Origin: an uncultured Gammaproteobacteria bacterium
GTDB lineage: Bacteria; Patescibacteriota; Microgenomatia; JALYQM01
DNA: 64,000 nucleotides
Direction: 5' to 3'
Assembly (NCBI GenBank): GCA_964403585.1
Contig: CAYOFQ010000001.1
Coordinates: 1,152,826-1,216,825 of the forward strand
Shown here one piece after another: positions 1 to 64,000 of this stretch. Within the stretch, counting starts at the first letter, position 1; every line of letters starts with the position of its first letter. The notes below the pieces were generated by a model. That model worked only from the letters and a program-made list of their open reading frames with translations. It had not been told where the DNA came from and searched no databases. The translations under genes were made by a program, and so were the position numbers.

Positions 1-239
1 CGGTCGTGGGATTCGGCTGTTGCTTCTCCACCCTTGCGACGATCGTCATCAGTTAGTTGATGGGCATTTCCACTTGCTTGTGCTGCCTGACCACCCTGGC
101 TGGCGATCTCCTGAACCTGATCTTTAGGCATACTTGCAAAACCCTGACCATTATTCTGCTGTCGATTGTCGTCTGAGTTTTGTGCTGACTTACGGTTATC
201 ATCCTGTTGTTTGTTGTTTGAAGAATTGTTTGCCATTAT
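1..239 (-). CDS. KGG-repeat stress-induced protein (YciG/GsiB-like); start codon at 239, 3' end cut by window edge
   Basis: Reverse-strand ATG at 239; product MANNSSNNKQQDDNRKSAQNSDDNRQQNNGQGFASMPKDQ...RRKGGEAT is hydrophilic and N/Q/D/G/K-rich with a KGG motif; paralogous to the next ORF. Confidence 0.5.
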   Translation of the reverse strand, partial: MMANNSSNNKQQDDNRKSAQNSDDNRQQNNGQGFASMPKDQVQEIASQGGQAAQASGNAHQLTDDDRRKGGEATAESHD

Positions 240-281
240 GCACCTCCCTTAATAGTTATTGAATACTATTTACTAATTAAG

Positions 282-563
282 TTATTTATCATTATCTGAG
301 GAACGTCCTCCACCATGGGAGTTCTGGCCACCAATTTTGCCAGCCCTGCTTGCTTCTTCTGAAGTAAATTCATGAGCGCCTTTTTCATGAGCAAGTGAGC
401 CCATTTCTTCATAACTCATTGCTTCACCGCGATCTGCCATCTTTGCTCGCTCTTCACCGCCCTTTTTACCAATTTCAGAACGGGTCCGGGAATCTAAATT
501 ATCCTGATGACGTTTATCATCTGAATTCTGCGCAGTATTCTGATTCTTAGTATTGCTTGCCAT
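282..563 (-). CDS. KGG-repeat general stress protein (YciG/GsiB/Con-10-like)
   Basis: 93 aa, low complexity, motifs GKKGGEERAK and GGQNSHGGG; typical small hydrophilic stress protein. Confidence 0.55.
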   Translation of the reverse strand: MASNTKNQNTAQNSDDKRHQDNLDSRTRSEIGKKGGEERAKMADRGEAMSYEEMGSLAHEKGAHEFTSEEASRAGKIGGQNSHGGGRSSDNDK

Positions 564-702
564 ACGGCACCTCCTATAAGAATTAAAGAAATAATAGTAT
601 CATTAATACTAACAATTAATGATACATCAATAATATCACATTTGAGGTACCATGTAAACCTGCCACTATAAATGCCTTAACAAATTTGATATAGCAGAGT
701 GT

Positions 703-1056
703 CTAAAGAAGAGATCTTACTAGAGATAAAAGTTCATCAATATCGAACGGCTTAGCTAAATACCGGGTGGCACCCGACTGAGAAGCAATCTTCTCCAAAT
801 CACGGTTCGCCGAGATCATTACTACCGGGATAGCTTTCAGAGAATCATGCGATTTTATATAAGTAACAAGTTCCGCACCATTATGTCCGGATAACCAGAT
901 ATCCAATAGAATTAAATTAGGATACGGTGGTTGCAGATGATACACCGAATCGCCACTCATTGAGCTATGAACTTTATAGCCTTCGTCTTCTAATATTACG
1001 CTTATAGCTTCAACAATAGCGGGATCATCATCCACAACAAGAATAGAGTGAGACAT
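703..1056 (-). CDS. single-domain response regulator (CheY-like receiver)
   Basis: ILVVDDDPAIVE...LILLDIWLSGHNG...AKPFDIDEL = REC domain with acidic pocket, phospho-acceptor Asp and conserved Lys; no output domain. The MSHSILVV start at 1056 is preferred over the ORF-track start at 1098. Confidence 0.8.
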   Translation of the reverse strand: MSHSILVVDDDPAIVEAISVILEDEGYKVHSSMSGDSVYHLQPPYPNLILLDIWLSGHNGAELVTYIKSHDSLKAIPVVMISANRDLEKIASQSGATRYLAKPFDIDELLSLVRSLL

Positions 1057-1119
1057 ACTTATAGCATTACTATACAAACTATACCATGTCTTACACAATA
1101 GTTTAATAGGAAAAGCGCC

Positions 1120-1701
1120 TTATTCTTCCATATATTCTTCTTCTGTAGGCGATATTGCTTCAGATTTCGGAATTTGAAAACAAACATCAGTTATTTCGTT
1201 CTTGCTCGTAAAAGTAACCTGTTCTGTATTGAGATAGTAGTCAAGGTGAACAGAATATTTTTGCGATAACTTTGGTGCGTAGGTCGCATCAACTTGCGTT
1301 ATACCATCAACTGTAAACCATTGCGTTTCCCATTTTTTCATCAGCATATTATCATTCATATTACGATGCATAACACATTCAGTCGGATACAACGACGGTG
1401 AAAGCGGAAGCTGCAGCGCAATAGAGTTACTCACTTTATCCACCAATAATAATCGTTCAGGTATTTGCGTAAACTCTCCATGAGTTTGAACGTTTAATTT
1501 AAATTGCGGTCTATCTGAATTCATATTCACCGTTTCCAGTATTTCCACATCTTCAAGCTGTTTCTCCTCCGACGGGTTAGAAGCTAAAATAGTATCCAAT
1601 GAATTACCTTTAGTACGCTGAATCACTAAAGGAATCGCAATTATCAGCAAAATGAAAATCACTGTAAACAGGATAATCTTATTTTGACGGGTATTTTTCA
1701 T
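1120..1701 (-). CDS. membrane-anchored hypothetical protein
   Basis: N-terminal hydrophobic helix IILFTVIFILLIIAIPLVI; no recognisable motif; same operon as the REC gene and the upstream secreted protein. Confidence 0.4.
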   Translation of the reverse strand: MKNTRQNKIILFTVIFILLIIAIPLVIQRTKGNSLDTILASNPSEEKQLEDVEILETVNMNSDRPQFKLNVQTHGEFTQIPERLLLVDKVSNSIALQLPLSPSLYPTECVMHRNMNDNMLMKKWETQWFTVDGITQVDATYAPKLSQKYSVHLDYYLNTEQVTFTSKNEITDVCFQIPKSEAISPTEEEYMEE

Positions 1702-1710
1702 TTTCCAACC

Positions 1711-3300
1711 TTAGTTCTGTACATTATATTTAACCGCAACACCGGATGCTGACACATATTTGCTTGTACCTTCCATGTTGATAAAGAGCAAACTATGGAC
1801 ACCATTCGTAGTTTTAGTTGTATCCCAGGTTAAATTCCCGTTGAAGTGGGCATTTGTCTCCATTAAAGTGGTTCCCGTTTGCGTACCTTCAACGCGGACA
1901 TGTTGAGATGGATCAAGGAATACAAAGGTTTTAAATTGGTCACCACAACCACCGTTACTTTCAAACGGAATAGTGATAGTTCCTTTTACCGTTGGAATCG
2001 GTTCGCTCCCTTTCATATATTTATCAGCATTTTTAAGAATAAGGCGTTGATACGTACCACAGGTGCCAATCCAGTAGCGGGATGTAAGTTCGGATGAGCT
2101 CCGATATCCGATTCCTGTTTGCCAGTTTGAAGACAGGAAATGCCGCTGACCATCTAGTCCATCAAAATCGGCATTCGGGGTATACCGCATTTCTGTCGCT
2201 TTGCTGAAGTCTCCTGCACGCACCGTATGAATGTTTTCCGTTTTACATTCTTTACCCTCATACTTAGTACTTTGACAGGGAGCCATATTCATGGTGAACT
2301 GCTCATAAGTGCTACCCTGATTCTGCGAACGATACCACGCTGAGTTCTTGCTGCTGAACGGAATAATCGAGTTATACCGGACAAAGGTACAGGATATTTT
2401 CATTGCTTCCTTCAAAAATTGCCCGTTAGCTCGTACCGCGGGAACATTACATTCATAATGCTGGTGTAACAGCCGGGGAGTATAGTTCACATTCATCGTT
2501 TGTGCGGATGCCGGCACATTATCAAACCAGGATTGATAGGATACCGGCATACAACCGGCACTCGCATTTGGGAACCGTCCACAGGGAAGGTCACCGGAAA
2601 CCGGGGGTAGAGTCGGATTTGTAGTCTGCGTTGGATTTACCGTAGGAGTTGGAGTTGCTGTTGAGCTCCCGCTCGGAACAAATATCACCAGATACATTGA
2701 ATAGGCATTACCAGGAACATCTGCAGCCGGACCCATTTGATACGTCCCGGCGGATACCTGTCGCTTATAGATATCATATAAACCGATTAACCCCTGCTCA
2801 TTTTTACGCAATAGATATTGATTGACATTGGATTGATTGTCGTCGGTCTGACGGGTGTATTGAGAGGTTATCCACGAAGCTGCTGATGACTGCAGAACAT
2901 GTCGCGTCGCAATAAATAACGTTCCCGGCTGATTAAGGGTAACACTCCAGCTCAAATTGGGATTGTCCTTTATTTCTGCGTTCGGAGTTTGGATATACGT
3001 ACCACCTTGCATAGCCGGATCGAGTCTAAAAAAAGTATACCGGGAGTCAGTACCGTAAATTTGTCCGTTTATGTTCAGACATTGTTTGCTGAACGTATAC
3101 CCGCCAAAACTTGTTACGGAAGCGATATCGGCCGGACAGGAAGCGGCTTGAGTGAGGTCGGTTCTTTGAAATACTCCCCGGGCACCGCTAAACACCAATA
3201 AGACAACCACAAAAACGAGCACTACTACAATAGCAGGCAAAAACAGAAGGGTACTAGAAGTTCGCTTCTTAATCATAAACAACCTCGTGATCAAAATCAC
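1711..3300 (-). CDS. membrane-anchored/secreted protein: N-terminal novel domain, T/P-rich linker, Cys-rich C-terminal domain
   Basis: Signal-anchor LLFLPAIVVVLVFVVVLLVF; TATPTPTVNPTQTTNPT linker; the N-terminal roughly 155 aa are paralogous to the C-terminus of the 28721..30670 product. Confidence 0.5.
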   Translation of the reverse strand: MILITRLFMIKKRTSSTLLFLPAIVVVLVFVVVLLVFSGARGVFQRTDLTQAASCPADIASVTSFGGYTFSKQCLNINGQIYGTDSRYTFFRLDPAMQGGTYIQTPNAEIKDNPNLSWSVTLNQPGTLFIATRHVLQSSAASWITSQYTRQTDDNQSNVNQYLLRKNEQGLIGLYDIYKRQVSAGTYQMGPAADVPGNAYSMYLVIFVPSGSSTATPTPTVNPTQTTNPTLPPVSGDLPCGRFPNASAGCMPVSYQSWFDNVPASAQTMNVNYTPRLLHQHYECNVPAVRANGQFLKEAMKISCTFVRYNSIIPFSSKNSAWYRSQNQGSTYEQFTMNMAPCQSTKYEGKECKTENIHTVRAGDFSKATEMRYTPNADFDGLDGQRHFLSSNWQTGIGYRSSSELTSRYWIGTCGTYQRLILKNADKYMKGSEPIPTVKGTITIPFESNGGCGDQFKTFVFLDPSQHVRVEGTQTGTTLMETNAHFNGNLTWDTTKTTNGVHSLLFINMEGTSKYVSASGVAVKYNVQN

Positions 3301-3395
3301 ATTACTTACTATAGCGTAGAATTTACAACTGAAAATTGCAACAGTCAGCTACCCTACCTTTATTCTCCACCCAAACAAAGGTATAATAGCATAAT

Positions 3396-4310
3396 ATGAG
3401 CGAAAATGTGCTTGAAGTCAAAAATCTGGTCAAGGACTATAAAGGGTATCGTGCGGTAAACGATATCTCCTTTAAAGTACCCAAGGGGAAAGTCGTCGGA
3501 TTTTTGGGACCAAATGGCGCCGGAAAAACAACAACCATTCAAATCCTTATCGGCATTACGAAAGAAACTTCAGGTACCATCAGCTACTTTGGATTACCAT
3601 TTTCAAAAAATAGGGAAACAGTTCTGGGCCGGGTTAATTACACGTCTGCATTTAACACATTATTGGGAAGAATTTCCGTTATTGAAAATCTCCTGGTTTA
3701 CGCAAACCTGTATGGAGTAACCAATCCTCGCAACAGAGTAAATGAACTTATTTCCTTTTTTGATCTTGAAGAGCAACGGAATGAAGTATATTGGAATCTC
3801 TCGGCCGGACAAAAAACACGGGTAAATCTGGTCAAATCGCTACTCAATGATCCGGAACTTATCCTGATGGATGAACCCACAGCTTCACTGGACCCTGATG
3901 TTGCCGACAAAACACTCTCCCTTATTGAAGAACTGCGCGATCAACGTCAGATTTCCATCTTATATACAAGTCATAACATGAATGAAATTACCCGAATTTG
4001 TGATGAAGTAATTTTCCTCGATAAGGGTAAAATTGTGGCTCAGGATACTCCTCTTAACTTAACCAAACGCATCGATAGATCTATTTTGATTCTATATGTC
4101 GGTAATATCGAACAAAGTCATACAATCCTAAGGGAGAACAATCTCGAATATAAGAGTGAGCATAACCGTCTTGAGATCCCCACCCGCGAAGAAAAAATAG
4201 CACCTCTAATAATTGAACTGGGAAATAAAGGGCTGGATATTCGTGACCTGGAGATAGTAAAACCGAATCTTGAGGATGTATTTTTACAAATAGCCAGAGG
4301 AACAGAATAA
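3396..4310 (+). CDS. ABC transporter ATP-binding protein (ABC-2 exporter type)
   Basis: Walker A GPNGAGKTT, signature LSAGQKTRV, Walker B ILMDEPTASLD. Confidence 0.9.
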   Translation: MSENVLEVKNLVKDYKGYRAVNDISFKVPKGKVVGFLGPNGAGKTTTIQILIGITKETSGTISYFGLPFSKNRETVLGRVNYTSAFNTLLGRISVIENLLVYANLYGVTNPRNRVNELISFFDLEEQRNEVYWNLSAGQKTRVNLVKSLLNDPELILMDEPTASLDPDVADKTLSLIEELRDQRQISILYTSHNMNEITRICDEVIFLDKGKIVAQDTPLNLTKRIDRSILILYVGNIEQSHTILRENNLEYKSEHNRLEIPTREEKIAPLIIELGNKGLDIRDLEIVKPNLEDVFLQIARGTE

Positions 4311-4312
4311 GT

Positions 4313-5101
4313 ATGAACATACAACGGATTAAAGGGGTATTTCTTCAGGAATTGTATATCACCAAACGATCAGTAGAGACATTTTTTGATATTGTCATTA
4401 TGCCGATACTAAGCATTATTGTATTTGGATTTTTAGCCACCTATCTATCTGGCGCCGGCAATAAAGCTGCTTCAGATTATGTCATGATGGGTATGTTGTT
4501 ATGGCAAACACTTTTTGTCATGCAATACAGTGTAACGGTACCAAGCTTGTGGAATGTCTGGTCCCGCAACTTGAGCAATATGTTTGTAACTCCACTTAAC
4601 TTAAAAGAATATATCATTGCCCATACTATCACCGGAGCTCTTAAAGCAATAGTAATCTTCGTAATTAGTTCCATAGCCGTATATTTCGCGTTTGGTTTTA
4701 ATATTCTCACGCTCGGCTTACTCCCGTTGATGGTACTACTTATTAATTTAGGATTATTTGGTGTGGCCTTGGGAATTATTTTACTTGGATTCATTTTCCG
4801 GTTCGGCACTAAAATTCAGGCACTTGCGTGGGGTTTCATATCAATATTACAGCCCCTGGTCGCCGCATTTTATCCGGTCGAAACCCTCCCTCATTCCCTG
4901 CAATATATTTCCATGGCCTTACCCCCCACCTATATTTTTGAAGGAGCTCGAGCTTTATTAACCGGCAAGGAATCTGCATACCAGGATTTCCTTATTGCCG
5001 CAGGGCTCTCCATAATCTACCTGGCAATTTCCATGCAAGTATTCAAAATTTTATTCGAATCATCCAAAAAAACCGGTCAGTTTGCGCGAAATGAAGGATG
5101 A
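4313..5101 (+). CDS. ABC-2 family transporter permease
   Basis: Six predicted TM helices; start 2 nt after the ATPase stop. Confidence 0.7.
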   Translation: MNIQRIKGVFLQELYITKRSVETFFDIVIMPILSIIVFGFLATYLSGAGNKAASDYVMMGMLLWQTLFVMQYSVTVPSLWNVWSRNLSNMFVTPLNLKEYIIAHTITGALKAIVIFVISSIAVYFAFGFNILTLGLLPLMVLLINLGLFGVALGIILLGFIFRFGTKIQALAWGFISILQPLVAAFYPVETLPHSLQYISMALPPTYIFEGARALLTGKESAYQDFLIAAGLSIIYLAISMQVFKILFESSKKTGQFARNEG

Positions 5102-5108
5102 AAGTTAG

Positions 5109-5819
5109 TTAACTAACGCGTCGATAATGCTCCCAGGGCATCGCAGTTAGCCGGGCCCTCCAATCCAGTATCCCGCCTTCAAAACTCCCCCACTGTTTAG
5201 CCAGATCCTGACTGCGATGCGCAGCAATTGCAGCGAGTTGTCTTTCAATCGCTTCGCTGGTTAAGTCCAGACGGTGTGTTGGAACAGGCATGTGCGCTTC
5301 CCGCTCAACCGGTACAGCCGGCCGGAACTGTTCCTTTATATACGTTGCCTGTAATAAATCGACTGTTCTTCGCTCAGCATATTCTGCCAAAGCACGCCCG
5401 CTCACCCGATGGTCCAAGTGCCCGGTTATTCCCACCACCGGATCAAACCCCACCACTAGACCTGGATCAATTGTCTGTATTCTTCTGTATAATTTAGGTT
5501 TCCAGTAAAATTCGGTCTCAACAAGTTTACCGTCACCAAAATCCTCTTGAATCAGGTCATGTACATTAAGAATATCAGCAGCCGCCTGCATTTCACTGAC
5601 TCGAATTCCGGGATACCGGTCATCAAGTTCAGGAGCAAAGTTTGTTCCTCCTTCACCTTTATTTAAAACAATTAAGGTAGTACGCCATCCTAGTAACGAC
5701 GACAGATACAGCAACCCGGGCCAGATTGCAGTTTCATCGTCAGGATGAGCCGCTACAGCGACTAATTTTTTATTGCGTTTACTTTCAAGCAAATCTTCAA
5801 TTCTCTGTAGTTTTTCCAT
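5109..5819 (-). CDS. PIG-L/LmbE family N-acetylglucosaminyl deacetylase
   Basis: AHPDDETAIWPG (HPDDE zinc motif) and later HxDH. The internal Met at 5819 is preferred because a hairpin plus T-run (5830..5856) lies inside the longer ORF-track start at 5864. Confidence 0.75.
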   Translation of the reverse strand: MEKLQRIEDLLESKRNKKLVAVAAHPDDETAIWPGLLYLSSLLGWRTTLIVLNKGEGGTNFAPELDDRYPGIRVSEMQAAADILNVHDLIQEDFGDGKLVETEFYWKPKLYRRIQTIDPGLVVGFDPVVGITGHLDHRVSGRALAEYAERRTVDLLQATYIKEQFRPAVPVEREAHMPVPTHRLDLTSEAIERQLAAIAAHRSQDLAKQWGSFEGGILDWRARLTAMPWEHYRRVS

Positions 5820-5829
5820 ATTCTTTCCA

Positions 5830-5856
5830 TAAAAAAACCCCGAATATTTCGGGGTC
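5830..5856 (-). terminator. rho-independent terminator (GACCCCGAAATATTCGGGGT + T7 on minus strand)
   Basis: Stem CCCCGAA/TTCGGGG followed by TTTTTTT on the minus strand, downstream of the 88-aa Zn-ribbon ORF. Confidence 0.55.
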
Positions 5857-5984
5857 AACGCCAACGCACTTCTTTTGTTAGAAAGAAGCTACCTTGGCGT
5901 TATGAGACAGCAAACTATAACTAATTTCATGTTATGAAAAAGATAATACTACAGAAAGTATAGTAAGTACAATAAGTAAAATTG

Positions 5985-6251
5985 TTACCACTTCGGCTTG
6001 TAGTATACGCCCATTCCTGAGCCTATATTCTTAAAAGGATGAGCATAGAGCCGCCCGTCGGCAGTGAAATGCCATTCCAGTTGGCACCAGATACAATGCG
6101 CGTGGGCTTTGTTGCCCTGCTCGCCTTTTTTCATAAAATTGGGATTTACAAAGCGAAGTCGGGCACCACAATCGCATAACTTATATACGTATTTAACACC
6201 GGATTTATTTTTTTTCTTTTTCCAATGGCGCATACTAAGTACTAAAAACAT
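5985..6251 (-). CDS. small Cys-containing (CxC...CxxC zinc-ribbon-like) hypothetical protein
   Basis: KLCDCG...HCIWCQ cysteine pairs; basic N-terminus. Confidence 0.35.
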   Translation of the reverse strand: MFLVLSMRHWKKKKNKSGVKYVYKLCDCGARLRFVNPNFMKKGEQGNKAHAHCIWCQLEWHFTADGRLYAHPFKNIGSGMGVYYKPKW

Positions 6252-6290
6252 TATAACATTAGTATACGAAACAGAACAATAACAAGATCT

Positions 6291-6452
6291 TTATTTAAAA
6301 TATTTTCGCATTAACAGTAAGGCAATACCAGCAAGGATAAGCAGTATTCCTAATAAACTTATTCCATTCCCGGAAATTTCGACGAATATAAGAGCCAGTA
6401 CTCCTGATCCGATTAAGGCTCTCGCATATTGGTCATAATCAATTTTAATCAT
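6291..6452 (-). CDS. small hydrophobic membrane protein (53 aa; below the ORF-track cutoff)
   Basis: MIKIDYDQYARALIGSGVLALIFVEISGNGISLLGILLILAGIALLLMRKYFK; GGGGA Shine-Dalgarno-like sequence 5 nt upstream. Confidence 0.3.
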   Translation of the reverse strand: MIKIDYDQYARALIGSGVLALIFVEISGNGISLLGILLILAGIALLLMRKYFK

Positions 6453-6462
6453 AGTGTCCCCG

Positions 6463-7050
6463 TTAACTAACTAAATGTGAAATATCGTCAAACGATTGCA
6501 CAGAAAACGTCTGCCCGTCAAAACCTATCTTTGATATTGAACACTCATGAATTCCTTCCATTAAGCGTGTACCCAATATTTGTTTATGTTCAGGAGACAA
6601 TAATGTTAGAAAATCCCGAATTGTACCACCATGAGTTACTGCTACAATATGATAATCATTTCCGGGCTCGGCAACCTCACGCATAAATTCTTCCAGCAGT
6701 GTTGCCGTTTGATGTACCGATTTACCCCCTTTCGGAACGTAATCAGGGTTATCAGTCGACTTGTTCCATTCTTCTAAGAATGCCGCAAACGATTGTCTGG
6801 CATCATTCCAGTTCATACGCTCACTTAAACGATCTTCCACCTGGGTACGTACATTACATGCAGTCCCAATTATCTCTGCCGTTTCCTGAGCACGAAGGAG
6901 CGGACTACAATAGACAGCGGAAATCGGCAATCTCGACAGAAACTCCCCAGTTTTTTTTGCCTGCGCTCTTCCTGTGTCAGTTAATGATGGATCACCGGAA
7001 TTCGGCCGTTTTTCACCATGTCGAATAAGGTAAAAAGTAGTCATACGCAT
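6463..7050 (-). CDS. histidine phosphatase family protein (phosphoglycerate mutase-like)
   Basis: N-terminal FYLIRHGEK (RHG catalytic motif) and VAVTHGGTIR. Confidence 0.8.
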   Translation of the reverse strand: MRMTTFYLIRHGEKRPNSGDPSLTDTGRAQAKKTGEFLSRLPISAVYCSPLLRAQETAEIIGTACNVRTQVEDRLSERMNWNDARQSFAAFLEEWNKSTDNPDYVPKGGKSVHQTATLLEEFMREVAEPGNDYHIVAVTHGGTIRDFLTLLSPEHKQILGTRLMEGIHECSISKIGFDGQTFSVQSFDDISHLVS

Positions 7051-7068
7051 ATGATATCATTCGCCGAA

Positions 7069-7302
7069 CTATTCCGGACGAGCGTGTTCCCATATCGGTA
7101 AACGTCGGCCAGGAATACCATATCGGGTTAAGAACTGAGGGACTTCAACTCGTCGTACCAGCATCAGGCGTGGTGTATTCTCTGCAACCAGCCGTTTGAG
7201 AGGGAAATACAAAACAGGCACCAGAAACTGCTGCCAGGTTGCATCCCCCACCCAATCGGTATCCAGATCAAAAAATTCGTGAAACGGCAGATCCGGAGTC
7301 AT
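7069..7302 (-). CDS. small hypothetical protein; same frame as the upstream ORF, separated by TGA plus one codon
   Basis: ORF only; in-frame TGA at 7306..7308. Confidence 0.3.
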   Translation of the reverse strand: MTPDLPFHEFFDLDTDWVGDATWQQFLVPVLYFPLKRLVAENTPRLMLVRRVEVPQFLTRYGIPGRRLPIWEHARPE

Positions 7303-7305
7303 ACG

Positions 7306-7557
7306 TCATACTAGCCTGCGAACCGAAAAAGTACCTGATAAACGAGCCAGAACAGCATCAGTTATATCAGAACAATACCCGCCGATTGCTACATCGATAG
7401 GATCCAGACCTTTATTCCGGGAAACAACTGTATAAGCATGCTCAACTGCCGATTCAACAACGGAAATTTGCTGTTGCGAAGCTAAAAATTCTGCCATGGA
7501 GCGCATTATATCAAATAACCGCCCCAACAGCTCTATTATGCAACCAAATAGTTGCAT
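7306..7557 (-). CDS. small hypothetical protein
   Basis: ORF only; weak resemblance to the minimal nucleotidyltransferase hS-x-G...DxD pattern (VVSRNKGLDPIDVAI). Confidence 0.3.
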   Translation of the reverse strand: MQLFGCIIELLGRLFDIMRSMAEFLASQQQISVVESAVEHAYTVVSRNKGLDPIDVAIGGYCSDITDAVLARLSGTFSVRRLV

Positions 7558-7614
7558 AATTCAATATTTCGTATTATACTCCGGATATTACAAATATATT
7601 AAGAAAGAAAAAGC

Positions 7615-8055
7615 ATGCAAAACACTATCGTTCGCGAAATTACAGTTAAAGCGACTAAAGAAAAAGTATTTGGAGCAATCACAGATCCGCAACAGATTGT
7701 GCAATGGTTTCCCGAAGCAATTGAAGGTACGCTAAATGAAGGAGATCGCCCGATCCTCGATTTCGGCGAATACGGCAAGAACCAGATCTATGTTGAAGCA
7801 GTTCACCCATTTAATTACTTCGCCTACCGCTGGATCCCGGGCAGTAATCATTTTATCGGCGATGTGCTGTCTAAACCTAATACGCTGGTGGAATTTCGGC
7901 TTGAGGAATCCGCTGAAGGGACAAAAGTTACGGTAACTGAAAGCGGCTTTGCCTCATTACCAGCTGAAGTTGCCGAACAATGTTTCAAAGACAATTCAGG
8001 TGGATGGGATTATATGATGGGCCGCCTGGAAAAAATGCTGAATGGAGAATCATGA
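7615..8055 (+). CDS. SRPBCC/AHSA1 (activator of Hsp90 ATPase homolog)-like protein
   Basis: Size and pattern typical of the Aha1/SRPBCC family (ITVKATKEKVFGAITDPQQIVQWFP...); co-operonic with an ArsR regulator, a common pairing. Confidence 0.6.
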   Translation: MQNTIVREITVKATKEKVFGAITDPQQIVQWFPEAIEGTLNEGDRPILDFGEYGKNQIYVEAVHPFNYFAYRWIPGSNHFIGDVLSKPNTLVEFRLEESAEGTKVTVTESGFASLPAEVAEQCFKDNSGGWDYMMGRLEKMLNGES

Positions 8056-8360
8056 TTACTTCTGATTTTTTTCGCGCCCTGGGCGATCCTATCCGATTGG
8101 AGATGGTCAAACGACTTTCTGAGGGACCGCCGCACAACTTATCTTCAGTTTCCGAGGGGTTAAAAATTACCCGCCAGGGCGCCAGAAAACACCTGCAGGT
8201 CCTGATCGACTCGCACATCATTACCATTGAAACCAAGGGTAGAGAGACACACATCCGTCTCGACCGTTCCACAATTAAAGAAGGTCAAGCCTTTATAGCT
8301 GAACTGGAAAAACAGTGGGATAACCGACTTGAAGCATTACGCAAATTCGTGGAAAGTTAA
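8052..8360 (+). CDS. ArsR/SmtB-family HTH transcriptional regulator
   Basis: FRALGDPIRLEMVKRLSEG...LSSVSEGLKITRQGARKHLQVL is a winged HTH; ATGA overlap with the upstream stop. The MITSDFF start at 8052 is preferred. Confidence 0.8.
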   Translation: MITSDFFRALGDPIRLEMVKRLSEGPPHNLSSVSEGLKITRQGARKHLQVLIDSHIITIETKGRETHIRLDRSTIKEGQAFIAELEKQWDNRLEALRKFVES

Positions 8361-8415
8361 GTTGTTGCGTTACTTGGACAATATTAGAACCTATTTAGTT
8401 CAAAACAGTTATAAC

Positions 8416-9099
8416 TTATTTGTGAAAAACTATAGATAAAATAATAACTATTAATAAAGCAGGTAGAAAATTTACTACTTTTAACTTCTTAATCTCTAAA
8501 ATATTAATACCTACTCCAACTATAAGTAAACCACCTACAGCAGTTAACTGATTGATAAGAAAAAGACTAAATGCAGCTGAAAAATAATGAGCAATTAAAG
8601 TAAGAATTGTTTGAATAATAATCAAAGGAATAAAAGATAAGAGAACTCCAACACCATAAACTGAAGCTAATGCAATTGAACTAAATCCATCAAAGATAGC
8701 TTTTGTAAACAATAAGCTATAATCTCCCTGAATCCCCTGGTTAATAGATCCTACTATTCCTAATGCTCCAGTACAAAACAAAATAAATGAATTAGCAAAT
8801 CCTATACTAAAAGAATCATTATTGGATTTAAATCTTTTCTTTAAAACTAAAGATAAGGACTCAAGTTTTTTATCAATGTTAAGTAATTCTCCAACTACTC
8901 CACCTAAAACTAAGCTGAGAATAACCGTTAAGATCTCTTCAACTTTTAATGCTCCTCTCATACCAATTAGCAACAAAGAAAGGCCAAGACCTTGAAAAAC
9001 AATAGCCTTAATCTGTTCAGGAATGTTTCTCAAGAACATAATTCCTAAGGTGCTACCAACCAATATAGCTATTGCATTGACAAAAGTACCTAATAACAT
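8416..9099 (-). CDS. DUF554 (YqgA-like) integral membrane protein
   Basis: MLLGTFVNAIAILVGSTLG...QGLGLSLLLIGM...ILSLVLGGVVGELLNID matches the DUF554 N-terminal signature. Confidence 0.7.
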   Translation of the reverse strand: MLLGTFVNAIAILVGSTLGIMFLRNIPEQIKAIVFQGLGLSLLLIGMRGALKVEEILTVILSLVLGGVVGELLNIDKKLESLSLVLKKRFKSNNDSFSIGFANSFILFCTGALGIVGSINQGIQGDYSLLFTKAIFDGFSSIALASVYGVGVLLSFIPLIIIQTILTLIAHYFSAAFSLFLINQLTAVGGLLIVGVGINILEIKKLKVVNFLPALLIVIILSIVFHK

Positions 9100-9100
9100 C

Positions 9101-9556
9101 CTATTCTCCTAATTGTTTAAATAAATCTTCATTATTTACGTAATGAATTGTTTTCAGTCCCGCTTGTTCCACTGCTTGTATATTTTCTAAAGAATCATCA
9201 ATAAAAGTAATATCTGAAGCCTCTACATTCAAATTTTTTACAATTTCCCTGAAAGACTGAGGATCCTTCTTAGCATGCCCAATATCCAAAGCTGAGAATA
9301 TCTTCTTAAATAAAGGCTTTATATATGGAGATAATTCTGGAGCATCTTGAATAGATTCACTGGTAAACATGAACAGCTCAAATGTATCTTGATTAGATTT
9401 TAAATAATCTAAAAGATCTTTATTTAAGCTAAAATAATTAAAAAAATCAAAGCTTTTTTCTTGCTTCTTATCTTTATATAAGCCGTTTAAACTACCTGAA
9501 TAAGCTGAATCAGTAGGAAAAAGTAAAACCCTTGAAAAATCAAATAAAAGTATCAT
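9101..9556 (-). CDS. HAD-superfamily hydrolase-like protein
   Basis: C-terminal DITFIDDSLENIQAVEQAGLKTIHY (HAD motifs III/IV); N-terminal LLFDFS is a degenerate motif I. Confidence 0.5.
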   Translation of the reverse strand: MILLFDFSRVLLFPTDSAYSGSLNGLYKDKKQEKSFDFFNYFSLNKDLLDYLKSNQDTFELFMFTSESIQDAPELSPYIKPLFKKIFSALDIGHAKKDPQSFREIVKNLNVEASDITFIDDSLENIQAVEQAGLKTIHYVNNEDLFKQLGE

Positions 9557-9623
9557 TCAGCAATTATACCAAATTATGATCTTTCTAATTAAGTATAAAG
9601 TTTTTTATATTACTTGCACAAAA

Positions 9624-10292
9624 TTAGTTTGTAAACCCCTTTTCAGTAAGAACTTTATATTTTGGATCTTCTGGTTTTCTAAAACTTAATCTCTTTAATC
9701 CGTATGGTCCATAGAAATAATTTTGTAAAATGATTTTCATATCTAAAATATACATAGATAAACTCATGCTTTCTTCCCATAAATGATCTAATTTTACCAA
9801 GAAGTTTTCTCTATCTTTTTTAATTAATTCAGAAGGTTCTTGTAAAAGAAGTAAGCCTAAAAATTCATCAGTTACCTTCCCCTGTTCTTTATTAAAAGTT
9901 AACTTAACAGTATTTAAATTTTGCAAGAAGATTTCATAGCTCTCCCATTTTTGCAGGAACAAATAAAATCTTAAATTATTTCCAGCTGTTCTTACTTCAT
10001 TAATCCAATTCATAATTTGAAGTTCTTCTGTTCCTAAATGCCTATAAACACTTGTTATATGAAAAGATTGCAATTTACTGGAAAAGGCAGACAACTCAGC
10101 AGCATATTGATCAAGAGAAAAGATAAGATCCTTATAAACCTCATGATTAATCTCATTTTTATGTTGCTTTTTTTGTGCTTTTATAACAAATAAATAAGTA
10201 ACAACCCAACCAATTATACTTATTATTACTTCAGGCTTGTTCAACCAATATAAGCAATTTTTAATAAAGTCTAAAAAACATGAAATACTCAT
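9624..10292 (-). CDS. hypothetical membrane-anchored protein (AT-rich)
   Basis: ORF with an N-terminal TM helix; roughly 28-30% GC. Confidence 0.35.
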   Translation of the reverse strand: MSISCFLDFIKNCLYWLNKPEVIISIIGWVVTYLFVIKAQKKQHKNEINHEVYKDLIFSLDQYAAELSAFSSKLQSFHITSVYRHLGTEELQIMNWINEVRTAGNNLRFYLFLQKWESYEIFLQNLNTVKLTFNKEQGKVTDEFLGLLLLQEPSELIKKDRENFLVKLDHLWEESMSLSMYILDMKIILQNYFYGPYGLKRLSFRKPEDPKYKVLTEKGFTN

Positions 10293-10405
10293 TCATAAAA
10301 CAAGGGATCATATTAATGAGCAGAGATCAAATCTTTAAAGCTATCATTCCCTTGTTCTCCTAATATATTAATAGTTAGTATTGAAATCCTTTTAGCTTTT
10401 TCTGA

Positions 10406-10666
10406 CTAGCTTTCAATACCAGCTTTTAATAAAATTCTCAAGTTATCATCATATAACCTGTAGGTCATATCCTCAACTCTATTTTCTACTAATAATTTTA
10501 CTATATCCATAACATAATCAATATTAATATCAACATTTTTACTTAAATAATCAATAAGGCTTTTTATGTCTACTCTTTTAGTAAATCTAGGAACAATCTG
10601 TAAAATAAATGGATACGTTACGCTAAATATTGGTTTGAGAATGGTGACTGGGAAACAAAAAGACAA
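10406..10666 (-). CDS. hypothetical protein
   Basis: ORF only; AT-rich. Confidence 0.3.
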   Translation of the reverse strand: MSFCFPVTILKPIFSVTYPFILQIVPRFTKRVDIKSLIDYLSKNVDINIDYVMDIVKLLVENRVEDMTYRLYDDNLRILLKAGIES

Positions 10667-10856
10667 ATTCTCATGAGTCTTGGTCAGAACCTAACTTTAA
10701 AAGATAGAAAACTGCATATTGATCTGCATAAACCACTACTGTTCATTGAAGAAATCAAATTATCTGAAAGGTCAGTTTATGAAGGGTTAGAACCTGAAAA
10801 AGAAAGCATTAATAAGCCATTATTAGAGAAATTATGGACTGAGAATCCAAGTGTGT

Positions 10857-10925
10857 TGCCGGACTAGGATTCGAACCTAGAAAAACGGATTCAGAGTCCG
10901 TTGTGATACCGTTTCACCATCCGGC
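10857..10925 (-). tRNA. tRNA-Gln (anticodon CUG), compact 69-nt form
   Basis: Canonical GGTTCGAATCC T-arm, anticodon loop CUCUGAA, acceptor GCCGGAU/GUCCGGC, discriminator A; no CCA encoded; D-arm short. Confidence 0.6.
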
Positions 10926-11063
10926 AGTAAAACACTGACGCCTATAGTACCACAAAAACCCCAGTCCAGGCAACACAGAAGCGGTAAGATAGGTTCAGTT
11001 TACTGTATTCCTTGGGACGGATTTTCTCTTTATAATCTTATGAGAATGTGATAGTATCGATGT

Positions 11064-11504
11064 ATGAATAAAGAAATTGTGCTTCTCGCCCTCACAACCG
11101 TACTATTCTTAACCGCCTGCACGCAACAGACCCCGGTTATGCCTTCGCCAAGTGCAATACAACCCCCCACCAACTCCCCCACCGCAACACCAACCGAGAC
11201 ACCTACTGCTTCTCCAAGCGCCTCACCTTCGGTAAGTCCAACACTTAAGTCAGTTATTAAAAATGGAAAATCGGAGACAAAAGTGAATATTAATAATAAT
11301 GTCAACGGATCGGTACAATCCTACTCTACTTCAAACTCCACAACCAATATTAATGTCAATTCCAACGGAACAAGTGTCAAAGTAGTAAGTGAAAACGGTA
11401 AACGCTACGCGGAAGTAAATGGCAAACGAGTTGAGCTTGATGCAAATGGATGTTACGATTACGACCAGAACGGAACCAAAATCCACACCTGCGTGAATAA
11501 TTAA
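11064..11504 (+). CDS. lipoprotein with S/T/P-rich low-complexity region
   Basis: Signal peptide plus lipobox LTAC; PTNSPTATPTETPTASPSASPSVSPT. Confidence 0.6.
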   Translation: MNKEIVLLALTTVLFLTACTQQTPVMPSPSAIQPPTNSPTATPTETPTASPSASPSVSPTLKSVIKNGKSETKVNINNNVNGSVQSYSTSNSTTNINVNSNGTSVKVVSENGKRYAEVNGKRVELDANGCYDYDQNGTKIHTCVNN

Positions 11505-11794
11505 GATTTTTTCTTTTTAGACTTAGTATGTACTCTATACGCAAGATAATAGAGCAGGAAATAATTAAGTCCAATCGAAAAAATTACAAAAAGAGTGAAG
11601 AGCGTTGTTGATTCAGGGAATATAGAGATCAGCGGAATTAACAATGGTAGTTCGGGTAACACGGCCAAAAGCAGATACGCACCGCTAAACATTTGTCTGC
11701 TTATTATTCCGAAAAAGAATAAAAACACAATGATAACAGTATAAGTAATGGCTAACTCTCTGCCGAAAACCGTCCGGTATTTTTTGAACAACAT
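11501..11794 (-). CDS. small integral membrane protein
   Basis: Three hydrophobic helices, lysine-rich C-terminus. Confidence 0.35.
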   Translation of the reverse strand: MLFKKYRTVFGRELAITYTVIIVFLFFFGIISRQMFSGAYLLLAVLPELPLLIPLISIFPESTTLFTLFVIFSIGLNYFLLYYLAYRVHTKSKKKKS

Positions 11795-11812
11795 ACTAAA
11801 TTAATAGTACGA

Positions 11813-13348
11813 TTACATAACCTTAATAGCCATAGCCAACCGCTCCAGACATACTTTCTTTCCGAGTGTTTCCATTGTTTCAAACAATGGTGGTGTCGCA
11901 CTTCGTCCGGTTACCGCCACACGAAGCACCATAAAGAAATCACCAATTTTCCATTGTTCAGATTCCAAAACACCTCGCATCAATCCTTCCAATATGTCAT
12001 GATTCCAGGTTTCAGTTACGGACAAAACGTCGTGTGCTTTTTCCAGCATCCGACGGGTTAATTCTGCATCCTTTGGCTTACCCAATAACAGTGTTTTCCA
12101 ATGATCGGAAGCTTCCTGATCCGTCGGATTAGTATCCAAAGTTCCGGCAGCTACGGCTTTTCTCTTTAGATCGCTCTTTAAAACTTGGTCAACTTCTTCA
12201 AAGAAAAAACGCACCAGATCATCAAATTCGGCAAGCAAATTAATCCGCTCCTTAACTAAAGGTAACACCGGCAGTATTTGTTGATGCGTATACCGTGAAT
12301 ATGTATTGCCAACGTCATCTTTTTCAGTCAATCTTCTAATTAGCTCCGAATCGGAAAGCGATCTCACCCATTGGCCATTTACCCAATCAAGTTTTTTAAG
12401 GTCAAATTTCGCTCCCTGAGAAGTCACGTCTTTAATCTCAAAAAGCCGCATAAATTCCTCGAAGGAATAAATTTCCTTACCTTCCGGATTATTCCAGACT
12501 ATGTTAGATAGATAGTTGAGAACCGCTTCCGGCAAATAGCCCAGCTTACGATAATAATCGACTGAGGCATGACCATGACGTTTAGATAATTTTCCTTTGC
12601 CTTCACTGTTTAATACCAACGGAAGATGAACATGTTGAGGTGCATCCCACCCAAAAAAACGGTATAAAAGGATATGTTTTGGAGTTGACGGAATCCATTC
12701 TCTCCCTCTAAAAATATGGGAGATTTTCATCAGATGATCATCAACAACCACCGCCATATGATACGTTGGATATCCATCCGCTTTAAGTAAAACCTGATCA
12801 TCAATTAGTTCACTGCGAAACTCAACATGACCGACAAGCGCATCTTCAAAGGAAATAATCTCACCATCTGGAACTTTCATACGCACAACATGAGCAACAC
12901 CGGCAGCCAGCCGATCCTGAACATCCTGCGCGCTTAACGTCCGACACAGCCGGTCATACATGGGAGGCTGGTGATTAGCCTCCTGCTGCTTGCGCATTTC
13001 CTCAAGTCGTTCTTTTGTACAAAAACAGTAGTACGCATGCCCTTTGTGGATTAATTCTTCAACATACGGCTTATATATTTCCAGCCGTTCAGACTGACGA
13101 TACGGCGCATAGGGGCCTCCCTTAACCGGATCTTCATCACCATCAAGCCCAAACCAGGAGAGCATACGGTACACAACATCTTCACCTCCCTGTACCAACC
13201 GGACACGATCAGTATCTTCCAAGCGAACGACAAATTGACCACCGTGTTTATGCGCATATGCATAGTCAAAAAGGACCTGATAAATTGTTCCTAAATGGGG
13301 AAAACCTGTTGGTGAAGGGGCAATTCTGGTACGTACTGCTTTTTCCAT
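11813..13348 (-). CDS. gltX: glutamate--tRNA ligase
   Basis: Class I HIGH motif PSPTGFPHLG and KLSKR (KMSKS) motif; 511 aa. Confidence 0.9.
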   Translation of the reverse strand: MEKAVRTRIAPSPTGFPHLGTIYQVLFDYAYAHKHGGQFVVRLEDTDRVRLVQGGEDVVYRMLSWFGLDGDEDPVKGGPYAPYRQSERLEIYKPYVEELIHKGHAYYCFCTKERLEEMRKQQEANHQPPMYDRLCRTLSAQDVQDRLAAGVAHVVRMKVPDGEIISFEDALVGHVEFRSELIDDQVLLKADGYPTYHMAVVVDDHLMKISHIFRGREWIPSTPKHILLYRFFGWDAPQHVHLPLVLNSEGKGKLSKRHGHASVDYYRKLGYLPEAVLNYLSNIVWNNPEGKEIYSFEEFMRLFEIKDVTSQGAKFDLKKLDWVNGQWVRSLSDSELIRRLTEKDDVGNTYSRYTHQQILPVLPLVKERINLLAEFDDLVRFFFEEVDQVLKSDLKRKAVAAGTLDTNPTDQEASDHWKTLLLGKPKDAELTRRMLEKAHDVLSVTETWNHDILEGLMRGVLESEQWKIGDFFMVLRVAVTGRSATPPLFETMETLGKKVCLERLAMAIKVM

Positions 13349-13393
13349 AATAATTGCATTTTACCATAACAACCAATATACTTACTACTAACC

Positions 13394-14521
13394 ATGGCTT
13401 CACGTCTAACTACCACCGCCGATGCAACCAAAAAAGGTGCTATTTTCTTAGGAATTGGCATAATTGCCTTTTTTGTGCTCAGATTTACACTCACCGCTGC
13501 CTATAATGCCTGTTGTGTCCGCCCAACACCTACACCGACCCCATACATCAACCCGGCGTATGGAGTGCTTGAAGCACCGTTATTAGTCGATGGAACTACC
13601 ACCAGTGCCGGTAAAAAATTTGTTCTGGAAACCATTGACGGCAACATCCCCGAAGGCACCTCCAGCGCCATGGTCTATGAAGTAGAGAAAAAAAGTGCCG
13701 AACTCGACTACCAGCAGCAATCACTATCACTCGCTGAAAATTTAGGCTTCCGCGGCGCCAGACCGGTAAAAAACACCGATCGGACATTCCTCTTTACCGA
13801 CCAGAATGATCCCAACCGTAAGATCGAAATTGATTTCATCTACTATAATATGAACTACTCCTACGATAACCTTGCGGCATACGTATCTTTGGAACGAAGC
13901 ATTACCCCAACCATTGAACGGGCGAAACAGGACGCATTAAACTTTGTCAGCAACGCACGACCTGATTTACGCAATACCCGCGGTATCTTGGAACTTGAAA
14001 CACCGGCCAAAGGCAATTTTGTCTACTTTGACCCCACCACACAGATAACAACACCGGTTGCCTCCCAACTTCAGGCAAACCTTACCAAAGTAAATATTCC
14101 ACGCATGCCAATCTATGACATTCCGTTTATTAGTCCATATATCAATAAGAGTTTAATAAACTTCACTTTTACCGGAGTAACCACCAGTGCCAATTCACGC
14201 GATTTTCAAAATAGAATGTTAAGTGCCGAAATTGTCTACTGGCCTATTAACAACTCGCCAAATGTATTAGGTGTATATCCAACCCGAAGCACACAGCGAG
14301 CATGGGAATTACTCAACCAGGGCAAAGCCATTGTTTTAAGTCCTTCAAACCCAGGCGACGAATATAATATCCGAAAAATTTATCTCGCCTATTATGAACC
14401 ACCAACGTATCAACCATATATTCAACCGGTCTGGGTATTTGAAGGCGACAAACCAACCGACAGCAACTTCCTCTTCCGCGCCTTCGTTCCTGCAGTGCAG
14501 GAAGGGTATGTGAAGGAATAA
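13394..14521 (+). CDS. membrane-anchored extracytoplasmic hypothetical protein
   Basis: N-terminal TM helix, then a PTPTPTP linker, then a roughly 300-aa domain with no recognised motif. Confidence 0.45.
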   Translation: MASRLTTTADATKKGAIFLGIGIIAFFVLRFTLTAAYNACCVRPTPTPTPYINPAYGVLEAPLLVDGTTTSAGKKFVLETIDGNIPEGTSSAMVYEVEKKSAELDYQQQSLSLAENLGFRGARPVKNTDRTFLFTDQNDPNRKIEIDFIYYNMNYSYDNLAAYVSLERSITPTIERAKQDALNFVSNARPDLRNTRGILELETPAKGNFVYFDPTTQITTPVASQLQANLTKVNIPRMPIYDIPFISPYINKSLINFTFTGVTTSANSRDFQNRMLSAEIVYWPINNSPNVLGVYPTRSTQRAWELLNQGKAIVLSPSNPGDEYNIRKIYLAYYEPPTYQPYIQPVWVFEGDKPTDSNFLFRAFVPAVQEGYVKE

Positions 14522-14705
14522 TCATTTTTTTACACCGGCAGTCGCTAATTGATTTGCGCCGCGAGGACTTCCGCTGAAGGTTGCCGAACACGCAATATGC
14601 AACCGAGACACGTCGTTAAAGGATGCAATGATGAATGCAGAAGGCCAATAAGGGAGAAAGCCTGAGCATCCACAGCCAGCAAATCATTTAGCGACTGAAG
14701 AAACC

Positions 14706-15632
14706 TTACTCCACCTTCCGCCATTCATAATTCCGGTACACCCACTCCACTACAGCCTTCGTCTCACCAAACCGGTCCGCACTCTTCAACAAAACAATGA
14801 TCACCCGATGACCGTTTCGATTCACTGTCGAAACAAGCACCTCACCCGCGTCTTCGGTATATCCTGTCTTAATACCATCAAGCCCGGGCACCTCACCAAG
14901 TAACTTATTCGTTGATTTAAGTACGTGGCGCTCTCCACCTAATCCATACACCGTTCGTTCTTTAGTCGTGACTATCGACCGAAACGTCTCGTTTCGCATC
15001 GCGAATGCGGCCAGTTGCCCCAAATCCCACGCCGTCATTTTATGATCAGGGTTCGGCAATCCGGAAGGATTCCGGAAACGTGTGTGTCGCAAGCCTAATT
15101 CAATTGCCCGCGTATTCATACGATCAATAAAAGCCGGATACCCGCCGGGATACGACATTGCCAACGTATCTGCCGCATCATTTCCGGAATTTATCAACAA
15201 ACCATTCAATAAGTTACGCACCGTTATTCGCTCATGCTTTTCCAGACGCATTAATGAACCCGAAAAACTTGCTTCCGGTACTTCAATCACATCATCCAGT
15301 CGGAATTCCTCCAAAGCAATCAACGCAGTCATTATCTTCGTAGTGGAGGCGGGAAACAGTTCATGATGGGCATTTTTTTGATAAAGTGGCACTGCCGAAT
15401 CAACATCAATAATAAAGACACCTTCGGCCGTAAGACTTGGCACATCCTCTGTACCGACTCTTTCCGGATACAGTGATAACGAAACATCCGCAAACCATTG
15501 TGGCAGCTCACGATACGCGGCCTTAAGCTGTGAATAGTCCAAGTTCCGGTAATAGGAATATCCCGGAACTTGAGCCATCACCAGCATCAGCAAAACCAGA
15601 AAATAGAGCGACGGATTACGGAATACAGACAT
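14706..15632 (-). CDS. dacA: D-alanyl-D-alanine carboxypeptidase (S11, PBP5-like)
   Basis: SxxK ASTTK, SxN SGND, KTG GIKTGYT; N-terminal signal peptide. Confidence 0.85.
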   Translation of the reverse strand: MSVFRNPSLYFLVLLMLVMAQVPGYSYYRNLDYSQLKAAYRELPQWFADVSLSLYPERVGTEDVPSLTAEGVFIIDVDSAVPLYQKNAHHELFPASTTKIMTALIALEEFRLDDVIEVPEASFSGSLMRLEKHERITVRNLLNGLLINSGNDAADTLAMSYPGGYPAFIDRMNTRAIELGLRHTRFRNPSGLPNPDHKMTAWDLGQLAAFAMRNETFRSIVTTKERTVYGLGGERHVLKSTNKLLGEVPGLDGIKTGYTEDAGEVLVSTVNRNGHRVIIVLLKSADRFGETKAVVEWVYRNYEWRKVE

Positions 15633-15650
15633 ACTCTATGCCATTATACG

Positions 15651-16979
15651 TTATTCTTCCGACATCTGAGACAGTCTAAAATCAATCCGCTCCATATCAC
15701 GCGGGAACATTGCTGCTTCACGAATATTTTCCAGTTCCAGAATCTGTTTGGTTATTCGCTCAGCCCCGAAGGCAAATCCCCCTTCCGGAGGTGCTCCGTA
15801 TTTAAACGCATCAAGAAACATCCGTACTTTCTCGGGATCCATATTCCACTCTTCGACATGTTTCATCAGCTGATTATAATCATTGATACGTCGACCTCCG
15901 GATAACCACTCTACACCCCGGCAAAGAAGGTCCATACCTTCGTTGTATTCAGGCTCTTCCGGATTGGGATACACATAGAACGGTTTTTTCTTGGTTGGAT
16001 ATCCGTACACAAACACCAGATCGGATCCGGTTTCTTCTTTGATAATTCGGCAAAGCTCACGCTCATCTTCAGGATTTAAGTCTTTTTCACCACGAACATC
16101 ACGCCCGTTTTTAGCAAATATCTTTTCCTGAGCTTCACGTAAGCTTAAGGTAGGTGTTTTTTCAATCGTTGCCGGAATCTCCACACCAAACAATGCAACT
16201 TCCTTGGCACACTTTTCACCAACCTGCTGCAAAATATATTTAACTACCCCGTCAGCCATATCGCGCACATCGGTCCACGATTCAATAAATCCCATTTCGG
16301 CATCCAGCGATACAATCTCAGTCAAGTGACGTGTAGTGACAGAAGGTTCTGCCCGGAATACTTTGTTAACGGAAAAAACGCGTTCGAAAGCTGTCATGAC
16401 AATCTGTTTATACAATTGTGGACTTTGCGTAAGATAGGCTTTTTTATCAAAGTACTCAACTTCAAAAACCTCCGCTCCACCTTCAGCGGTTGCCGGTGCA
16501 ATCGCCGGCGCCTGGAATTCAAAAAAGTCATGTTGTTTCATGTATTCCCGGAAAGCATCAATCACAACTTCCTGCACTTTGAAAATCGCCTGTACACGCG
16601 GGTGTCGCAAAGTTAATGCCCGGTGATCCAGGAGTGTCGGTAATTCTACATCCAAGACATCCTTTGACATATCAAACGGCAAAGTCGCTGATTTTGCCAA
16701 AACCGTATACTCTTCCACATCCAGCTCAATCTTACCCGTCTCTAAGTCAGGGTTGATTGCTTTTTCCGAACGATTCTTAATCGTTCCAACAATTTGCACC
16801 ACATCCTCTTTACCCAACTCCGACATCTTCTGGTAACCAACCAGTTGAATCTTCCCTGAACGGTCACGTAAATCTATGAAAGTCAACTTACCATGGTCAC
16901 GCTTGGTATCGACCCATCCTTTAAGTAATACCTTTTCGCCTACCTTTCCGGTAGTTTCCCGAACTAATGTTCTTTCCAT
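15651..16979 (-). CDS. class IIb aminoacyl-tRNA synthetase: aspartate--tRNA ligase (archaeal/type-2) or asparagine--tRNA ligase
   Basis: N-terminal OB fold; motif 2 FRAE; QSPQLYKQ; motif 3 GFAFGAERI; 442 aa. Asp versus Asn specificity cannot be resolved by eye. Confidence 0.85.
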   Translation of the reverse strand: MERTLVRETTGKVGEKVLLKGWVDTKRDHGKLTFIDLRDRSGKIQLVGYQKMSELGKEDVVQIVGTIKNRSEKAINPDLETGKIELDVEEYTVLAKSATLPFDMSKDVLDVELPTLLDHRALTLRHPRVQAIFKVQEVVIDAFREYMKQHDFFEFQAPAIAPATAEGGAEVFEVEYFDKKAYLTQSPQLYKQIVMTAFERVFSVNKVFRAEPSVTTRHLTEIVSLDAEMGFIESWTDVRDMADGVVKYILQQVGEKCAKEVALFGVEIPATIEKTPTLSLREAQEKIFAKNGRDVRGEKDLNPEDERELCRIIKEETGSDLVFVYGYPTKKKPFYVYPNPEEPEYNEGMDLLCRGVEWLSGGRRINDYNQLMKHVEEWNMDPEKVRMFLDAFKYGAPPEGGFAFGAERITKQILELENIREAAMFPRDMERIDFRLSQMSEE

Positions 16980-16984
16980 AAAAC

Positions 16985-17165
16985 CTCCTAAATACTAAAA
17001 AAGCCCTTATAAAATTACCTAAACGATAATTATATAAGGGCGCTTTTCGCGCGGTGCCACCTTACTTTGTGCTCATTGACGGCTATAACGGGCGTTCCCG
17101 GAGAGTTCTACTACCAAGAAGGGTTCTTCTCTCAGCTCACCTGTGTCGCAGGGTCATTGCTTTTC
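16985..17165 (-). promoter_or_regulatory. T-box riboswitch leader of the Asp/Asn-tRNA synthetase gene
   Basis: Minus-strand AAGUAAGGUGGCACCGCGCG (T-box core GGUGGNACCGCG) at 17048..17067, overlapping the 5' arm of a terminator GCCCUUAUA...UAUAAGGGC + U6 (16996..17041). The T-box 5' half mimics the terminator 3' arm. Candidate -35 TTGTTC / -10 TATACT at 17197..17170. Confidence 0.65.
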
Positions 17166-17373
17166 ATTGAGTATACCATACATTGTTATAAGAACAAGAA
17201 AGACATAGTAAAATAGTCGATATTTCTTACCCAGATAGCGCTAAAAACCCCTTTAATTGACAAAATAAGTTAAAATAGTATAATATCCTATAATATAAGT
17301 ATATAAGGATAACTAAGCGACAGTAACCAAATTATGCAGTAATAGGGGTATATAAGTATCCTTAGTTCCAGCC

Positions 17374-17400
17374 TTGACAAAAGGATCTGTGTACTATAAA
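17374..17400 (+). promoter_or_regulatory. candidate sigma70 promoter (TTGACA-N15-TATAAA) for the 17619 gene and its leader
   Basis: TTGACA at 17374..17379, TATAAA at 17395..17400. Confidence 0.35.
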
Positions 17401-17549
17401 AATAGTCTGTTATATGATTAATAACTCAGTTTCTACCAATTACCTTAACCTCAATCTCATTAATTACGGGATTCGTAATTTTGCGTTTATTCATGCAAAA
17501 AAGCAAAGGGGGTAAGTTTTTAAACGCTAAACCGAATAAAACAGACCAA

Positions 17550-17575
17550 ACCCCCTCAACAAAGGGGGTTTTTCC
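17550..17575 (+). terminator. intrinsic terminator/attenuator in the 5' leader of the 574-aa gene
   Basis: ACCCCCU-CAACAA-AGGGGGU followed by UUUUUCC; upstream AAGGGGG (17506..17512) can alternatively pair with CCCCCU. Confidence 0.5.
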
Positions 17576-17618
17576 GTTAAATATAGGAGTAATTTAACAG
17601 GATAGAGAAAGTACAAAT

Positions 17619-19343
17619 ATGAGCGTAGAGACAAATAATCGCTATAAAACCTTTGATTCTCAATTGCTTTTAGGCAATACGGGAATCTTTGGTCGCCGCC
17701 GGGAAGATACTCTTCCCCTCTACGCCCCTTTGAACAGAAAGTTGGCCGATGTTCGTCCATATACCCGAATGAGAATCGACGGCCAAGACTACAATGCAAT
17801 TTCCGACTTCCGTACCGTGCGATCATTATTAAATGACTTAATTCCGACGCAGGCAGATATAATTCGTTGGGGAGTAACCCACCCGGACATCGTACATAAA
17901 CACCAGTCCGAGTATATCGGGGCTCTTTCAGCTCAATCCGTTCGACAACCCGGAGAAAAGTTAAATATAGCTGAGGCCATATTAGCCATCAATAGTCAAA
18001 ATGAAATCCTCCAAGAAGTTGCTCGTGACAATTTAATTCGGATTATGATGGAACGTCATGGATTTAACCCTAATGATGAATGTGATAGTGAAAAATTCAA
18101 CCAATACCTATTACAAGGCACTAGAGTAGCCGACGAACTCATCAACGAAGAACGCGATTTTCTAACCCCTGTTTGGGAAAAATCATCACTCCCTACCGTA
18201 ACAGAATTACAGGAACAAGTTAAAACTGATAATTTGTACACATTAATCCGATTCGCAACAAATCCTCGTGCAACCGCAAAAATACGTGAAGAAGCAACAC
18301 GAAAAGCAGTATTAATTGACCAAGCGATAGCGGCTATCTTGCGGATTGAGTCCGCAAACGGAACCATTGAAGAGGTTCATAAAGTTCTTGATGCCCACTT
18401 ATGGGAAGAAGAACAAATTGGCGAAATCCAACTCCGTGGTATTGTAATGACCCATGATGTTCGTACAGAACGATGCTTGTCTTGGGAAATCTACGATCCA
18501 CAAAAGCACGGCGCTCGTGGAAGTAGACTTCCCAAAGGTGAAACCTGGGTACAAAGATACTATGAAATGCCGTTCCACCAAATAATTCATAACGAGGAAC
18601 AACTCCAGATCCTAATGACCAGTCGAAAAAAGGAAGACGTCGCAACTCTTGCAAAATTACTCTTGAAAAACGGTGAACTCCCTGAAGATATCCGTGGAAT
18701 CCGATTCGTAGTCGATAGTCCTGAGCACGCAAAGTTGTTATCACAGCTCCTGGTTAATGCATTTCATAAATCAGGTTGGTTGCTAATGCCACAAGAGAAA
18801 GGACAAACTTTAACCCTCACTGGAGGTTTCAGCATCGAGCTAGCTGATGGGACTCACTGCGAATTTGTTCCTCCAGATGAAGTTATCAATCAAGCCAAAA
18901 GTAGCGGATTCGGCGTATTGCAATTTGATGCCCAAGTTGAAGCAGCAACTCCAACAGCACAACACACGTTACACCCAATGAAACAATTTGAGGTTCAAAT
19001 ATTCTCGATTGCCTCACTCAGAAATTCCCAGCGAGAATGGGAAATCGGTGATCCTAAACCAAATTTTCATGCCGGATATGTTTTGACAAAACGGTTCTTC
19101 GAGCGAAGGATAATCCTAGACCAGTTTGGTAACCCGGCAACAGCGGACAACTACTACACGCGATTATTCCCGGATTGGTATCTAACACGAATACAACAGA
19201 GAAGAGACGAAACAGACGTAGATAGAGCATCCCGTATCAGAACAATGCTAGATTCAGAGGAACAACCATTCAGATTAATGCTTATAGAAGGAGCTCACCG
19301 CCGTATTAGAGATGAGAGCTCAAACCGCTACATCCCATACTAA
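17619..19343 (+). CDS. hypothetical 574-aa protein with a possible divergent RelA/SpoT-like (nucleotidyltransferase) core
   Basis: Long uninterrupted ORF. Central region carries SRKKEDVATLAK, PEDIRGIRFVVD, GGFSIEL and FEVQIFS..REWEIG, which align in order with GRAKHMYSLWKK, ADLIAVRVIL, NGYRSLHT and MEVQIRT..AEYGIASH of the genuine Rel in this window. Confidence 0.45.
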   Translation: MSVETNNRYKTFDSQLLLGNTGIFGRRREDTLPLYAPLNRKLADVRPYTRMRIDGQDYNAISDFRTVRSLLNDLIPTQADIIRWGVTHPDIVHKHQSEYIGALSAQSVRQPGEKLNIAEAILAINSQNEILQEVARDNLIRIMMERHGFNPNDECDSEKFNQYLLQGTRVADELINEERDFLTPVWEKSSLPTVTELQEQVKTDNLYTLIRFATNPRATAKIREEATRKAVLIDQAIAAILRIESANGTIEEVHKVLDAHLWEEEQIGEIQLRGIVMTHDVRTERCLSWEIYDPQKHGARGSRLPKGETWVQRYYEMPFHQIIHNEEQLQILMTSRKKEDVATLAKLLLKNGELPEDIRGIRFVVDSPEHAKLLSQLLVNAFHKSGWLLMPQEKGQTLTLTGGFSIELADGTHCEFVPPDEVINQAKSSGFGVLQFDAQVEAATPTAQHTLHPMKQFEVQIFSIASLRNSQREWEIGDPKPNFHAGYVLTKRFFERRIILDQFGNPATADNYYTRLFPDWYLTRIQQRRDETDVDRASRIRTMLDSEEQPFRLMLIEGAHRRIRDESSNRYIPY

Positions 19344-20743
19344 ACCTGCTCTAAGATTCTTTTTTCAAGGTATTCTTTTGTATTCTTGGCAGGATCATCC
19401 AGAACTTCTTCAAATAACTGATTAAGCGTTTGTCCAATTTTCGGTCCGGGAGGAATAGCGAGAATACGCATGACATCACGCCCATCAATAGCCAAATCCT
19501 TCACGGTAAATGTTGGCATCAGCAATGTTTCAATGCGCTTTTTGAACTCTTTCAACCGCCAGCCTTCCGGGTCCTTGGTTCCGCTCCCTAAACGATCACC
19601 AATGCGCACATCAACCATATCATTAATATTTTCCACCCCGACCTTCCGGATAAACCGCCGCACCGCCGCATCGGTCTGAATCGTATCTACACTAAACATA
19701 TGATGACGCACCAGAGTGTACAACTTCTCGCGGTCTTTTTTTGACAAGTGTAATCGCGCAGCAATAGCACGAACCATTTTTCCGCCCACTATATCGTGAT
19801 TATAAAAAGTATTGATACCGTCACGCACTTCATGCGTAACCGGCTTACCGATATCATGTAACAGTGCCGCCAAACGGACAATGCCGTCATTGGAAGGACA
19901 ATGTCTCAACGCATTAAGACTATGCTCAAAAACATCAAATACATGATGACCTCGCTGATCAAGACCCCGACCGGCGACCAGTTCAGGCAAAATAAACTTG
20001 AGTAGCCCCAGGTCGTCCAATAAATGAACTCCCTCATAAGCGCGATCCGACTTAATCACTTTCAGCAACTCATCACGAATACGCTCTCCCGAAATATACT
20101 GGATGTTTTCACTTTTCTGCTTAATTGCCTCAGCTGTTTTTTCCTCAATTGCAAAACCAAGCTGACAAGAAAAACGGACTGCACGTAACATGCGCAACGC
20201 ATCTTCATGAAACCGCTCGCTCGCTACACCAACTGCGCGGATAACCTGCCGCTGAAGGTCAACCAATCCACCATAGGGATCAATCAAGACAAACTCACCA
20301 ACTCCCAGACGAACCATTCCTTGCGAATCCTCACTAACACCGGATAAAATATCTTTCTCAATTCGCAACGCAATTGCGTTAATAGTGAAATCCCGCCGTA
20401 ATAAATCGTCTTCAATGGAATCTCCCCAGCTGACCGAATCCGGACGTCTGAAATCAGTGTATGAACCCTCACTGCGAAAAGTTGTGACATGAACGACAAT
20501 CGGATCCTCAACAACACGCATAACAACGCCAACCGTACCAAAAGAGTTGTCATAGAACGTCTCTTCAAAAAGCGCCTGCACTTGTTCCGGAGTAGCATTG
20601 GTGGTAACATCCCAATCATTCGGTTCTTTATTCAGCAATACATCCCGGACCGGACCGCCAACAACATATCCTTCATAGCCTGCCGCAGCAAGCTTTTTTA
20701 GCGTTATCATAATATAATGAGGAACAAAGATATCCGAAGCCAT
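19340..20743 (-). CDS. cca: CCA-adding enzyme / tRNA nucleotidyltransferase with C-terminal HD domain
   Basis: Pol-beta head GGPVRDVLL...DWDV, RxD motifs, HD domain LLHDIGKP; 467 aa. Confidence 0.85.
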   Translation of the reverse strand: MASDIFVPHYIMITLKKLAAAGYEGYVVGGPVRDVLLNKEPNDWDVTTNATPEQVQALFEETFYDNSFGTVGVVMRVVEDPIVVHVTTFRSEGSYTDFRRPDSVSWGDSIEDDLLRRDFTINAIALRIEKDILSGVSEDSQGMVRLGVGEFVLIDPYGGLVDLQRQVIRAVGVASERFHEDALRMLRAVRFSCQLGFAIEEKTAEAIKQKSENIQYISGERIRDELLKVIKSDRAYEGVHLLDDLGLLKFILPELVAGRGLDQRGHHVFDVFEHSLNALRHCPSNDGIVRLAALLHDIGKPVTHEVRDGINTFYNHDIVGGKMVRAIAARLHLSKKDREKLYTLVRHHMFSVDTIQTDAAVRRFIRKVGVENINDMVDVRIGDRLGSGTKDPEGWRLKEFKKRIETLLMPTFTVKDLAIDGRDVMRILAIPPGPKIGQTLNQLFEEVLDDPAKNTKEYLEKRILEQV

Positions 20744-20815
20744 AATAGCTCAAGTATATCACAGCACCCTGAAAAACTCGTTGACTTTTAGACGTAAAAC
20801 GATGTAAATAGAGAG

Positions 20816-22525
20816 ATGATGAAACAAAAGATTTGGAAAATATTAAGTAAGGCCACGACACAGTTGAACTCAATAGAAGATATCTTAAAAATACTCTACG
20901 CCAACCGCTCACTTACTACTCCCGACAGTATTCAATCATTTATGCGCCCATCGCTCATGAGTGTAGATTTCTCCGTTGGGGATATGGACAAAGTAGTAAA
21001 ACGGCTCAAAGAAGCCATCACCAAAAAAGAAAAAATCATCGTCTACGGGGACTACGATGCCGACGGCGTAACTGCAACAGCCATCATGTGGGAAGCATTA
21101 TATAAACTCGGCGCAAATGTAAAACCATACATCCCGCATCGCGAACGCGAAGGGTACGGCATGTCTATCGTTGGCATTGACACACTCGCCGAAACTGAGA
21201 AACCCGACCTCATTGTTACCGTTGACCAGGGAATCAGCTGCCGCAAACAAATCGCCTATGCACAGGAAAAAGGCATTGAAGTGATCGTCACCGACCATCA
21301 CCACAAACCTGAACTACTCCCCGAAAATTGTCTGATTGTTCACGATGCCCGAATTTCAGGTGCCGGCGTTGCCTGGAAAACCATCGTCAAACTCATTTCA
21401 TATATTCATGAAGAACCAATTGAAGATCTTCTCTCCAAATCATATGAATCAACGGATGCCCGATCACTGCCACTGAGATTGTTAGAATTGGCCTGCATCG
21501 GTATTGTCTGCGATTTAATCCCCTTGCAGGGAGAATCACGAACATTGGTGATGCACGGACTTGATCAGTTACGGAAAAGCAACCGCCCCGGGTTACTCGC
21601 CCTGGCAAAATCAGCCAACTTTGACTTAAAAGCAGCACAAGGCTATCACATCGGGTATATCATCGGCCCGCGCATTAACGCCATGGGTCGGCTGGAACAC
21701 GCCATGGACTCACTTCGCCTTCTCTGCACCACCAATCAGGCTAAAGCCGATGAACTTATCCAAAAAGTGAACATGGTCAATGATGATCGCAAAGACCTGA
21801 CTCAAACTTTAATTGATCAGGCAAGACGCCAGGCAGAAGAACAACTGAACCATAAAATATTAATTCTCGGTAATCCGCAGTGGAACCCCGGCGTAATCGG
21901 GCTGGTAGCTTCCCGTATGGTTGAAGAATTTTATAAGCCCACAATTGTCTGGGGATCATCTCCCGATCACGCCAATATTTATAAAGCCTCCGCCCGTTCG
22001 GTTCGCGGCTTTAATATTATTGATGCGATCACCGAAAGCAGTGAGCATTTGCTAAGTTATGGCGGACACCCTATGGCAGCCGGATTATCTGTTTCACCTG
22101 ACGCCATTGCCGACTTCACCAAAGCCATGCGTCAACTCGCTTCTGATGGTATCACCGCCGACATGACCAATCCCAGTTTGGATATCGACTGCTCTCTCCC
22201 GCTTCCGCTTATCTCCGAACAGCTCCATACTGCCATACAGGAATTGAAACCGTTTGGAATTAATGCCGAGGAACCACTCTTCACCACTGAAAAAGTAACC
22301 GTCATTGAAACTCGAGCACTCGGTGCGGAGAACAAACATTTAAAACTGAAAGTTACCCATAAAGAAAGCAAGAGCAAACCATTCGAAGCCATAGCATTCA
22401 ACTTCGGTGAACTTAATACCCAAATTCGTCCTGGCAATCCGATCGACCTCGCCTATCATGTGGATATTAATGAATGGAATGGCAAAAAAACAGTGCAGCT
22501 AAAAGTAAGAGATATAAAAATTTAA
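20816..22525 (+). CDS. recJ: single-stranded-DNA-specific exonuclease RecJ
   Basis: DHH motifs (YGDYDADGVTA, VIVTDHHH), DHHA1 (GGHPMAAG), C-terminal OB region; 569 aa. Confidence 0.85.
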   Translation: MMKQKIWKILSKATTQLNSIEDILKILYANRSLTTPDSIQSFMRPSLMSVDFSVGDMDKVVKRLKEAITKKEKIIVYGDYDADGVTATAIMWEALYKLGANVKPYIPHREREGYGMSIVGIDTLAETEKPDLIVTVDQGISCRKQIAYAQEKGIEVIVTDHHHKPELLPENCLIVHDARISGAGVAWKTIVKLISYIHEEPIEDLLSKSYESTDARSLPLRLLELACIGIVCDLIPLQGESRTLVMHGLDQLRKSNRPGLLALAKSANFDLKAAQGYHIGYIIGPRINAMGRLEHAMDSLRLLCTTNQAKADELIQKVNMVNDDRKDLTQTLIDQARRQAEEQLNHKILILGNPQWNPGVIGLVASRMVEEFYKPTIVWGSSPDHANIYKASARSVRGFNIIDAITESSEHLLSYGGHPMAAGLSVSPDAIADFTKAMRQLASDGITADMTNPSLDIDCSLPLPLISEQLHTAIQELKPFGINAEEPLFTTEKVTVIETRALGAENKHLKLKVTHKESKSKPFEAIAFNFGELNTQIRPGNPIDLAYHVDINEWNGKKTVQLKVRDIKI

Positions 22526-22793
22526 ACTTTGGAAAATACAAAGGCAAGAGGCTGATTACGGTTCGGAAAAATGGTGATACTTATTGTTAAAATAATGGTG
22601 TAGTCGTAACTACAAACTACTTCAACAAGAGTTTCCATAAATTCACCTTTCATAAATAGTCGACTGTTGAGTCACAAGGTGCGGCGCCAAAGGCCCCACT
22701 TTGCTACACACTTTGTGACTCAACACGAGCAACGTACAAGACAGCGGACAACACAACGCCACGAAGGAATGGTACTAACCGCAGAAATTCAAG

Positions 22794-23240
22794 CTATGGC
22801 ATAACCATTTTAGCCTGCTCCGGCGTATAATACCGAACCCACGACTCGAGATCTGCGGTGTAGCCGATCAGCCTACCATCAGGATCCTCGATCATGTGTA
22901 GGGTAATACCCGGAACTTGCCTACCGGCGTAGGTTGCGACTCCAGTCGACCAGTCGACACTAGCAGGCATGCCGGAAGTCTTACTGATCATGAGCTGGAA
23001 CGCGGTGCGCGGTCCAGTACCCATAAGTCGGAACCAAGGCCCGTCATTTGTGTCACCATTGTAGAAATAGGCCTGGTTTGCTGAACCAGCCTGAATAAAA
23101 ACACGGGTGGTGGCAGAATCAGCGGCGCGGGCGGCCGGCACAGCGGTCAGAGCGATCAGAATAAGCGCGATAATCTTTAGGCCAAAACGGCGAATGAGCA
23201 TGGTAGCGGCGGCGCGGCTAGTTGATATGAAGGACTTCAT
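22794..23240 (-). CDS. small secreted hypothetical protein in a high-GC islet
   Basis: Start at MKSF (AAGGAG Shine-Dalgarno 7 nt upstream) gives a signal peptide IIALILIALTAVPAARA; roughly 55% GC against about 42% in flanks. The longer ORF-track start at 23333 would encode through a palindromic operator. Confidence 0.5.
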   Translation of the reverse strand: MKSFISTSRAAATMLIRRFGLKIIALILIALTAVPAARAADSATTRVFIQAGSANQAYFYNGDTNDGPWFRLMGTGPRTAFQLMISKTSGMPASVDWSTGVATYAGRQVPGITLHMIEDPDGRLIGYTADLESWVRYYTPEQAKMVMP

Positions 23241-23615
23241 TAGGTCTCTCCTTAAATTTGTTGCGTCGGTTGGATTATCATGTGGGGCATGCATGCCACA
23301 AAACTTATGGCATCTATGCCCCACACGGTACAAAGTGTATAAACTATTTCAGAAAGGTTATTCGGCACATACGAAATTTCGGACGTACCAAACCCGAGCC
23401 TGATTTAAGGCTTTCGCCTCAAACTAATCAGCCTCTCGTTTTAAAGAACAATATGAACTCAAGTGAGCTCATAGCCTCTTATAGATCGCACGCTCAAGTG
23501 AGCGAAGACCCACTCGGGGCACCTTATATAATATCACATTTTTAGCCTAAAATCAAATACTATAGGATATATTGTCTATTATTTCCCCTCTTGCTCTCTG
23601 GAGTATAATTAACTA

Positions 23616-25706
23616 ATGATCACCGCCCAGGAAATCATCGATACCGCCAGGAAAAAACGTAAAAATATTGATGAGGCGAACATCAACCGCGCCTACCGTT
23701 ATGGCTTTAAATCACATGAAGGTCAAAAAAGAAAATCCGGCGAACCGTTCTTTATTCATCCGGCAAACGTTGCCCTGATTGTCGCCGAAATGGGATTGGA
23801 TGACGCCTCAATTATTGCCGCACTCCTGCATGATGTTGTTGAAGATACTCAGGTACCGATTGAAGAAATTGAGCTAGCTTTTGGAAAAGACGTTGCCTCA
23901 TTGGTACAAGGTGAAACCAACCTTGGTCTTCTTAAGTTTATCTCCGAAGACCGCCAGGAATATCTTGTCGAGAATCTGCGCAAAATGTTTTTAGCCATGG
24001 CCAAAGACATCCGGGTTGTTCTCATCAAGCTCGCAGATCGTCTACACAACATGCGAACCATGAAATACATGCCGCCTGAAAAACGTATTCGTAAGTCTAA
24101 GGAAACCCTCGAAATATACGCACCACTCGCCTCCCGACTTGGAATGGGACAGATGCGCGGCGAACTGGAAGATCTCGCATTCCAATGGGTTTATCCGAAA
24201 GAGTATGAAGAGTTAAAAGAACAAACCAGAGTTCTTTTTAAGGAAGGCAACCGTTATATCTCGGTGGTAAAACGAAAATTGCAGGATGCGCTGAATCAGG
24301 AAAACATTGATGCCGGAGTTGAAGGCAGGGCTAAACACATGTACTCATTATGGAAAAAACTGCAACGGCCTGAATTTAATAATGATATTACTAAGATCGC
24401 CGATCTAATCGCAGTTCGGGTTATTCTGAATAACGAAAGTATTGAAAATTGTTATGTTGTTCTCGGATTAGTACACCAGATCTGGACACCATTAGCCGGG
24501 CGCGTCAGCGATTATATCGCTGTCCCCAAAGCCAACGGGTATCGAAGTCTTCATACCAAAGTATTTGTGGAAAAAGGCCGGGTAATGGAAGTTCAGATTA
24601 GAACCCGGTCAATGCATGAACAAGCCGAATACGGTATTGCTTCACATATTATTTATGAGCAGGCAAAAACCAAACGTGGTGTTACCGATACTGAAGTAGA
24701 TGAAGGATTCAAAGCCTCGAAGGAACAATTACAGTGGATTCAGGAACTCACCAAGTGGCAAAAAGAAGAACCTGACAGTCAGGGATTCTTAAAAGGACTA
24801 AAACACGATTTGTTCAAAGATCGAATTTTTGTATACACCCCTAAAGGCGATGTTAAAGATTTACCGCTCGGCGCTACACCCGTAGATTTTGCTTATGCTA
24901 TTCACTCGGAAATAGGGAATAAGACAGTCGGCGCTAAAGTAGACAGCCATATTGTCCCGCTCAACTATCAACTGCGTAATGGTGAAATCGTCGAGATTCT
25001 TACGGCTAAAGAGAAGAAAGCTCCCTCATCCGACTGGCTGCAATTTGTCATTACCAATAACGCCCGTAAACAAATTCAAAAAGCAGCTAACATAAACGAA
25101 CAAAGGACTGAAAAAGAGCTCGTCGAAGCAGACTTTGAACCGGCCACTCACACGAAACGTTCGGATGATTTCCCCGATGCTACTCCGAGTTCCTCTTTAC
25201 TCAATCCGATGTCGATCGTCGGAAAGGTCCAAACCGCCCTTAAAAATCGCTGGTACAAAAAACAGGTTACCAGTAAAGCAGCCGTAGTAGTCCACGGCCT
25301 GCACGGAGTAGCAACCCGTTTGGCAAAATGTTGTAATCCCCTCCCCGGTGAAGAAATCGTTGGATTTGTAACCCAAACTCAGGTAGTATCCATCCACAGT
25401 GCTATTTGTCCAAATGTTTCCAATATCATTCATAAGGAAAAACAAATTCCGGTAACGTGGTCACTACCCGAAGGAATGGTCAAAGCCCAACGCATGAAAG
25501 TAGAAATGACCTATCGCGAAGGCGCATTACGGGATATCACCAAAGCCTTATCCGATATTCGGGTTGCCATTGAACAATTCGAACAGCTCCCGGCCCACGA
25601 CGGAATACTAAAAATTCAGTTTGTAGTAGGATTGGAATCGGACAACCAGCGACAATTACTCTATTCCCGGTTACAAAAAGTTCGCGGTGTACAGTCGGTA
25701 GAATAA
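23616..25706 (+). CDS. relA: bifunctional (p)ppGpp synthetase/hydrolase (long RSH: HD-synthetase-TGS-ACT)
   Basis: HD motif ALLHDVVEDT; synthetase motifs GRAKHMYSLWKK, DLIAVRVI, YRSLHT, EVQIRT; TGS and C-terminal ACT; 696 aa. Confidence 0.9.
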   Translation: MITAQEIIDTARKKRKNIDEANINRAYRYGFKSHEGQKRKSGEPFFIHPANVALIVAEMGLDDASIIAALLHDVVEDTQVPIEEIELAFGKDVASLVQGETNLGLLKFISEDRQEYLVENLRKMFLAMAKDIRVVLIKLADRLHNMRTMKYMPPEKRIRKSKETLEIYAPLASRLGMGQMRGELEDLAFQWVYPKEYEELKEQTRVLFKEGNRYISVVKRKLQDALNQENIDAGVEGRAKHMYSLWKKLQRPEFNNDITKIADLIAVRVILNNESIENCYVVLGLVHQIWTPLAGRVSDYIAVPKANGYRSLHTKVFVEKGRVMEVQIRTRSMHEQAEYGIASHIIYEQAKTKRGVTDTEVDEGFKASKEQLQWIQELTKWQKEEPDSQGFLKGLKHDLFKDRIFVYTPKGDVKDLPLGATPVDFAYAIHSEIGNKTVGAKVDSHIVPLNYQLRNGEIVEILTAKEKKAPSSDWLQFVITNNARKQIQKAANINEQRTEKELVEADFEPATHTKRSDDFPDATPSSSLLNPMSIVGKVQTALKNRWYKKQVTSKAAVVVHGLHGVATRLAKCCNPLPGEEIVGFVTQTQVVSIHSAICPNVSNIIHKEKQIPVTWSLPEGMVKAQRMKVEMTYREGALRDITKALSDIRVAIEQFEQLPAHDGILKIQFVVGLESDNQRQLLYSRLQKVRGVQSVE

Positions 25707-27128
25707 TTACCTCAACAGTTTCTTATAAATCTCACAATATTCCCGGGCTGGTACCGTCCAGGAAAAGTCACGCTGCATCGCATTCACAACCATTTCCTTC
25801 CAATACTCCCGGTTTCCATGCCATTCATCATACACATATGAAAGCACATCATCAAATTCAGTTACCGTTGATTGTTCAAACAGAAAACCGCATTGGGTAC
25901 CTTCACGATCGTCAATCGTATCAACGAGTCCACCAACCATTCGACCTATCGGCAACGAACCATAGCGCATTGCAATCATTTGAGTGAGCCCGCACGGTTC
26001 ATACAAAGAAGGCACCAGGAAAGCATCACTACCAGCATAGATTAGCCGGGCATACGCTTCATCGAAACGATTAATAAATTTCACCCGATTATTATGTTTT
26101 AACGCTAAACTATGCAACATCTCAGTTAATTTAGATTCACCCACACCAAGGAAAATAAACCGCATGTTAGGATTAGCATGCTGTTTGATGGTTTCCACCA
26201 TCAGTTCAACATTCTTTTGTTCAGCAATTCGACCAACAAAGCCAAAGAGCATACTTGAAGCCGGATCGGCATCATCCCATTTTTCTTTTTTAAATAATTC
26301 AGTTTTAGCATGCAGCTTACCTTCTTCCCAGTCTGCTACCGAATACGTATGGGCAATAAACGGATCCTTGTTAGGGTTATAATAGTCAACATCAATACCG
26401 TTGGTAACTCCCACAAACTTATGACTATTTTTATCAACCACAGACTCTAACCCAAAACAAAACTCACCCTCAAGTAATTCCTGCGCATAATTTTTGGATA
26501 CGGGCACCACAGCATCGGCAGATGTTACACCCGTACCCATCAATTCATGAGTAGTATCGCTACCATCAATCTCCCGGTTCAATAAGGAATCCGTAACGGT
26601 TCCCTTATTACCAAGGTTATGAACACTTAATACCGATTTAACAGTATAATCAAGCGGCTGATCACGAAGAAGTTTTAATAACAATGAAGTATGCCAGTCA
26701 TGACAATGAATAACATCGGACTGAAGCTCTCCCAGTTTAAGCAACGTATGTACTGCCTTACAAAAGAACATAAATCGGCGCGGCTCATCATTACCAACTG
26801 CCATCGCGTCGTCCGACAAATAAATCCCCCCATTGGAAAGATACGTATCATTCAATATCAAATACAGCCAGACATCGGTGGTTTGAAAATGAACCCGATG
26901 CAACTGACATATTTCATCACGTCCTTCAAAATGAACGACAAAGTTTGGCGATCCGTCAATTTGAATAAGTTCACTTGGACTATCCTTAAGATGCTTATAC
27001 AAAGGCAGAACTACTGAAACTTCCACTCCCTGAGAAACCAGTGCCTGAGGCAAAGCACTAATAACATCTCCCAATCCACCAACTTTGGCGAAAGGAGTAC
27101 ATTCTGAAGCTACAAAAAGAATCTTCAT
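25707..27128 (-). CDS. glgA: glycogen/starch synthase (GT5)
   Basis: N-terminal MKILFVASECTPFAKVGGLGDV (K-x-GGL motif); C-terminal GT-B fold. Confidence 0.85.
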   Translation of the reverse strand: MKILFVASECTPFAKVGGLGDVISALPQALVSQGVEVSVVLPLYKHLKDSPSELIQIDGSPNFVVHFEGRDEICQLHRVHFQTTDVWLYLILNDTYLSNGGIYLSDDAMAVGNDEPRRFMFFCKAVHTLLKLGELQSDVIHCHDWHTSLLLKLLRDQPLDYTVKSVLSVHNLGNKGTVTDSLLNREIDGSDTTHELMGTGVTSADAVVPVSKNYAQELLEGEFCFGLESVVDKNSHKFVGVTNGIDVDYYNPNKDPFIAHTYSVADWEEGKLHAKTELFKKEKWDDADPASSMLFGFVGRIAEQKNVELMVETIKQHANPNMRFIFLGVGESKLTEMLHSLALKHNNRVKFINRFDEAYARLIYAGSDAFLVPSLYEPCGLTQMIAMRYGSLPIGRMVGGLVDTIDDREGTQCGFLFEQSTVTEFDDVLSYVYDEWHGNREYWKEMVVNAMQRDFSWTVPAREYCEIYKKLLR

Positions 27129-27129
27129 A

Positions 27130-28629
27130 TTATTTATACCCGATATGGCTCTTCGCCTGTGTTGTTTGGCGACGGAGTTCTATAGCGCGTTCGTATAATT
27201 TCTTGTATTCCTGGGCTGATTTGGTCCACGAAAAATCCTGCAGCATTGCCCGCTTTACCAAATTGTCCCACTCCTCTTTATGTTTATACGTCTCCAACGA
27301 TCGAACGATACTGCCAAATAAGGCAAACGGCTCGTAATGATCGAAGACAAACCCGGTTCCCTGTTTAGTAACCGGATCATAATCGGATACCGTATCGGCC
27401 AACCCTCCGGTATTACGAACCAGAGGAATGCATCCATAACGCATAGCTTCCATCTGTGTCATACCACACGGCTCAAAGCGGGATGGCAATAAAATTACAT
27501 CCGCCCCGGAAAAAATATGTCGTGGCAACGTAAAATTAGGGTTAAGATTAACTCCGACCTGATACGGATATCGTTTTGCCAGCTTGGCGAAAAATTCTCT
27601 AAAACGGTTGTCTCCACCACCATTAACAATCAATTGAACAGGAGCATATTCATCCAGTACCGGCTCAATAATCTCAGTTACCAAATCTATTCCCTTTTGT
27701 CCGTCCAAACGGTTGGAAATAGCTAGAATTGGCGTTTCTTCATCTTCAGGTAACTGGAACTCCTTTTGTAAAGCACACTTATTAATTTTTCGTTTCTCGA
27801 TATTTTCTGAAGTAAAATTTTCGACCACCAATTTATCAGTAAGCGGATTGAATTCGTCATAATCAATGCCATTAAGAATACCAAATAATTTAGTTCGAAG
27901 TTCCTGCAATAACCGCTCTAACCCTGCACCATACTCTTCAGTTAAAATCTCAGCTGCATACGTGGGTGATACAGTATTTACAATATCCGAATACATTATT
28001 CCCCGGCGCATCATGTTGATCTTTGATAAACGTGGATCATAAAAACCCGGTATCGTACTTTTGCCGTCATCAAAATCCAGGTCGGAAACAAACCGGTAGT
28101 CGTACATCCCCTGATAAGCCAAATTATGAATGCTATACAAAGTCACAATTTGTGAAAGTTTTGGATCCTGTGCATACTCAGTTGCCAGCATTTGAGAAAC
28201 CAGCGCCGTCTGCCAGTCATTACTGTGAATAACATCCGGAACCCAAGCATTTTGATCATGCCGGAGAAATTCAAGCGTTCCTCGGCACAGGAGCGTAAAC
28301 CGCATCGGGTCATCAAAATAACCATACTCGTTCGCCCGCAATTCATAATATTCCTGGTTCTCCAGGAAATAAGTTGTACGGGCTTCACTCTGGCTCATTT
28401 TTACATTACAGATTAAATCGTTAAACCCTTCTTGAGTCGGAACATGCAATCCATGCAGAACCGTATTCATTTGAGCTTTTTTTTCGTCAATTTTCCCATA
28501 TTTAGGCATCATTACCCGAACATCTATTCCGGTTTTTTGTAACTCTTTGGGAAGAAAGTAGGCGACCCGACCGAGCCCTCCGACTGTCGAATAAGGTGTT
28601 TGTTCAGTTGCTAGATAGAGGACTTTCAT
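27130..28629 (-). CDS. second GT5 glycogen-synthase-like alpha-glucan synthase (tandem paralog)
   Basis: MKVLYLATEQTPYSTVGGLGRV; 499 aa; translationally coupled to glgA. Confidence 0.8.
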   Translation of the reverse strand: MKVLYLATEQTPYSTVGGLGRVAYFLPKELQKTGIDVRVMMPKYGKIDEKKAQMNTVLHGLHVPTQEGFNDLICNVKMSQSEARTTYFLENQEYYELRANEYGYFDDPMRFTLLCRGTLEFLRHDQNAWVPDVIHSNDWQTALVSQMLATEYAQDPKLSQIVTLYSIHNLAYQGMYDYRFVSDLDFDDGKSTIPGFYDPRLSKINMMRRGIMYSDIVNTVSPTYAAEILTEEYGAGLERLLQELRTKLFGILNGIDYDEFNPLTDKLVVENFTSENIEKRKINKCALQKEFQLPEDEETPILAISNRLDGQKGIDLVTEIIEPVLDEYAPVQLIVNGGGDNRFREFFAKLAKRYPYQVGVNLNPNFTLPRHIFSGADVILLPSRFEPCGMTQMEAMRYGCIPLVRNTGGLADTVSDYDPVTKQGTGFVFDHYEPFALFGSIVRSLETYKHKEEWDNLVKRAMLQDFSWTKSAQEYKKLYERAIELRRQTTQAKSHIGYK

Positions 28630-28720
28630 ATAGTGTCAATGGTAACTCTTTTACCATAAGTACACAAGTGATCAGGTCACGCAGGTTGACTCTCCCTTCT
28701 AAAAAAACTACCCTAGTAGT

Positions 28721-30670
28721 ATGAAAAAGCATCTCCTTTTGGCCTGCGTAACATTTATTTTCAGTACCCTAATATATGGAGTTCTAACACAATCAAATCT
28801 TGGTAGCGATATCCAACGTCAATCTGAAACATTTGCGGCCGGTACAACCTACTATGTGGATTGCTCGAATGGTAGCGATGCTGCTAACGGAACATCCGCC
28901 AACACCGCATGGAAAAGTTTAACCAAAGCCAATGTCGCATCGTTAAGTCCCGGTGACAAGTTGGCATTTAAAAGAGGATGCATCTGGAGCGGACGACTCA
29001 AGGCCGGTTGGAAAGGTACTGCAGCGGCACCCATAACTATCGGCGATTATGGAACCGGAGCCCTACCAAGTATCCAAACTCCTCCCTCTTTAACATCGAG
29101 CCGCGTAGAGGTAACGGGCGACTATCAAATCATCGAAAACCTTGATGTTCGAACAATCAATACGCAAGTAGATCCCAACTGCCGGAATCAAAGGATCGGG
29201 TATTTCGTTGGATTCAATTTCATCGGAACAAGTGCCAATAATATTCTGAGAAATACTAAATCCAGCGGTAATACTATCGGTGTCCAAATTCATGACGACA
29301 GCCACCATAATAAAATTTTAAATAATGAAATGTTTAATAACGGAGTCATGAATAAATTAACACCCGACCCTTCACCCGACCTTGGAGCGTGGGGTATGAA
29401 TCTCCGCGGCGATGACAATGAGATTGCCTATAACTATATCCACGACAATAACGGGGTATGCGCCTATGATTTTAGCATTCAGCCGGGAAATGCCATCGAA
29501 CTGTATAACGCCGACCGCAACCTGATTCACCATAACAAAGTAATTAATGACCGTGTTTTCTCAGAAGTTGGTCATGACGGTAGTCATACTGCCAACGACA
29601 ACGTTTGGGCATACAACATCTTTATCAGCAACACCAAAACATCACGTTTTCTGGTATTACACGGAGCCAATAGTTCCTTTGGACCGGTTCTGCGCAGCAA
29701 AGCCTTCAATAATAGTATATATCTGTACGGACCAACAAGTACCGGTATTGGCAGCAGCGATAATGCAACTATAGTTAAAAACAACATTGTTGTCGCAACA
29801 GACCAACTTACCAGTTCCACAGAGATTAATCAAAGTAATAACATTTGGTGGAATCCTAACGGGCCCGCCGTTGTAAAAAAACTTGGACCGGGTGATCGAA
29901 AAATTGATCCGCAATTCGTCAATCCCACCCAGGGCGATTTACATCTGAAAGCAACCAGTCCTGCCATAAACGCCGGGACCACAACCGGACTGAGCCTTAG
30001 TACAGATTTTGACGGTAATACTGTTCCCGTTGGAACTAACTATGATATCGGCGCCTACGAATTTACGACCGGCACTACTCCCTCACCATCCTCAAGTCCA
30101 ACACCAACACCTACTCCAACTCCATCACCAACTCCCAGTCCAACATCAACCGTAGCTCCGACTCCTACACCAACAGCCGCGCCGTGCGCGAATGACAATT
30201 TATTTACTATCGTCCCGTCAGTGAACTATACCTTTTCCAAAGGTTGCTTAACTATCGGATCAACAATCTATAGTGATGATACCCGGTTCACCTATTTCTC
30301 CCTGCCATCATATCTGCAAAATCTACCAACCGTAAAAACCGGCAATATTGCGGAAAAAAGCGACCTGAACCTTAATTTTGGTATTCGAGCCAACTCCCCG
30401 GTTAAAGTCTACCTGATGTACCGTAAAATACCGGGCCAGGGAGTCCCCACATGGATCACGGAAAAATTTACTAAGATCACGTCTGAGAGCTACGAGAATT
30501 TGCCCGAGTTTGCGCTACGAAAAAATGAGCAGGGACTTATTGGGGTGTACGATATCTACGAACAGAAAACTAGGCTTGTCGCCGGAGAAAGTTTGGCTCT
30601 CGGCCCTGCTTCAGATACTACCCATACAGCCTTCTCTATGTATTTAGTGGCTATAGCACCACAACAATAA
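28721..30670 (+). CDS. secreted right-handed beta-helix (pectate-lyase-fold) protein, T/P-rich linker, C-terminal novel shared domain
   Basis: Signal peptide; repeated NN..G, IHDNNGV and HHNKVIND beta-helix rungs; linker PSPSSSPTPTPTPTPSPTPSPTS; C-terminal 155 aa paralogous to the N-terminal domain of the 1711..3300 product. Confidence 0.6.
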   Translation: MKKHLLLACVTFIFSTLIYGVLTQSNLGSDIQRQSETFAAGTTYYVDCSNGSDAANGTSANTAWKSLTKANVASLSPGDKLAFKRGCIWSGRLKAGWKGTAAAPITIGDYGTGALPSIQTPPSLTSSRVEVTGDYQIIENLDVRTINTQVDPNCRNQRIGYFVGFNFIGTSANNILRNTKSSGNTIGVQIHDDSHHNKILNNEMFNNGVMNKLTPDPSPDLGAWGMNLRGDDNEIAYNYIHDNNGVCAYDFSIQPGNAIELYNADRNLIHHNKVINDRVFSEVGHDGSHTANDNVWAYNIFISNTKTSRFLVLHGANSSFGPVLRSKAFNNSIYLYGPTSTGIGSSDNATIVKNNIVVATDQLTSSTEINQSNNIWWNPNGPAVVKKLGPGDRKIDPQFVNPTQGDLHLKATSPAINAGTTTGLSLSTDFDGNTVPVGTNYDIGAYEFTTGTTPSPSSSPTPTPTPTPSPTPSPTSTVAPTPTPTAAPCANDNLFTIVPSVNYTFSKGCLTIGSTIYSDDTRFTYFSLPSYLQNLPTVKTGNIAEKSDLNLNFGIRANSPVKVYLMYRKIPGQGVPTWITEKFTKITSESYENLPEFALRKNEQGLIGVYDIYEQKTRLVAGESLALGPASDTTHTAFSMYLVAIAPQQ

Positions 30671-30683
30671 CTACATAAAAAAA

Positions 30684-30702
30684 TACCCCGGATCCCGGGG
30701 TA
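30684..30702. terminator. bidirectional terminator hairpin (perfect palindrome TACCCCGGATCCGGGGTA) between convergent genes
   Basis: A-run upstream and T-rich downstream; lies between the beta-helix gene and ftsH. Confidence 0.6.
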
Positions 30703-30726
30703 TTAAATTCTTTAGAAATCACTCTC

Positions 30727-32619
30727 CTATGCAGAAGGTTCGGTAAGTATCTCCGGACCACTGGGAACTTTTAGTTCACCACCACGTAGAATACCGGTTA
30801 CTTCGGCCATAATATCACGGAACCGGTCGGCATCAATCGTTTCTTCCTTCATAAGCGCTTCGGTTACCGCTTCCAAACCTTTTCGGTAGGTAGTCAAAGC
30901 TTCGTCAGCCATATCGGAAGACTTTTTCAATATCTTTTGCACCTCTTCATCAATACGGGCCATTAAATCATTTGAATAATACTCTTTTACATCATCGTAA
31001 CCATACGAACCTCGCTTTTCAGTAGAAATAGGACCAAGATCGCTCATTCCATACATCGTAACCATGTCCCGTGCCAGACCATTCGCCTTCTCCAAATCGT
31101 TGGATGCGCCGATTGTTAACTCATTGTACACAAGCTTTTCCGCTGCGCGTCCACCGAGCATTCCTGCGATCAATTCAAACAGGCGGGTACGTGTATCATT
31201 ATATCGGTCCTGTTCCGGTGTAGCAGTAGTAAATCCGAGCGCCATACCCCGCGAAACAATCGAGATTCTATTGACAGGATCGAGATGTTTCATTGCCCAC
31301 ATCACAACTGCATGCCCTGCTTCATGATAGGCAGTCATTCGACGATCTTCTTCAGACTGCATTCGCTTACGCTCAGGACCCAATTTCACCTTGAGAGCAG
31401 CATTTTCAATATCATGAATATCTATAACTTTCTTGTTCTGACGGGCTGCCAATATCGCCGCTTCATTAAGCATGTTTTCCACATCGGCACCGCTAAATCC
31501 AACCGTTCTACGGGCTATGCGATCAAAATCAATATCCTTGGCCATAGATTTACCACGGCTGTGAATACGGATTAATTCTTTACGGCCGTTTATATCCGGC
31601 AAATCCAGGTGAACAATACGATCAAAACGTCCCGGACGCAGTAACGCTTTATCCAGCATATCCGGACGGTTCGTTGCAGCAAGAACAATCACATTATCAT
31701 TTACGGCAAAACCATCCATTTCTACCAGAATCTGGTTGAGTGTTTGTTCGCGCTCATCATGACCACCTGAAAACCCGTTCCCACGCTGACGGCCAATCGC
31801 ATCTATTTCATCAATAAAAATAATTGCAGGACCACTTTTCTTTGCGGTAGCAAACAAATCACGCACACGTGATGCGCCAACACCAACCAACATTTCCATA
31901 AATTCAGAACCGGCAACCGAGAAGAAAGCGACATTCGCCTCTCCCGCCACAGCTTTGGCTAATAAAGTTTTTCCAACACCCGCCGGCCCGACAAGTAATA
32001 CTCCTTTCGGAGTACGTGCTCCAAGCGCATGAAATTTTTCCGGCACTTTTAAGAACTCCACCACTTCTTCCAATTCGGCCTTAGCTTCATCAACACCGGC
32101 AACGTCAGAGAATTTATTACGGGGTTGATCTTTATTGAACAGTTTAGCGCGGGATTGGCCAAAGGAAAAAAGTGAACCTTGCGATTCACGTGCCTGCCGG
32201 AAAATTACAAAGAAAAATCCGACAATCAAAAGCATCGGTAATACGGTAGTTAACAAATTAATCCAGGCATCGCCAAAAGATGAATCCTTAACCGTAACAC
32301 TCACCGACTTGGGATCAATTCCCGAACTTTCCAAAGTGCGCACAATGCTTTCGTTGTCTTTATAGGTTACCTTTTCAGCATTATCTTTATATTTCGCGCT
32401 AATCTTATTTCCTTCTACCGTTAAGCTTTTTACTTTATCCGCTTTTACGTCATTAAGTACCGTGGATAACGGAACTTCGGAACCTCCTGCAGAAGGATTA
32501 AGCAACGAAACAATGATTAAAAGGCTTATTAGACCAATAACCGAGGATAAAAGAAATCCTTTCCATCGACCACCCGGTGGTTTCTCTTTTGGTGTAGCAG
32601 AATCATTTTTTAATGCCAT
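30727..32619 (-). CDS. ftsH: ATP-dependent zinc metalloprotease FtsH
   Basis: N-terminal TM plus periplasmic domain, AAA Walker [19 protein letters not shown] zinc motif; 630 aa. Confidence 0.9.
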
Positions 32620-32757
32620 AGTATCTCCCAGAATTATTACTAAATGAATATAAAAAGTATACCATGTTTGCAGTCCGCGGGAAAGAGTGCGAGGTGAAAA
32701 AGCGCGGGAAAGCCAATCTTTTACCTGAGCACGGAAATATGATATAGTTCATGCTAC

Positions 32758-32832
32758 GGTGCGGTGGCAGAGTGGCCAATTGCAACGGTTTGCAAAACCG
32801 TAAAACCGCCGGTTCGAATCCGGCCCGCACCT
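32758..32832 (+). tRNA. tRNA-Cys (anticodon GCA)
   Basis: Acceptor GGUGCGG/CCGCACC, anticodon loop UUGCAAA, T-arm GCCGGUUCGAAUCCGGC, discriminator U; no CCA encoded. Confidence 0.8.
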
Positions 32833-33043
32833 CCGAGCCTTTCCGCTTTACTAAGAATTAAGGGCGAAGGACCCCGTGAGTCATGCGAGCGGGGTCAAAC
32901 GAGAAAGCTTCCTTTTTACTTTCAACTGCTTGAGGGACCCTGAGCGCAGCGAATGGGTCGAGAGCCTTTCCTATTAACTATCAATCTGCGGGTATCAAGC
33001 GCTCGCATTTGCACAACGTTTCTCCATCTGGTAGCATTTAACT

Positions 33044-33541
33044 ATGCAAGAACATCCAAACCTTTCAGACATTGAAAAAGCCACTCTTAACAAGACAATT
33101 GTGGAAATTAGTCACCTTTTTATTGGCGATCTGCTCTGCAACGCACTGGAAAAAGATATCGAGAAAGCACAGAACAATCGGGATCGATTGTGGCTTCAAA
33201 CCACGGTAGACTCAGGAATTTTTGAAACCCGGGCGTACTGGATTCGCAAAGAACTCAAATCGGCCTACCCAACCACCACTGCACAACACATCGCCAAAAC
33301 AATGTTTTATCATAATAATGTTGGGCACACCGCCGAATTTTTAACATATATGACCATTGCCTACGCGCAAAGAAATAATTCAACTGATTATGTAAAGCAG
33401 GCAACCGAAATACTAAACCTGTCAGGAATAGAATACGGTCTTATTGATAAAAAACTGGAGTTCCTGACAATATATGAGCTCGTAGAAGCTGTGCTCACCG
33501 CACCCGTTATTTGGGATGACGGCGAAGCCGAAAAAAAATAA
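33044..33541 (+). CDS. hypothetical protein
   Basis: 165-aa ORF; no recognised motif. Confidence 0.4.
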   Translation: MQEHPNLSDIEKATLNKTIVEISHLFIGDLLCNALEKDIEKAQNNRDRLWLQTTVDSGIFETRAYWIRKELKSAYPTTTAQHIAKTMFYHNNVGHTAEFLTYMTIAYAQRNNSTDYVKQATEILNLSGIEYGLIDKKLEFLTIYELVEAVLTAPVIWDDGEAEKK

Positions 33542-33542
33542 T

Positions 33543-33911
33543 ATGTACCTGGGAATTGACTACGGAAAGAAGAAAATCGGACTAGCTGTTTCTGAAGGGA
33601 TTACAGCATCAGGACTTGGCACGATCAGTAATTCACCGTCGCGCCTGCAGCAATTGAAAGAGAAGCTGGCCGAACCGGTTGAAGTGATAGTAATGGGATT
33701 ACCTAATTCCCCGCTCGATCAGGAAATACGGCTATTTGGCGAAGAATTACAACATGAATTCAAGTGCACAATCGTTTTCGAGGATGAAAGTTTTTCCACG
33801 AACGAAGCATTGCAATCAATGATTCAAAGCGGGGTTAGCCAAAAAAAGCGCCGCAGGGATGACGCCGGTTCAGCAGTAGTTATATTAGAGAGATACCTGG
33901 AAAAATTATGA
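33543..33911 (+). CDS. ruvX: Holliday-junction resolvase-like / pre-16S rRNA nuclease YqgF
   Basis: MYLGIDYGKKKIGLAVSEG is the YqgF/RuvX N-terminal signature; about 122 aa from the internal Met. Confidence 0.8.
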   Translation: MYLGIDYGKKKIGLAVSEGITASGLGTISNSPSRLQQLKEKLAEPVEVIVMGLPNSPLDQEIRLFGEELQHEFKCTIVFEDESFSTNEALQSMIQSGVSQKKRRRDDAGSAVVILERYLEKL

Positions 33912-34459
33912 ATAGTAGTTCACGCCTGAGTAAACTATTAATGGTAAAAAAAGAAAACCGGCTTAAACGGATAGTCAAAAATCTGTTTATTTCCCGGATG
34001 GAGGAAATTCCGTTTATCGTCTTTCTTTCATTTCTCATCACTTTCGTTATTGCGCGAACCTACGTTTACATCACCACACATGATCTCCTGGAGTTGACAT
34101 ATCTAATTGATCATGTATATATCAACGGCATACATGTTCATCACTTGAATTTTGGAATTTTCATTTTAGTGATCGTCGGGTTTGCCGCCCTGTATGATTT
34201 GCGGCCGATTATCCATCGTCGCCTGGCTATTCTCTATGGAGTTGGTCTGGGATTGACTTTTGATGAATTCGCTTTATGGTTAAAGTTGGAAGATGACTAC
34301 TATGCCCGGTTATCATATGAAGCAATCATCGTAATTGCTTTAGTTCTCCTCAACATTATTTACTTCCCCGGATTTTGGCGCAGAAGAGGGTCTCAGGTAA
34401 AAAGTACCTGGCTATTTATTTTCCGTGTGATTTCCAAACCATTTCGGCGAACTCATTAA
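33908..34459 (+). CDS. integral membrane hypothetical protein
   Basis: Four hydrophobic helices; the 3' end overlaps the convergent GT4 gene. Confidence 0.4.
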   Translation: MNSSSRLSKLLMVKKENRLKRIVKNLFISRMEEIPFIVFLSFLITFVIARTYVYITTHDLLELTYLIDHVYINGIHVHHLNFGIFILVIVGFAALYDLRPIIHRRLAILYGVGLGLTFDEFALWLKLEDDYYARLSYEAIIVIALVLLNIIYFPGFWRRRGSQVKSTWLFIFRVISKPFRRTH

Positions 34460-35504
34460 ACACCCGTTTAAACGTTGCAGTGGAAAAACGAACTGAATTT
34501 TTTATTATCTCTTTAGAATCAAAACTCATTCCCTGAAACCGCTTAACCGCTGCTTCTATTGACGCAGACGCAGGGGAATCAAAAAACACTCCCGTCGTGT
34601 CCTCGATAACCGTTTCACGATAACCTCCACTGCGCAGAGCAATAACCGGTCTTCCGTATCCCTGAACCTCAGCTAATGTCATACCAAAGTCTTCGTTTTC
34701 GGTAGCCACAACCAGAGCACGACATTCACGATACAATTCTGCTCGGGTTGTATCATCAACATATCCTAAAAATTCAATATTCTTATGAGCAATAGTCTTA
34801 AGATAGTGTAGCTGTGATCCGGTACCGGCCACTTTTAAAGGTAAATTTAAAGCATTAAAAGCACGAATAATCAGCTCCACATTTTTCAACCGTTCCAGTC
34901 GACTAACCACCAAAAAATACGATCCGGCCGAAGTCACAGGCAATTCAACTGTATTTGTTACCGTGGGGGGATATATTACTTCGGCATCACGCTTATAATA
35001 GCGCTTGATTCGCTCCTGAACCACCCTCGAATTTGCAACAAAATAATCGACTCGCTGTGCGGCGGCAAAATCCCATTGACGAAGGAATGTATCTACCGGA
35101 CTTAAAAGAGAATGTACAAATTTGCGATGAGAGTTACGATTAATTCCCCAAATAAATCGGGTCGGTGTATGGCAATAGTCTATATGCACCTGTTCCGGAT
35201 TAGTAAGCACACCCTTAGCAGCAAATGAAGAAGAAGAAATAATTAAATCATACTCCCGCAAGTCAAATTGTTCAAAAACCCACGGCACCGCGTACGTATA
35301 CCACAAAAAATGGCTCCGAATCCCCCACCACTTCTGCATAACCGATGTCCGGATGTCCCAGTTTTTAAATGAATCAGGTAAAGCATCGGCAAAATAATAT
35401 GACGTATACACCGGAGAATCAGGATACATTTCATGCAACGTCTCAAGCACCCGTTCAGCTCCCCCGTATTCCCGCAAATAATCATGAACTAAAGCAACTC
35501 TCAT
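34416..35504 (-). CDS. GT4-family glycosyltransferase (group 1)
   Basis: ENEDFGMTLAEVQGYGRPVIALRSGG (E-x7-E motif). Confidence 0.8.
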   Translation of the reverse strand: MRVALVHDYLREYGGAERVLETLHEMYPDSPVYTSYYFADALPDSFKNWDIRTSVMQKWWGIRSHFLWYTYAVPWVFEQFDLREYDLIISSSSFAAKGVLTNPEQVHIDYCHTPTRFIWGINRNSHRKFVHSLLSPVDTFLRQWDFAAAQRVDYFVANSRVVQERIKRYYKRDAEVIYPPTVTNTVELPVTSAGSYFLVVSRLERLKNVELIIRAFNALNLPLKVAGTGSQLHYLKTIAHKNIEFLGYVDDTTRAELYRECRALVVATENEDFGMTLAEVQGYGRPVIALRSGGYRETVIEDTTGVFFDSPASASIEAAVKRFQGMSFDSKEIIKNSVRFSTATFKRVFNEFAEMVWKSHGK

Positions 35505-35524
35505 AGTTTGTTATACTGTACTCG

Positions 35525-36325
35525 ATGCTCAAAAATACTAAGCTCCTCAATTCTATCATCTTAGGTAGCGCACTGCTATTGTTGTTCGGATTTTTCGTAC
35601 TAACCGTTGCAGCCAAATATAAACTCACCAACTCCTTTGATTTTGATACAACCGTACGCATCCAGGACCACATGCCTGAACGGCTAAAACCATATTTAAT
35701 CCGCTTCGTGGAATTGGGCAGCTGGCAGGTCATGTCGGTTGCAGTCTTTATTTCCATGCTTATACACCGGAAGCACTTTTGGAAAATCGGTATTCTCTAC
35801 ATTCTAATCGTCGTCATCGAAGTATACGGAAAGTATGAACTCCGCCACGCTCCACCTCCGGAAATGTTTGTTCTCCGTTTTGAGCATCTTAATTTACCTG
35901 ATCATTACGTACGCGATGAAGCCTCTTACCCCTCCGGACATGCCGCACGTTCCGCCTTTCTCGTCTTCATATGGATTCCCTACTTTTTCCACAATTTAGT
36001 AAGTTACGTTAAACGCCACACTGAAAAAACCGGCACCGATTTTAAATTAAATTTACCATTCGGTTTCGTACTAACCAGAGAAAACGCAATGTCATTTGAA
36101 ATAGTCGACTTCACCCGTATCTTTTTATTTTTGGGAATATTCTTAGTGTTACTATCTTTTACTTTTCTGGTTGGCTTTACCAAAGTGTACATTGGCGAAC
36201 ATTGGATGAGTGATGTACTCGGTGGGTGGATGTTAGGCGCCGGATTCGGAATAATCGGATCAACTGAAATATTCAAATTATTTACTTTAGATAGGAGTAA
36301 TCCTACTTCCATAATTGAGTCTTAG
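35525..36325 (+). CDS. PAP2-family phosphatase (lipid phosphate phosphatase)
   Basis: PSGH motif (SYPSGHAARSAF) and H...D motif (EHWMSDVLGG); multiple TM helices. Confidence 0.8.
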   Translation: MLKNTKLLNSIILGSALLLLFGFFVLTVAAKYKLTNSFDFDTTVRIQDHMPERLKPYLIRFVELGSWQVMSVAVFISMLIHRKHFWKIGILYILIVVIEVYGKYELRHAPPPEMFVLRFEHLNLPDHYVRDEASYPSGHAARSAFLVFIWIPYFFHNLVSYVKRHTEKTGTDFKLNLPFGFVLTRENAMSFEIVDFTRIFLFLGIFLVLLSFTFLVGFTKVYIGEHWMSDVLGGWMLGAGFGIIGSTEIFKLFTLDRSNPTSIIES

Positions 36326-36576
36326 GGATAGGCGACATTCTTCGTCATACCGTAAACGACGTCTGATGGCAGAGCAGATCGGAGGCCGCAGGTCCTGTAA
36401 GGGCGAAGACAATTTGTCGAGCCGAAGATCCTGAGCTATAGGCGAAGGAGTTTTAAACGCGAGCAGGATACATAAAGTGCGAAGCATTAAGCGTGTCGCT
36501 TCAAGAATTTGCGATAAGAAAATAGTACTCTTCGGGTTGACTTCGTATCACAAAACTCGTATAAGAGAGACACGTC

Positions 36577-38430
36577 ATGAAACCTGCCCTATCCCTTTCA
36601 TCAATGACACAAGACACACTGTATAATACACCACTCCGAGACCTTCCTTATAGCGTCGTCGATCTTGAAACGACCGGCACTAAACCCGGTGTTAACCAAA
36701 TTATTGAAATCGGTATCGTTAAAATTGTTAACAACGAAATTATCGATACATATCAAACATTTTTGAATCCCGGTGTTGAAATTCCACCGTTTATTTCTCA
36801 AATGACCGGGATTACTAACAGTGATGTAGAATATGCACCGATATTACCCGACGTAGCACCAACTATTTTGCCGCTAATTGAGAATTCTATTTTTGTTGCT
36901 CACAATGCCGCATTTGACTATAACTTTTTACAAAAAAACTTGCGACTCGCCGGCTTCGAATTTGCTTCCCCTAAGATATGCACGGTACAGCTCTCCCGCA
37001 AGTTAATCCCCCAACTCTCGCACCACACACTTGATGATCTGGCCAGACATTTTCATATCGAAATTCCCAACCGCCATCGGGCGCTGGATGACGCTCTTGC
37101 GACAGGTAAAAGTTTGATTAACATGTTTGATATACTTATCGAGGGTGGAAAGAAAATTTTTGGCGCACTGCAAGAACTAACAACACCTGCTGAAACCAAA
37201 AAGTATCAACAGATCAAAAACCAGATCGATGAACTTCCGTTTGCACCGGGAGTTTATTTGATGAAGGATAAAGATGGCCAGATTATCTACGTGGGGAAAT
37301 CCAAGTGTCTGCAAAAAAGAGTCCGCTCCTACTTCTACAACGGACGAAAAACAAAAAAGCTGGAGAAACTGGTTCAAACAGTTGAAAGAATCGAACATAT
37401 TCCAACCGGATCCGAGCTATCGGCACTTTTACTGGAATCTAAAAAAATAAAAGAGCACCTGCCGGTATTCAATAAAATGATCCGGGATTACAAAGCCTAT
37501 CCATTTCTTAAAATCTCAAATGAGGCATTTCCCCGTATCTATTCAGTGCGCGAAATCAAAGCCGACGGTGCTATTTACTATGGACCTTTTAAATCGGCCG
37601 GGGCCTTGGAAAGTACAATTGAAAACCTGCAGAAAGCTTTTAAATTACGGCCATGTAAAGGCAAAATAAATCCCAATAAGCCGGAAACAATGAAGTTATG
37701 TTTATATTATGAGATGGGTGAATGTCCCGGAGTATGCGGCGGCAAAATGAGCCGGGAAGACTACGCGGAAATTATTGAAAAAGCGAAAGCATTTTTGTCC
37801 GGTAATGAACATATCATTCTTTCTAAAATTCAAAGCCAAATTGATGAATCAAGTGAACAGTTACACTTTGAAAAAGCTGCCGAACTCAGAGATACCATGA
37901 TCGCGCTCGAACGAATACTACATAAGCAACAGAAAATAACCAAGTCGGTAAAAGAAAATAACGTTATTATTGTCGAAGAAGGGGTAGATCGAAAAAGCAA
38001 AGAGATTTTTTGTATTAAAAACGGTATTCTCCATTCCAAGCTCACCGCCACTAGCAAAAAGAAAACGTCTCCGGGAAACCCGCACGTTAAGGATAATTTA
38101 GCCAGTTTCCGGTACTCATACCTGCAAAAGGAAATTCCGTACTTCCTCCCTGATGACGAATTCCCTGAAACAACATTGAACCAGCAAGAATACAATCAGT
38201 ATCAAACACTCAAGGCGGATGATAACAACCTGATGTGGAAAGATACACTTGAGGCTATCTATAAAAACGAGACTGAGGAAATCAAAATAACGAAAGAAAA
38301 CATCGATGATTTAATGATCATTGCAACCTGGCTAATGCAAAATTCCAATCGGTCCAATATATACTATGTAAGCCCCGGCACAGACATTTCATATATAGCT
38401 GACACACTATCCAGGCACTATACGCTATAA
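36577..38430 (+). CDS. DnaQ-like 3'-5' exonuclease fused to Cho/UvrC-N-terminal-like GIY-YIG nuclease with UVR domain
   Basis: DEDDh motifs VVDLETTG, FVAHNAAFDYNFL, HRALDDA; GIY-YIG PGVYLMKDKDGQIIYVGKS...LQKRV; Cys cluster; UVR helix EQLHFEKAAELRDTMIALE. Confidence 0.8.
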   Translation: MKPALSLSSMTQDTLYNTPLRDLPYSVVDLETTGTKPGVNQIIEIGIVKIVNNEIIDTYQTFLNPGVEIPPFISQMTGITNSDVEYAPILPDVAPTILPLIENSIFVAHNAAFDYNFLQKNLRLAGFEFASPKICTVQLSRKLIPQLSHHTLDDLARHFHIEIPNRHRALDDALATGKSLINMFDILIEGGKKIFGALQELTTPAETKKYQQIKNQIDELPFAPGVYLMKDKDGQIIYVGKSKCLQKRVRSYFYNGRKTKKLEKLVQTVERIEHIPTGSELSALLLESKKIKEHLPVFNKMIRDYKAYPFLKISNEAFPRIYSVREIKADGAIYYGPFKSAGALESTIENLQKAFKLRPCKGKINPNKPETMKLCLYYEMGECPGVCGGKMSREDYAEIIEKAKAFLSGNEHIILSKIQSQIDESSEQLHFEKAAELRDTMIALERILHKQQKITKSVKENNVIIVEEGVDRKSKEIFCIKNGILHSKLTATSKKKTSPGNPHVKDNLASFRYSYLQKEIPYFLPDDEFPETTLNQQEYNQYQTLKADDNNLMWKDTLEAIYKNETEEIKITKENIDDLMIIATWLMQNSNRSNIYYVSPGTDISYIADTLSRHYTL

Positions 38431-38437
38431 TGCTGTT

Positions 38438-39514
38438 ATGCAGTGGATAAAGTTTCCCGTAATCGTATTTACTGTATGGAAATCCATCCTTACCGTATAT
38501 CTCATCTATTTTGAACCATTACTCTTACCCTCGATACATAGTCAGACACTGAATCAAAGACTATACCTTGCCTGGGTTAGCCGATGGGATTCTGTATTTT
38601 ATTTGGACATTGCCTGGAAAGGATATAGTTTTCCGAATCAGGCATTTTTTCCATTATTTCCACTGCTGATCAGCCTTCTAAACAAACTGGGCCTTTCAAT
38701 AGACATTAGTGCATTTTTCCTTAGTCAATTATTTTCATTAACTGCAATAATTGGTTTTTATCTACTTGGCAGAAAAGTACTATCCGAGCAACAGGCACAA
38801 CAAGCAATCCTCATGTTTATCTGCTTCCCAACGGTATTTTTTATTAATGCTGCGTACACCGAAGGGCTTTTCCTCAGCCTGGCAATCTTCTCTTACTATT
38901 TTTTTGAAAAGAAAAAGTATTATCTGTCGGCAATAGCCGGCGGTCTTGCTTCCGCGACCAGAGTCGTGGGACTTGCGGCTGGTTCACAATTCTTATTCGT
39001 AAAATCACCCCGGCAAAGATATCTATATATGGGTATCTCAAGCATCGGTATAGTGGTATATATGCTCTATTTACAGCTTACATTCCATGATCCGCTCATT
39101 TTTATACACTCGCAAAAAATGTGGACACAACCGCACGGGTATCCGCGACTGATGCTTCCTTTTGAACAAGTCTTCACCTACCCGTATCAGCTCCTAACCG
39201 ATACCAGGGTTGCCAAGACACCCATATTATTTGTCGATTGGAGCCTCTCGCTGATTTTTATTGCGTTGTCGATACAGGTCTGGAAACGACTTGGTCCCCG
39301 CTATGGACTATATAGTTTGCTCGTGGTACTTATTCCATTATTAAGTGGCAATATCATGAGCATGAGCAGATTTGTGCTTACCGCGTTTCCGGTATTTTTA
39401 GTACTTCCTTTAATAATCAGAAATAAATACATTCTCTACAGCATGTATATTGTCTGTTTTGGGTTACAACTGCTATTTATCAGTGCGTTTATCAACAACA
39501 TCTGGATCGGCTAA
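38438..39514 (+). CDS. PIG-V-like (Mannosyl_trans2 / GT76) integral-membrane mannosyltransferase
   Basis: RWDSVFYLDIAWKGYSF...AFFPLFP matches the GPI-mannosyltransferase-2 family signature RWDS.HYL.IAE.GY...AFFPLFP; more than 8 TM helices. Confidence 0.65.
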   Translation: MQWIKFPVIVFTVWKSILTVYLIYFEPLLLPSIHSQTLNQRLYLAWVSRWDSVFYLDIAWKGYSFPNQAFFPLFPLLISLLNKLGLSIDISAFFLSQLFSLTAIIGFYLLGRKVLSEQQAQQAILMFICFPTVFFINAAYTEGLFLSLAIFSYYFFEKKKYYLSAIAGGLASATRVVGLAAGSQFLFVKSPRQRYLYMGISSIGIVVYMLYLQLTFHDPLIFIHSQKMWTQPHGYPRLMLPFEQVFTYPYQLLTDTRVAKTPILFVDWSLSLIFIALSIQVWKRLGPRYGLYSLLVVLIPLLSGNIMSMSRFVLTAFPVFLVLPLIIRNKYILYSMYIVCFGLQLLFISAFINNIWIG

Positions 39515-41770
39515 CTAGAGTACCAGTTCCTTCATTTCTCCCCAACTGCACCCGGTGTTTAAGCCGACTTCGATAGGAACCGACAACGGCAAGGCATTGA
39601 GCATTTTTTCTTTAATCACCGGAACCCATTTGGCTACCGCTTCTTCCTTTACCTCAAAAATCAATTCGTCGTGAATCTGTAACAACATACCGATTTCCAA
39701 ACGTGCCTGACCATCTAGAGCTTCAATTTGCTGATCAATATGGACCATCGCTAATTTAATCATTTCCGCCTGGGTGCCCTGAGCAGGCATATTAATCGCC
39801 ATTCGTTGCCCGGCAGCTTGTAATCGACGGTCCGGGGATTTTAATTCAGGCAGGTACCGGCGTCTACCCATAATTGTTTCAACATACCCTTTTTCCTGAC
39901 CCTCAGCCAAAATTTTATCAACCCATTTCTTCACCTTAGGAAACGCGTCAAAATAGGCTTTAATAAACAACTGTGCTTGGCTGAAGGTAATTTTAAGATC
40001 CCGGGCTAGTGCATGCGCTCCCATACCATACATTAATCCGAAATTAATAGTTTTAGCACTTCGGCGCTGATCTTTGGAAACCTGATCAAGCGGTACATTA
40101 AAAATAAGTGCAGCCGTACTGGCGTGAATGTCGCGGTTCTCCGAAAAAATTGTTTGCATTGCCTCATCTCCTGACAGATGAGCCATAATTCGCAATTCAA
40201 TTTGCGAGTAATCGGCCGATACCAGAACATAGCCGGGAGCAGCAATAAACGCTTTACGTATTTCCGAACCCCACTGACTTCGGATAGGAATATTTTGTAA
40301 ATTAGGATCGGAAGATGAAAGTCGCCCGGTAGCTGCCACATCAAGCGATAATGTCGAGTGAATTCTCCCGTCCTCTTTTATATATTTCGGCAAAGCATCA
40401 ACATAGGTTGATTTGAGCTTGGATAACTCACGATATTCCAATATTTTTTCGGCCACGGGACTTCCAATCGCTAACTCCTTCAATACTTCTTCATCAGTTG
40501 AACGCCCTGTTTTTGTCTTCTTGATGACAGGAAGTTTTAAATGATCAAATAATACTTCAGCCAATTGCTTAGGTGAATTTAAATTAAATTCATGTCCGGC
40601 CGATTCATAAATATCACTAACTATCTTTTCCAGTTTTGATCCAAAGATGGTACTCAATCGTTCCAGAACTGCTTTATCCACTAATACTCCCCTTTCCCGC
40701 ATCCGGGCCAGAACCTCAATCATCGACAGGTCCAAATCAACTACCTGAGCAGGCTGGTCTTTCAAAAATTTCTGAACTCTGGCTTTTTCGTCTAGCACCT
40801 CTTCCTGAATTTCCTCATCAAAAGACAGTTGATCACCCTTCCTGACCGTTTTTTTGGTTTTCGATTTCTCTACAGGATCATTTGTGACAATAGCAGGTGG
40901 GCTGAATTTTTTAATCAAACTCTTAAATTCAAGTTCTTCAAATAATTTTCTGACAGTATCCCGTTCAAAATTCTCCGCGACACAGTCTTCAAGTTCAAAT
41001 TGCATTGGCACATCAGTATCGATAGTAGCCAGTTTTTTAGATAAAACTGCAATTTCCGCACTGTCAGCCAGCTTCTGGCGTGTCCGTGCATCAATTTCAT
41101 CTAAATGAGCATAGATATTTTCTAAAGTTCCGTACTTTTGAATTAACTTGGTCGCCCCGACATCGCCAATCCCATGTACTCCGGGAATATTATCCGAAGC
41201 ATCTCCACGAAGCGCCTTAAAGTCAATCAATTGTTGTGGATCTTCAAAACCGAATTTCTCTTTAAATTTGGCCAAATCAACAATACTCCCCTCACTAAAC
41301 GATTTTCCCGGCATAAAAGCTTTCACTTTAGCATCCAAAAGTTGCAACAAGTCACGATCCCCGGTCACAATAATTACTTCATCAACATCCTGCATTGATT
41401 TTGTCCAGGTCGCTATCGTACCAATAAGATCATCTGCTTCGTACCCCGATATCGCAAAAATCGGAATATTAAATGCTCTGACCACATCCCGGGTGCGTTC
41501 AATTTGGGAAGCTAATCCGTCATCCATCGGCTTTCGCTGTGCTTTGTATTGAGTAAATTCCTGATGACGGAATGTCGGACCTTTCTGGTCGAAAGTGACT
41601 GCAATATAGTGAGGCTTGAATCTCTCCAATACCTGCAATAACATCACGGTAAAACCAAATACCGCATTTACCTGTTCACCCTGAGAAGTCGAAAGAAACG
41701 GATAGGCGTGAAACGCCCGGTGTAATAACGCATTACCGTCAACCAGAATAAGTTGTTTGTGATTATTCAT
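39515..41770 (-). CDS. polA: DNA polymerase I (5'-3' exonuclease plus polymerase; 3'-5' exonuclease domain apparently absent or degenerate)
   Basis: N-terminal FEN-like LILVDGNALLHRAFHA; polymerase motif A region, motif B RRSAKTINFGLMYG, motif C HDELIFE; 751 aa. Confidence 0.9.
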   Translation of the reverse strand: MNNHKQLILVDGNALLHRAFHAYPFLSTSQGEQVNAVFGFTVMLLQVLERFKPHYIAVTFDQKGPTFRHQEFTQYKAQRKPMDDGLASQIERTRDVVRAFNIPIFAISGYEADDLIGTIATWTKSMQDVDEVIIVTGDRDLLQLLDAKVKAFMPGKSFSEGSIVDLAKFKEKFGFEDPQQLIDFKALRGDASDNIPGVHGIGDVGATKLIQKYGTLENIYAHLDEIDARTRQKLADSAEIAVLSKKLATIDTDVPMQFELEDCVAENFERDTVRKLFEELEFKSLIKKFSPPAIVTNDPVEKSKTKKTVRKGDQLSFDEEIQEEVLDEKARVQKFLKDQPAQVVDLDLSMIEVLARMRERGVLVDKAVLERLSTIFGSKLEKIVSDIYESAGHEFNLNSPKQLAEVLFDHLKLPVIKKTKTGRSTDEEVLKELAIGSPVAEKILEYRELSKLKSTYVDALPKYIKEDGRIHSTLSLDVAATGRLSSSDPNLQNIPIRSQWGSEIRKAFIAAPGYVLVSADYSQIELRIMAHLSGDEAMQTIFSENRDIHASTAALIFNVPLDQVSKDQRRSAKTINFGLMYGMGAHALARDLKITFSQAQLFIKAYFDAFPKVKKWVDKILAEGQEKGYVETIMGRRRYLPELKSPDRRLQAAGQRMAINMPAQGTQAEMIKLAMVHIDQQIEALDGQARLEIGMLLQIHDELIFEVKEEAVAKWVPVIKEKMLNALPLSVPIEVGLNTGCSWGEMKELVL

Positions 41771-42476
41771 GATCTGAGTATATCATGATTAATTTCTTCA
41801 GAGCGTCCTGTGCCTGTTCTAAACCGGGGCTACCTTCAAACTCGACCGGATTAAATAAATAATAGTGCGCTACACTAGGAGCCTCTTTAATCTCTTCCAG
41901 AGCAGTCTGCTTACGTTCGGCAATATTATTACGGTTTGCAATCCGCTGCCAAATTTGATCCAAACTTTCCGATACTATAAATACAACAACGCAGTTCATC
42001 TTCCCTTCCAGATATTTGGTAATGGTTTTGACACCTTTTACTTCCGTACGAATGAGCGGTGTTCCAAGACGAAGGGCTTTTTCAAGACTGGAGTACGGTA
42101 AACCATACAGGCCACCAAAATGACGGTCATGTTCGATAAGTCCATACTCCGCGACTAAATGAGCATCATATTCTTCGAGTGTTTCATCGGCGCGCTGCTG
42201 GCGCATCCAGATATGACGTTCTTCAGGCTCTTGTTCTTCGATACGACGGGGTCGGCTGGTACCGGTAGTAGCTCGAACAATAAGTCCATCCTTATACAGT
42301 GGATCACTGATGGAATCCTTACCACTTCCGGAAGGACCGATGAGCATAAACACCGTTGGCAATGTCGAATCGATATGCGGCTTTTTATTGAGATAGATTA
42401 ACGGAATATCCGTTTTTTCCGCTTTCCCCAGCAGATAGGGAACGGGTTCATATTGTGAAGCTAAATCACGATTCAT
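41763..42476 (-). CDS. gmk: guanylate kinase-like P-loop nucleoside-monophosphate kinase
   Basis: P-loop GPSGSGKDS; RATTGTSRPRR resembles Gmk SATTRxPR; DUF370-like gene upstream as in Firmicutes remA-gmk. The N-terminal extension is atypical. Confidence 0.55.
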   Translation of the reverse strand: MNRDLASQYEPVPYLLGKAEKTDIPLIYLNKKPHIDSTLPTVFMLIGPSGSGKDSISDPLYKDGLIVRATTGTSRPRRIEEQEPEERHIWMRQQRADETLEEYDAHLVAEYGLIEHDRHFGGLYGLPYSSLEKALRLGTPLIRTEVKGVKTITKYLEGKMNCVVVFIVSESLDQIWQRIANRNNIAERKQTALEEIKEAPSVAHYYLFNPVEFEGSPGLEQAQDALKKLIMIYSDHE

Positions 42477-42513
42477 TTTCCCATTATACGCTTGTGCTAA
42501 TATAAGCTCAAGA

Positions 42514-42774
42514 TCATCTAACAGACAACTTTTCCTGAGGTAAAGACATCATCCGTAACCGCCGCATACTCTCACGCGAGTCAACTTTATCTTTCATTTG
42601 CAGCAAATACCCTTTTCCCCGCAAATACCTTCGGAGTTTAGGCACCTCGGTAAACCGCCGAAGCGGGAACTTTCGTATTCGCCGCTCAGGATACATAACT
42701 CGTGGCCTATCGGTTGAGGCTCCGGTGACAACAGGAAAGCTATTAAAATCGACACCTCTTCTAAGTTCTGGCAT
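42514..42774 (-). CDS. DUF370 (RemA/YlzA-like) small protein, tentative
   Basis: Weak resemblance (VDFNSFPVVTGAS...PERRIRK...SLPQEKLSVR) to RemA (INIGFGNIVSA...PESAPIKR...VQPETVAQR); position upstream of gmk. Confidence 0.3.
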   Translation of the reverse strand: MPELRRGVDFNSFPVVTGASTDRPRVMYPERRIRKFPLRRFTEVPKLRRYLRGKGYLLQMKDKVDSRESMRRLRMMSLPQEKLSVR

Positions 42775-42852
42775 AGTTTGGAGAGCAAGTATATACAATA
42801 TTGCTCAAAAATACAAGAAAATATAGAATAAACAAGCTAATCATCAATTATT

Positions 42853-44475
42853 ATGCTTATAAAAGTAGCCGGTCTTACCAAACATGTAGGAGCAAAGGAA
42901 CTCATTTCCGAGCTCGACTTTACCATTTATCCTAAAGAGAAAATTGCTCTGATCGGAAGAAACGGACACGGCAAATCAACCCTGCTGCGCATCCTGTCCG
43001 GCGAAGATTCTGATTTTACGGGCAATGTCGAAAAACGCAAAAACTTACGCATTGTACTGACTCGTCAGGAACACATTAATAACAACGACATCACCGCCCT
43101 CGATTATATTCTGGAAAGTGTGCCAAATTATAATCAGTACGGCAGCGTTATTTCCCGCTATGAATCGGGCGACCATGCTGATTTGCACGCCTACACCGAC
43201 GCAGTAAACTACTTTTCCGACAATGGGTACTACTATATTAAGGATCTTATCCTCGAATCACTCCGAAGCTTCCAGATCGACACTACCAAGGCGTACCACC
43301 AGCTCAAAACGCTTTCCGGTGGTGAAAAAAGATTTGTTGAACTAGTCCGGGTAATGTATTCCCAGGCTGACCTGTTACTCATTGATGAACCAACCAACCA
43401 CATGGATTACGTTGGTAAAGAACAGTTTATCGACTGGCTCAAGTCAGCCACCGAAAGCATCATTATTGTCACCCATGACCGCGATGTATTGAAACACGTT
43501 ACCAAAATCATTGAACTGAAAGACAAAAAAATGATTACCTTTAACGGTAATTATGACCACTATCTGAAACAGAATACAACCCAGACAACCAATTCGGTAA
43601 TCCAGTATGAGAACCAGCTAAAACGGCTCGAAGAGGCCAAAAAGAAGGTTGACTGGGGGTTGCGCATGCGGGCGAAAAGCAAGGAGTGGAAAATTCGCTA
43701 TGATCACTGGCTACGGGACTACGAAAAAATTAAAGCCGAAACGGTAAAACCTTCGTTTTGGATAGATCAGGAATCAAAAGACTTGCTTGATCAGGAGATT
43801 GTAGATTCGTACCACAAGTATAAAGAAAAAAACATTGCCATTACAGTAAAAGAACATAAAGAAAAAGTGAGTCACCTGCTTTCATTAAAACATCTCTCCT
43901 TGGGATATGACCGACCGCTATTTGAACAGATCAACTTCTCTATGCATAACCACGACCGGATATTTATCAAAGGTCGCAACGGTGCAGGAAAAAGCACCCT
44001 GGTCAGAACAATACTTTCTACGTACCGGCAGAAACAACCGGGCGCAACTACCTTCGCCGGCGAAATAGAGCTGGGCGCCGATTTACGCATCGGCGAATAC
44101 GAACAGGAAATTAATCCCGATTTCTTAGGTCAGGGATTGGCCACTGCAATTAAAGAAGCCTACGAAAGCTTTGGAATACTACTTGAAGACCGGAAAATAA
44201 AATCGCTGATGGCCCAATACTTATTTGACCCGGTTCTCGAAGCGAATCAAACCCTGGAAACACTATCCGGAGGTCAAAAAGCCCGCTTTCAGATCATTAA
44301 AATGTTAGCCAACAATCCAAATTTACTGATCCTTGATGAACCCACCAACCATCTCGACTTGCCTTCAATTGAAGAGCTTGAAAATGCACTCCAGTCCTTC
44401 CAAGGGGGAATTCTCTACGTCTCACACGATACCTATTTCATAAAAAAAATGGGTGGAAAAGTAGTCGAAATTTAA
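42853..44475 (+). CDS. ABC-F family ATPase (tandem ABC domains, no TM domain)
   Basis: Two Walker A motifs (GRNGHGKST and GRNGAGKST), two LSGG signatures, inter-domain linker; 540 aa. Confidence 0.85.
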   Translation: MLIKVAGLTKHVGAKELISELDFTIYPKEKIALIGRNGHGKSTLLRILSGEDSDFTGNVEKRKNLRIVLTRQEHINNNDITALDYILESVPNYNQYGSVISRYESGDHADLHAYTDAVNYFSDNGYYYIKDLILESLRSFQIDTTKAYHQLKTLSGGEKRFVELVRVMYSQADLLLIDEPTNHMDYVGKEQFIDWLKSATESIIIVTHDRDVLKHVTKIIELKDKKMITFNGNYDHYLKQNTTQTTNSVIQYENQLKRLEEAKKKVDWGLRMRAKSKEWKIRYDHWLRDYEKIKAETVKPSFWIDQESKDLLDQEIVDSYHKYKEKNIAITVKEHKEKVSHLLSLKHLSLGYDRPLFEQINFSMHNHDRIFIKGRNGAGKSTLVRTILSTYRQKQPGATTFAGEIELGADLRIGEYEQEINPDFLGQGLATAIKEAYESFGILLEDRKIKSLMAQYLFDPVLEANQTLETLSGGQKARFQIIKMLANNPNLLILDEPTNHLDLPSIEELENALQSFQGGILYVSHDTYFIKKMGGKVVEI

Positions 44476-44476
44476 G

Positions 44477-44550
44477 TGGCTATTATTGGACTCGAACCAA
44501 TGACCTCTTCGATGTGAACGAAGCGCTCTAACCAGCTGAGCTAAACAGCC
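44477..44550 (-). tRNA. tRNA-Val (anticodon CAC)
   Basis: GGCUGUUUAGCUCAGCUGGUUAGAGC...CUUCGUUCACAUCGAAG...GGUUCGAGUCC...AAUAGCC A; no CCA encoded. Confidence 0.8.
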
Positions 44551-44553
44551 ATT

Positions 44554-44588
44554 AAAAATGCCGGGCAGATTTCTCCAGCCCGGCATAA
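44554..44588 (-). terminator. hairpin ATGCCGGGC-N12-GCCCGGCAT followed by a U-run on the minus strand
   Basis: Lies between the end of the pilin-like gene and the 5' end of tRNA-Val. Confidence 0.5.
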
Positions 44589-44612
44589 GTATACTACATC
44601 TCTAATTTTCGT

Positions 44613-45926
44613 CTAATAGGCGCTTAAATCCTCATCGTCGACAGTACCCGGATCCTCACCTGCCGGACGTGTCATTCCCGCATCTGAACCTCCGGAGGTA
44701 TCGTCACCTGCAGGGAACGTACCGTCCTCATTTGGCCTCATCCGATCTGAATTGGCGTCACCGGATTCGGAACTTGATACACAGTACAAACTGCCAAGTA
44801 TATCAGGTTTAGCCATTATCCCCGTACTGTTTCCGGACTTCTCTTCCAGGCGCGCACAGAGACTAAAATCATTACCATCTTCAGTGACCGTATACTGATA
44901 CGGTGCTTTCGTCTTTGGATCAACCGGCAAAGTCCCTATTCCTCCAGCCTGCACTAAAGCGTCCAGTGATGTCGGATAGGTACCATTGGTTGCTTTATAC
45001 AGATCAAGACTCCCCTGTATTTTCGCTAAATCAGCCATCCGGTTGGCATCACGGGCAGTCTTTACTAACCCTGAAGGGTTAATCGCCAATAACATAATAG
45101 GTAATGCAAACAAAGCGATCATCGCTACTATACCTACTACAGCCATAACCGTAAACTTTTTACGGGTACCATCAGCAATGGGAATTACTCCCGGCTTTAG
45201 AGCTTTAAGATTCTCATAGAGCGCAAATCCATACGTCACAGCCAGAAAATTCATGGCCATTTGCACTACCCAGGAGACCAGTGCCACAATTCCGGCAAAC
45301 ATCGGATAGCCTGCCTTGGCCAGTTGCTCCTGTAGCGCCGAAATAAGAATTATCAGGATAAAATACACTAATCCGAGAACAAAAAACCGCCCGAATACTC
45401 CCCACCATCGTCCCCGAACATATTCCCGGCTTGTTAAGGCGGCATTCAATCCTTTAATATTCTGGTCAACCAGCACCAGGTGACTGAACGCAAATGCCAC
45501 CGCCAAAATGATACCCGGTATTATTAACACCATAAAACCGGTTGCCACGATCAAACCTAAAAGTAAACTAACCCATAAATAGGGAAGAATATATTGTTTT
45601 GACGCGCTGTACGCCTCATTAAAACTAACATCACGGTCATGATGAACAACTAAGTAGATTTCTGCTAGTTGAACCCACATCCCAACCACCAGGAAGACAA
45701 TGTAAGACACTACAATTGCAATAATAATGCCGGCGCCGAGACCACTAAAGTCCGACATCCCGCCCAGCATGGCGGTTCCCCCAACCATTACCACCATCAG
45801 GATCATCCATGCGATAACAAATCCAATTAAGGGCAGGAATATCAGGAGAGCTGACTTCCACTTTTTTTCAAAAATCATCCACGCGCGATCAAAAAGTTGC
45901 GATGGACCCAATAATGTTTGCTCCAT
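44613..45926 (-). CDS. polytopic membrane protein with C-terminal type-IV-pilin/T2SS-GspG-like domain and acidic tail
   Basis: About 270-aa multi-TM N-domain; then pilin-like helix MAVVGIVAMIALFALPIMLLA; then NRMADLAKIQGSLDLYKATNGTYPTSLDAL...LPVDPKTKAPYQY resembling GspG (DIRTIETALDMYKLDNGRYPT...PKDPWGNPYQY); D/E/G/S-rich tail. Confidence 0.6.
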   Translation of the reverse strand: MEQTLLGPSQLFDRAWMIFEKKWKSALLIFLPLIGFVIAWMILMVVMVGGTAMLGGMSDFSGLGAGIIIAIVVSYIVFLVVGMWVQLAEIYLVVHHDRDVSFNEAYSASKQYILPYLWVSLLLGLIVATGFMVLIIPGIILAVAFAFSHLVLVDQNIKGLNAALTSREYVRGRWWGVFGRFFVLGLVYFILIILISALQEQLAKAGYPMFAGIVALVSWVVQMAMNFLAVTYGFALYENLKALKPGVIPIADGTRKKFTVMAVVGIVAMIALFALPIMLLAINPSGLVKTARDANRMADLAKIQGSLDLYKATNGTYPTSLDALVQAGGIGTLPVDPKTKAPYQYTVTEDGNDFSLCARLEEKSGNSTGIMAKPDILGSLYCVSSSESGDANSDRMRPNEDGTFPAGDDTSGGSDAGMTRPAGEDPGTVDDEDLSAY

Positions 45927-46002
45927 ACATACCTCACAAATTAGTTGTACTAATAACAGTATTCACCGAGCAAATGTGCTTTGCAAGGGGCAGCTGAGAA
46001 TA

Positions 46003-46833
46003 TTATGAGAGGATTCTATCATTGAATAGCACTTTTTGCATGAAGACCCATGTGGCTGTGATAATACGACGATATCGCTGCGGTTGTTTAAGCAGTCTAT
46101 ATACCCATTCCAACCCCATAGAACGCATCCATGCAGGCGCTCGCGGTACTCTCCCACCAATATAATCAAACGTACCACCAACACCAACCGCTATCCTGAA
46201 ATTCAGTTGGTCACGGTAACGATCTATCCATAAATCCTGCCAGGGATGCCCGTACGCAACAAGTAAGACATCCGGCTTAAAATTGATTATGTCTGCAATT
46301 ACGACTGAGTTTTCCTTCTCATCACTGTGCGCAACATTCCGCACACCATTTGAAGAACGGAAATGAATATCGGGATTAACTTGTTGTAATCTTCTCATTG
46401 CCATCGAAGATACGCTGTCGGCACCGCCAAGAAGATATATTTTCCGCCCCTTCATCCACTCTTGCTGAACGAGCAGCCAGGTAAAATCAACTCCGGTAAT
46501 CCTCTCCAAAGTCTTTCCTTCAAACACAACCGGACGATTTTTTATTCCCACCTGCCAAAAAGAGGTAAGAAAAGAAAAGTACGCTCTTACTTTAGTCGTT
46601 GGCTTTTTTTTCAATGCGTAATCAATAGCACACAGGACTCCAACACCATCGATCAGTGAAATATCCGCCGCATTAATTACGCGCCTAAAAGCATTATTTG
46701 TCTGGGCTTCAATAATAAACTCAGGATTGGTAGTTACCAGATGGTGTTTCTTACCATCCTCAAGATATTGTAAAAGGACATCCAGCAATTCCTGCTTATT
46801 CGTAGTCGACAGTTTGACATCGAGTAAATACAT
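46003..46833 (-). CDS. WecB/TagA/CpsF-family glycosyltransferase (GT26)
   Basis: N-terminal VTTNPEFI...NAADISLIDGVGV and C-terminal GLEWVYRLLKQPQRYRR signature. Confidence 0.8.
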   Translation of the reverse strand: MYLLDVKLSTTNKQELLDVLLQYLEDGKKHHLVTTNPEFIIEAQTNNAFRRVINAADISLIDGVGVLCAIDYALKKKPTTKVRAYFSFLTSFWQVGIKNRPVVFEGKTLERITGVDFTWLLVQQEWMKGRKIYLLGGADSVSSMAMRRLQQVNPDIHFRSSNGVRNVAHSDEKENSVVIADIINFKPDVLLVAYGHPWQDLWIDRYRDQLNFRIAVGVGGTFDYIGGRVPRAPAWMRSMGLEWVYRLLKQPQRYRRIITATWVFMQKVLFNDRILS

Positions 46834-46836
46834 AAT

Positions 46837-48039
46837 CTATTTCTCAAGCACCCGTAGGGTCTCATCCCCTGCCTTCTTCCAACTAAACCGCTGTACATTC
46901 ACTAAGCCCTTCTTGCGCAACGAATCAGCATAAAGCCGATCTCCAAGAACTTTGTTGATTCCACGCGCAATATCCTCAGGGGATTCGGGATCTACGTATT
47001 CACACCCATCTCCCCCCACTTCCGTCATTGGTTTTTTGCGGGAAGTAACAACAGGAGTATTTACGGACTGGGCTTCAATAATCGGAATACCAAATCCCTC
47101 AAAAAGAGACGGAAAAACAAAAACCTTAGCTCCTTTTAATAATGAAATCGCTTCAGCATCAGGTACATGCCCCAGGAACTTAACCCTATCCGCCACCCCA
47201 GAACGCGCAGACTCCGCAAAGATATCTTCATGCAACCAGCCTTTTTTACCGGCCAAAGCTAATTGCAGTTTCGGCATCTGTTCCTGAACAAGCGAGGATT
47301 GGATAACCTGACTAAAGGCCTGTATCAAACGCACCAGATTTTTGCGCGGCTGAATTGTCCCGATGAATAATATATAGTCGGAGTCGAGACTGTAATGAGA
47401 TAGTAGCGTAATCCCCGGCTTCTGAATATTTTGTTTATTAAATGAATCCCAGCCAAAACCTTCATAAATTACACTTATTTTCTTTTCATCTGCTTTTAAC
47501 TTACCAACCAAATCTTCCTTAGTAGCTTCTGAAACGGCAATAAGCCGGTCGGCATGTTTCACCGCGTATTCAGTTGAACGATTAAGCCATAACTTTTGAG
47601 GAAATTGATGATACTGTGGCAGGTATTCATAGCCCAGATCATGAATAGTCACCACCGTTCGGATTTTCTTCTTACGAACTACCGGCAGGGTATGAGCAGG
47701 AACAAACAAGACATCAGGAGGATATTTCCATAATTCTCTGGCTAAGCCCACTTGAGTCCACAACCACTTATTTTTTATCACAATCAGGCGGTAATTTTGG
47801 GTTGGAGGAAGCTGTTTTCGAACTGTTTCAACCCACTGAGTTACCCGTTCTTTCTGTGATTTTCCCTGGTACATTTCCTCGGCACGTTTATCGAGAAGCT
47901 CAGCCGGCAAGCGCAGATATATTTTATAAGCATTACGCCGGTCAGTCTGAAGCAGATTTACCAGAATATTATATGAATAATTCTCAGTACCTGTTCTCTC
48001 GGAGATAAAAGCCCGGGATGCATCAAAACCAATAATCAT
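46837..48039 (-). CDS. GT4-family glycosyltransferase
   Basis: FPSLFEGFGIPIIEAQSVNTPVVTS (E-x7-E). Confidence 0.8.
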   Translation of the reverse strand: MIIGFDASRAFISERTGTENYSYNILVNLLQTDRRNAYKIYLRLPAELLDKRAEEMYQGKSQKERVTQWVETVRKQLPPTQNYRLIVIKNKWLWTQVGLARELWKYPPDVLFVPAHTLPVVRKKKIRTVVTIHDLGYEYLPQYHQFPQKLWLNRSTEYAVKHADRLIAVSEATKEDLVGKLKADEKKISVIYEGFGWDSFNKQNIQKPGITLLSHYSLDSDYILFIGTIQPRKNLVRLIQAFSQVIQSSLVQEQMPKLQLALAGKKGWLHEDIFAESARSGVADRVKFLGHVPDAEAISLLKGAKVFVFPSLFEGFGIPIIEAQSVNTPVVTSRKKPMTEVGGDGCEYVDPESPEDIARGINKVLGDRLYADSLRKKGLVNVQRFSWKKAGDETLRVLEK

Positions 48040-48115
48040 ATGCCAATATTATATTCATAATAGCCTAAAAAGGCCACCACGTATAATAGAGTCGGTAGAG
48101 ATCCAAGATAGGGTT

Positions 48116-49147
48116 TTAACGTCGACTAATTCCCCGTTTATATAGGTCGATATTCTCAATTGCAACACCGGTACCAATCGCCACACACATAAGAGGATTC
48201 TCGGCGACATACACAGGAACACCGGTCGACATACTCAGAAGTTTATCCAAATTTCGAAGTTGAGAGGTGCCCCCTGACAATACTATACCTTTATCGATTA
48301 TATCGGCAGCTAACTCCGGCGGCGTTTGCTCCAAAACATGACGTGCCATCGAAACAATCGACTGAAGACTTGGACTGATCGCCTCATGAATATCATCCGA
48401 GCTAACTTCGATAATTTTCGGTAATCCATCAATCGCGTCACGTCCTTTTATCTCCATAGCCAGAACCGGATCCAGCGGGATAGCCGAAGCAATATTAATT
48501 TTAATCTCTTCCGACATGCGTTCACCAATAATAAGATTAAATTTACGACGAATATACGTCGCAATCGCTTCATCAATTTTATTCCCAGCTACCCGCACCG
48601 AACCGTGAACAACCACTCCGCCCAGCGAAATAACAGCTGACTCTGCCGAACCACCACCAATATCGATAATCATATTACCCGAGGGATGTGCAATCGGAAT
48701 CTTAGCGCCAATTGAAGCAGCCAGTGGCTCATCAATCAAGTACGCGGTCTTAGCCCCCGCCGACATAGTTGCATCAAGCACCGCCCGGCGTTCCACCGAC
48801 GTAACCCCTGAAGGTACACATATCATCACTTCCGGCTTAAAAAACCGCGAAGTACCACAGACTTTATCGATAAAATAACGGAGCATCGCTTCGGTAATTA
48901 CATAATCTGCAATTACACCATCACGCATCGGGCGCGAAGCAACTATATTAGTTGGAGTACGCCCTAACATTTCGCGCGCTTCATTTCCAACCGCCACTAC
49001 TTTATTGTCATCAACCGATACAGCAACCACCGACGGCTCATTCAGAACAATCCCCTCACCCGCCAAATACACCAGCGAATTCGCCGTTCCCAAGTCAATA
49101 CCGATACGTTTAGTAAAATTCATCATAAGTATCCTATACTCTGACAC
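48116..49147 (-). CDS. mreB: rod-shape-determining protein MreB (actin-like ATPase)
   Basis: IGIDLGTANSLVY phosphate-1 motif, adenosine and phosphate-2 motifs; 343 aa. Confidence 0.9.
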   Translation of the reverse strand: MSEYRILMMNFTKRIGIDLGTANSLVYLAGEGIVLNEPSVVAVSVDDNKVVAVGNEAREMLGRTPTNIVASRPMRDGVIADYVITEAMLRYFIDKVCGTSRFFKPEVMICVPSGVTSVERRAVLDATMSAGAKTAYLIDEPLAASIGAKIPIAHPSGNMIIDIGGGSAESAVISLGGVVVHGSVRVAGNKIDEAIATYIRRKFNLIIGERMSEEIKINIASAIPLDPVLAMEIKGRDAIDGLPKIIEVSSDDIHEAISPSLQSIVSMARHVLEQTPPELAADIIDKGIVLSGGTSQLRNLDKLLSMSTGVPVYVAENPLMCVAIGTGVAIENIDLYKRGISRR

Positions 49148-49433
49148 TGCAGTGATGTCGTAGTGAACGACTCAAAAAACTCCGAACTGGGAATTTGAGG
49201 ATTTTTGCGTAAGAAATCTGACTTGTCTGAGGAGCATGCGACGAGTTGTCAGATTTTAGCAAAAATCGAAAATTCATAACGTTTTTTGTCGGAGTGAACA
49301 AACGACGTTACTGCAGTAGCGTGAGCACTCCAAATATACCAGAAAACCCCCTCGGATACCAGTTTGGTATAATAGATCAAATAGCCTGCTTTTAACCCTT
49401 TACCACACTCCTATTACCCTTTATTATTAACCT

Positions 49434-50750
49434 ATGGATAAAAAAACAAGAATTCTCGTTTCGATCGCCTCAATAGTAATATTGGGCTTAGGAACCATTA
49501 TCGGCGTCCTCCTGGTACAGGGATATACTTTTGACGCCAAAAACAAGAAAGTTGTACAGACCGGAGTATTAGTCGTAAACTCAGTGCCGAATGGTGCTCA
49601 AATTTATATTGACGGTCACTATCAAAACGTAACGAATACCAGTATCTCCTTTCTCCCAGCCAAAAAATACAGCATCCGTATAACCAAGGAAGGATATATT
49701 CCGTGGGAAAAAGAGATGACAATCGACAACCAAATTATCTCAGAAATTGAGGCAATACTGTGGCCGGCCACACCGAGCGTAAATCCGATAACCAATACCG
49801 GGGCTATTGATGTCAAACTTTCGCCCGACATGCTTAAAGCCGCATACGCCATACGATTTAGCGAAAAGGATAAAGCCGGCTTATGGATAATGGATATGGC
49901 TAAAAGAACAGTATTTTCCGGACCCTCTACGGATTTTACCCAAATTGCACGGAACACCAACGACTTAGACTTCAGCAGAGCCGAATTACTGTGGTCACCG
50001 GACAGCAAACAAATCCTGGCAACACTTCAGGAAGGCAACCGGCCGGAAGCACGATATACCCGTAATTTTCTTCTTGATATAACCAAACTAAACACCAATC
50101 CTACCGATATAACACTTTCCAAGGACGGACAATTAAAGACCTGGAACGATGAACTGAATAAAATTGAAAATGTCCGGTTAACTAAAATAGCCAGCGATGT
50201 TAAAGCAATCAAGATAGCTTCCGATTCGGCAATTCCGTTGAAATGGTCATACGACGGCACCATGTTCCTGTACGCAACAAAAGATACACCGGACACTGCT
50301 GCAACCCAAAAGCCAAAAGTGGTAGTAGTGCCTTCGCTCAATAAAACAGCCACTCAGTCAGCTGCTGCCGTAGATGCCATTGAAGCCACCAGCGCCGCCA
50401 GTTATATTTCACGAATAGAAAGTCAGACCGCCAGCTTCTCGGCCAACCTGAATGTAAAAATTTACGATACCAAGAAAAAAACCAGCTTCGATATGCCTAA
50501 GGCAAAATATTACGCCTGGTACCCCGCTGAAGAAAAAGCTGATCGGGAAATTCAACACCTGGTTATGGTTGAAGATGGTAGTATCTCCATGGTCGAAACC
50601 GACGGTAAGAACAAGTCGACGATTTATTCAGGTCCATTTGAAGACAGCATTGTCTTCCCCTGGCCTGACGGAGGACGTCTGGTGATACTCACCAACTTCA
50701 ATCTTAAGGCAGGAACTGAACCAAATATTTATACAATAAATCTAAGATAA
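49434..50750 (+). CDS. membrane-anchored PEGA-domain protein with TolB-like beta-propeller repeats
   Basis: TM helix; PEGA motif VVNSVPNGAQIYIDGHYQNVTNTSISFLPAKKYSIRITKEGYIPWE; later LWSPDSKQILAT and WSYDGTMFLYAT. Confidence 0.55.
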   Translation: MDKKTRILVSIASIVILGLGTIIGVLLVQGYTFDAKNKKVVQTGVLVVNSVPNGAQIYIDGHYQNVTNTSISFLPAKKYSIRITKEGYIPWEKEMTIDNQIISEIEAILWPATPSVNPITNTGAIDVKLSPDMLKAAYAIRFSEKDKAGLWIMDMAKRTVFSGPSTDFTQIARNTNDLDFSRAELLWSPDSKQILATLQEGNRPEARYTRNFLLDITKLNTNPTDITLSKDGQLKTWNDELNKIENVRLTKIASDVKAIKIASDSAIPLKWSYDGTMFLYATKDTPDTAATQKPKVVVVPSLNKTATQSAAAVDAIEATSAASYISRIESQTASFSANLNVKIYDTKKKTSFDMPKAKYYAWYPAEEKADREIQHLVMVEDGSISMVETDGKNKSTIYSGPFEDSIVFPWPDGGRLVILTNFNLKAGTEPNIYTINLR

Positions 50751-50755
50751 GCTCT

Positions 50756-50986
50756 ATGAAAATACGGTATAGCTTATTAATAGGATTTTTTCTCTCCTTG
50801 GCATCAGGACTCTTTGTTTCTGAGACATGCATTCTCGTTTGCAACGATACACGAGGTTGGCCCGTGCCTTATGCGACTGCGTTGTTTGATGGAGTAGATT
50901 TTATATTCTTTTTAATAAATACAATGCTCTGGGCGATAGTAACTTGGATAATAGGACTAATCGCAATAAAACGAAGTAAATATTAA
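50756..50986 (+). CDS. small membrane protein
   Basis: Two hydrophobic helices; ORF only. Confidence 0.3.
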   Translation: MKIRYSLLIGFFLSLASGLFVSETCILVCNDTRGWPVPYATALFDGVDFIFFLINTMLWAIVTWIIGLIAIKRSKY

Positions 50987-51714
50987 CGATCCAATTTAGC
51001 TCGAACAACTAATCGTTGCCAGGTAGTTCCCGGAGGCCAGCAGGTTTGTAAGCTCAATACCGGTTCCGAATATTGAGATTCCAATGGAGCCAAATCACGG
51101 GCACTGTGCACTTGCTTATCAAAAACCAGATAATCGTATCGCTCCCCTTTATAAAATGTTGAAATTCGATCACCCGCGTCCAGATTATGGAGCAGGAAGA
51201 AAACAGCATTATATTTGGGGATATCCCACGCATTTAACGTGTTATGGGCAAATAGATAGACATTACCGGTTTCCCCCGGAAAACGGGAGCCTTTAGCATG
51301 CGCCACACCTTTCTTCAAAGCAGCGTCATAGGCTTCCTGACTAAACGGATCGACATCGGCAACAATGGCCGAGTTGGCATGAATTTTCTCAATTACAATG
51401 CCATAATCGGTATTAACCGGTTCATCAGTTAACGCCGGGAGTACTTTCTTCACCACCTCCCCTGATTGAGTAGCCACAGCAGGAATGCGTACACTTTCAG
51501 GAATTTGCGCCTCTTCTGCCGCACGGTTAGTAGTCGCCCGTTCCCACCGGTAGCCTACTTCAGCAGCTATTACAGGGTAAAACTGAGATGCCACAAATAG
51601 CAGGGAACCGATAATCAGGATATTACCAACGGTACGGATCATGAAGATTTTTCGGTATTTAGACCGGTCTTCGTGAACAAAAAACATATGGAAAAAATCC
51701 TGAAAGATACTCAT
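50983..51714 (-). CDS. sortase-family transpeptidase
   Basis: N-terminal TM anchor; His motif GNVYLFAHNTL, L..L..GD, catalytic LSLQTCWPPG (TLxTC-like). Confidence 0.6.
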   Translation of the reverse strand: MSIFQDFFHMFFVHEDRSKYRKIFMIRTVGNILIIGSLLFVASQFYPVIAAEVGYRWERATTNRAAEEAQIPESVRIPAVATQSGEVVKKVLPALTDEPVNTDYGIVIEKIHANSAIVADVDPFSQEAYDAALKKGVAHAKGSRFPGETGNVYLFAHNTLNAWDIPKYNAVFFLLHNLDAGDRISTFYKGERYDYLVFDKQVHSARDLAPLESQYSEPVLSLQTCWPPGTTWQRLVVRAKLDR

Positions 51715-51745
51715 AAAGTACTGCCCAATTATACAAAATTTCAGC

Positions 51746-52849
51746 TCATTTTACAAAGACCTGACCTTCTTCAACTCCGAAGACCCGGTCAAATCCAAAA
51801 CCCTCATTAAGAAAAAAATCCTCCTCAGTGCCTGTAATAAAGGTTTGATACCCTTCAGTCATTTGAGATAATTCATGGCGGTGTGATTTATCAAACTCCG
51901 AGAAAATATCATCCAGCAACAGCACCGGCTTCATATCTCTGGCTTGCTCAATATAAAGTAGCTGCATTTTCTTATAAAAAAACAGTGCTGCCCGCTGCTC
52001 CCCCCGTGAACCATATAAAGATAAGTCCTTTTCCTTGAGAAAAAATGAATAATCATCTTTGTGCGGTCCGTACTGGGATGCCGCACTCAAAATCTCTTTT
52101 TCAATATTCGTCTGAATACGTTCACCGTAAAGTGCTGCCATTGTCCCAAGAAACGTATCCCCTAATGAGTCATCATCACACCCTATTTTAGGAGCATATG
52201 AGATTAAGTATCGCTCCTGTCGCTGTTTCAGAAAATGAAAAAACTGATACCGGTATTGATAAATCTGACTACCCAACTGAACAAGTGACTGCGTCCAGTA
52301 TTCGAGCTGGTTAACATGCGCCTGCCCTTCACGAATCCGTTCCAACAAACGGTTACGTGCCACGAGTATCTTGCCATATTGAGAAATAAGATGACCATAA
52401 TGCGGATAAGATTCGGATAAACAAACATCCAGCGCTTTTCTGCGGGCAGATGGCGATCCGACAACTAACGATATATCTTCAGGCGAAAACAGTACTACCG
52501 GAAAATACCGGGTAAATGTCTCTTTCTTTCTCCTGATATCATTTACCAGATACGACTTCTTTACCCCTGCCCGTTCAGTGTTTCGCTCGATTACTAAGGC
52601 TAAATTTGTTGCCTCGTCGTCAACAACAATCGATCCGTCAACACGAGCGAATGAAGAATCATGCGCGATAAGGTCGCTATCCAATACCGAACGCCAGCTT
52701 TCGCCTCTTGAGAGAATGTACAGCCCTTCTAAAATATTTGTTTTTCCCTGAGCATTCTCTCCAAGGAAACCTACCCTGGCATACCCGAGATCAAGTGAAA
52801 TATCCTTCAGATTCCTGAAATTTTGTAATCGCAATGTCGTTATTTTCAT
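51746..52849 (-). CDS. recF: DNA replication and repair protein RecF
   Basis: LRLQNFRNL, Walker A GENAQGKTN, C-terminal LLLDDIFSEFD signature/Walker B. Confidence 0.85.
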   Translation of the reverse strand: MKITTLRLQNFRNLKDISLDLGYARVGFLGENAQGKTNILEGLYILSRGESWRSVLDSDLIAHDSSFARVDGSIVVDDEATNLALVIERNTERAGVKKSYLVNDIRRKKETFTRYFPVVLFSPEDISLVVGSPSARRKALDVCLSESYPHYGHLISQYGKILVARNRLLERIREGQAHVNQLEYWTQSLVQLGSQIYQYRYQFFHFLKQRQERYLISYAPKIGCDDDSLGDTFLGTMAALYGERIQTNIEKEILSAASQYGPHKDDYSFFLKEKDLSLYGSRGEQRAALFFYKKMQLLYIEQARDMKPVLLLDDIFSEFDKSHRHELSQMTEGYQTFITGTEEDFFLNEGFGFDRVFGVEEGQVFVK

Positions 52850-52878
52850 ATATAGGGGAAGCAGAACTCAGTCTCGGA

Positions 52879-54219
52879 CTAATCTCTTTTGTATAAAAGC
52901 CGCTCAGTAACAAACCGTTTCGATTGAATAAACAAACCGATAAACATTATACACAATGCAATCGTACTGATAAGAGTCACGGTGCCAAACCAGTCGGCTA
53001 ACGAACCAACAAGAATAACCGGCAACGTTGCCAATGAGGACATCAGCATGTTAAGTACACCGAACACCCGACCACGCAGATCTTCAGGGGTATATTCCTG
53101 AAGCACAGTTTGTGCGGGAATAACAATCGAAACATTGAAAAACCCCAGAAAATAAGAAAAAATAGCCAGTAAACCGGACAACCCGATAATATGTTCCAGA
53201 GATCGACGAAAATGCGGAGACAACGCGATAGTGCGAAAACTCAAGTAATCTGAGATAACCGGAGCTGATGACAAAAAAAGCAACATAATACTGACACCGA
53301 TAATTGAAATTTCCACTAGCCGCCGTCGCGAGAACATTCGGGCATAGGCGCCATTAAAAAAAGCTCCGGTAATTAAACCCAAGCCGAGGGGAAGCATAAT
53401 AATGTAGCTCGCATTTGTGGCGGGAATCTGCAAAATATTATTAATATATTCCGGTATTAAGACACTCAAAGTACTGACAAAAGCCTGAACAGCAGTTAAT
53501 AATAATATTGAAACCATAATCGTTTTTTGTTTAATAATATAGTGTAGACCTTCTTTAATTTCCTCAAGAGCAACTTTCATCGCATCAACAACTTTGCGGT
53601 CCTTGTGAGCCGGATCAATCTTTTGATCAACTAACGGAAATCGGACAAAGATAATACTCGCCAATGCCGTAAGAAATCCCGCAATAAGGAATGGTGTAAT
53701 GTAGTTATTGGTCAAACTAATCGCAGGACCGGCAAGTGAATACCCGACAATCAAAGAAGCGTAAATAGTTAAAGAAAAAAGGGAGTTTGCTTTAACTAAT
53801 AACCCTTTACTGACAATTGTCGGAATAGTCGCAGCTTCCGCGGGAAGAAAAAATTGACTAACCACACTAATAAGAAACGACAAGAGAAATATTATTGCCA
53901 AAGAGCTCCCGGCAAACCAGAAACTAAGAAAAAGTATCGCTAAGAGCACATCAGTCGTCTGGATAATATGCTTACGGTTGACCCGGTCGGCAAAAACACC
54001 GGCAAAAGTACCAAAAAGTATAGACGGTATACTGAGAGTCAAAACCAATAACGATACCATAGTATTTCGCTTAGTCAATTCATAGACCCACAGAATCAAG
54101 GCAAAATTAATCATGCTGTATGATAGCTGTAAACAGAATTGATTGGCCCAGAGCAGCAAAAATGCCTTATTTCCTAGCAAATCCTTAAATGTAGAATGAG
54201 GAGTCTCTGACATAAACAA
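52879..54219 (-). CDS. MFS transporter
   Basis: 12 predicted TM helices; GxxxDRxxRK-like motif in loop 2-3 (FADRVNRKH). Confidence 0.75.
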   Translation of the reverse strand: MFMSETPHSTFKDLLGNKAFLLLWANQFCLQLSYSMINFALILWVYELTKRNTMVSLLVLTLSIPSILFGTFAGVFADRVNRKHIIQTTDVLLAILFLSFWFAGSSLAIIFLLSFLISVVSQFFLPAEAATIPTIVSKGLLVKANSLFSLTIYASLIVGYSLAGPAISLTNNYITPFLIAGFLTALASIIFVRFPLVDQKIDPAHKDRKVVDAMKVALEEIKEGLHYIIKQKTIMVSILLLTAVQAFVSTLSVLIPEYINNILQIPATNASYIIMLPLGLGLITGAFFNGAYARMFSRRRLVEISIIGVSIMLLFLSSAPVISDYLSFRTIALSPHFRRSLEHIIGLSGLLAIFSYFLGFFNVSIVIPAQTVLQEYTPEDLRGRVFGVLNMLMSSLATLPVILVGSLADWFGTVTLISTIALCIMFIGLFIQSKRFVTERLLYKRD

Positions 54220-55032
54220 CTATTCTCTCCAGAATAACATTGAATCTTTAACCTTTTCAAAGAGGCTTTTTCTCTCCAACTCCTTAGCTTTATCCAGTTC
54301 GCTCCAATCGCCCATCTTATATTCCACATCTACTTTCGAAAAAGATCCATGACGATAGGCTTGCCAGGCAATTAACATTGTCTTAACCATAAACTGCGCA
54401 TGTCCTTCACTTCGTAATCGCCGAACATCGGTATAATATTTTGGTTTCTTCAGCACGGCATACTTGCCATTAGCAGCAATCGCCCGCTTAACCAGATCGA
54501 CATCTTCAGCAACACGAAGTTCTTCATTGAATCCGTTGATTGCGTCAAAAAGAGCTTTCCTAATATAAAGGTTCATCCCATATCCAAGCGGCCATACATA
54601 CCGAGACAAATCCGTAACCAGATTACCGCCAAGCCAGAAAAACCAGTCCATCGGATTTTTACTATCCGGCCAGATATAGGCAGTGGCAACATCGGCATGT
54701 GCTTTTTCAACCTCATCCAAAAAATCTGCAATATAACTCTGATCTAAACGGCTGTCAGCATCGAGAAACAATAATTGATCCGTGCTCGCCTTCTTGGCAC
54801 CTAGATTGCGCTGATAAGAGACACCTTTCTTGTCAGATTGAATAAGTTGAATTTGAGGCAAAATTTTATCAAATCTCCCAATTACCTCCACAGTTTTATC
54901 GGAAGAGCCGCCGTCCACAATAATAAATTCAAAATTTTGATTAGTCTGTAATGATAGCGTATACAGCAGTTTGCCAATATATTTTTCTTCATTAAGACAT
55001 GGCGTAACGATAGTAAGTTGTCTTGAATTCAT
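54220..55032 (-). CDS. GT2-family glycosyltransferase
   Basis: LTIVTPCLNEE...FIIVDGGSSDKT...LFLDADS (DxD); GT-A fold. Confidence 0.8.
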   Translation of the reverse strand: MNSRQLTIVTPCLNEEKYIGKLLYTLSLQTNQNFEFIIVDGGSSDKTVEVIGRFDKILPQIQLIQSDKKGVSYQRNLGAKKASTDQLLFLDADSRLDQSYIADFLDEVEKAHADVATAYIWPDSKNPMDWFFWLGGNLVTDLSRYVWPLGYGMNLYIRKALFDAINGFNEELRVAEDVDLVKRAIAANGKYAVLKKPKYYTDVRRLRSEGHAQFMVKTMLIAWQAYRHGSFSKVDVEYKMGDWSELDKAKELERKSLFEKVKDSMLFWRE

Positions 55033-55041
55033 GAATCTCCC

Positions 55042-57696
55042 TTAAAACTCATCGGACCACTGTGGATCAACCGGATCGGCTAATTCAATATCCTTGCTAC
55101 CGGTCTGTGTCGGAGCAACCACATACTTAATTCCATCTTCTTTACCGGGACCACAGGAAGTTGTAGTAAGACCTGGGGTAAAGTGAGGCAATAAACACAT
55201 TTTATAGCCTGGAGGATCGTACATTTTCTTATCCGGATAGTATTTTGTATACGCTTCAATGATTGAGAAGGATACTAATCCTTCAGGAGTAATATTGATT
55301 CCCTGGAAACCTCCCCAGCCGTATCCACCATCCTGAGCACGGGAAACTTTACCGGATAACGGAAGCCCCTGTTCCCACCGGCCGTTACTACCGTTCTTAT
55401 ATGCATACTGCATTTGAATAAAACCGCTGTAATTTAAGAATCTATAAACGATAACTGTCGTGTCACCAATCCGGGCAATCGCACTATTCGAGGATTCCGC
55501 AAAACGTCGACTTCCTAAGTCATATTGCAACATATCCTTGGCGTCTTGACCGGGTGCATATTTAAGCAATCCCCGCTCATAGTCAATCGATCGACGCACC
55601 GCAAATTCAGGTTTAGTAAATACATTCCCATTTGTCACATAAGTTGTATGGATAACCCCTACCTGCCCGTTTAAAGTATTTCGACCCACCGGAGTAACTG
55701 CCGCTGCAATATCGGCAAAACATGAGTTAAATGAACCGGATGGCGTACCACTCAAGGCGCAACGTGCCTGAACCGTAAATGGACGCGAATCATAACCGCC
55801 GGTCTTAAGATTCATGCCATCGGCATTAAGCGGCACCGGCCGTGACGGAACTATATTGGTAAGCCCGGTGTCTCCAAAGTAGAACTTCGAATAATACAGG
55901 TTCCCGCCGCCTTCGTCAGCACCAAGCACATGAATTCCATCCAGTTCATCGATAGCAAAAGCTCCGTTAAATGGAAACTGCACAGGCAATTTCTCTTTGG
56001 GCGTCCAGCTTTTACCACCATCATAACTAATAGTATAGGTATACTTTTGAGCACCGCTACCACCCAGTGGATAGAAAACAATAACTGAACCTTTAGAATT
56101 TACAAAGGTATACAAAGCGAAGTGTTCATATCCGATATCTCCATATCCGGGAACTGGAGCAAACGGGCTCAAAAAGTCTGGCTCATCAGAAATCGAGACA
56201 TACAGCTGTTTACCCGCAATTGTAGCAACCGAATAGCGTTGCCCTTTTACCTGTTGGTGGAGCGCCGGAACTTCTTGCGGATCATCCAAACGGCTTCCGT
56301 CCCGTAACGGCCTGGCACCAAGCGGTTTTCCATCAACAAAAACAGTACCCTTTAATCGCCCCTGCTCACCTCTGAGATAGGCTCGATGAACCCCAGATTG
56401 AGTTACTCCATATCCAGTTGGTAAAAGCTCAGCATTAGCAAAACGATAGTCATTGGAAATTTCGACATCGGCGCCAAGCTCACTGACGAAATCCATTTCA
56501 AAAGGACCATGTCTGTTAACACCCGAAACATCTCCACCAATATCGAATGCCGCAGGAAGTCCCTCCGGACTACCGTCAATCCGGGTCTTCTTCTGAGAAT
56601 CCAACCATTTGCGATCCTGACCTGAATAGAGTCCCAACTTATCGTACAGTGCCGGCTTATAATACTGCTCAATGGCATCCTGATCAAAAGGAAGTTCATT
56701 CGTTTTATTATCAAACGTACCTGCAGATAAGTACGGTTTGGTTGAGAAACTCACCGGAGCGACACCCGGACCTGCCGGTGTTCCCGGCTCACTGTCTGTG
56801 GAAGTTGGATCCTGGAAAATAATATCCGGAGTGTCTCCCAATGCACAAACGTTACTTTCAAGTGGAGGATACTGTATCGGCTGAGCCGGAGCACCACCAT
56901 TTGCAGTAGGCTCGGCACACAAGATATCGGCAATGAAGTTCTTATCTTTTGGTGTTCTAAACACGCAGATACCGTCTGCACCGTCCGGTGGATTTGGATA
57001 CGTGCTCAGATCCGTTACCTGGCAGTCAACATCTGGTAAGTTATATTTATCGGCGCAGAAATTAGGTGTAGCGGTATTACAATACCAGGGGCCGGTATGA
57101 ATGATCGGCGGAATAGCCCGGGCAATCTGTCGGATAGTTTGAACATACGGTACGTTAATTTCCTGTGAATCGGTAATACCTTGAAACGGTGTGTCAACAC
57201 CGTTACAGCTCAAATCCCATCGCCACGCTCCGGCGCTTTCTACCGGGGTATACGTACAATCCTGTCGGGAAATAGTCCCGTTGGTCTCAAAAGTCAGTTT
57301 ACCTTTGGAGATAGTCTTAGTATCAATACATTTGGTTTTCCAGCGATCCTCACCATATTTGGCAATTGCGGCAGTCTCATCGACAGTGACAAACGGAGTG
57401 AGCAAATTATAATAATTCCAGAATATTTGGGAATAGTTATAAGACTTGAGATTAGCATCAAAACCGTACGATACACCTTGTCCTGGATTAAAACTCATCC
57501 CTCCGCCTTCTGACAAGTCGTCATAATTCGGATTCTTAACTTTGCCGTTAGTTATGGCTCCACCCCACACTGCCGGCTGCCAATAACACTCTACTGCCTC
57601 GACAGGTTGCACAAAAACACTCGACGCGAGAATCGAGTAAAACACTATACCGAGAGACAAAAACGAGCTTAAATACTTAGGCAATCGATATTTCAT
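55042..57696 (-). CDS. large (884-aa) secreted Cys-rich protein with BNR/Asp-box motif
   Basis: Signal-anchor; one clear Asp-box SYDGGKSW; many Cys; first gene of a BNR-GT2-MFS unit. Confidence 0.55.
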   Translation of the reverse strand: MKYRLPKYLSSFLSLGIVFYSILASSVFVQPVEAVECYWQPAVWGGAITNGKVKNPNYDDLSEGGGMSFNPGQGVSYGFDANLKSYNYSQIFWNYYNLLTPFVTVDETAAIAKYGEDRWKTKCIDTKTISKGKLTFETNGTISRQDCTYTPVESAGAWRWDLSCNGVDTPFQGITDSQEINVPYVQTIRQIARAIPPIIHTGPWYCNTATPNFCADKYNLPDVDCQVTDLSTYPNPPDGADGICVFRTPKDKNFIADILCAEPTANGGAPAQPIQYPPLESNVCALGDTPDIIFQDPTSTDSEPGTPAGPGVAPVSFSTKPYLSAGTFDNKTNELPFDQDAIEQYYKPALYDKLGLYSGQDRKWLDSQKKTRIDGSPEGLPAAFDIGGDVSGVNRHGPFEMDFVSELGADVEISNDYRFANAELLPTGYGVTQSGVHRAYLRGEQGRLKGTVFVDGKPLGARPLRDGSRLDDPQEVPALHQQVKGQRYSVATIAGKQLYVSISDEPDFLSPFAPVPGYGDIGYEHFALYTFVNSKGSVIVFYPLGGSGAQKYTYTISYDGGKSWTPKEKLPVQFPFNGAFAIDELDGIHVLGADEGGGNLYYSKFYFGDTGLTNIVPSRPVPLNADGMNLKTGGYDSRPFTVQARCALSGTPSGSFNSCFADIAAAVTPVGRNTLNGQVGVIHTTYVTNGNVFTKPEFAVRRSIDYERGLLKYAPGQDAKDMLQYDLGSRRFAESSNSAIARIGDTTVIVYRFLNYSGFIQMQYAYKNGSNGRWEQGLPLSGKVSRAQDGGYGWGGFQGINITPEGLVSFSIIEAYTKYYPDKKMYDPPGYKMCLLPHFTPGLTTTSCGPGKEDGIKYVVAPTQTGSKDIELADPVDPQWSDEF

Positions 57697-57739
57697 ATAA
57701 CTTATTGTACACTATCTATGCAATTGTTAATATGAGTAT

Positions 57740-58435
57740 ATGCAAAATAAAAACAAGTTACAAATAGCAAAAAACAATCTGACTTTTGCCGTTTTATTAG
57801 CCTTTATCGGTATTTCTATTGTAGTAATTGTGGCTATTTTTGCACTTCGTCCGCAGGAAATTGCTGAGATTAACGATAATCCGGTTCCTACGCCGGTAGC
57901 CACCTCCACTCCAACGCCTATTCCTGTTAATAACTCCGGCCCGATCCGGGCCAACAATGGTCCAAGCGAAATAATCCCCTACGATCACGGCTATCTGTCA
58001 ATTGATAGCAGCTATACAATCGACATGGACAATGAAAATCGTACGGCAAAATATACTAAATCCATGGGGCCGGATAATACCGAGGAATTATTCCTGACAT
58101 TTGATAAAAACCCTGCCGGCGAAGGCCTGCAGCGTTTTGCCCAACACTATTTTAGGCCGCGAGCCGACAATGCCTTCAATACATATCAGAGAAAATACCT
58201 CTTATTTAATGCCATCACCGGAACCCTGGTATATGAAGAAATAAATCAGGTGGTGACCCTCACAATTATCGAATACGGAAGAAACTTTTACATACTTTCA
58301 GTTCGGAATAACCTCCTCGACCGGACCATAGAACAGGCTCAAAAGGAAAACGAGTCGCGCATGGAAGAAGTTTTAGATAGACTCCGCCTGCCTGAAGGAG
58401 ATCCTAATCTCAGATCAGATTTTGCAGTCCAGTAG
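57740..58435 (+). CDS. membrane-anchored hypothetical protein with T/P linker
   Basis: TM helix, VPTPVATSTPTPIPV, no known motif. Confidence 0.4.
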   Translation: MQNKNKLQIAKNNLTFAVLLAFIGISIVVIVAIFALRPQEIAEINDNPVPTPVATSTPTPIPVNNSGPIRANNGPSEIIPYDHGYLSIDSSYTIDMDNENRTAKYTKSMGPDNTEELFLTFDKNPAGEGLQRFAQHYFRPRADNAFNTYQRKYLLFNAITGTLVYEEINQVVTLTIIEYGRNFYILSVRNNLLDRTIEQAQKENESRMEEVLDRLRLPEGDPNLRSDFAVQ

Positions 58436-59257
58436 CTAACGCTGGCAATTGTGACAATAATGGGTTCCTCTCCCTGCAAACTTAGTCTTTTGAATTGGGA
58501 AACCACAAACCCGGCACGACAGTCCTTCCCGCATATACACATTTGCTTCATTTAAAAAGTCACCCTTAGAACCGTCTACCGTAATATAATTTGTCCGCGA
58601 AGAACCTCCCAGCCGAACCCCCTGGTGTAATACTGAAATAATTCCGGCATACAATAAAGAAAGTTCAGATTTGGTTAATGAACCCACTTTTCGCGTTGGC
58701 AAAATGCCGGCACGGAACAAAGATTCATCAACATAAATGTTACCCAAACCGGCAATTTTGGTCTGGTCCAACAGGAATAGCTTACAATTCATTCGCGGGA
58801 ATCGTTTCGCCAACCCTTCAAGATACGGCAAAGTAAAGCGGGCATCAAACGGCTCAACTCCTAGTTTCCTCAAAAATGGATACTGTTCCAGGTCCACTGT
58901 TTTAAGAACCAGTACGTATCCAAATGTACGGGTATCATTAAAAAATAAACGTTCTCCCGACATAAATTCGAATATGACATGCGTACTCTTGTTAGGATAT
59001 ACTTTATCGGATAGCAATGATTCAAGAACAAGTTGACCGGTCATTTTCAGATGGATTAAAATGGAATATTCACCGTTCGTTCGAAGCACAAGTAGCTTTC
59101 CCCTGCGACCGATAGCAGTAATAGTTGAGCCGATTACAGCCGCTATCGCCCCTCTAACCATCTTTGGGAGAGACACCTGGACAGCACGTATTTCCTGACT
59201 GATAATGACTCTCTCAAGACCAAGGCGAATTGTTTCAACTTCCGGAAGTTCAGGCAT
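58436..59257 (-). CDS. mutM: formamidopyrimidine-DNA glycosylase
   Basis: N-terminal MPELPEVE; H2TH; C-terminal zinc finger CRVCG...CHNC. Confidence 0.9.
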   Translation of the reverse strand: MPELPEVETIRLGLERVIISQEIRAVQVSLPKMVRGAIAAVIGSTITAIGRRGKLLVLRTNGEYSILIHLKMTGQLVLESLLSDKVYPNKSTHVIFEFMSGERLFFNDTRTFGYVLVLKTVDLEQYPFLRKLGVEPFDARFTLPYLEGLAKRFPRMNCKLFLLDQTKIAGLGNIYVDESLFRAGILPTRKVGSLTKSELSLLYAGIISVLHQGVRLGGSSRTNYITVDGSKGDFLNEANVYMREGLSCRVCGFPIQKTKFAGRGTHYCHNCQR

Positions 59258-59274
59258 ACTGAGTAGTTATAACA

Positions 59275-59304
59275 TAAAAGAAAACCCATACCAAATTGGT
59301 ATGG
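59275..59304 (-). terminator. rho-independent terminator after rpsI (CCCATACCAA-A-TTGGTATGGG + U-run on minus)
   Basis: Perfect 10-bp stem; plus-strand AAAAGAAAA precedes it. Confidence 0.6.
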
Positions 59305-59335
59305 GTAACCTAAAATCGATATAAGAATAGTATCT

Positions 59336-59740
59336 TTAACGCTTCGGAGAACTCTTCTTCGCACGGGCGGCATGTGCCATACCATATTTCAAGCTTTCCT
59401 TCATACGCGGATCTCGGGTAAGAAGTTTATGCTTTCGAAGTTGAACTTTAAGTGTAGGATCAAACTTAAGTAAAGCCCGGGATAACGCATGAGCAACAGC
59501 TTCAAGCTGTGATTCGACTCCACCACCATTTACTCTTATAGAACCGGTAAATCGACTTAAGGTGTTAGTCACTTTAAATGGCCGAGTGTAAACAGTTGCA
59601 CGAACTTGACCGGCAAAATATTCTTCAATCGGGCGATCATTTACAGTCATGCCGTCTTTACCTAATTTAATATGAGCACGTGCAGTAGAAGTTTTTCTGC
59701 GTCCGGTACCTTTATAGATTGCTTCAGTATTCTCTGCCAT
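59336..59740 (-). CDS. rpsI: 30S ribosomal protein S9
   Basis: GTGRRKTSTARAHIK... C-terminal KR. Confidence 0.9.
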   Translation of the reverse strand: MAENTEAIYKGTGRRKTSTARAHIKLGKDGMTVNDRPIEEYFAGQVRATVYTRPFKVTNTLSRFTGSIRVNGGGVESQLEAVAHALSRALLKFDPTLKVQLRKHKLLTRDPRMKESLKYGMAHAARAKKSSPKR

Positions 59741-60168
59741 TATTTATCTCCTTTTACAATTTTTTCCTCATAAGGATGTTTATCATCTGAATAAACAAAC
59801 AGCTTGGCAAACATCTTTTCACCTAACTTAGTTTTAGGCAACATCCCCCGAACAGCTTTTTCAACAACAATGCGCGGATCTTTGATCATCTGCTCGCCAA
59901 GTGAACGGGTCTTCATACCACCCGGGTAACCACTGTGACGATAATACGTCTTTGTCTCAAGTTTATTGCCGGTTGTTTTAACCTTTGCGGCGTTAATAAC
60001 AACTACATAATCACCGGTATCCTGATGATTAACAAAATAAGGCTTGTGCTTACCAATCAATAACTTAGCAATCTGAGTGGAAACTCGGCCGAGTGTTTGA
60101 TCAGCAACATCAATGACGTGCCACTTTCGCTGTACCTGTGATGGTCTGATTCCTGTTGAACTTTTCAT
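59740..60168 (-). CDS. rplM: 50S ribosomal protein L13
   Basis: KWHVIDVADQTLGRVSTQIAKLLIGKHKP. Confidence 0.9.
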   Translation of the reverse strand: MKSSTGIRPSQVQRKWHVIDVADQTLGRVSTQIAKLLIGKHKPYFVNHQDTGDYVVVINAAKVKTTGNKLETKTYYRHSGYPGGMKTRSLGEQMIKDPRIVVEKAVRGMLPKTKLGEKMFAKLFVYSDDKHPYEEKIVKGDK

Positions 60169-60173
60169 ATACC

Positions 60174-60611
60174 TTATTTCTCCTCCACTTTGGTTTTCTT
60201 AGCTCTTTTTGCAGTTGTCTTAGCAGCTTTTTTCTCTTCTTTAACTGGAGCTTCCTCAACCAGCATTTTGATTTTCATCATTTTCGAACTGTCACCTGCA
60301 CGTTCTCCAACAAGTTTTTCAGTTGTTGAATAACCGCTTAAGCGATTCTGCATTTTTGGCAACAACACATCAAACAGCTTAACAGCTGCTTCTGACTGAG
60401 TTACATAGGAATTAACAATGCGTCGAGCCTGTAAATCGTTCTTCTTAGCGCGAGTAACAACTTTATCAAAGAAAGTCTTTAAAGCCTTAGCTTTGGCTTC
60501 GGTTGTAGTAATCTCTTCGTGCATAATGTACGAAGTTAAAAGATTTCGTAATAACGAATTACGATGATCCTTATCTACATTAAATTTTGTTCCAGATACT
60601 CTGTGGCGCAT
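60174..60611 (-). CDS. rplQ: 50S ribosomal protein L17 (Lys-rich C-terminal extension)
   Basis: MRHRVSGTKFN...HRNSLLRNL. Confidence 0.85.
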   Translation of the reverse strand: MRHRVSGTKFNVDKDHRNSLLRNLLTSYIMHEEITTTEAKAKALKTFFDKVVTRAKKNDLQARRIVNSYVTQSEAAVKLFDVLLPKMQNRLSGYSTTEKLVGERAGDSSKMMKIKMLVEEAPVKEEKKAAKTTAKRAKKTKVEEK

Positions 60612-60657
60612 TATTTCTCCTTAGTGTTCTTAAGATTTCGAAAGAAAATTTCTCATC

Positions 60658-61599
60658 TTATTTACCAATCCCTGGGAGTCCTTTCTCTTTCAATTTTACT
60701 TCAACTTCTTTAAGTGATTTTTCACCGAAATTAGGCATCTTCAAAAGCTTATCGCGACCTGCATTTACAACATCATCAACTGTTTCATAACCATTTTCCT
60801 TCAAACGATTAGCGATCTTTGGAGGAAGATCAAGTTCATCAACAGTTAATTTCTCGGTATTATGAGCAACAACTTTGGGTTTTTCCTGAACAGTTTCGCT
60901 TACTGCATTAGCTTCCGCACCACTCAGGAAACTGAAATACTTAGTCAGAATTGTAGCTGACTGACGCATAGCATCCATAGGAGTTATGGTACCATCGGTG
61001 AAAATTTCCATGTTGAGCTTATCAAAGTTGGTGATTCGTCCAACACGTGTAGTTTCAATTGTGTAATTAACACGAGTAATTGGCGAATAGTGAGCATCAA
61101 GTAAAATTTCACCAAGTTTCTGTGCAGCCGAAGGATCATTCGAAACACGCTCATCAGCAGTTACGTATCCAACACCACGCTCGACAACTAATTCCATATC
61201 TAAAGCAGCTTTATCATCTGCCAAATGAGCCAAAACTAAACCCGGATTAACAATCTCTACGGACGGATTTTTCTCAATATCTCCTGCGGTAACAGCACCA
61301 CTACCTTTGGAATGCAGTTTCAAGGTTACTTCATCATCACCGTGAAGATTAATGCGGATTTTCTTTACATTAAGAAGAAGGTCAACAACATCTTCAGTCA
61401 TTCCTGACATAGTCATAAACTGATGAGGAGCACCCTTGATTCGTACTTTAGTGACAGCAGCACCAGGAAGGCTGGTCAAAAGTACACGTCGCAAACTATT
61501 ACCTAAAGTCTGACCATATCCGCGTTCTAAGGGTTCGATAGAGATAGTTGCAGAGTTTGTTCCTTCTGATACTAAAATAACTTTTGTTAGATCTAACAT
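60658..61599 (-). CDS. rpoA: DNA-directed RNA polymerase subunit alpha
   Basis: N-terminal domain IEPLERGYGQTLGNSLRRVLLTSLPG; C-terminal domain VDELDLPPKIANRLKENG. Confidence 0.9.
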   Translation of the reverse strand: MLDLTKVILVSEGTNSATISIEPLERGYGQTLGNSLRRVLLTSLPGAAVTKVRIKGAPHQFMTMSGMTEDVVDLLLNVKKIRINLHGDDEVTLKLHSKGSGAVTAGDIEKNPSVEIVNPGLVLAHLADDKAALDMELVVERGVGYVTADERVSNDPSAAQKLGEILLDAHYSPITRVNYTIETTRVGRITNFDKLNMEIFTDGTITPMDAMRQSATILTKYFSFLSGAEANAVSETVQEKPKVVAHNTEKLTVDELDLPPKIANRLKENGYETVDDVVNAGRDKLLKMPNFGEKSLKEVEVKLKEKGLPGIGK

Positions 61600-61632
61600 G
61601 CGTTTTGCGCCGAGCCTAAGGCGCCTCCTCCA

Positions 61633-62247
61633 TTATCTTGAATAATATTCAACAATCAAAGATTCATCAATTTCCGTTGGTGCATCTGACCGTGTCGGTA
61701 AACCTTTAATTTTTCCCACCATACCTTTTTTCTCTAACCAGACAGGAACTTCACTATCTTTAGTAACTTCTGCAGTGGCTTTGAGAGCCGGAATCTTTAA
61801 TCCTCTTTCATATAACGAAATAACCATACCGGGTTCTACTATAAATGATGGAATAGAAACCCGCTTCTCGTCAACTTTGACATGCCCATGGTTAACATAC
61901 TGACGGGCTGCTGCCCGAGTTGGAGCAAATCCGAGACGATACAAAACATTATCAAGTCGTCGCTCTAATAACTGCAGGAACATTTCACCGGTAGCACCAC
62001 GAGTCCTGGCAGCCAAGTTAAAGAACCGGACAAACTGTCGTTCCGGCAAACCATACATAACGCGAACCTTCTGTTTCTCACGCAATTGAACACCGTAAGA
62101 ACTGGTCTTACGCTTACCTTTCTGCCCATGCATACCTGGTGGAACAGTCAATCGCTTTCCAGCAGATGTTTTAACGTAGGATTTCAAACCAAGATCTGTA
62201 CCCTCACGTCGCATTAATCGTGTTTTAGGACCTGTATAACGTGCCAT
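61633..62247 (-). CDS. rpsD: 30S ribosomal protein S4
   Basis: MARYTGPKTRLMRREG; S4 domain. Confidence 0.9.
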   Translation of the reverse strand: MARYTGPKTRLMRREGTDLGLKSYVKTSAGKRLTVPPGMHGQKGKRKTSSYGVQLREKQKVRVMYGLPERQFVRFFNLAARTRGATGEMFLQLLERRLDNVLYRLGFAPTRAAARQYVNHGHVKVDEKRVSIPSFIVEPGMVISLYERGLKIPALKATAEVTKDSEVPVWLEKKGMVGKIKGLPTRSDAPTEIDESLIVEYYSR

Positions 62248-62250
62248 AGA

Positions 62251-62628
62251 TTAGACTCTCCTCTTTTTCTTTGGGCGACAACCATTATGGGCTAACGGTG
62301 TGACATCTGATATTGAACTAATACCCATTCCGGCAGCTTTCAAGGCGCGTATTGCACCGTCACGACCGGCTCCTGGACCTTTAATAAATACATCAACTTC
62401 GCGTAATCCCATATCCATCGCCTTACGAATGGTTTGATCAACTGCGGTTGTAGCCGCATATGGTGTTGATTTTCGGGCACCTTTAAAACCGGAAACTCCG
62501 GCTGAACCCCAAGCAACAGTATTACCGGTTGCATCTGTGATAGTCACTAAGGTGTTGTTAAAGGTCGCAGTGATATACACTCGGCCACTACTAATATTTT
62601 TTCGTGCTGTTTTAGCTGTTGTTGCCAT
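62251..62628 (-). CDS. rpsK: 30S ribosomal protein S11
   Basis: [15 protein letters not shown]...[12 protein letters not shown]. Confidence 0.9.
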
Positions 62629-62634
62629 AGGATG

Positions 62635-63027
62635 TTACTTTGCCCCCATCTTTGCTACTACTTCTTTACGTACAGTACCAACAGTCTTTCTCTTACCGCG
62701 GCGGGTACGAGCATTGTGGCGGGTTCGCTGTCCGCGAACAGGAAGCCCTGCCTTATGACGTGATCCTTGATAAGTACCAATTGACTGTTTATGACGAATA
62801 TTCTGAATTATTTCACGATGAAGGTCACCTTCGACACGATAGGTATCTACCATTCTCTGAATTCTGAGAATCTCTTCTTCAGATAAGTCTTTGATGCGCG
62901 TTGCATAATCTACACGGGCCGCATCTAAAATTTTCTTTGCGTTGGTTGGTCCAACACCAAAAAGATATCGTAAACCGATATCAACTCTCTTGTTACTAGG
63001 TAGATCAACACCTGAAATACGTGCCAT
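62635..63027 (-). CDS. rpsM: 30S ribosomal protein S13
   Basis: [10 protein letters not shown]... Confidence 0.9.
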
Positions 63028-63102
63028 GGTTTATCCTTAGTGTACTATAAATCCTAAACCATCCCGCGCATACATTGCGTGGGATGCAAACTCCAATAAT
63101 TT

Positions 63103-63216
63103 TTATCCCTGACGCTGTTTATGTCGTGGGTTCTTACAAATAATACGTACAACACCCATACGTCGGATGATTTTACAATCTTTACATCGAACTTTTACTG
63201 ATGCTTTTACTTTCAT
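63103..63216 (-). CDS. rpmJ: 50S ribosomal protein L36 (37 aa; below the ORF-track cutoff)
   Basis: Reverse translation [37 protein letters not shown] with the C-x2-C...C-x4-H zinc ribbon. Confidence 0.8.
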
Positions 63217-63274
63217 ATGAGTGTTCTCCAAAACATGTTTCCTAACTTTACCACAAATTCTTTAAAACTCAAGC

Positions 63275-63511
63275 CTATCTGTACCGGAAGGTAATTCTCC
63301 CGCGACCGGTATCATACGGGGTAACTTCAAGCTTTACCCGATCTCCAGGCAAAATCTTGATATAATTCATCCGCATTTTTCCGGAAATTGTACACAAGAC
63401 GAGGATCTTCTTGGACGGATCACCCGCATCAGTAACCTCTACCCTGAATAAGGTATTGGGCAAGGATTCGGTGACTACTCCTTCAAGTTCAATAACTCCG
63501 TCTTTTGTCAT
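63275..63511 (-). CDS. infA: translation initiation factor IF-1
   Basis: [16 protein letters not shown]...[29 protein letters not shown]. Confidence 0.9.
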
Positions 63512-63612
63512 GATTTAAACGTTAAAAAAATTGCCTGTTGTCTAAATAGGCAATTCTAAATCGTACTTCCCGTTTTTAAGCTCGACTCTAACCGCCTAAT
63601 TGTAACAAAACC

Positions 63613-64000
63613 CTACCACAGCGTCAATACCTCAGGACCATCAGTTTTTATAGCCACTGAAGCCTCATAAAGGCCTGACAAACTATAGTCGGCGGTTGCA
63701 ATACTCCATCCGTCATGGTCCTTATACGCAACTCCGGGCTTTCCTATGGTATAGATAGCCTCAATAGCTAAAACCATGCCTTCTTTGAGGATAATCCCTT
63801 CACCGGGCTTACCACGACCGGGAACTTGAGGAGGTTCGTGTAAGTCCTTACCAACTCCATGCCCGATTAGCTCTTTAACCACACCATAACCTGCTCCCTC
63901 CAAATACGTTTGGAGCACATGAGAAATATCGCCAATATGGTTCCCAACAGTAGCCTGTTTAATTGACTCTAAAAGAGCCAATTTACCCACTGCCAGAAAA
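63613..64000 (-). CDS. map: methionine aminopeptidase type I; C-terminal part, the 5' portion lies beyond the window edge
   Basis: GHGVGKDLHEPPQVP... and the metal-binding region; the ORF continues past position 64000. Confidence 0.8.
   Translation of the reverse strand, partial: FLAVGKLALLESIKQATVGNHIGDISHVLQTYLEGAGYGVVKELIGHGVGKDLHEPPQVPGRGKPGEGIILKEGMVLAIEAIYTIGKPGVAYKDHDGWSIATADYSLSGLYEASVAIKTDGPEVLTLW

Follow-up and report, generated by a model that had tools for sequence, protein, structure and literature searches.

A complete prepilin-like module that has lost its processing motif, fused behind a six-helix membrane domain in a family of Patescibacteria proteins

The defining feature of type IV pilins is a signal at the N-terminus, which permits them to be cut and pulled from the membrane into a filament. 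What, then, is to be made of a protein in which a pilin-like domain stands far from the N-terminus, behind a polytopic membrane domain? The 64,000-nt stretch of DNA analysed here (hereafter the window) encodes such a protein of 437 aa, in a frame with exactly the boundaries given in a preliminary description of the locus made from the sequence alone. The annotated start is supported by a Shine-Dalgarno-like element just before the ATG, and the close homologs P0002-P0004 start at the position equivalent to its Met. It is made up of a YciC/UPF0259-like core with six TM helices, one further TM helix (TM7), a pilin/GspG-like head, and a 52-aa acidic tail, four parts in all, and the features discussed below are as follows, with the slash in sequence motifs marking the position of prepilin cleavage.

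44613..45926, minus strand: open reading frame encoding the 437-aa protein
45932..45935, minus strand: Shine-Dalgarno-like GAGG, 5 nt 5' of the ATG at 45926, read from the sequence
45192..45926, minus strand: residues 1-245, six-TM core of the YciC/UPF0259 - GPDPase_memb - DUF975 type (hydropathy, AlphaFold model, sub-threshold Pfam/NCBIfam matches)
45411..45431, minus strand: residues 166-172, SREYVRG, the family's best-conserved motif, in the TM4-TM5 loop (predicted to be cytoplasmic)
45141..45167, minus strand: residues 254-262, TRKK/FTVMA, degenerate remnant of a class III leader and cleavage site (column-by-column prepilin alignment)
45081..45155, minus strand: residues 258-282, TM7, homologue of the pilin alpha-1N (hydropathy, AlphaFold model, alignment with prepilin alpha-1N)
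44772..45080, minus strand: residues 283-385, predicted extracytoplasmic pilin/GspG-like head (T2SSG, PDB profiles, Foldseek, prepilin retrieval)
44616..44771, minus strand: residues 386-437, acidic Gly/Ser/Asp-rich tail of 52 aa, followed by the stop codon at 44613-44615

The preliminary description had proposed an N-terminal part with at least six TM helices, and hydropathy together with the helices of an AlphaFold (AF2) model indeed places six within residues 26-231 and a seventh at 259-282. The model (pLDDT 84.9, pTM 0.74) shows the "lollipop" shape of a pilin, with a near-continuous helix over residues 252-314 followed by a small sheet. Across the whole protein, 15 Lys and Arg residues fall on the predicted cytoplasmic side versus one outside. 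The count right beside TM7 (2.95 versus 2.60) does not discriminate, because the pilin alpha-1C is itself basic, and we therefore used the whole-protein charge and the Cys pattern instead; from these signals the N-terminus is predicted to be cytoplasmic and the head extracytoplasmic. When the full-length protein is searched, neither the core nor the pilin domain reaches the curated Pfam or NCBIfam cut-offs. Standard domain annotation is blind to both halves, and the proteins are accordingly named hypothetical in every source that names them.

The TM helices of the core span residues 26-48, 63-85, 113-133, 136-156, 176-198, and 209-231, and are modelled mostly with pLDDT above 90. The 437-aa protein matches PF06790 with E 1.3e-5 and 25.6 bits (cut-off 31.4) and the NCBIfam YciC model NF002774 with E 1.7e-7 and 31.2 bits (cut-off 227); since both scores lie below their cut-offs, the core is not a YciC equivalog, and on these profile scores its relation to YciC/UPF0259 is one of superfamily level only. 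The similarity to models of the YciC/UPF0259 - GPDPase_memb - DUF975 superfamily is nevertheless recognisable: of 33 relatives, 15 match PF06790 and five match PF10110 at E<=1e-3, and PF25231 and PF06161 are among the precomputed Pfam matches in relatives. Like YciC, GPDPase_memb, and DUF975, the core has six TM helices, but it carries invariant SREYVxG and IIPGI motifs of its own. In the family alignment, S166, R167, E168, Y169, and V170 of SREYVRG are invariant and G172 is nearly so. P137 and I139, in the short turn that joins TM3 to TM4 at the outer face, form a second invariant cluster. A Foldseek search with the core returned no significant relative among solved structures. In phosphodiesterases of the PF10110 type, the catalytic domain lies C-terminal to the membrane domain, and such enzymes would share with the 437-aa protein the logic of a platform plus an added domain; PF10110 itself is, by Pfam's description, the membrane domain of prokaryotic glycerophosphodiester phosphodiesterases. 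The YciC superfamily is without established function, E. coli YciC having only been suggested, when overexpressed, to export D-alanine (PMC10299036), and our literature search found no function described for the core family.

For the C-terminal part, the preliminary description had suggested a pilin/GspG-like domain of roughly 110 residues preceded by a pilin-like alpha-1 helix. The resemblance is real, and far beyond chance. With T2SSG (PF08334), the isolated module reaches 22.7 bits, which exceeds the gathering cut-off of 21, but the full protein falls short of it with 19.2. The PDB profile matches of the module are pilins or pseudopilins in 14 of 14 cases, with the alignment to geopilin beginning in the leader. 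In a Foldseek search with the module model, each of the best nine PDB matches is either a pseudopilin (EpsG) or a type IV pilin, with probabilities of 0.18-1.00 (at least 0.92 in the top five), target-normalised TM-scores of at most 0.58, and E values of only 3e-3 to 1; for EpsG 4lw9 the probability is 1.00 and the TM-scores are 0.50/0.57. A profile search of 5.8 billion sequences with the module retrieved 432 proteins, and the nearest free-standing relatives are PF07963 prepilins of 130-160 aa (E 1e-11 to 5e-19), so that homology is found both to curated pilin models and to genuine pilins.

The fusion proves more complete than had been stated: residues 254-385 are homologous to type IV pilins, GspG, and EpsG (PF07963 and PF08334) over the whole prepilin length, including the alpha-1N and a remnant of the leader and cleavage site. 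Common to the module and the Patescibacteria prepilins are basic residues ahead of the helix, F at +1, T at +2, a hydrophobic alpha-1N of about 24 residues, an alpha-1C of the pattern RDAxR...D...L..Y...YP, a head with a beta-sheet, and two C-terminal Cys. TM7, with its hydropathy peak at 259-282, aligns with the prepilin alpha-1N, and the AF2 helices 252-282 and 284-314, separated by a one-residue break at 283, reproduce the single pilin helix of about 50 residues, in which an alpha-1N of about 21 hydrophobic residues runs on into alpha-1C. The modelled head consists of the alpha-1C, an alpha-beta loop helix (321-326), and strands 344-347, 354-359, and 380-384, forming an antiparallel beta-sheet packed on the alpha-1C as in pilins, and the predicted topology is likewise that of pilins, with the N-terminus of the helix inside and the head outside (PMC4471445). 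The two Cys residues of the protein, Cys357 and Cys382, both lie in the head and are both conserved, which marks a C-terminal D-region; family heads contain an even number of Cys in 107 of 107 counted (two in 84, four in 15, six in 6, none in 2), and a Cys357-Cys382 disulfide probably stabilises the head. Unlike a pilin, however, the module is not N-terminal, being preceded by about 257 residues and six TM helices; it has Lys at -1 and Ala at +5; and an acidic disordered tail follows the head.

A column-by-column alignment of TM7 and the head to genuine Patescibacteria prepilins shows the substitutions at -1 and +5. Where the PF07963 prepilin consensus reads KGFTLIELLVVIAIIG at the aligned columns, the protein has TRKK/FTVMA, with Lys257 rather than the invariant Gly at -1, Phe at +1, Thr at +2, and Ala262 rather than Glu at +5. 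The reported absence of a G/FTLIE motif is thereby borne out, KK/FTVMA being the only remnant at the homologous columns. This loss is systematic: the canonical G/F-x-x-x-E occurs in 0 of 115 family modules versus 103 of 116 free-standing prepilin relatives, and family position +5 is G in 24 modules, A in 10, and S in 4, but E in none. Gly at -1 is kept by about nine of the roughly 20 modules that can be aligned at this position, as in KIG/FVLVG of P0006 and QKG/FTGIG of P0090, so that some relatives might still be cleaved. Known class III leaders are 6-26 aa long, and Gly at -1 is "absolutely critical" for processing (PMC4471445); in the 437-aa protein the corresponding residue is Lys257, behind six TM helices. 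Glu5, in turn, is dispensable for cleavage, and Glu5 mutants cannot homopolymerise, although they can co-assemble with wild-type subunits (PMC4471445). An internal start that would yield a separate pilin can be rejected, as there is no Met in residues 240-258, Met261 lies past +1, and the relatives are encoded as one ORF.

At the scale of the family, the architecture is widespread. At E<=1e-30 there are 2,809 clusters (50% identity), and among the top 150 the majority align over their full length. A single ORF encodes the fusion in over 100 relatives, divergent ones included, and at 20 of 80 GTDB-species loci; the related genomes thus contain the same fusion, with the head as part of a single continuous ORF and not as a separately translated gene, an alternative that the preliminary description had left open. 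All the genomes in which the pilin-bearing form was seen are of the Patescibacteria type. What stands at the head position varies among core relatives: some have the core only, some TM7 only, some one pilin head or two in tandem, and in others the head is replaced by PsbP-like or Kre9/KNH Ig-like domains. Cytoplasmic Zn-ribbons are added in some relatives, as is a small domain at the N-terminus; where the latter occurs, as in most relatives, it has no Pfam match. The long acidic tail (D10, E4, G8, S6, and no K) is as the preliminary description had it, and is disordered in the AF2 model (pLDDT <50); a comparable one occurs only in the closest relatives, P0002-P0004. As a separate observation on C-termini, 13 of 115 family members end in Tyr, a mild enrichment with no consistent motif. 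We found no published description of this fusion.

We consider the most probable explanation to be that the protein is a modular membrane platform which permanently displays a non-polymerising, pilin-derived ectodomain. A six-TM core is fused to a complete Patescibacteria GspG-like prepilin, with the pilin alpha-1N serving as TM7; the alpha-1C and head would stand outside the membrane on a helical stalk, followed by the acidic tail. Because position -1 is Lys, a membrane part of about 257 residues stands in place of a leader of 6-26 aa, and position +5 is Ala, neither a prepilin-peptidase cut nor extraction into a filament is expected, and we predict that the protein undergoes no prepilin-peptidase processing and no ATPase-driven filament assembly. 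Across the family, the core is a platform that accepts varied ectodomains at one position, and this modularity suggests that the head is most likely an extracytoplasmic binding or recognition module serving the core. Candidate activities of the core itself are transport and scaffolding, involving the invariant, predicted cytoplasmic SREYVxG. Modular type IV pilins such as Streptococcus sanguinis PilB/PilC, in which extra modules are grafted onto the C-terminus, keep an N-terminal, functional class III signal peptide and display the extra module on the filament. They likewise show that a pilin module tolerates fusion; here, in contrast, the fusion is on the N-terminal side and destroys the signal.

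On the reading of a displayed, non-polymerising ectodomain, the pilin fold would serve as a fixed ectodomain besides its use as a filament subunit, and the YciC/DUF975-type membrane domain would be a modular platform for varied outer domains. A whole pilin stands behind a polytopic domain, with its signal systematically erased. The family numbers thousands of clusters, and its pilin-bearing form was seen only in genomes of the Patescibacteria type, from organisms thought to rely on pili and on contact at the cell surface. If the head is unconnected to any pilus, the family is a clear case of exaptation, and it warns that not every "pilin-like" gene should be counted among filament subunits; if the head interacts with a pilus machine, the protein would be a new component of that machine.

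This last alternative, an unlikely one, would have the tethered pilin dock through its alpha-1 and head on membrane-pool pilins or on the base of the type IV pilus. Whether as anchor, terminator, nucleator, or regulator, it would couple the pilus to the platform of six TM helices. In its favour, a whole prepilin has been retained, including the length of the alpha-1N and F/Y at +1, and 16 of 140 fusion heads are nearer to free prepilin heads (up to 63% identity, with some at 58-63%) than to other fusion heads; the module could therefore still need to match resident pilins, which would suggest a link to a pilus. CPR bacteria are enriched in type IV pili and pilins, which are widespread among them (PMC6744442), and the co-assembly of Glu5 mutants noted above points the same way. 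A precedent also exists in ArlF/ArlG (FlaF/FlaG), relatives of a filament subunit that were repurposed as anchored components: they are duplicates of the filament subunit ArlB (PMC8667602), and FlaF is described as a monotopic membrane protein whose binding to the S-layer protein anchors the archaellum (PMC4425475). ArlF/ArlG, however, are single-pass proteins encoded in the archaellum operon and part of the archaellum machine, and their sequence relation to the fusion is at most one of superfamily level; for the fusion, no link to a filament machine was found in the neighbourhoods of 21 loci or in the window. Specifically, the 64-kb window contains no PilB/T Walker A, PilD, or prepilin motif; within 10 kb of the fusion, a prepilin-motif ORF was found at one of 20 loci and a PilB/T-like ATPase at none; and none of the neighbour families is shared by more than 5 of 21 loci. 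An apparent free pilin beside the fusion at locus L015 proved to be a fragmentary duplicate of the C-terminus of the head, joined to unrelated N-terminal sequence. The absence of the head in some relatives, and its exchange for PsbP-like or Ig-like domains in others, also argues against such a role. For these same reasons, we find no support for the earlier suggestion that the protein anchors a surface polymer or a pilus-like filament. That the family is an unrecognised, Patescibacteria-specific part of the pilus, which anchors, nucleates, or caps its cell-proximal end or gauges the membrane pilin pool, seems to us doubtful; a pilin welded to the membrane in this way would link pilus dynamics to the cytoplasm-facing SREYVxG site.

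The genes immediately upstream suggest a different role, which we regard as improbable: a lineage-specific component of wall-glycopolymer synthesis that works with the upstream GT26 (TagA/WecG) and GT4 proteins. It might, for instance, hold or guide a surface polymer at the membrane while its acidic tail extends into the wall. Pfam confirms that WecG/TagA (GT26), GT4, and MreB genes are co-oriented with the fusion gene, as had been described, and the fusion gene follows 76 bp downstream with no terminator-like site in the gap; the same order is found in L001/L007 and in L002/L008. The PF10110 matches in five relatives and the restriction of the acidic tail to one clade are also compatible with this role. 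The promoter and terminator scans (44300-49500), however, are at the level of the shuffle background and cannot establish co-transcription. The shared gene order, moreover, lies inside a conserved block of at least 17-20 kb among close relatives and thus carries little functional weight. GT26/GT4/MreB clusters accompany the fusion at 3 of 21 loci, namely in the window and in its two closest relatives (44-47% identical), and these neighbours are absent at the 18 other fusion loci, among which four distant ones that were checked have unrelated genes alongside. With no conserved co-occurrence of GT26 and GT4, the placement of the gene "inside a wall-glycan operon" is not supported.

Less probable still is a pro-protein, whose six-TM core would be one very large leader and whose pilin part would be assembled after its release by prepilin peptidase or some other protease. 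The relatives with Gly at -1 and F, Y, or L at +1 (P0006 and P0090 among them), as well as the dispensability of Glu5 for cleavage, would be in keeping with such a scheme. Against it, the 437-aa protein itself has Lys where Gly is critical, at a depth far beyond that of any known leader; Glu at +5 is missing from 115 of 115 modules, which makes homopolymerisation unlikely; and the core is strongly conserved by itself and also occurs without any pilin.

Finally, single database entries can be damaged, as in relative P0005 (on a 1.9-kb contig), which diverges in a frameshift-like manner past the TM7 region; an origin of the fusion in a frameshift, mis-assembly, or gene-calling error that joined two genes is nevertheless effectively refuted by its recurrence, as the ORF is continuous in more than 100 representatives (50% identity, independent assemblies) and at the 20 GTDB-species loci, the junction is well conserved, and AF2 models the protein as one coherent chain.

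The gene at 44613..45926 on the minus strand, whose position the preliminary description gave correctly, encodes 437 aa and starts at an ATG 5 nt downstream of a Shine-Dalgarno sequence (GAGG). Hydropathy places six transmembrane (TM) helices within residues 26-231 and a seventh (TM7) at 259-282. A confident AlphaFold2 model (mean pLDDT 84.9, pTM 0.74), for which 33 relatives were used, agrees with these helices, and at least six do precede the pilin-like part, as had been claimed. In that part almost one continuous helix spans residues 252-314; the head (residues 283-385) adds a short helix (321-326) and, after it, three strands (344-347, 354-359, 380-384). The tail (386-437) is disordered and, as described, acidic and rich in Gly, Ser and Asp (10 Asp, 4 Glu, 8 Gly, 6 Ser, no Lys). 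The predicted cytoplasmic loops carry 15 Lys and Arg residues versus 1 in the predicted outer loops, which puts the N-terminus inside and has TM7 running outward, the orientation that alpha-1N has in prepilins. The only cysteines, Cys357 and Cys382, both lie in the head, and family heads always contain an even number (2 in 84, 4 in 15, 6 in 6, 0 in 2), as would be expected of an extracytoplasmic domain with disulfides.

Searched at full length, the protein is only weakly recognizable as a pilin: it scores 19.2 bits against Pfam T2SSG (cut-off 21), and its GspG match in the PDB has an E-value of 0.003. At 22.7 bits the isolated module (TM7 and head, with a leader remnant) passes the T2SSG gathering score, and T2SSG also matches 6 of 11 relatives. 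A profile of the module matched 14 PDB entries, all pilins or pseudopilins, the best alignment being to a geopilin and starting in its leader/FTLIE region. Run against 5.8 billion proteins, the same profile retrieved 432, the nearest free-standing ones being PF07963 prepilins of 130-160 aa (E 1e-11 to 5e-19), of which those with names all come from Patescibacteria lineages. With the module model as query, the nine best Foldseek matches were all pseudopilins, EpsG among them, or type IV pilins (EpsG 4lw9: probability 1.00, TM-score 0.50/0.57), with modest E-values. With relatives brought into the searches, the evidence for the resemblance to T2SSG and type IV pilins suspected from the sequence is solid.

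The absence of a G/FTLIE prepilin peptidase motif was likewise confirmed. Genuine prepilins have the consensus KGFTLIELLVVIAIIG...LNSARxKSRDAKR...ALELYY...YP, to which the window protein aligns as KKFTVMAVVGIVAMIA...INPSGLVKTARDANR...SLDLYK...YP, retaining the +1 Phe and +2 Thr of the cleavage site and having Lys at -1 and Ala at +5. A hidden Markov model made from prepilin N-termini found the module in 115 of 176 family representatives; none of the 115 has the canonical G|F-x-x-x-E motif, compared with 103 of 116 free-standing relatives, and +5 in the alignable family modules is G, A or S, never E. By definition, a class III leader is 6-26 aa long with an invariant Gly as its last residue, described as "absolutely critical" if the leader is to be processed, and pilins mutated at Glu5 are incapable of homopolymerising (PMC4471445). 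Judged by sequence, the module is a whole prepilin with its signal erased. The window protein resembles type IV pilins in fold and differs from them in having no short leader, no -1 Gly and no Glu5; since these defining features are absent and the fold is kept, we class it as pilin-derived and not as a pilin. The architecture established by the analysis is that of a full prepilin covalently attached to a platform of six TM helices, with the processing and assembly signature lost family-wide.

Among representatives clustered at 50% identity, a full-length profile matched 2,809 proteins at E<=1e-30 and 53,772 at the looser threshold of E<=1e-3; of the top 150, the majority align all the way from core (residues 1-245 in the window protein) to head. 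A narrow pattern scan of one genome per GTDB species gave 80 loci; in 20 of these core and head form a single ORF, which speaks against two separately translated genes, and 3 of the 20 have two tandem heads. The head-bearing loci come from metagenome-assembled genomes labelled Uhr-, Ames-, Levyi-, Lipton- or Jorgensenbacteria, Microgenomates or Patescibacteria, or labelled generically, whereas the non-CPR matches (Geothermobacter, Desulfuromonas, Desulfobulbus) have the core and no head. To judge by these relatives, the window's own organism is probably a Patescibacterium. Family architectures comprise the core only, the core with a bare TM7, and the core with one or two pilin heads; some members instead carry other domains at the head position, and further additions are cytoplasmic Zn-ribbons and a small N-terminal domain.

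Variant architectures in the family (L, genomic loci; P, proteins)
L016 9803-11815, L029 118-1779, L035 27-1940, L041 9950-11989: head replaced by PsbP-like (PF18933, PF01789) or by Kre9/KNH Ig-like plus Big_7 domains
L009 5616-7286, L011 9836-11542, L018 9845-11482; also P0013, P0045: tandem pilin-like heads after TM7
P0006-P0011, P0018, P0023; L015 8028-9401, residues 1-50: N-terminal domain of about 45 aa

The second head of L009 scores 32.7 bits against T2SSG, well over the Pfam cut-off. The N-terminal domain (LxxYIxxQLxxGxSxExIxxxLxxxGWxxxDIxxAF) occurs in most family members and is absent from the window's clade; a cytoplasmic location is predicted for it, and Pfam gave no significant match. 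For 16 of 140 fusion heads the nearest relative is a free prepilin head (<=63% identity) and not another fusion head, which suggests that heads were acquired repeatedly or exchanged with resident pilin genes. Directly downstream of the L015 fusion gene, an ORF at 9570-10028 (+) has a C-terminus duplicating the end of the pilin head (SNQSYQYQLQPDGKDYKVCASLESTKAQKC) and an unrelated, basic N-terminus, and looks like a rearranged partial duplicate. L019 and L036 each contain two core paralogs within about 7 kb on opposite strands, the longer (417-487 aa) extended at its C-terminus, with a pilin-like extension in L019 only, and the other a core-only copy of 257 aa.

The core is related, by profile similarity, to YciC/UPF0259: it matches PF06790 (E 1.3e-5) and NCBIfam YciC (E 1.7e-7), both far under the curated cut-offs, and among 33 relatives 15 match PF06790 and 5 GPDPase_memb. 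Two motifs are invariant, IIPGI in the TM3-TM4 turn and SREYVxG in the loop joining TM4 to TM5, which is predicted to be cytoplasmic; Foldseek with the core found no resembling solved structure. As to function, the literature that we found makes a single claim for the superfamily: overexpressing YciC in E. coli reduces the intracellular level of D-alanine (PMC10299036). Because both halves fall under curated thresholds in the full-length protein, sources that give these proteins names call them hypothetical. We found no paper on such a fusion. It combines domains of two known kinds in a new architecture that would surprise a pilus specialist; as a system it is not of a new kind.

Unbiased clustering of all neighbours at the 20 fusion loci and the window found no family in more than 5 of the 21 loci. 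The five-locus families draw their representatives from the same few loci and are apparently housekeeping genes; by our own reading, the representatives resemble ribosome-recycling factor and ribosomal protein S2. Since no partner gene is conserved and unrelated binding-type domains take the head's position in relatives, we infer that the head stays permanently exposed on the membrane's outer side, where it serves the six-TM platform in binding or recognition. The archaellum proteins ArlF and ArlG, documented filament subunits turned anchored parts (PMC4425475, PMC8667602), offer a precedent for such an anchored, pilin-derived head. The most interesting alternative, that the fused pilin works with pilus machinery, would fit the alpha-1N features that are kept and the close similarity of some heads to free pilins. 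We nevertheless regard it as improbable, as the head is replaceable in relatives and pilus genes do not co-localise: the window has no further pilin, PilB/T Walker A motif or PilD motif, and within 10 kb of the fusion a prepilin-motif ORF occurs at 1 of the 20 fusion loci and a PilB/T-like ATPase at none.

The preliminary description placed the gene in a wall-glycan operon, and Pfam does confirm three co-oriented genes.

Genes co-oriented with the fusion
46003-46833 (-): WecG/TagA (GT26)
46837-48039 (-): GT4
48116-49147 (-): MreB

Their clusters, however, occur in 3 of the 21 loci only. The two closest relatives (44-47% identity) keep the whole window block (MFS transporter, RecF-like, sortase, PEGA protein, MreB, GT4, GT26, fusion, ABC-F, PolA), and synteny over so much of the block carries little functional information; at four distant fusion loci the neighbours are unrelated. 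Promoter and terminator scans of window positions 44300-49500 stayed at background level. A glycan link is a slighter prospect still than a pilus role, and may hold within the window's clade only. That cleavage frees the pilin is unlikely in the window protein, given its -1 Lys, and possible in the minority of relatives that keep -1 Gly (9 among about 20 modules alignable there).

Several further features of the surroundings were noted. Upstream of mreB lie envelope genes for a PEGA-domain protein with an N-terminal TM helix (49434-50750, +), a sortase (50983-51714, -) and a protein of 884 aa whose N-terminus is hydrophobic (55042-57696, -), the first two keeping their order in the two closest relatives. 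A tRNA-Val (CAC) gene at 44476-44550 (-), on the strand of the fusion gene and 62 bp past its stop, directly borders the convergent ABC-F gene (42853-44475) at that gene's stop codon (44475). Between a UvrC-like/exonuclease gene and polA, 38438-39514 (+) encodes a glycan-related polytopic PIG-V/PMT_2-like mannosyltransferase (PF04188, E 2.3e-10), present in relative locus L002 and uncalled in L001. Window positions 8001-12000, with a GC content of 0.32-0.36 versus about 0.43 elsewhere, several short ORFs and a tRNA-Gln gene (10855-10926), may be an acquired island. At L004 544-6907, in a distant relative, a type IV secretion-like cluster (PrgI, TraC-like, TraG-like ATPase, T4SS_pilin) lies directly upstream of the fusion gene, and yidC, rnpA, rpmH and dnaA lie downstream.
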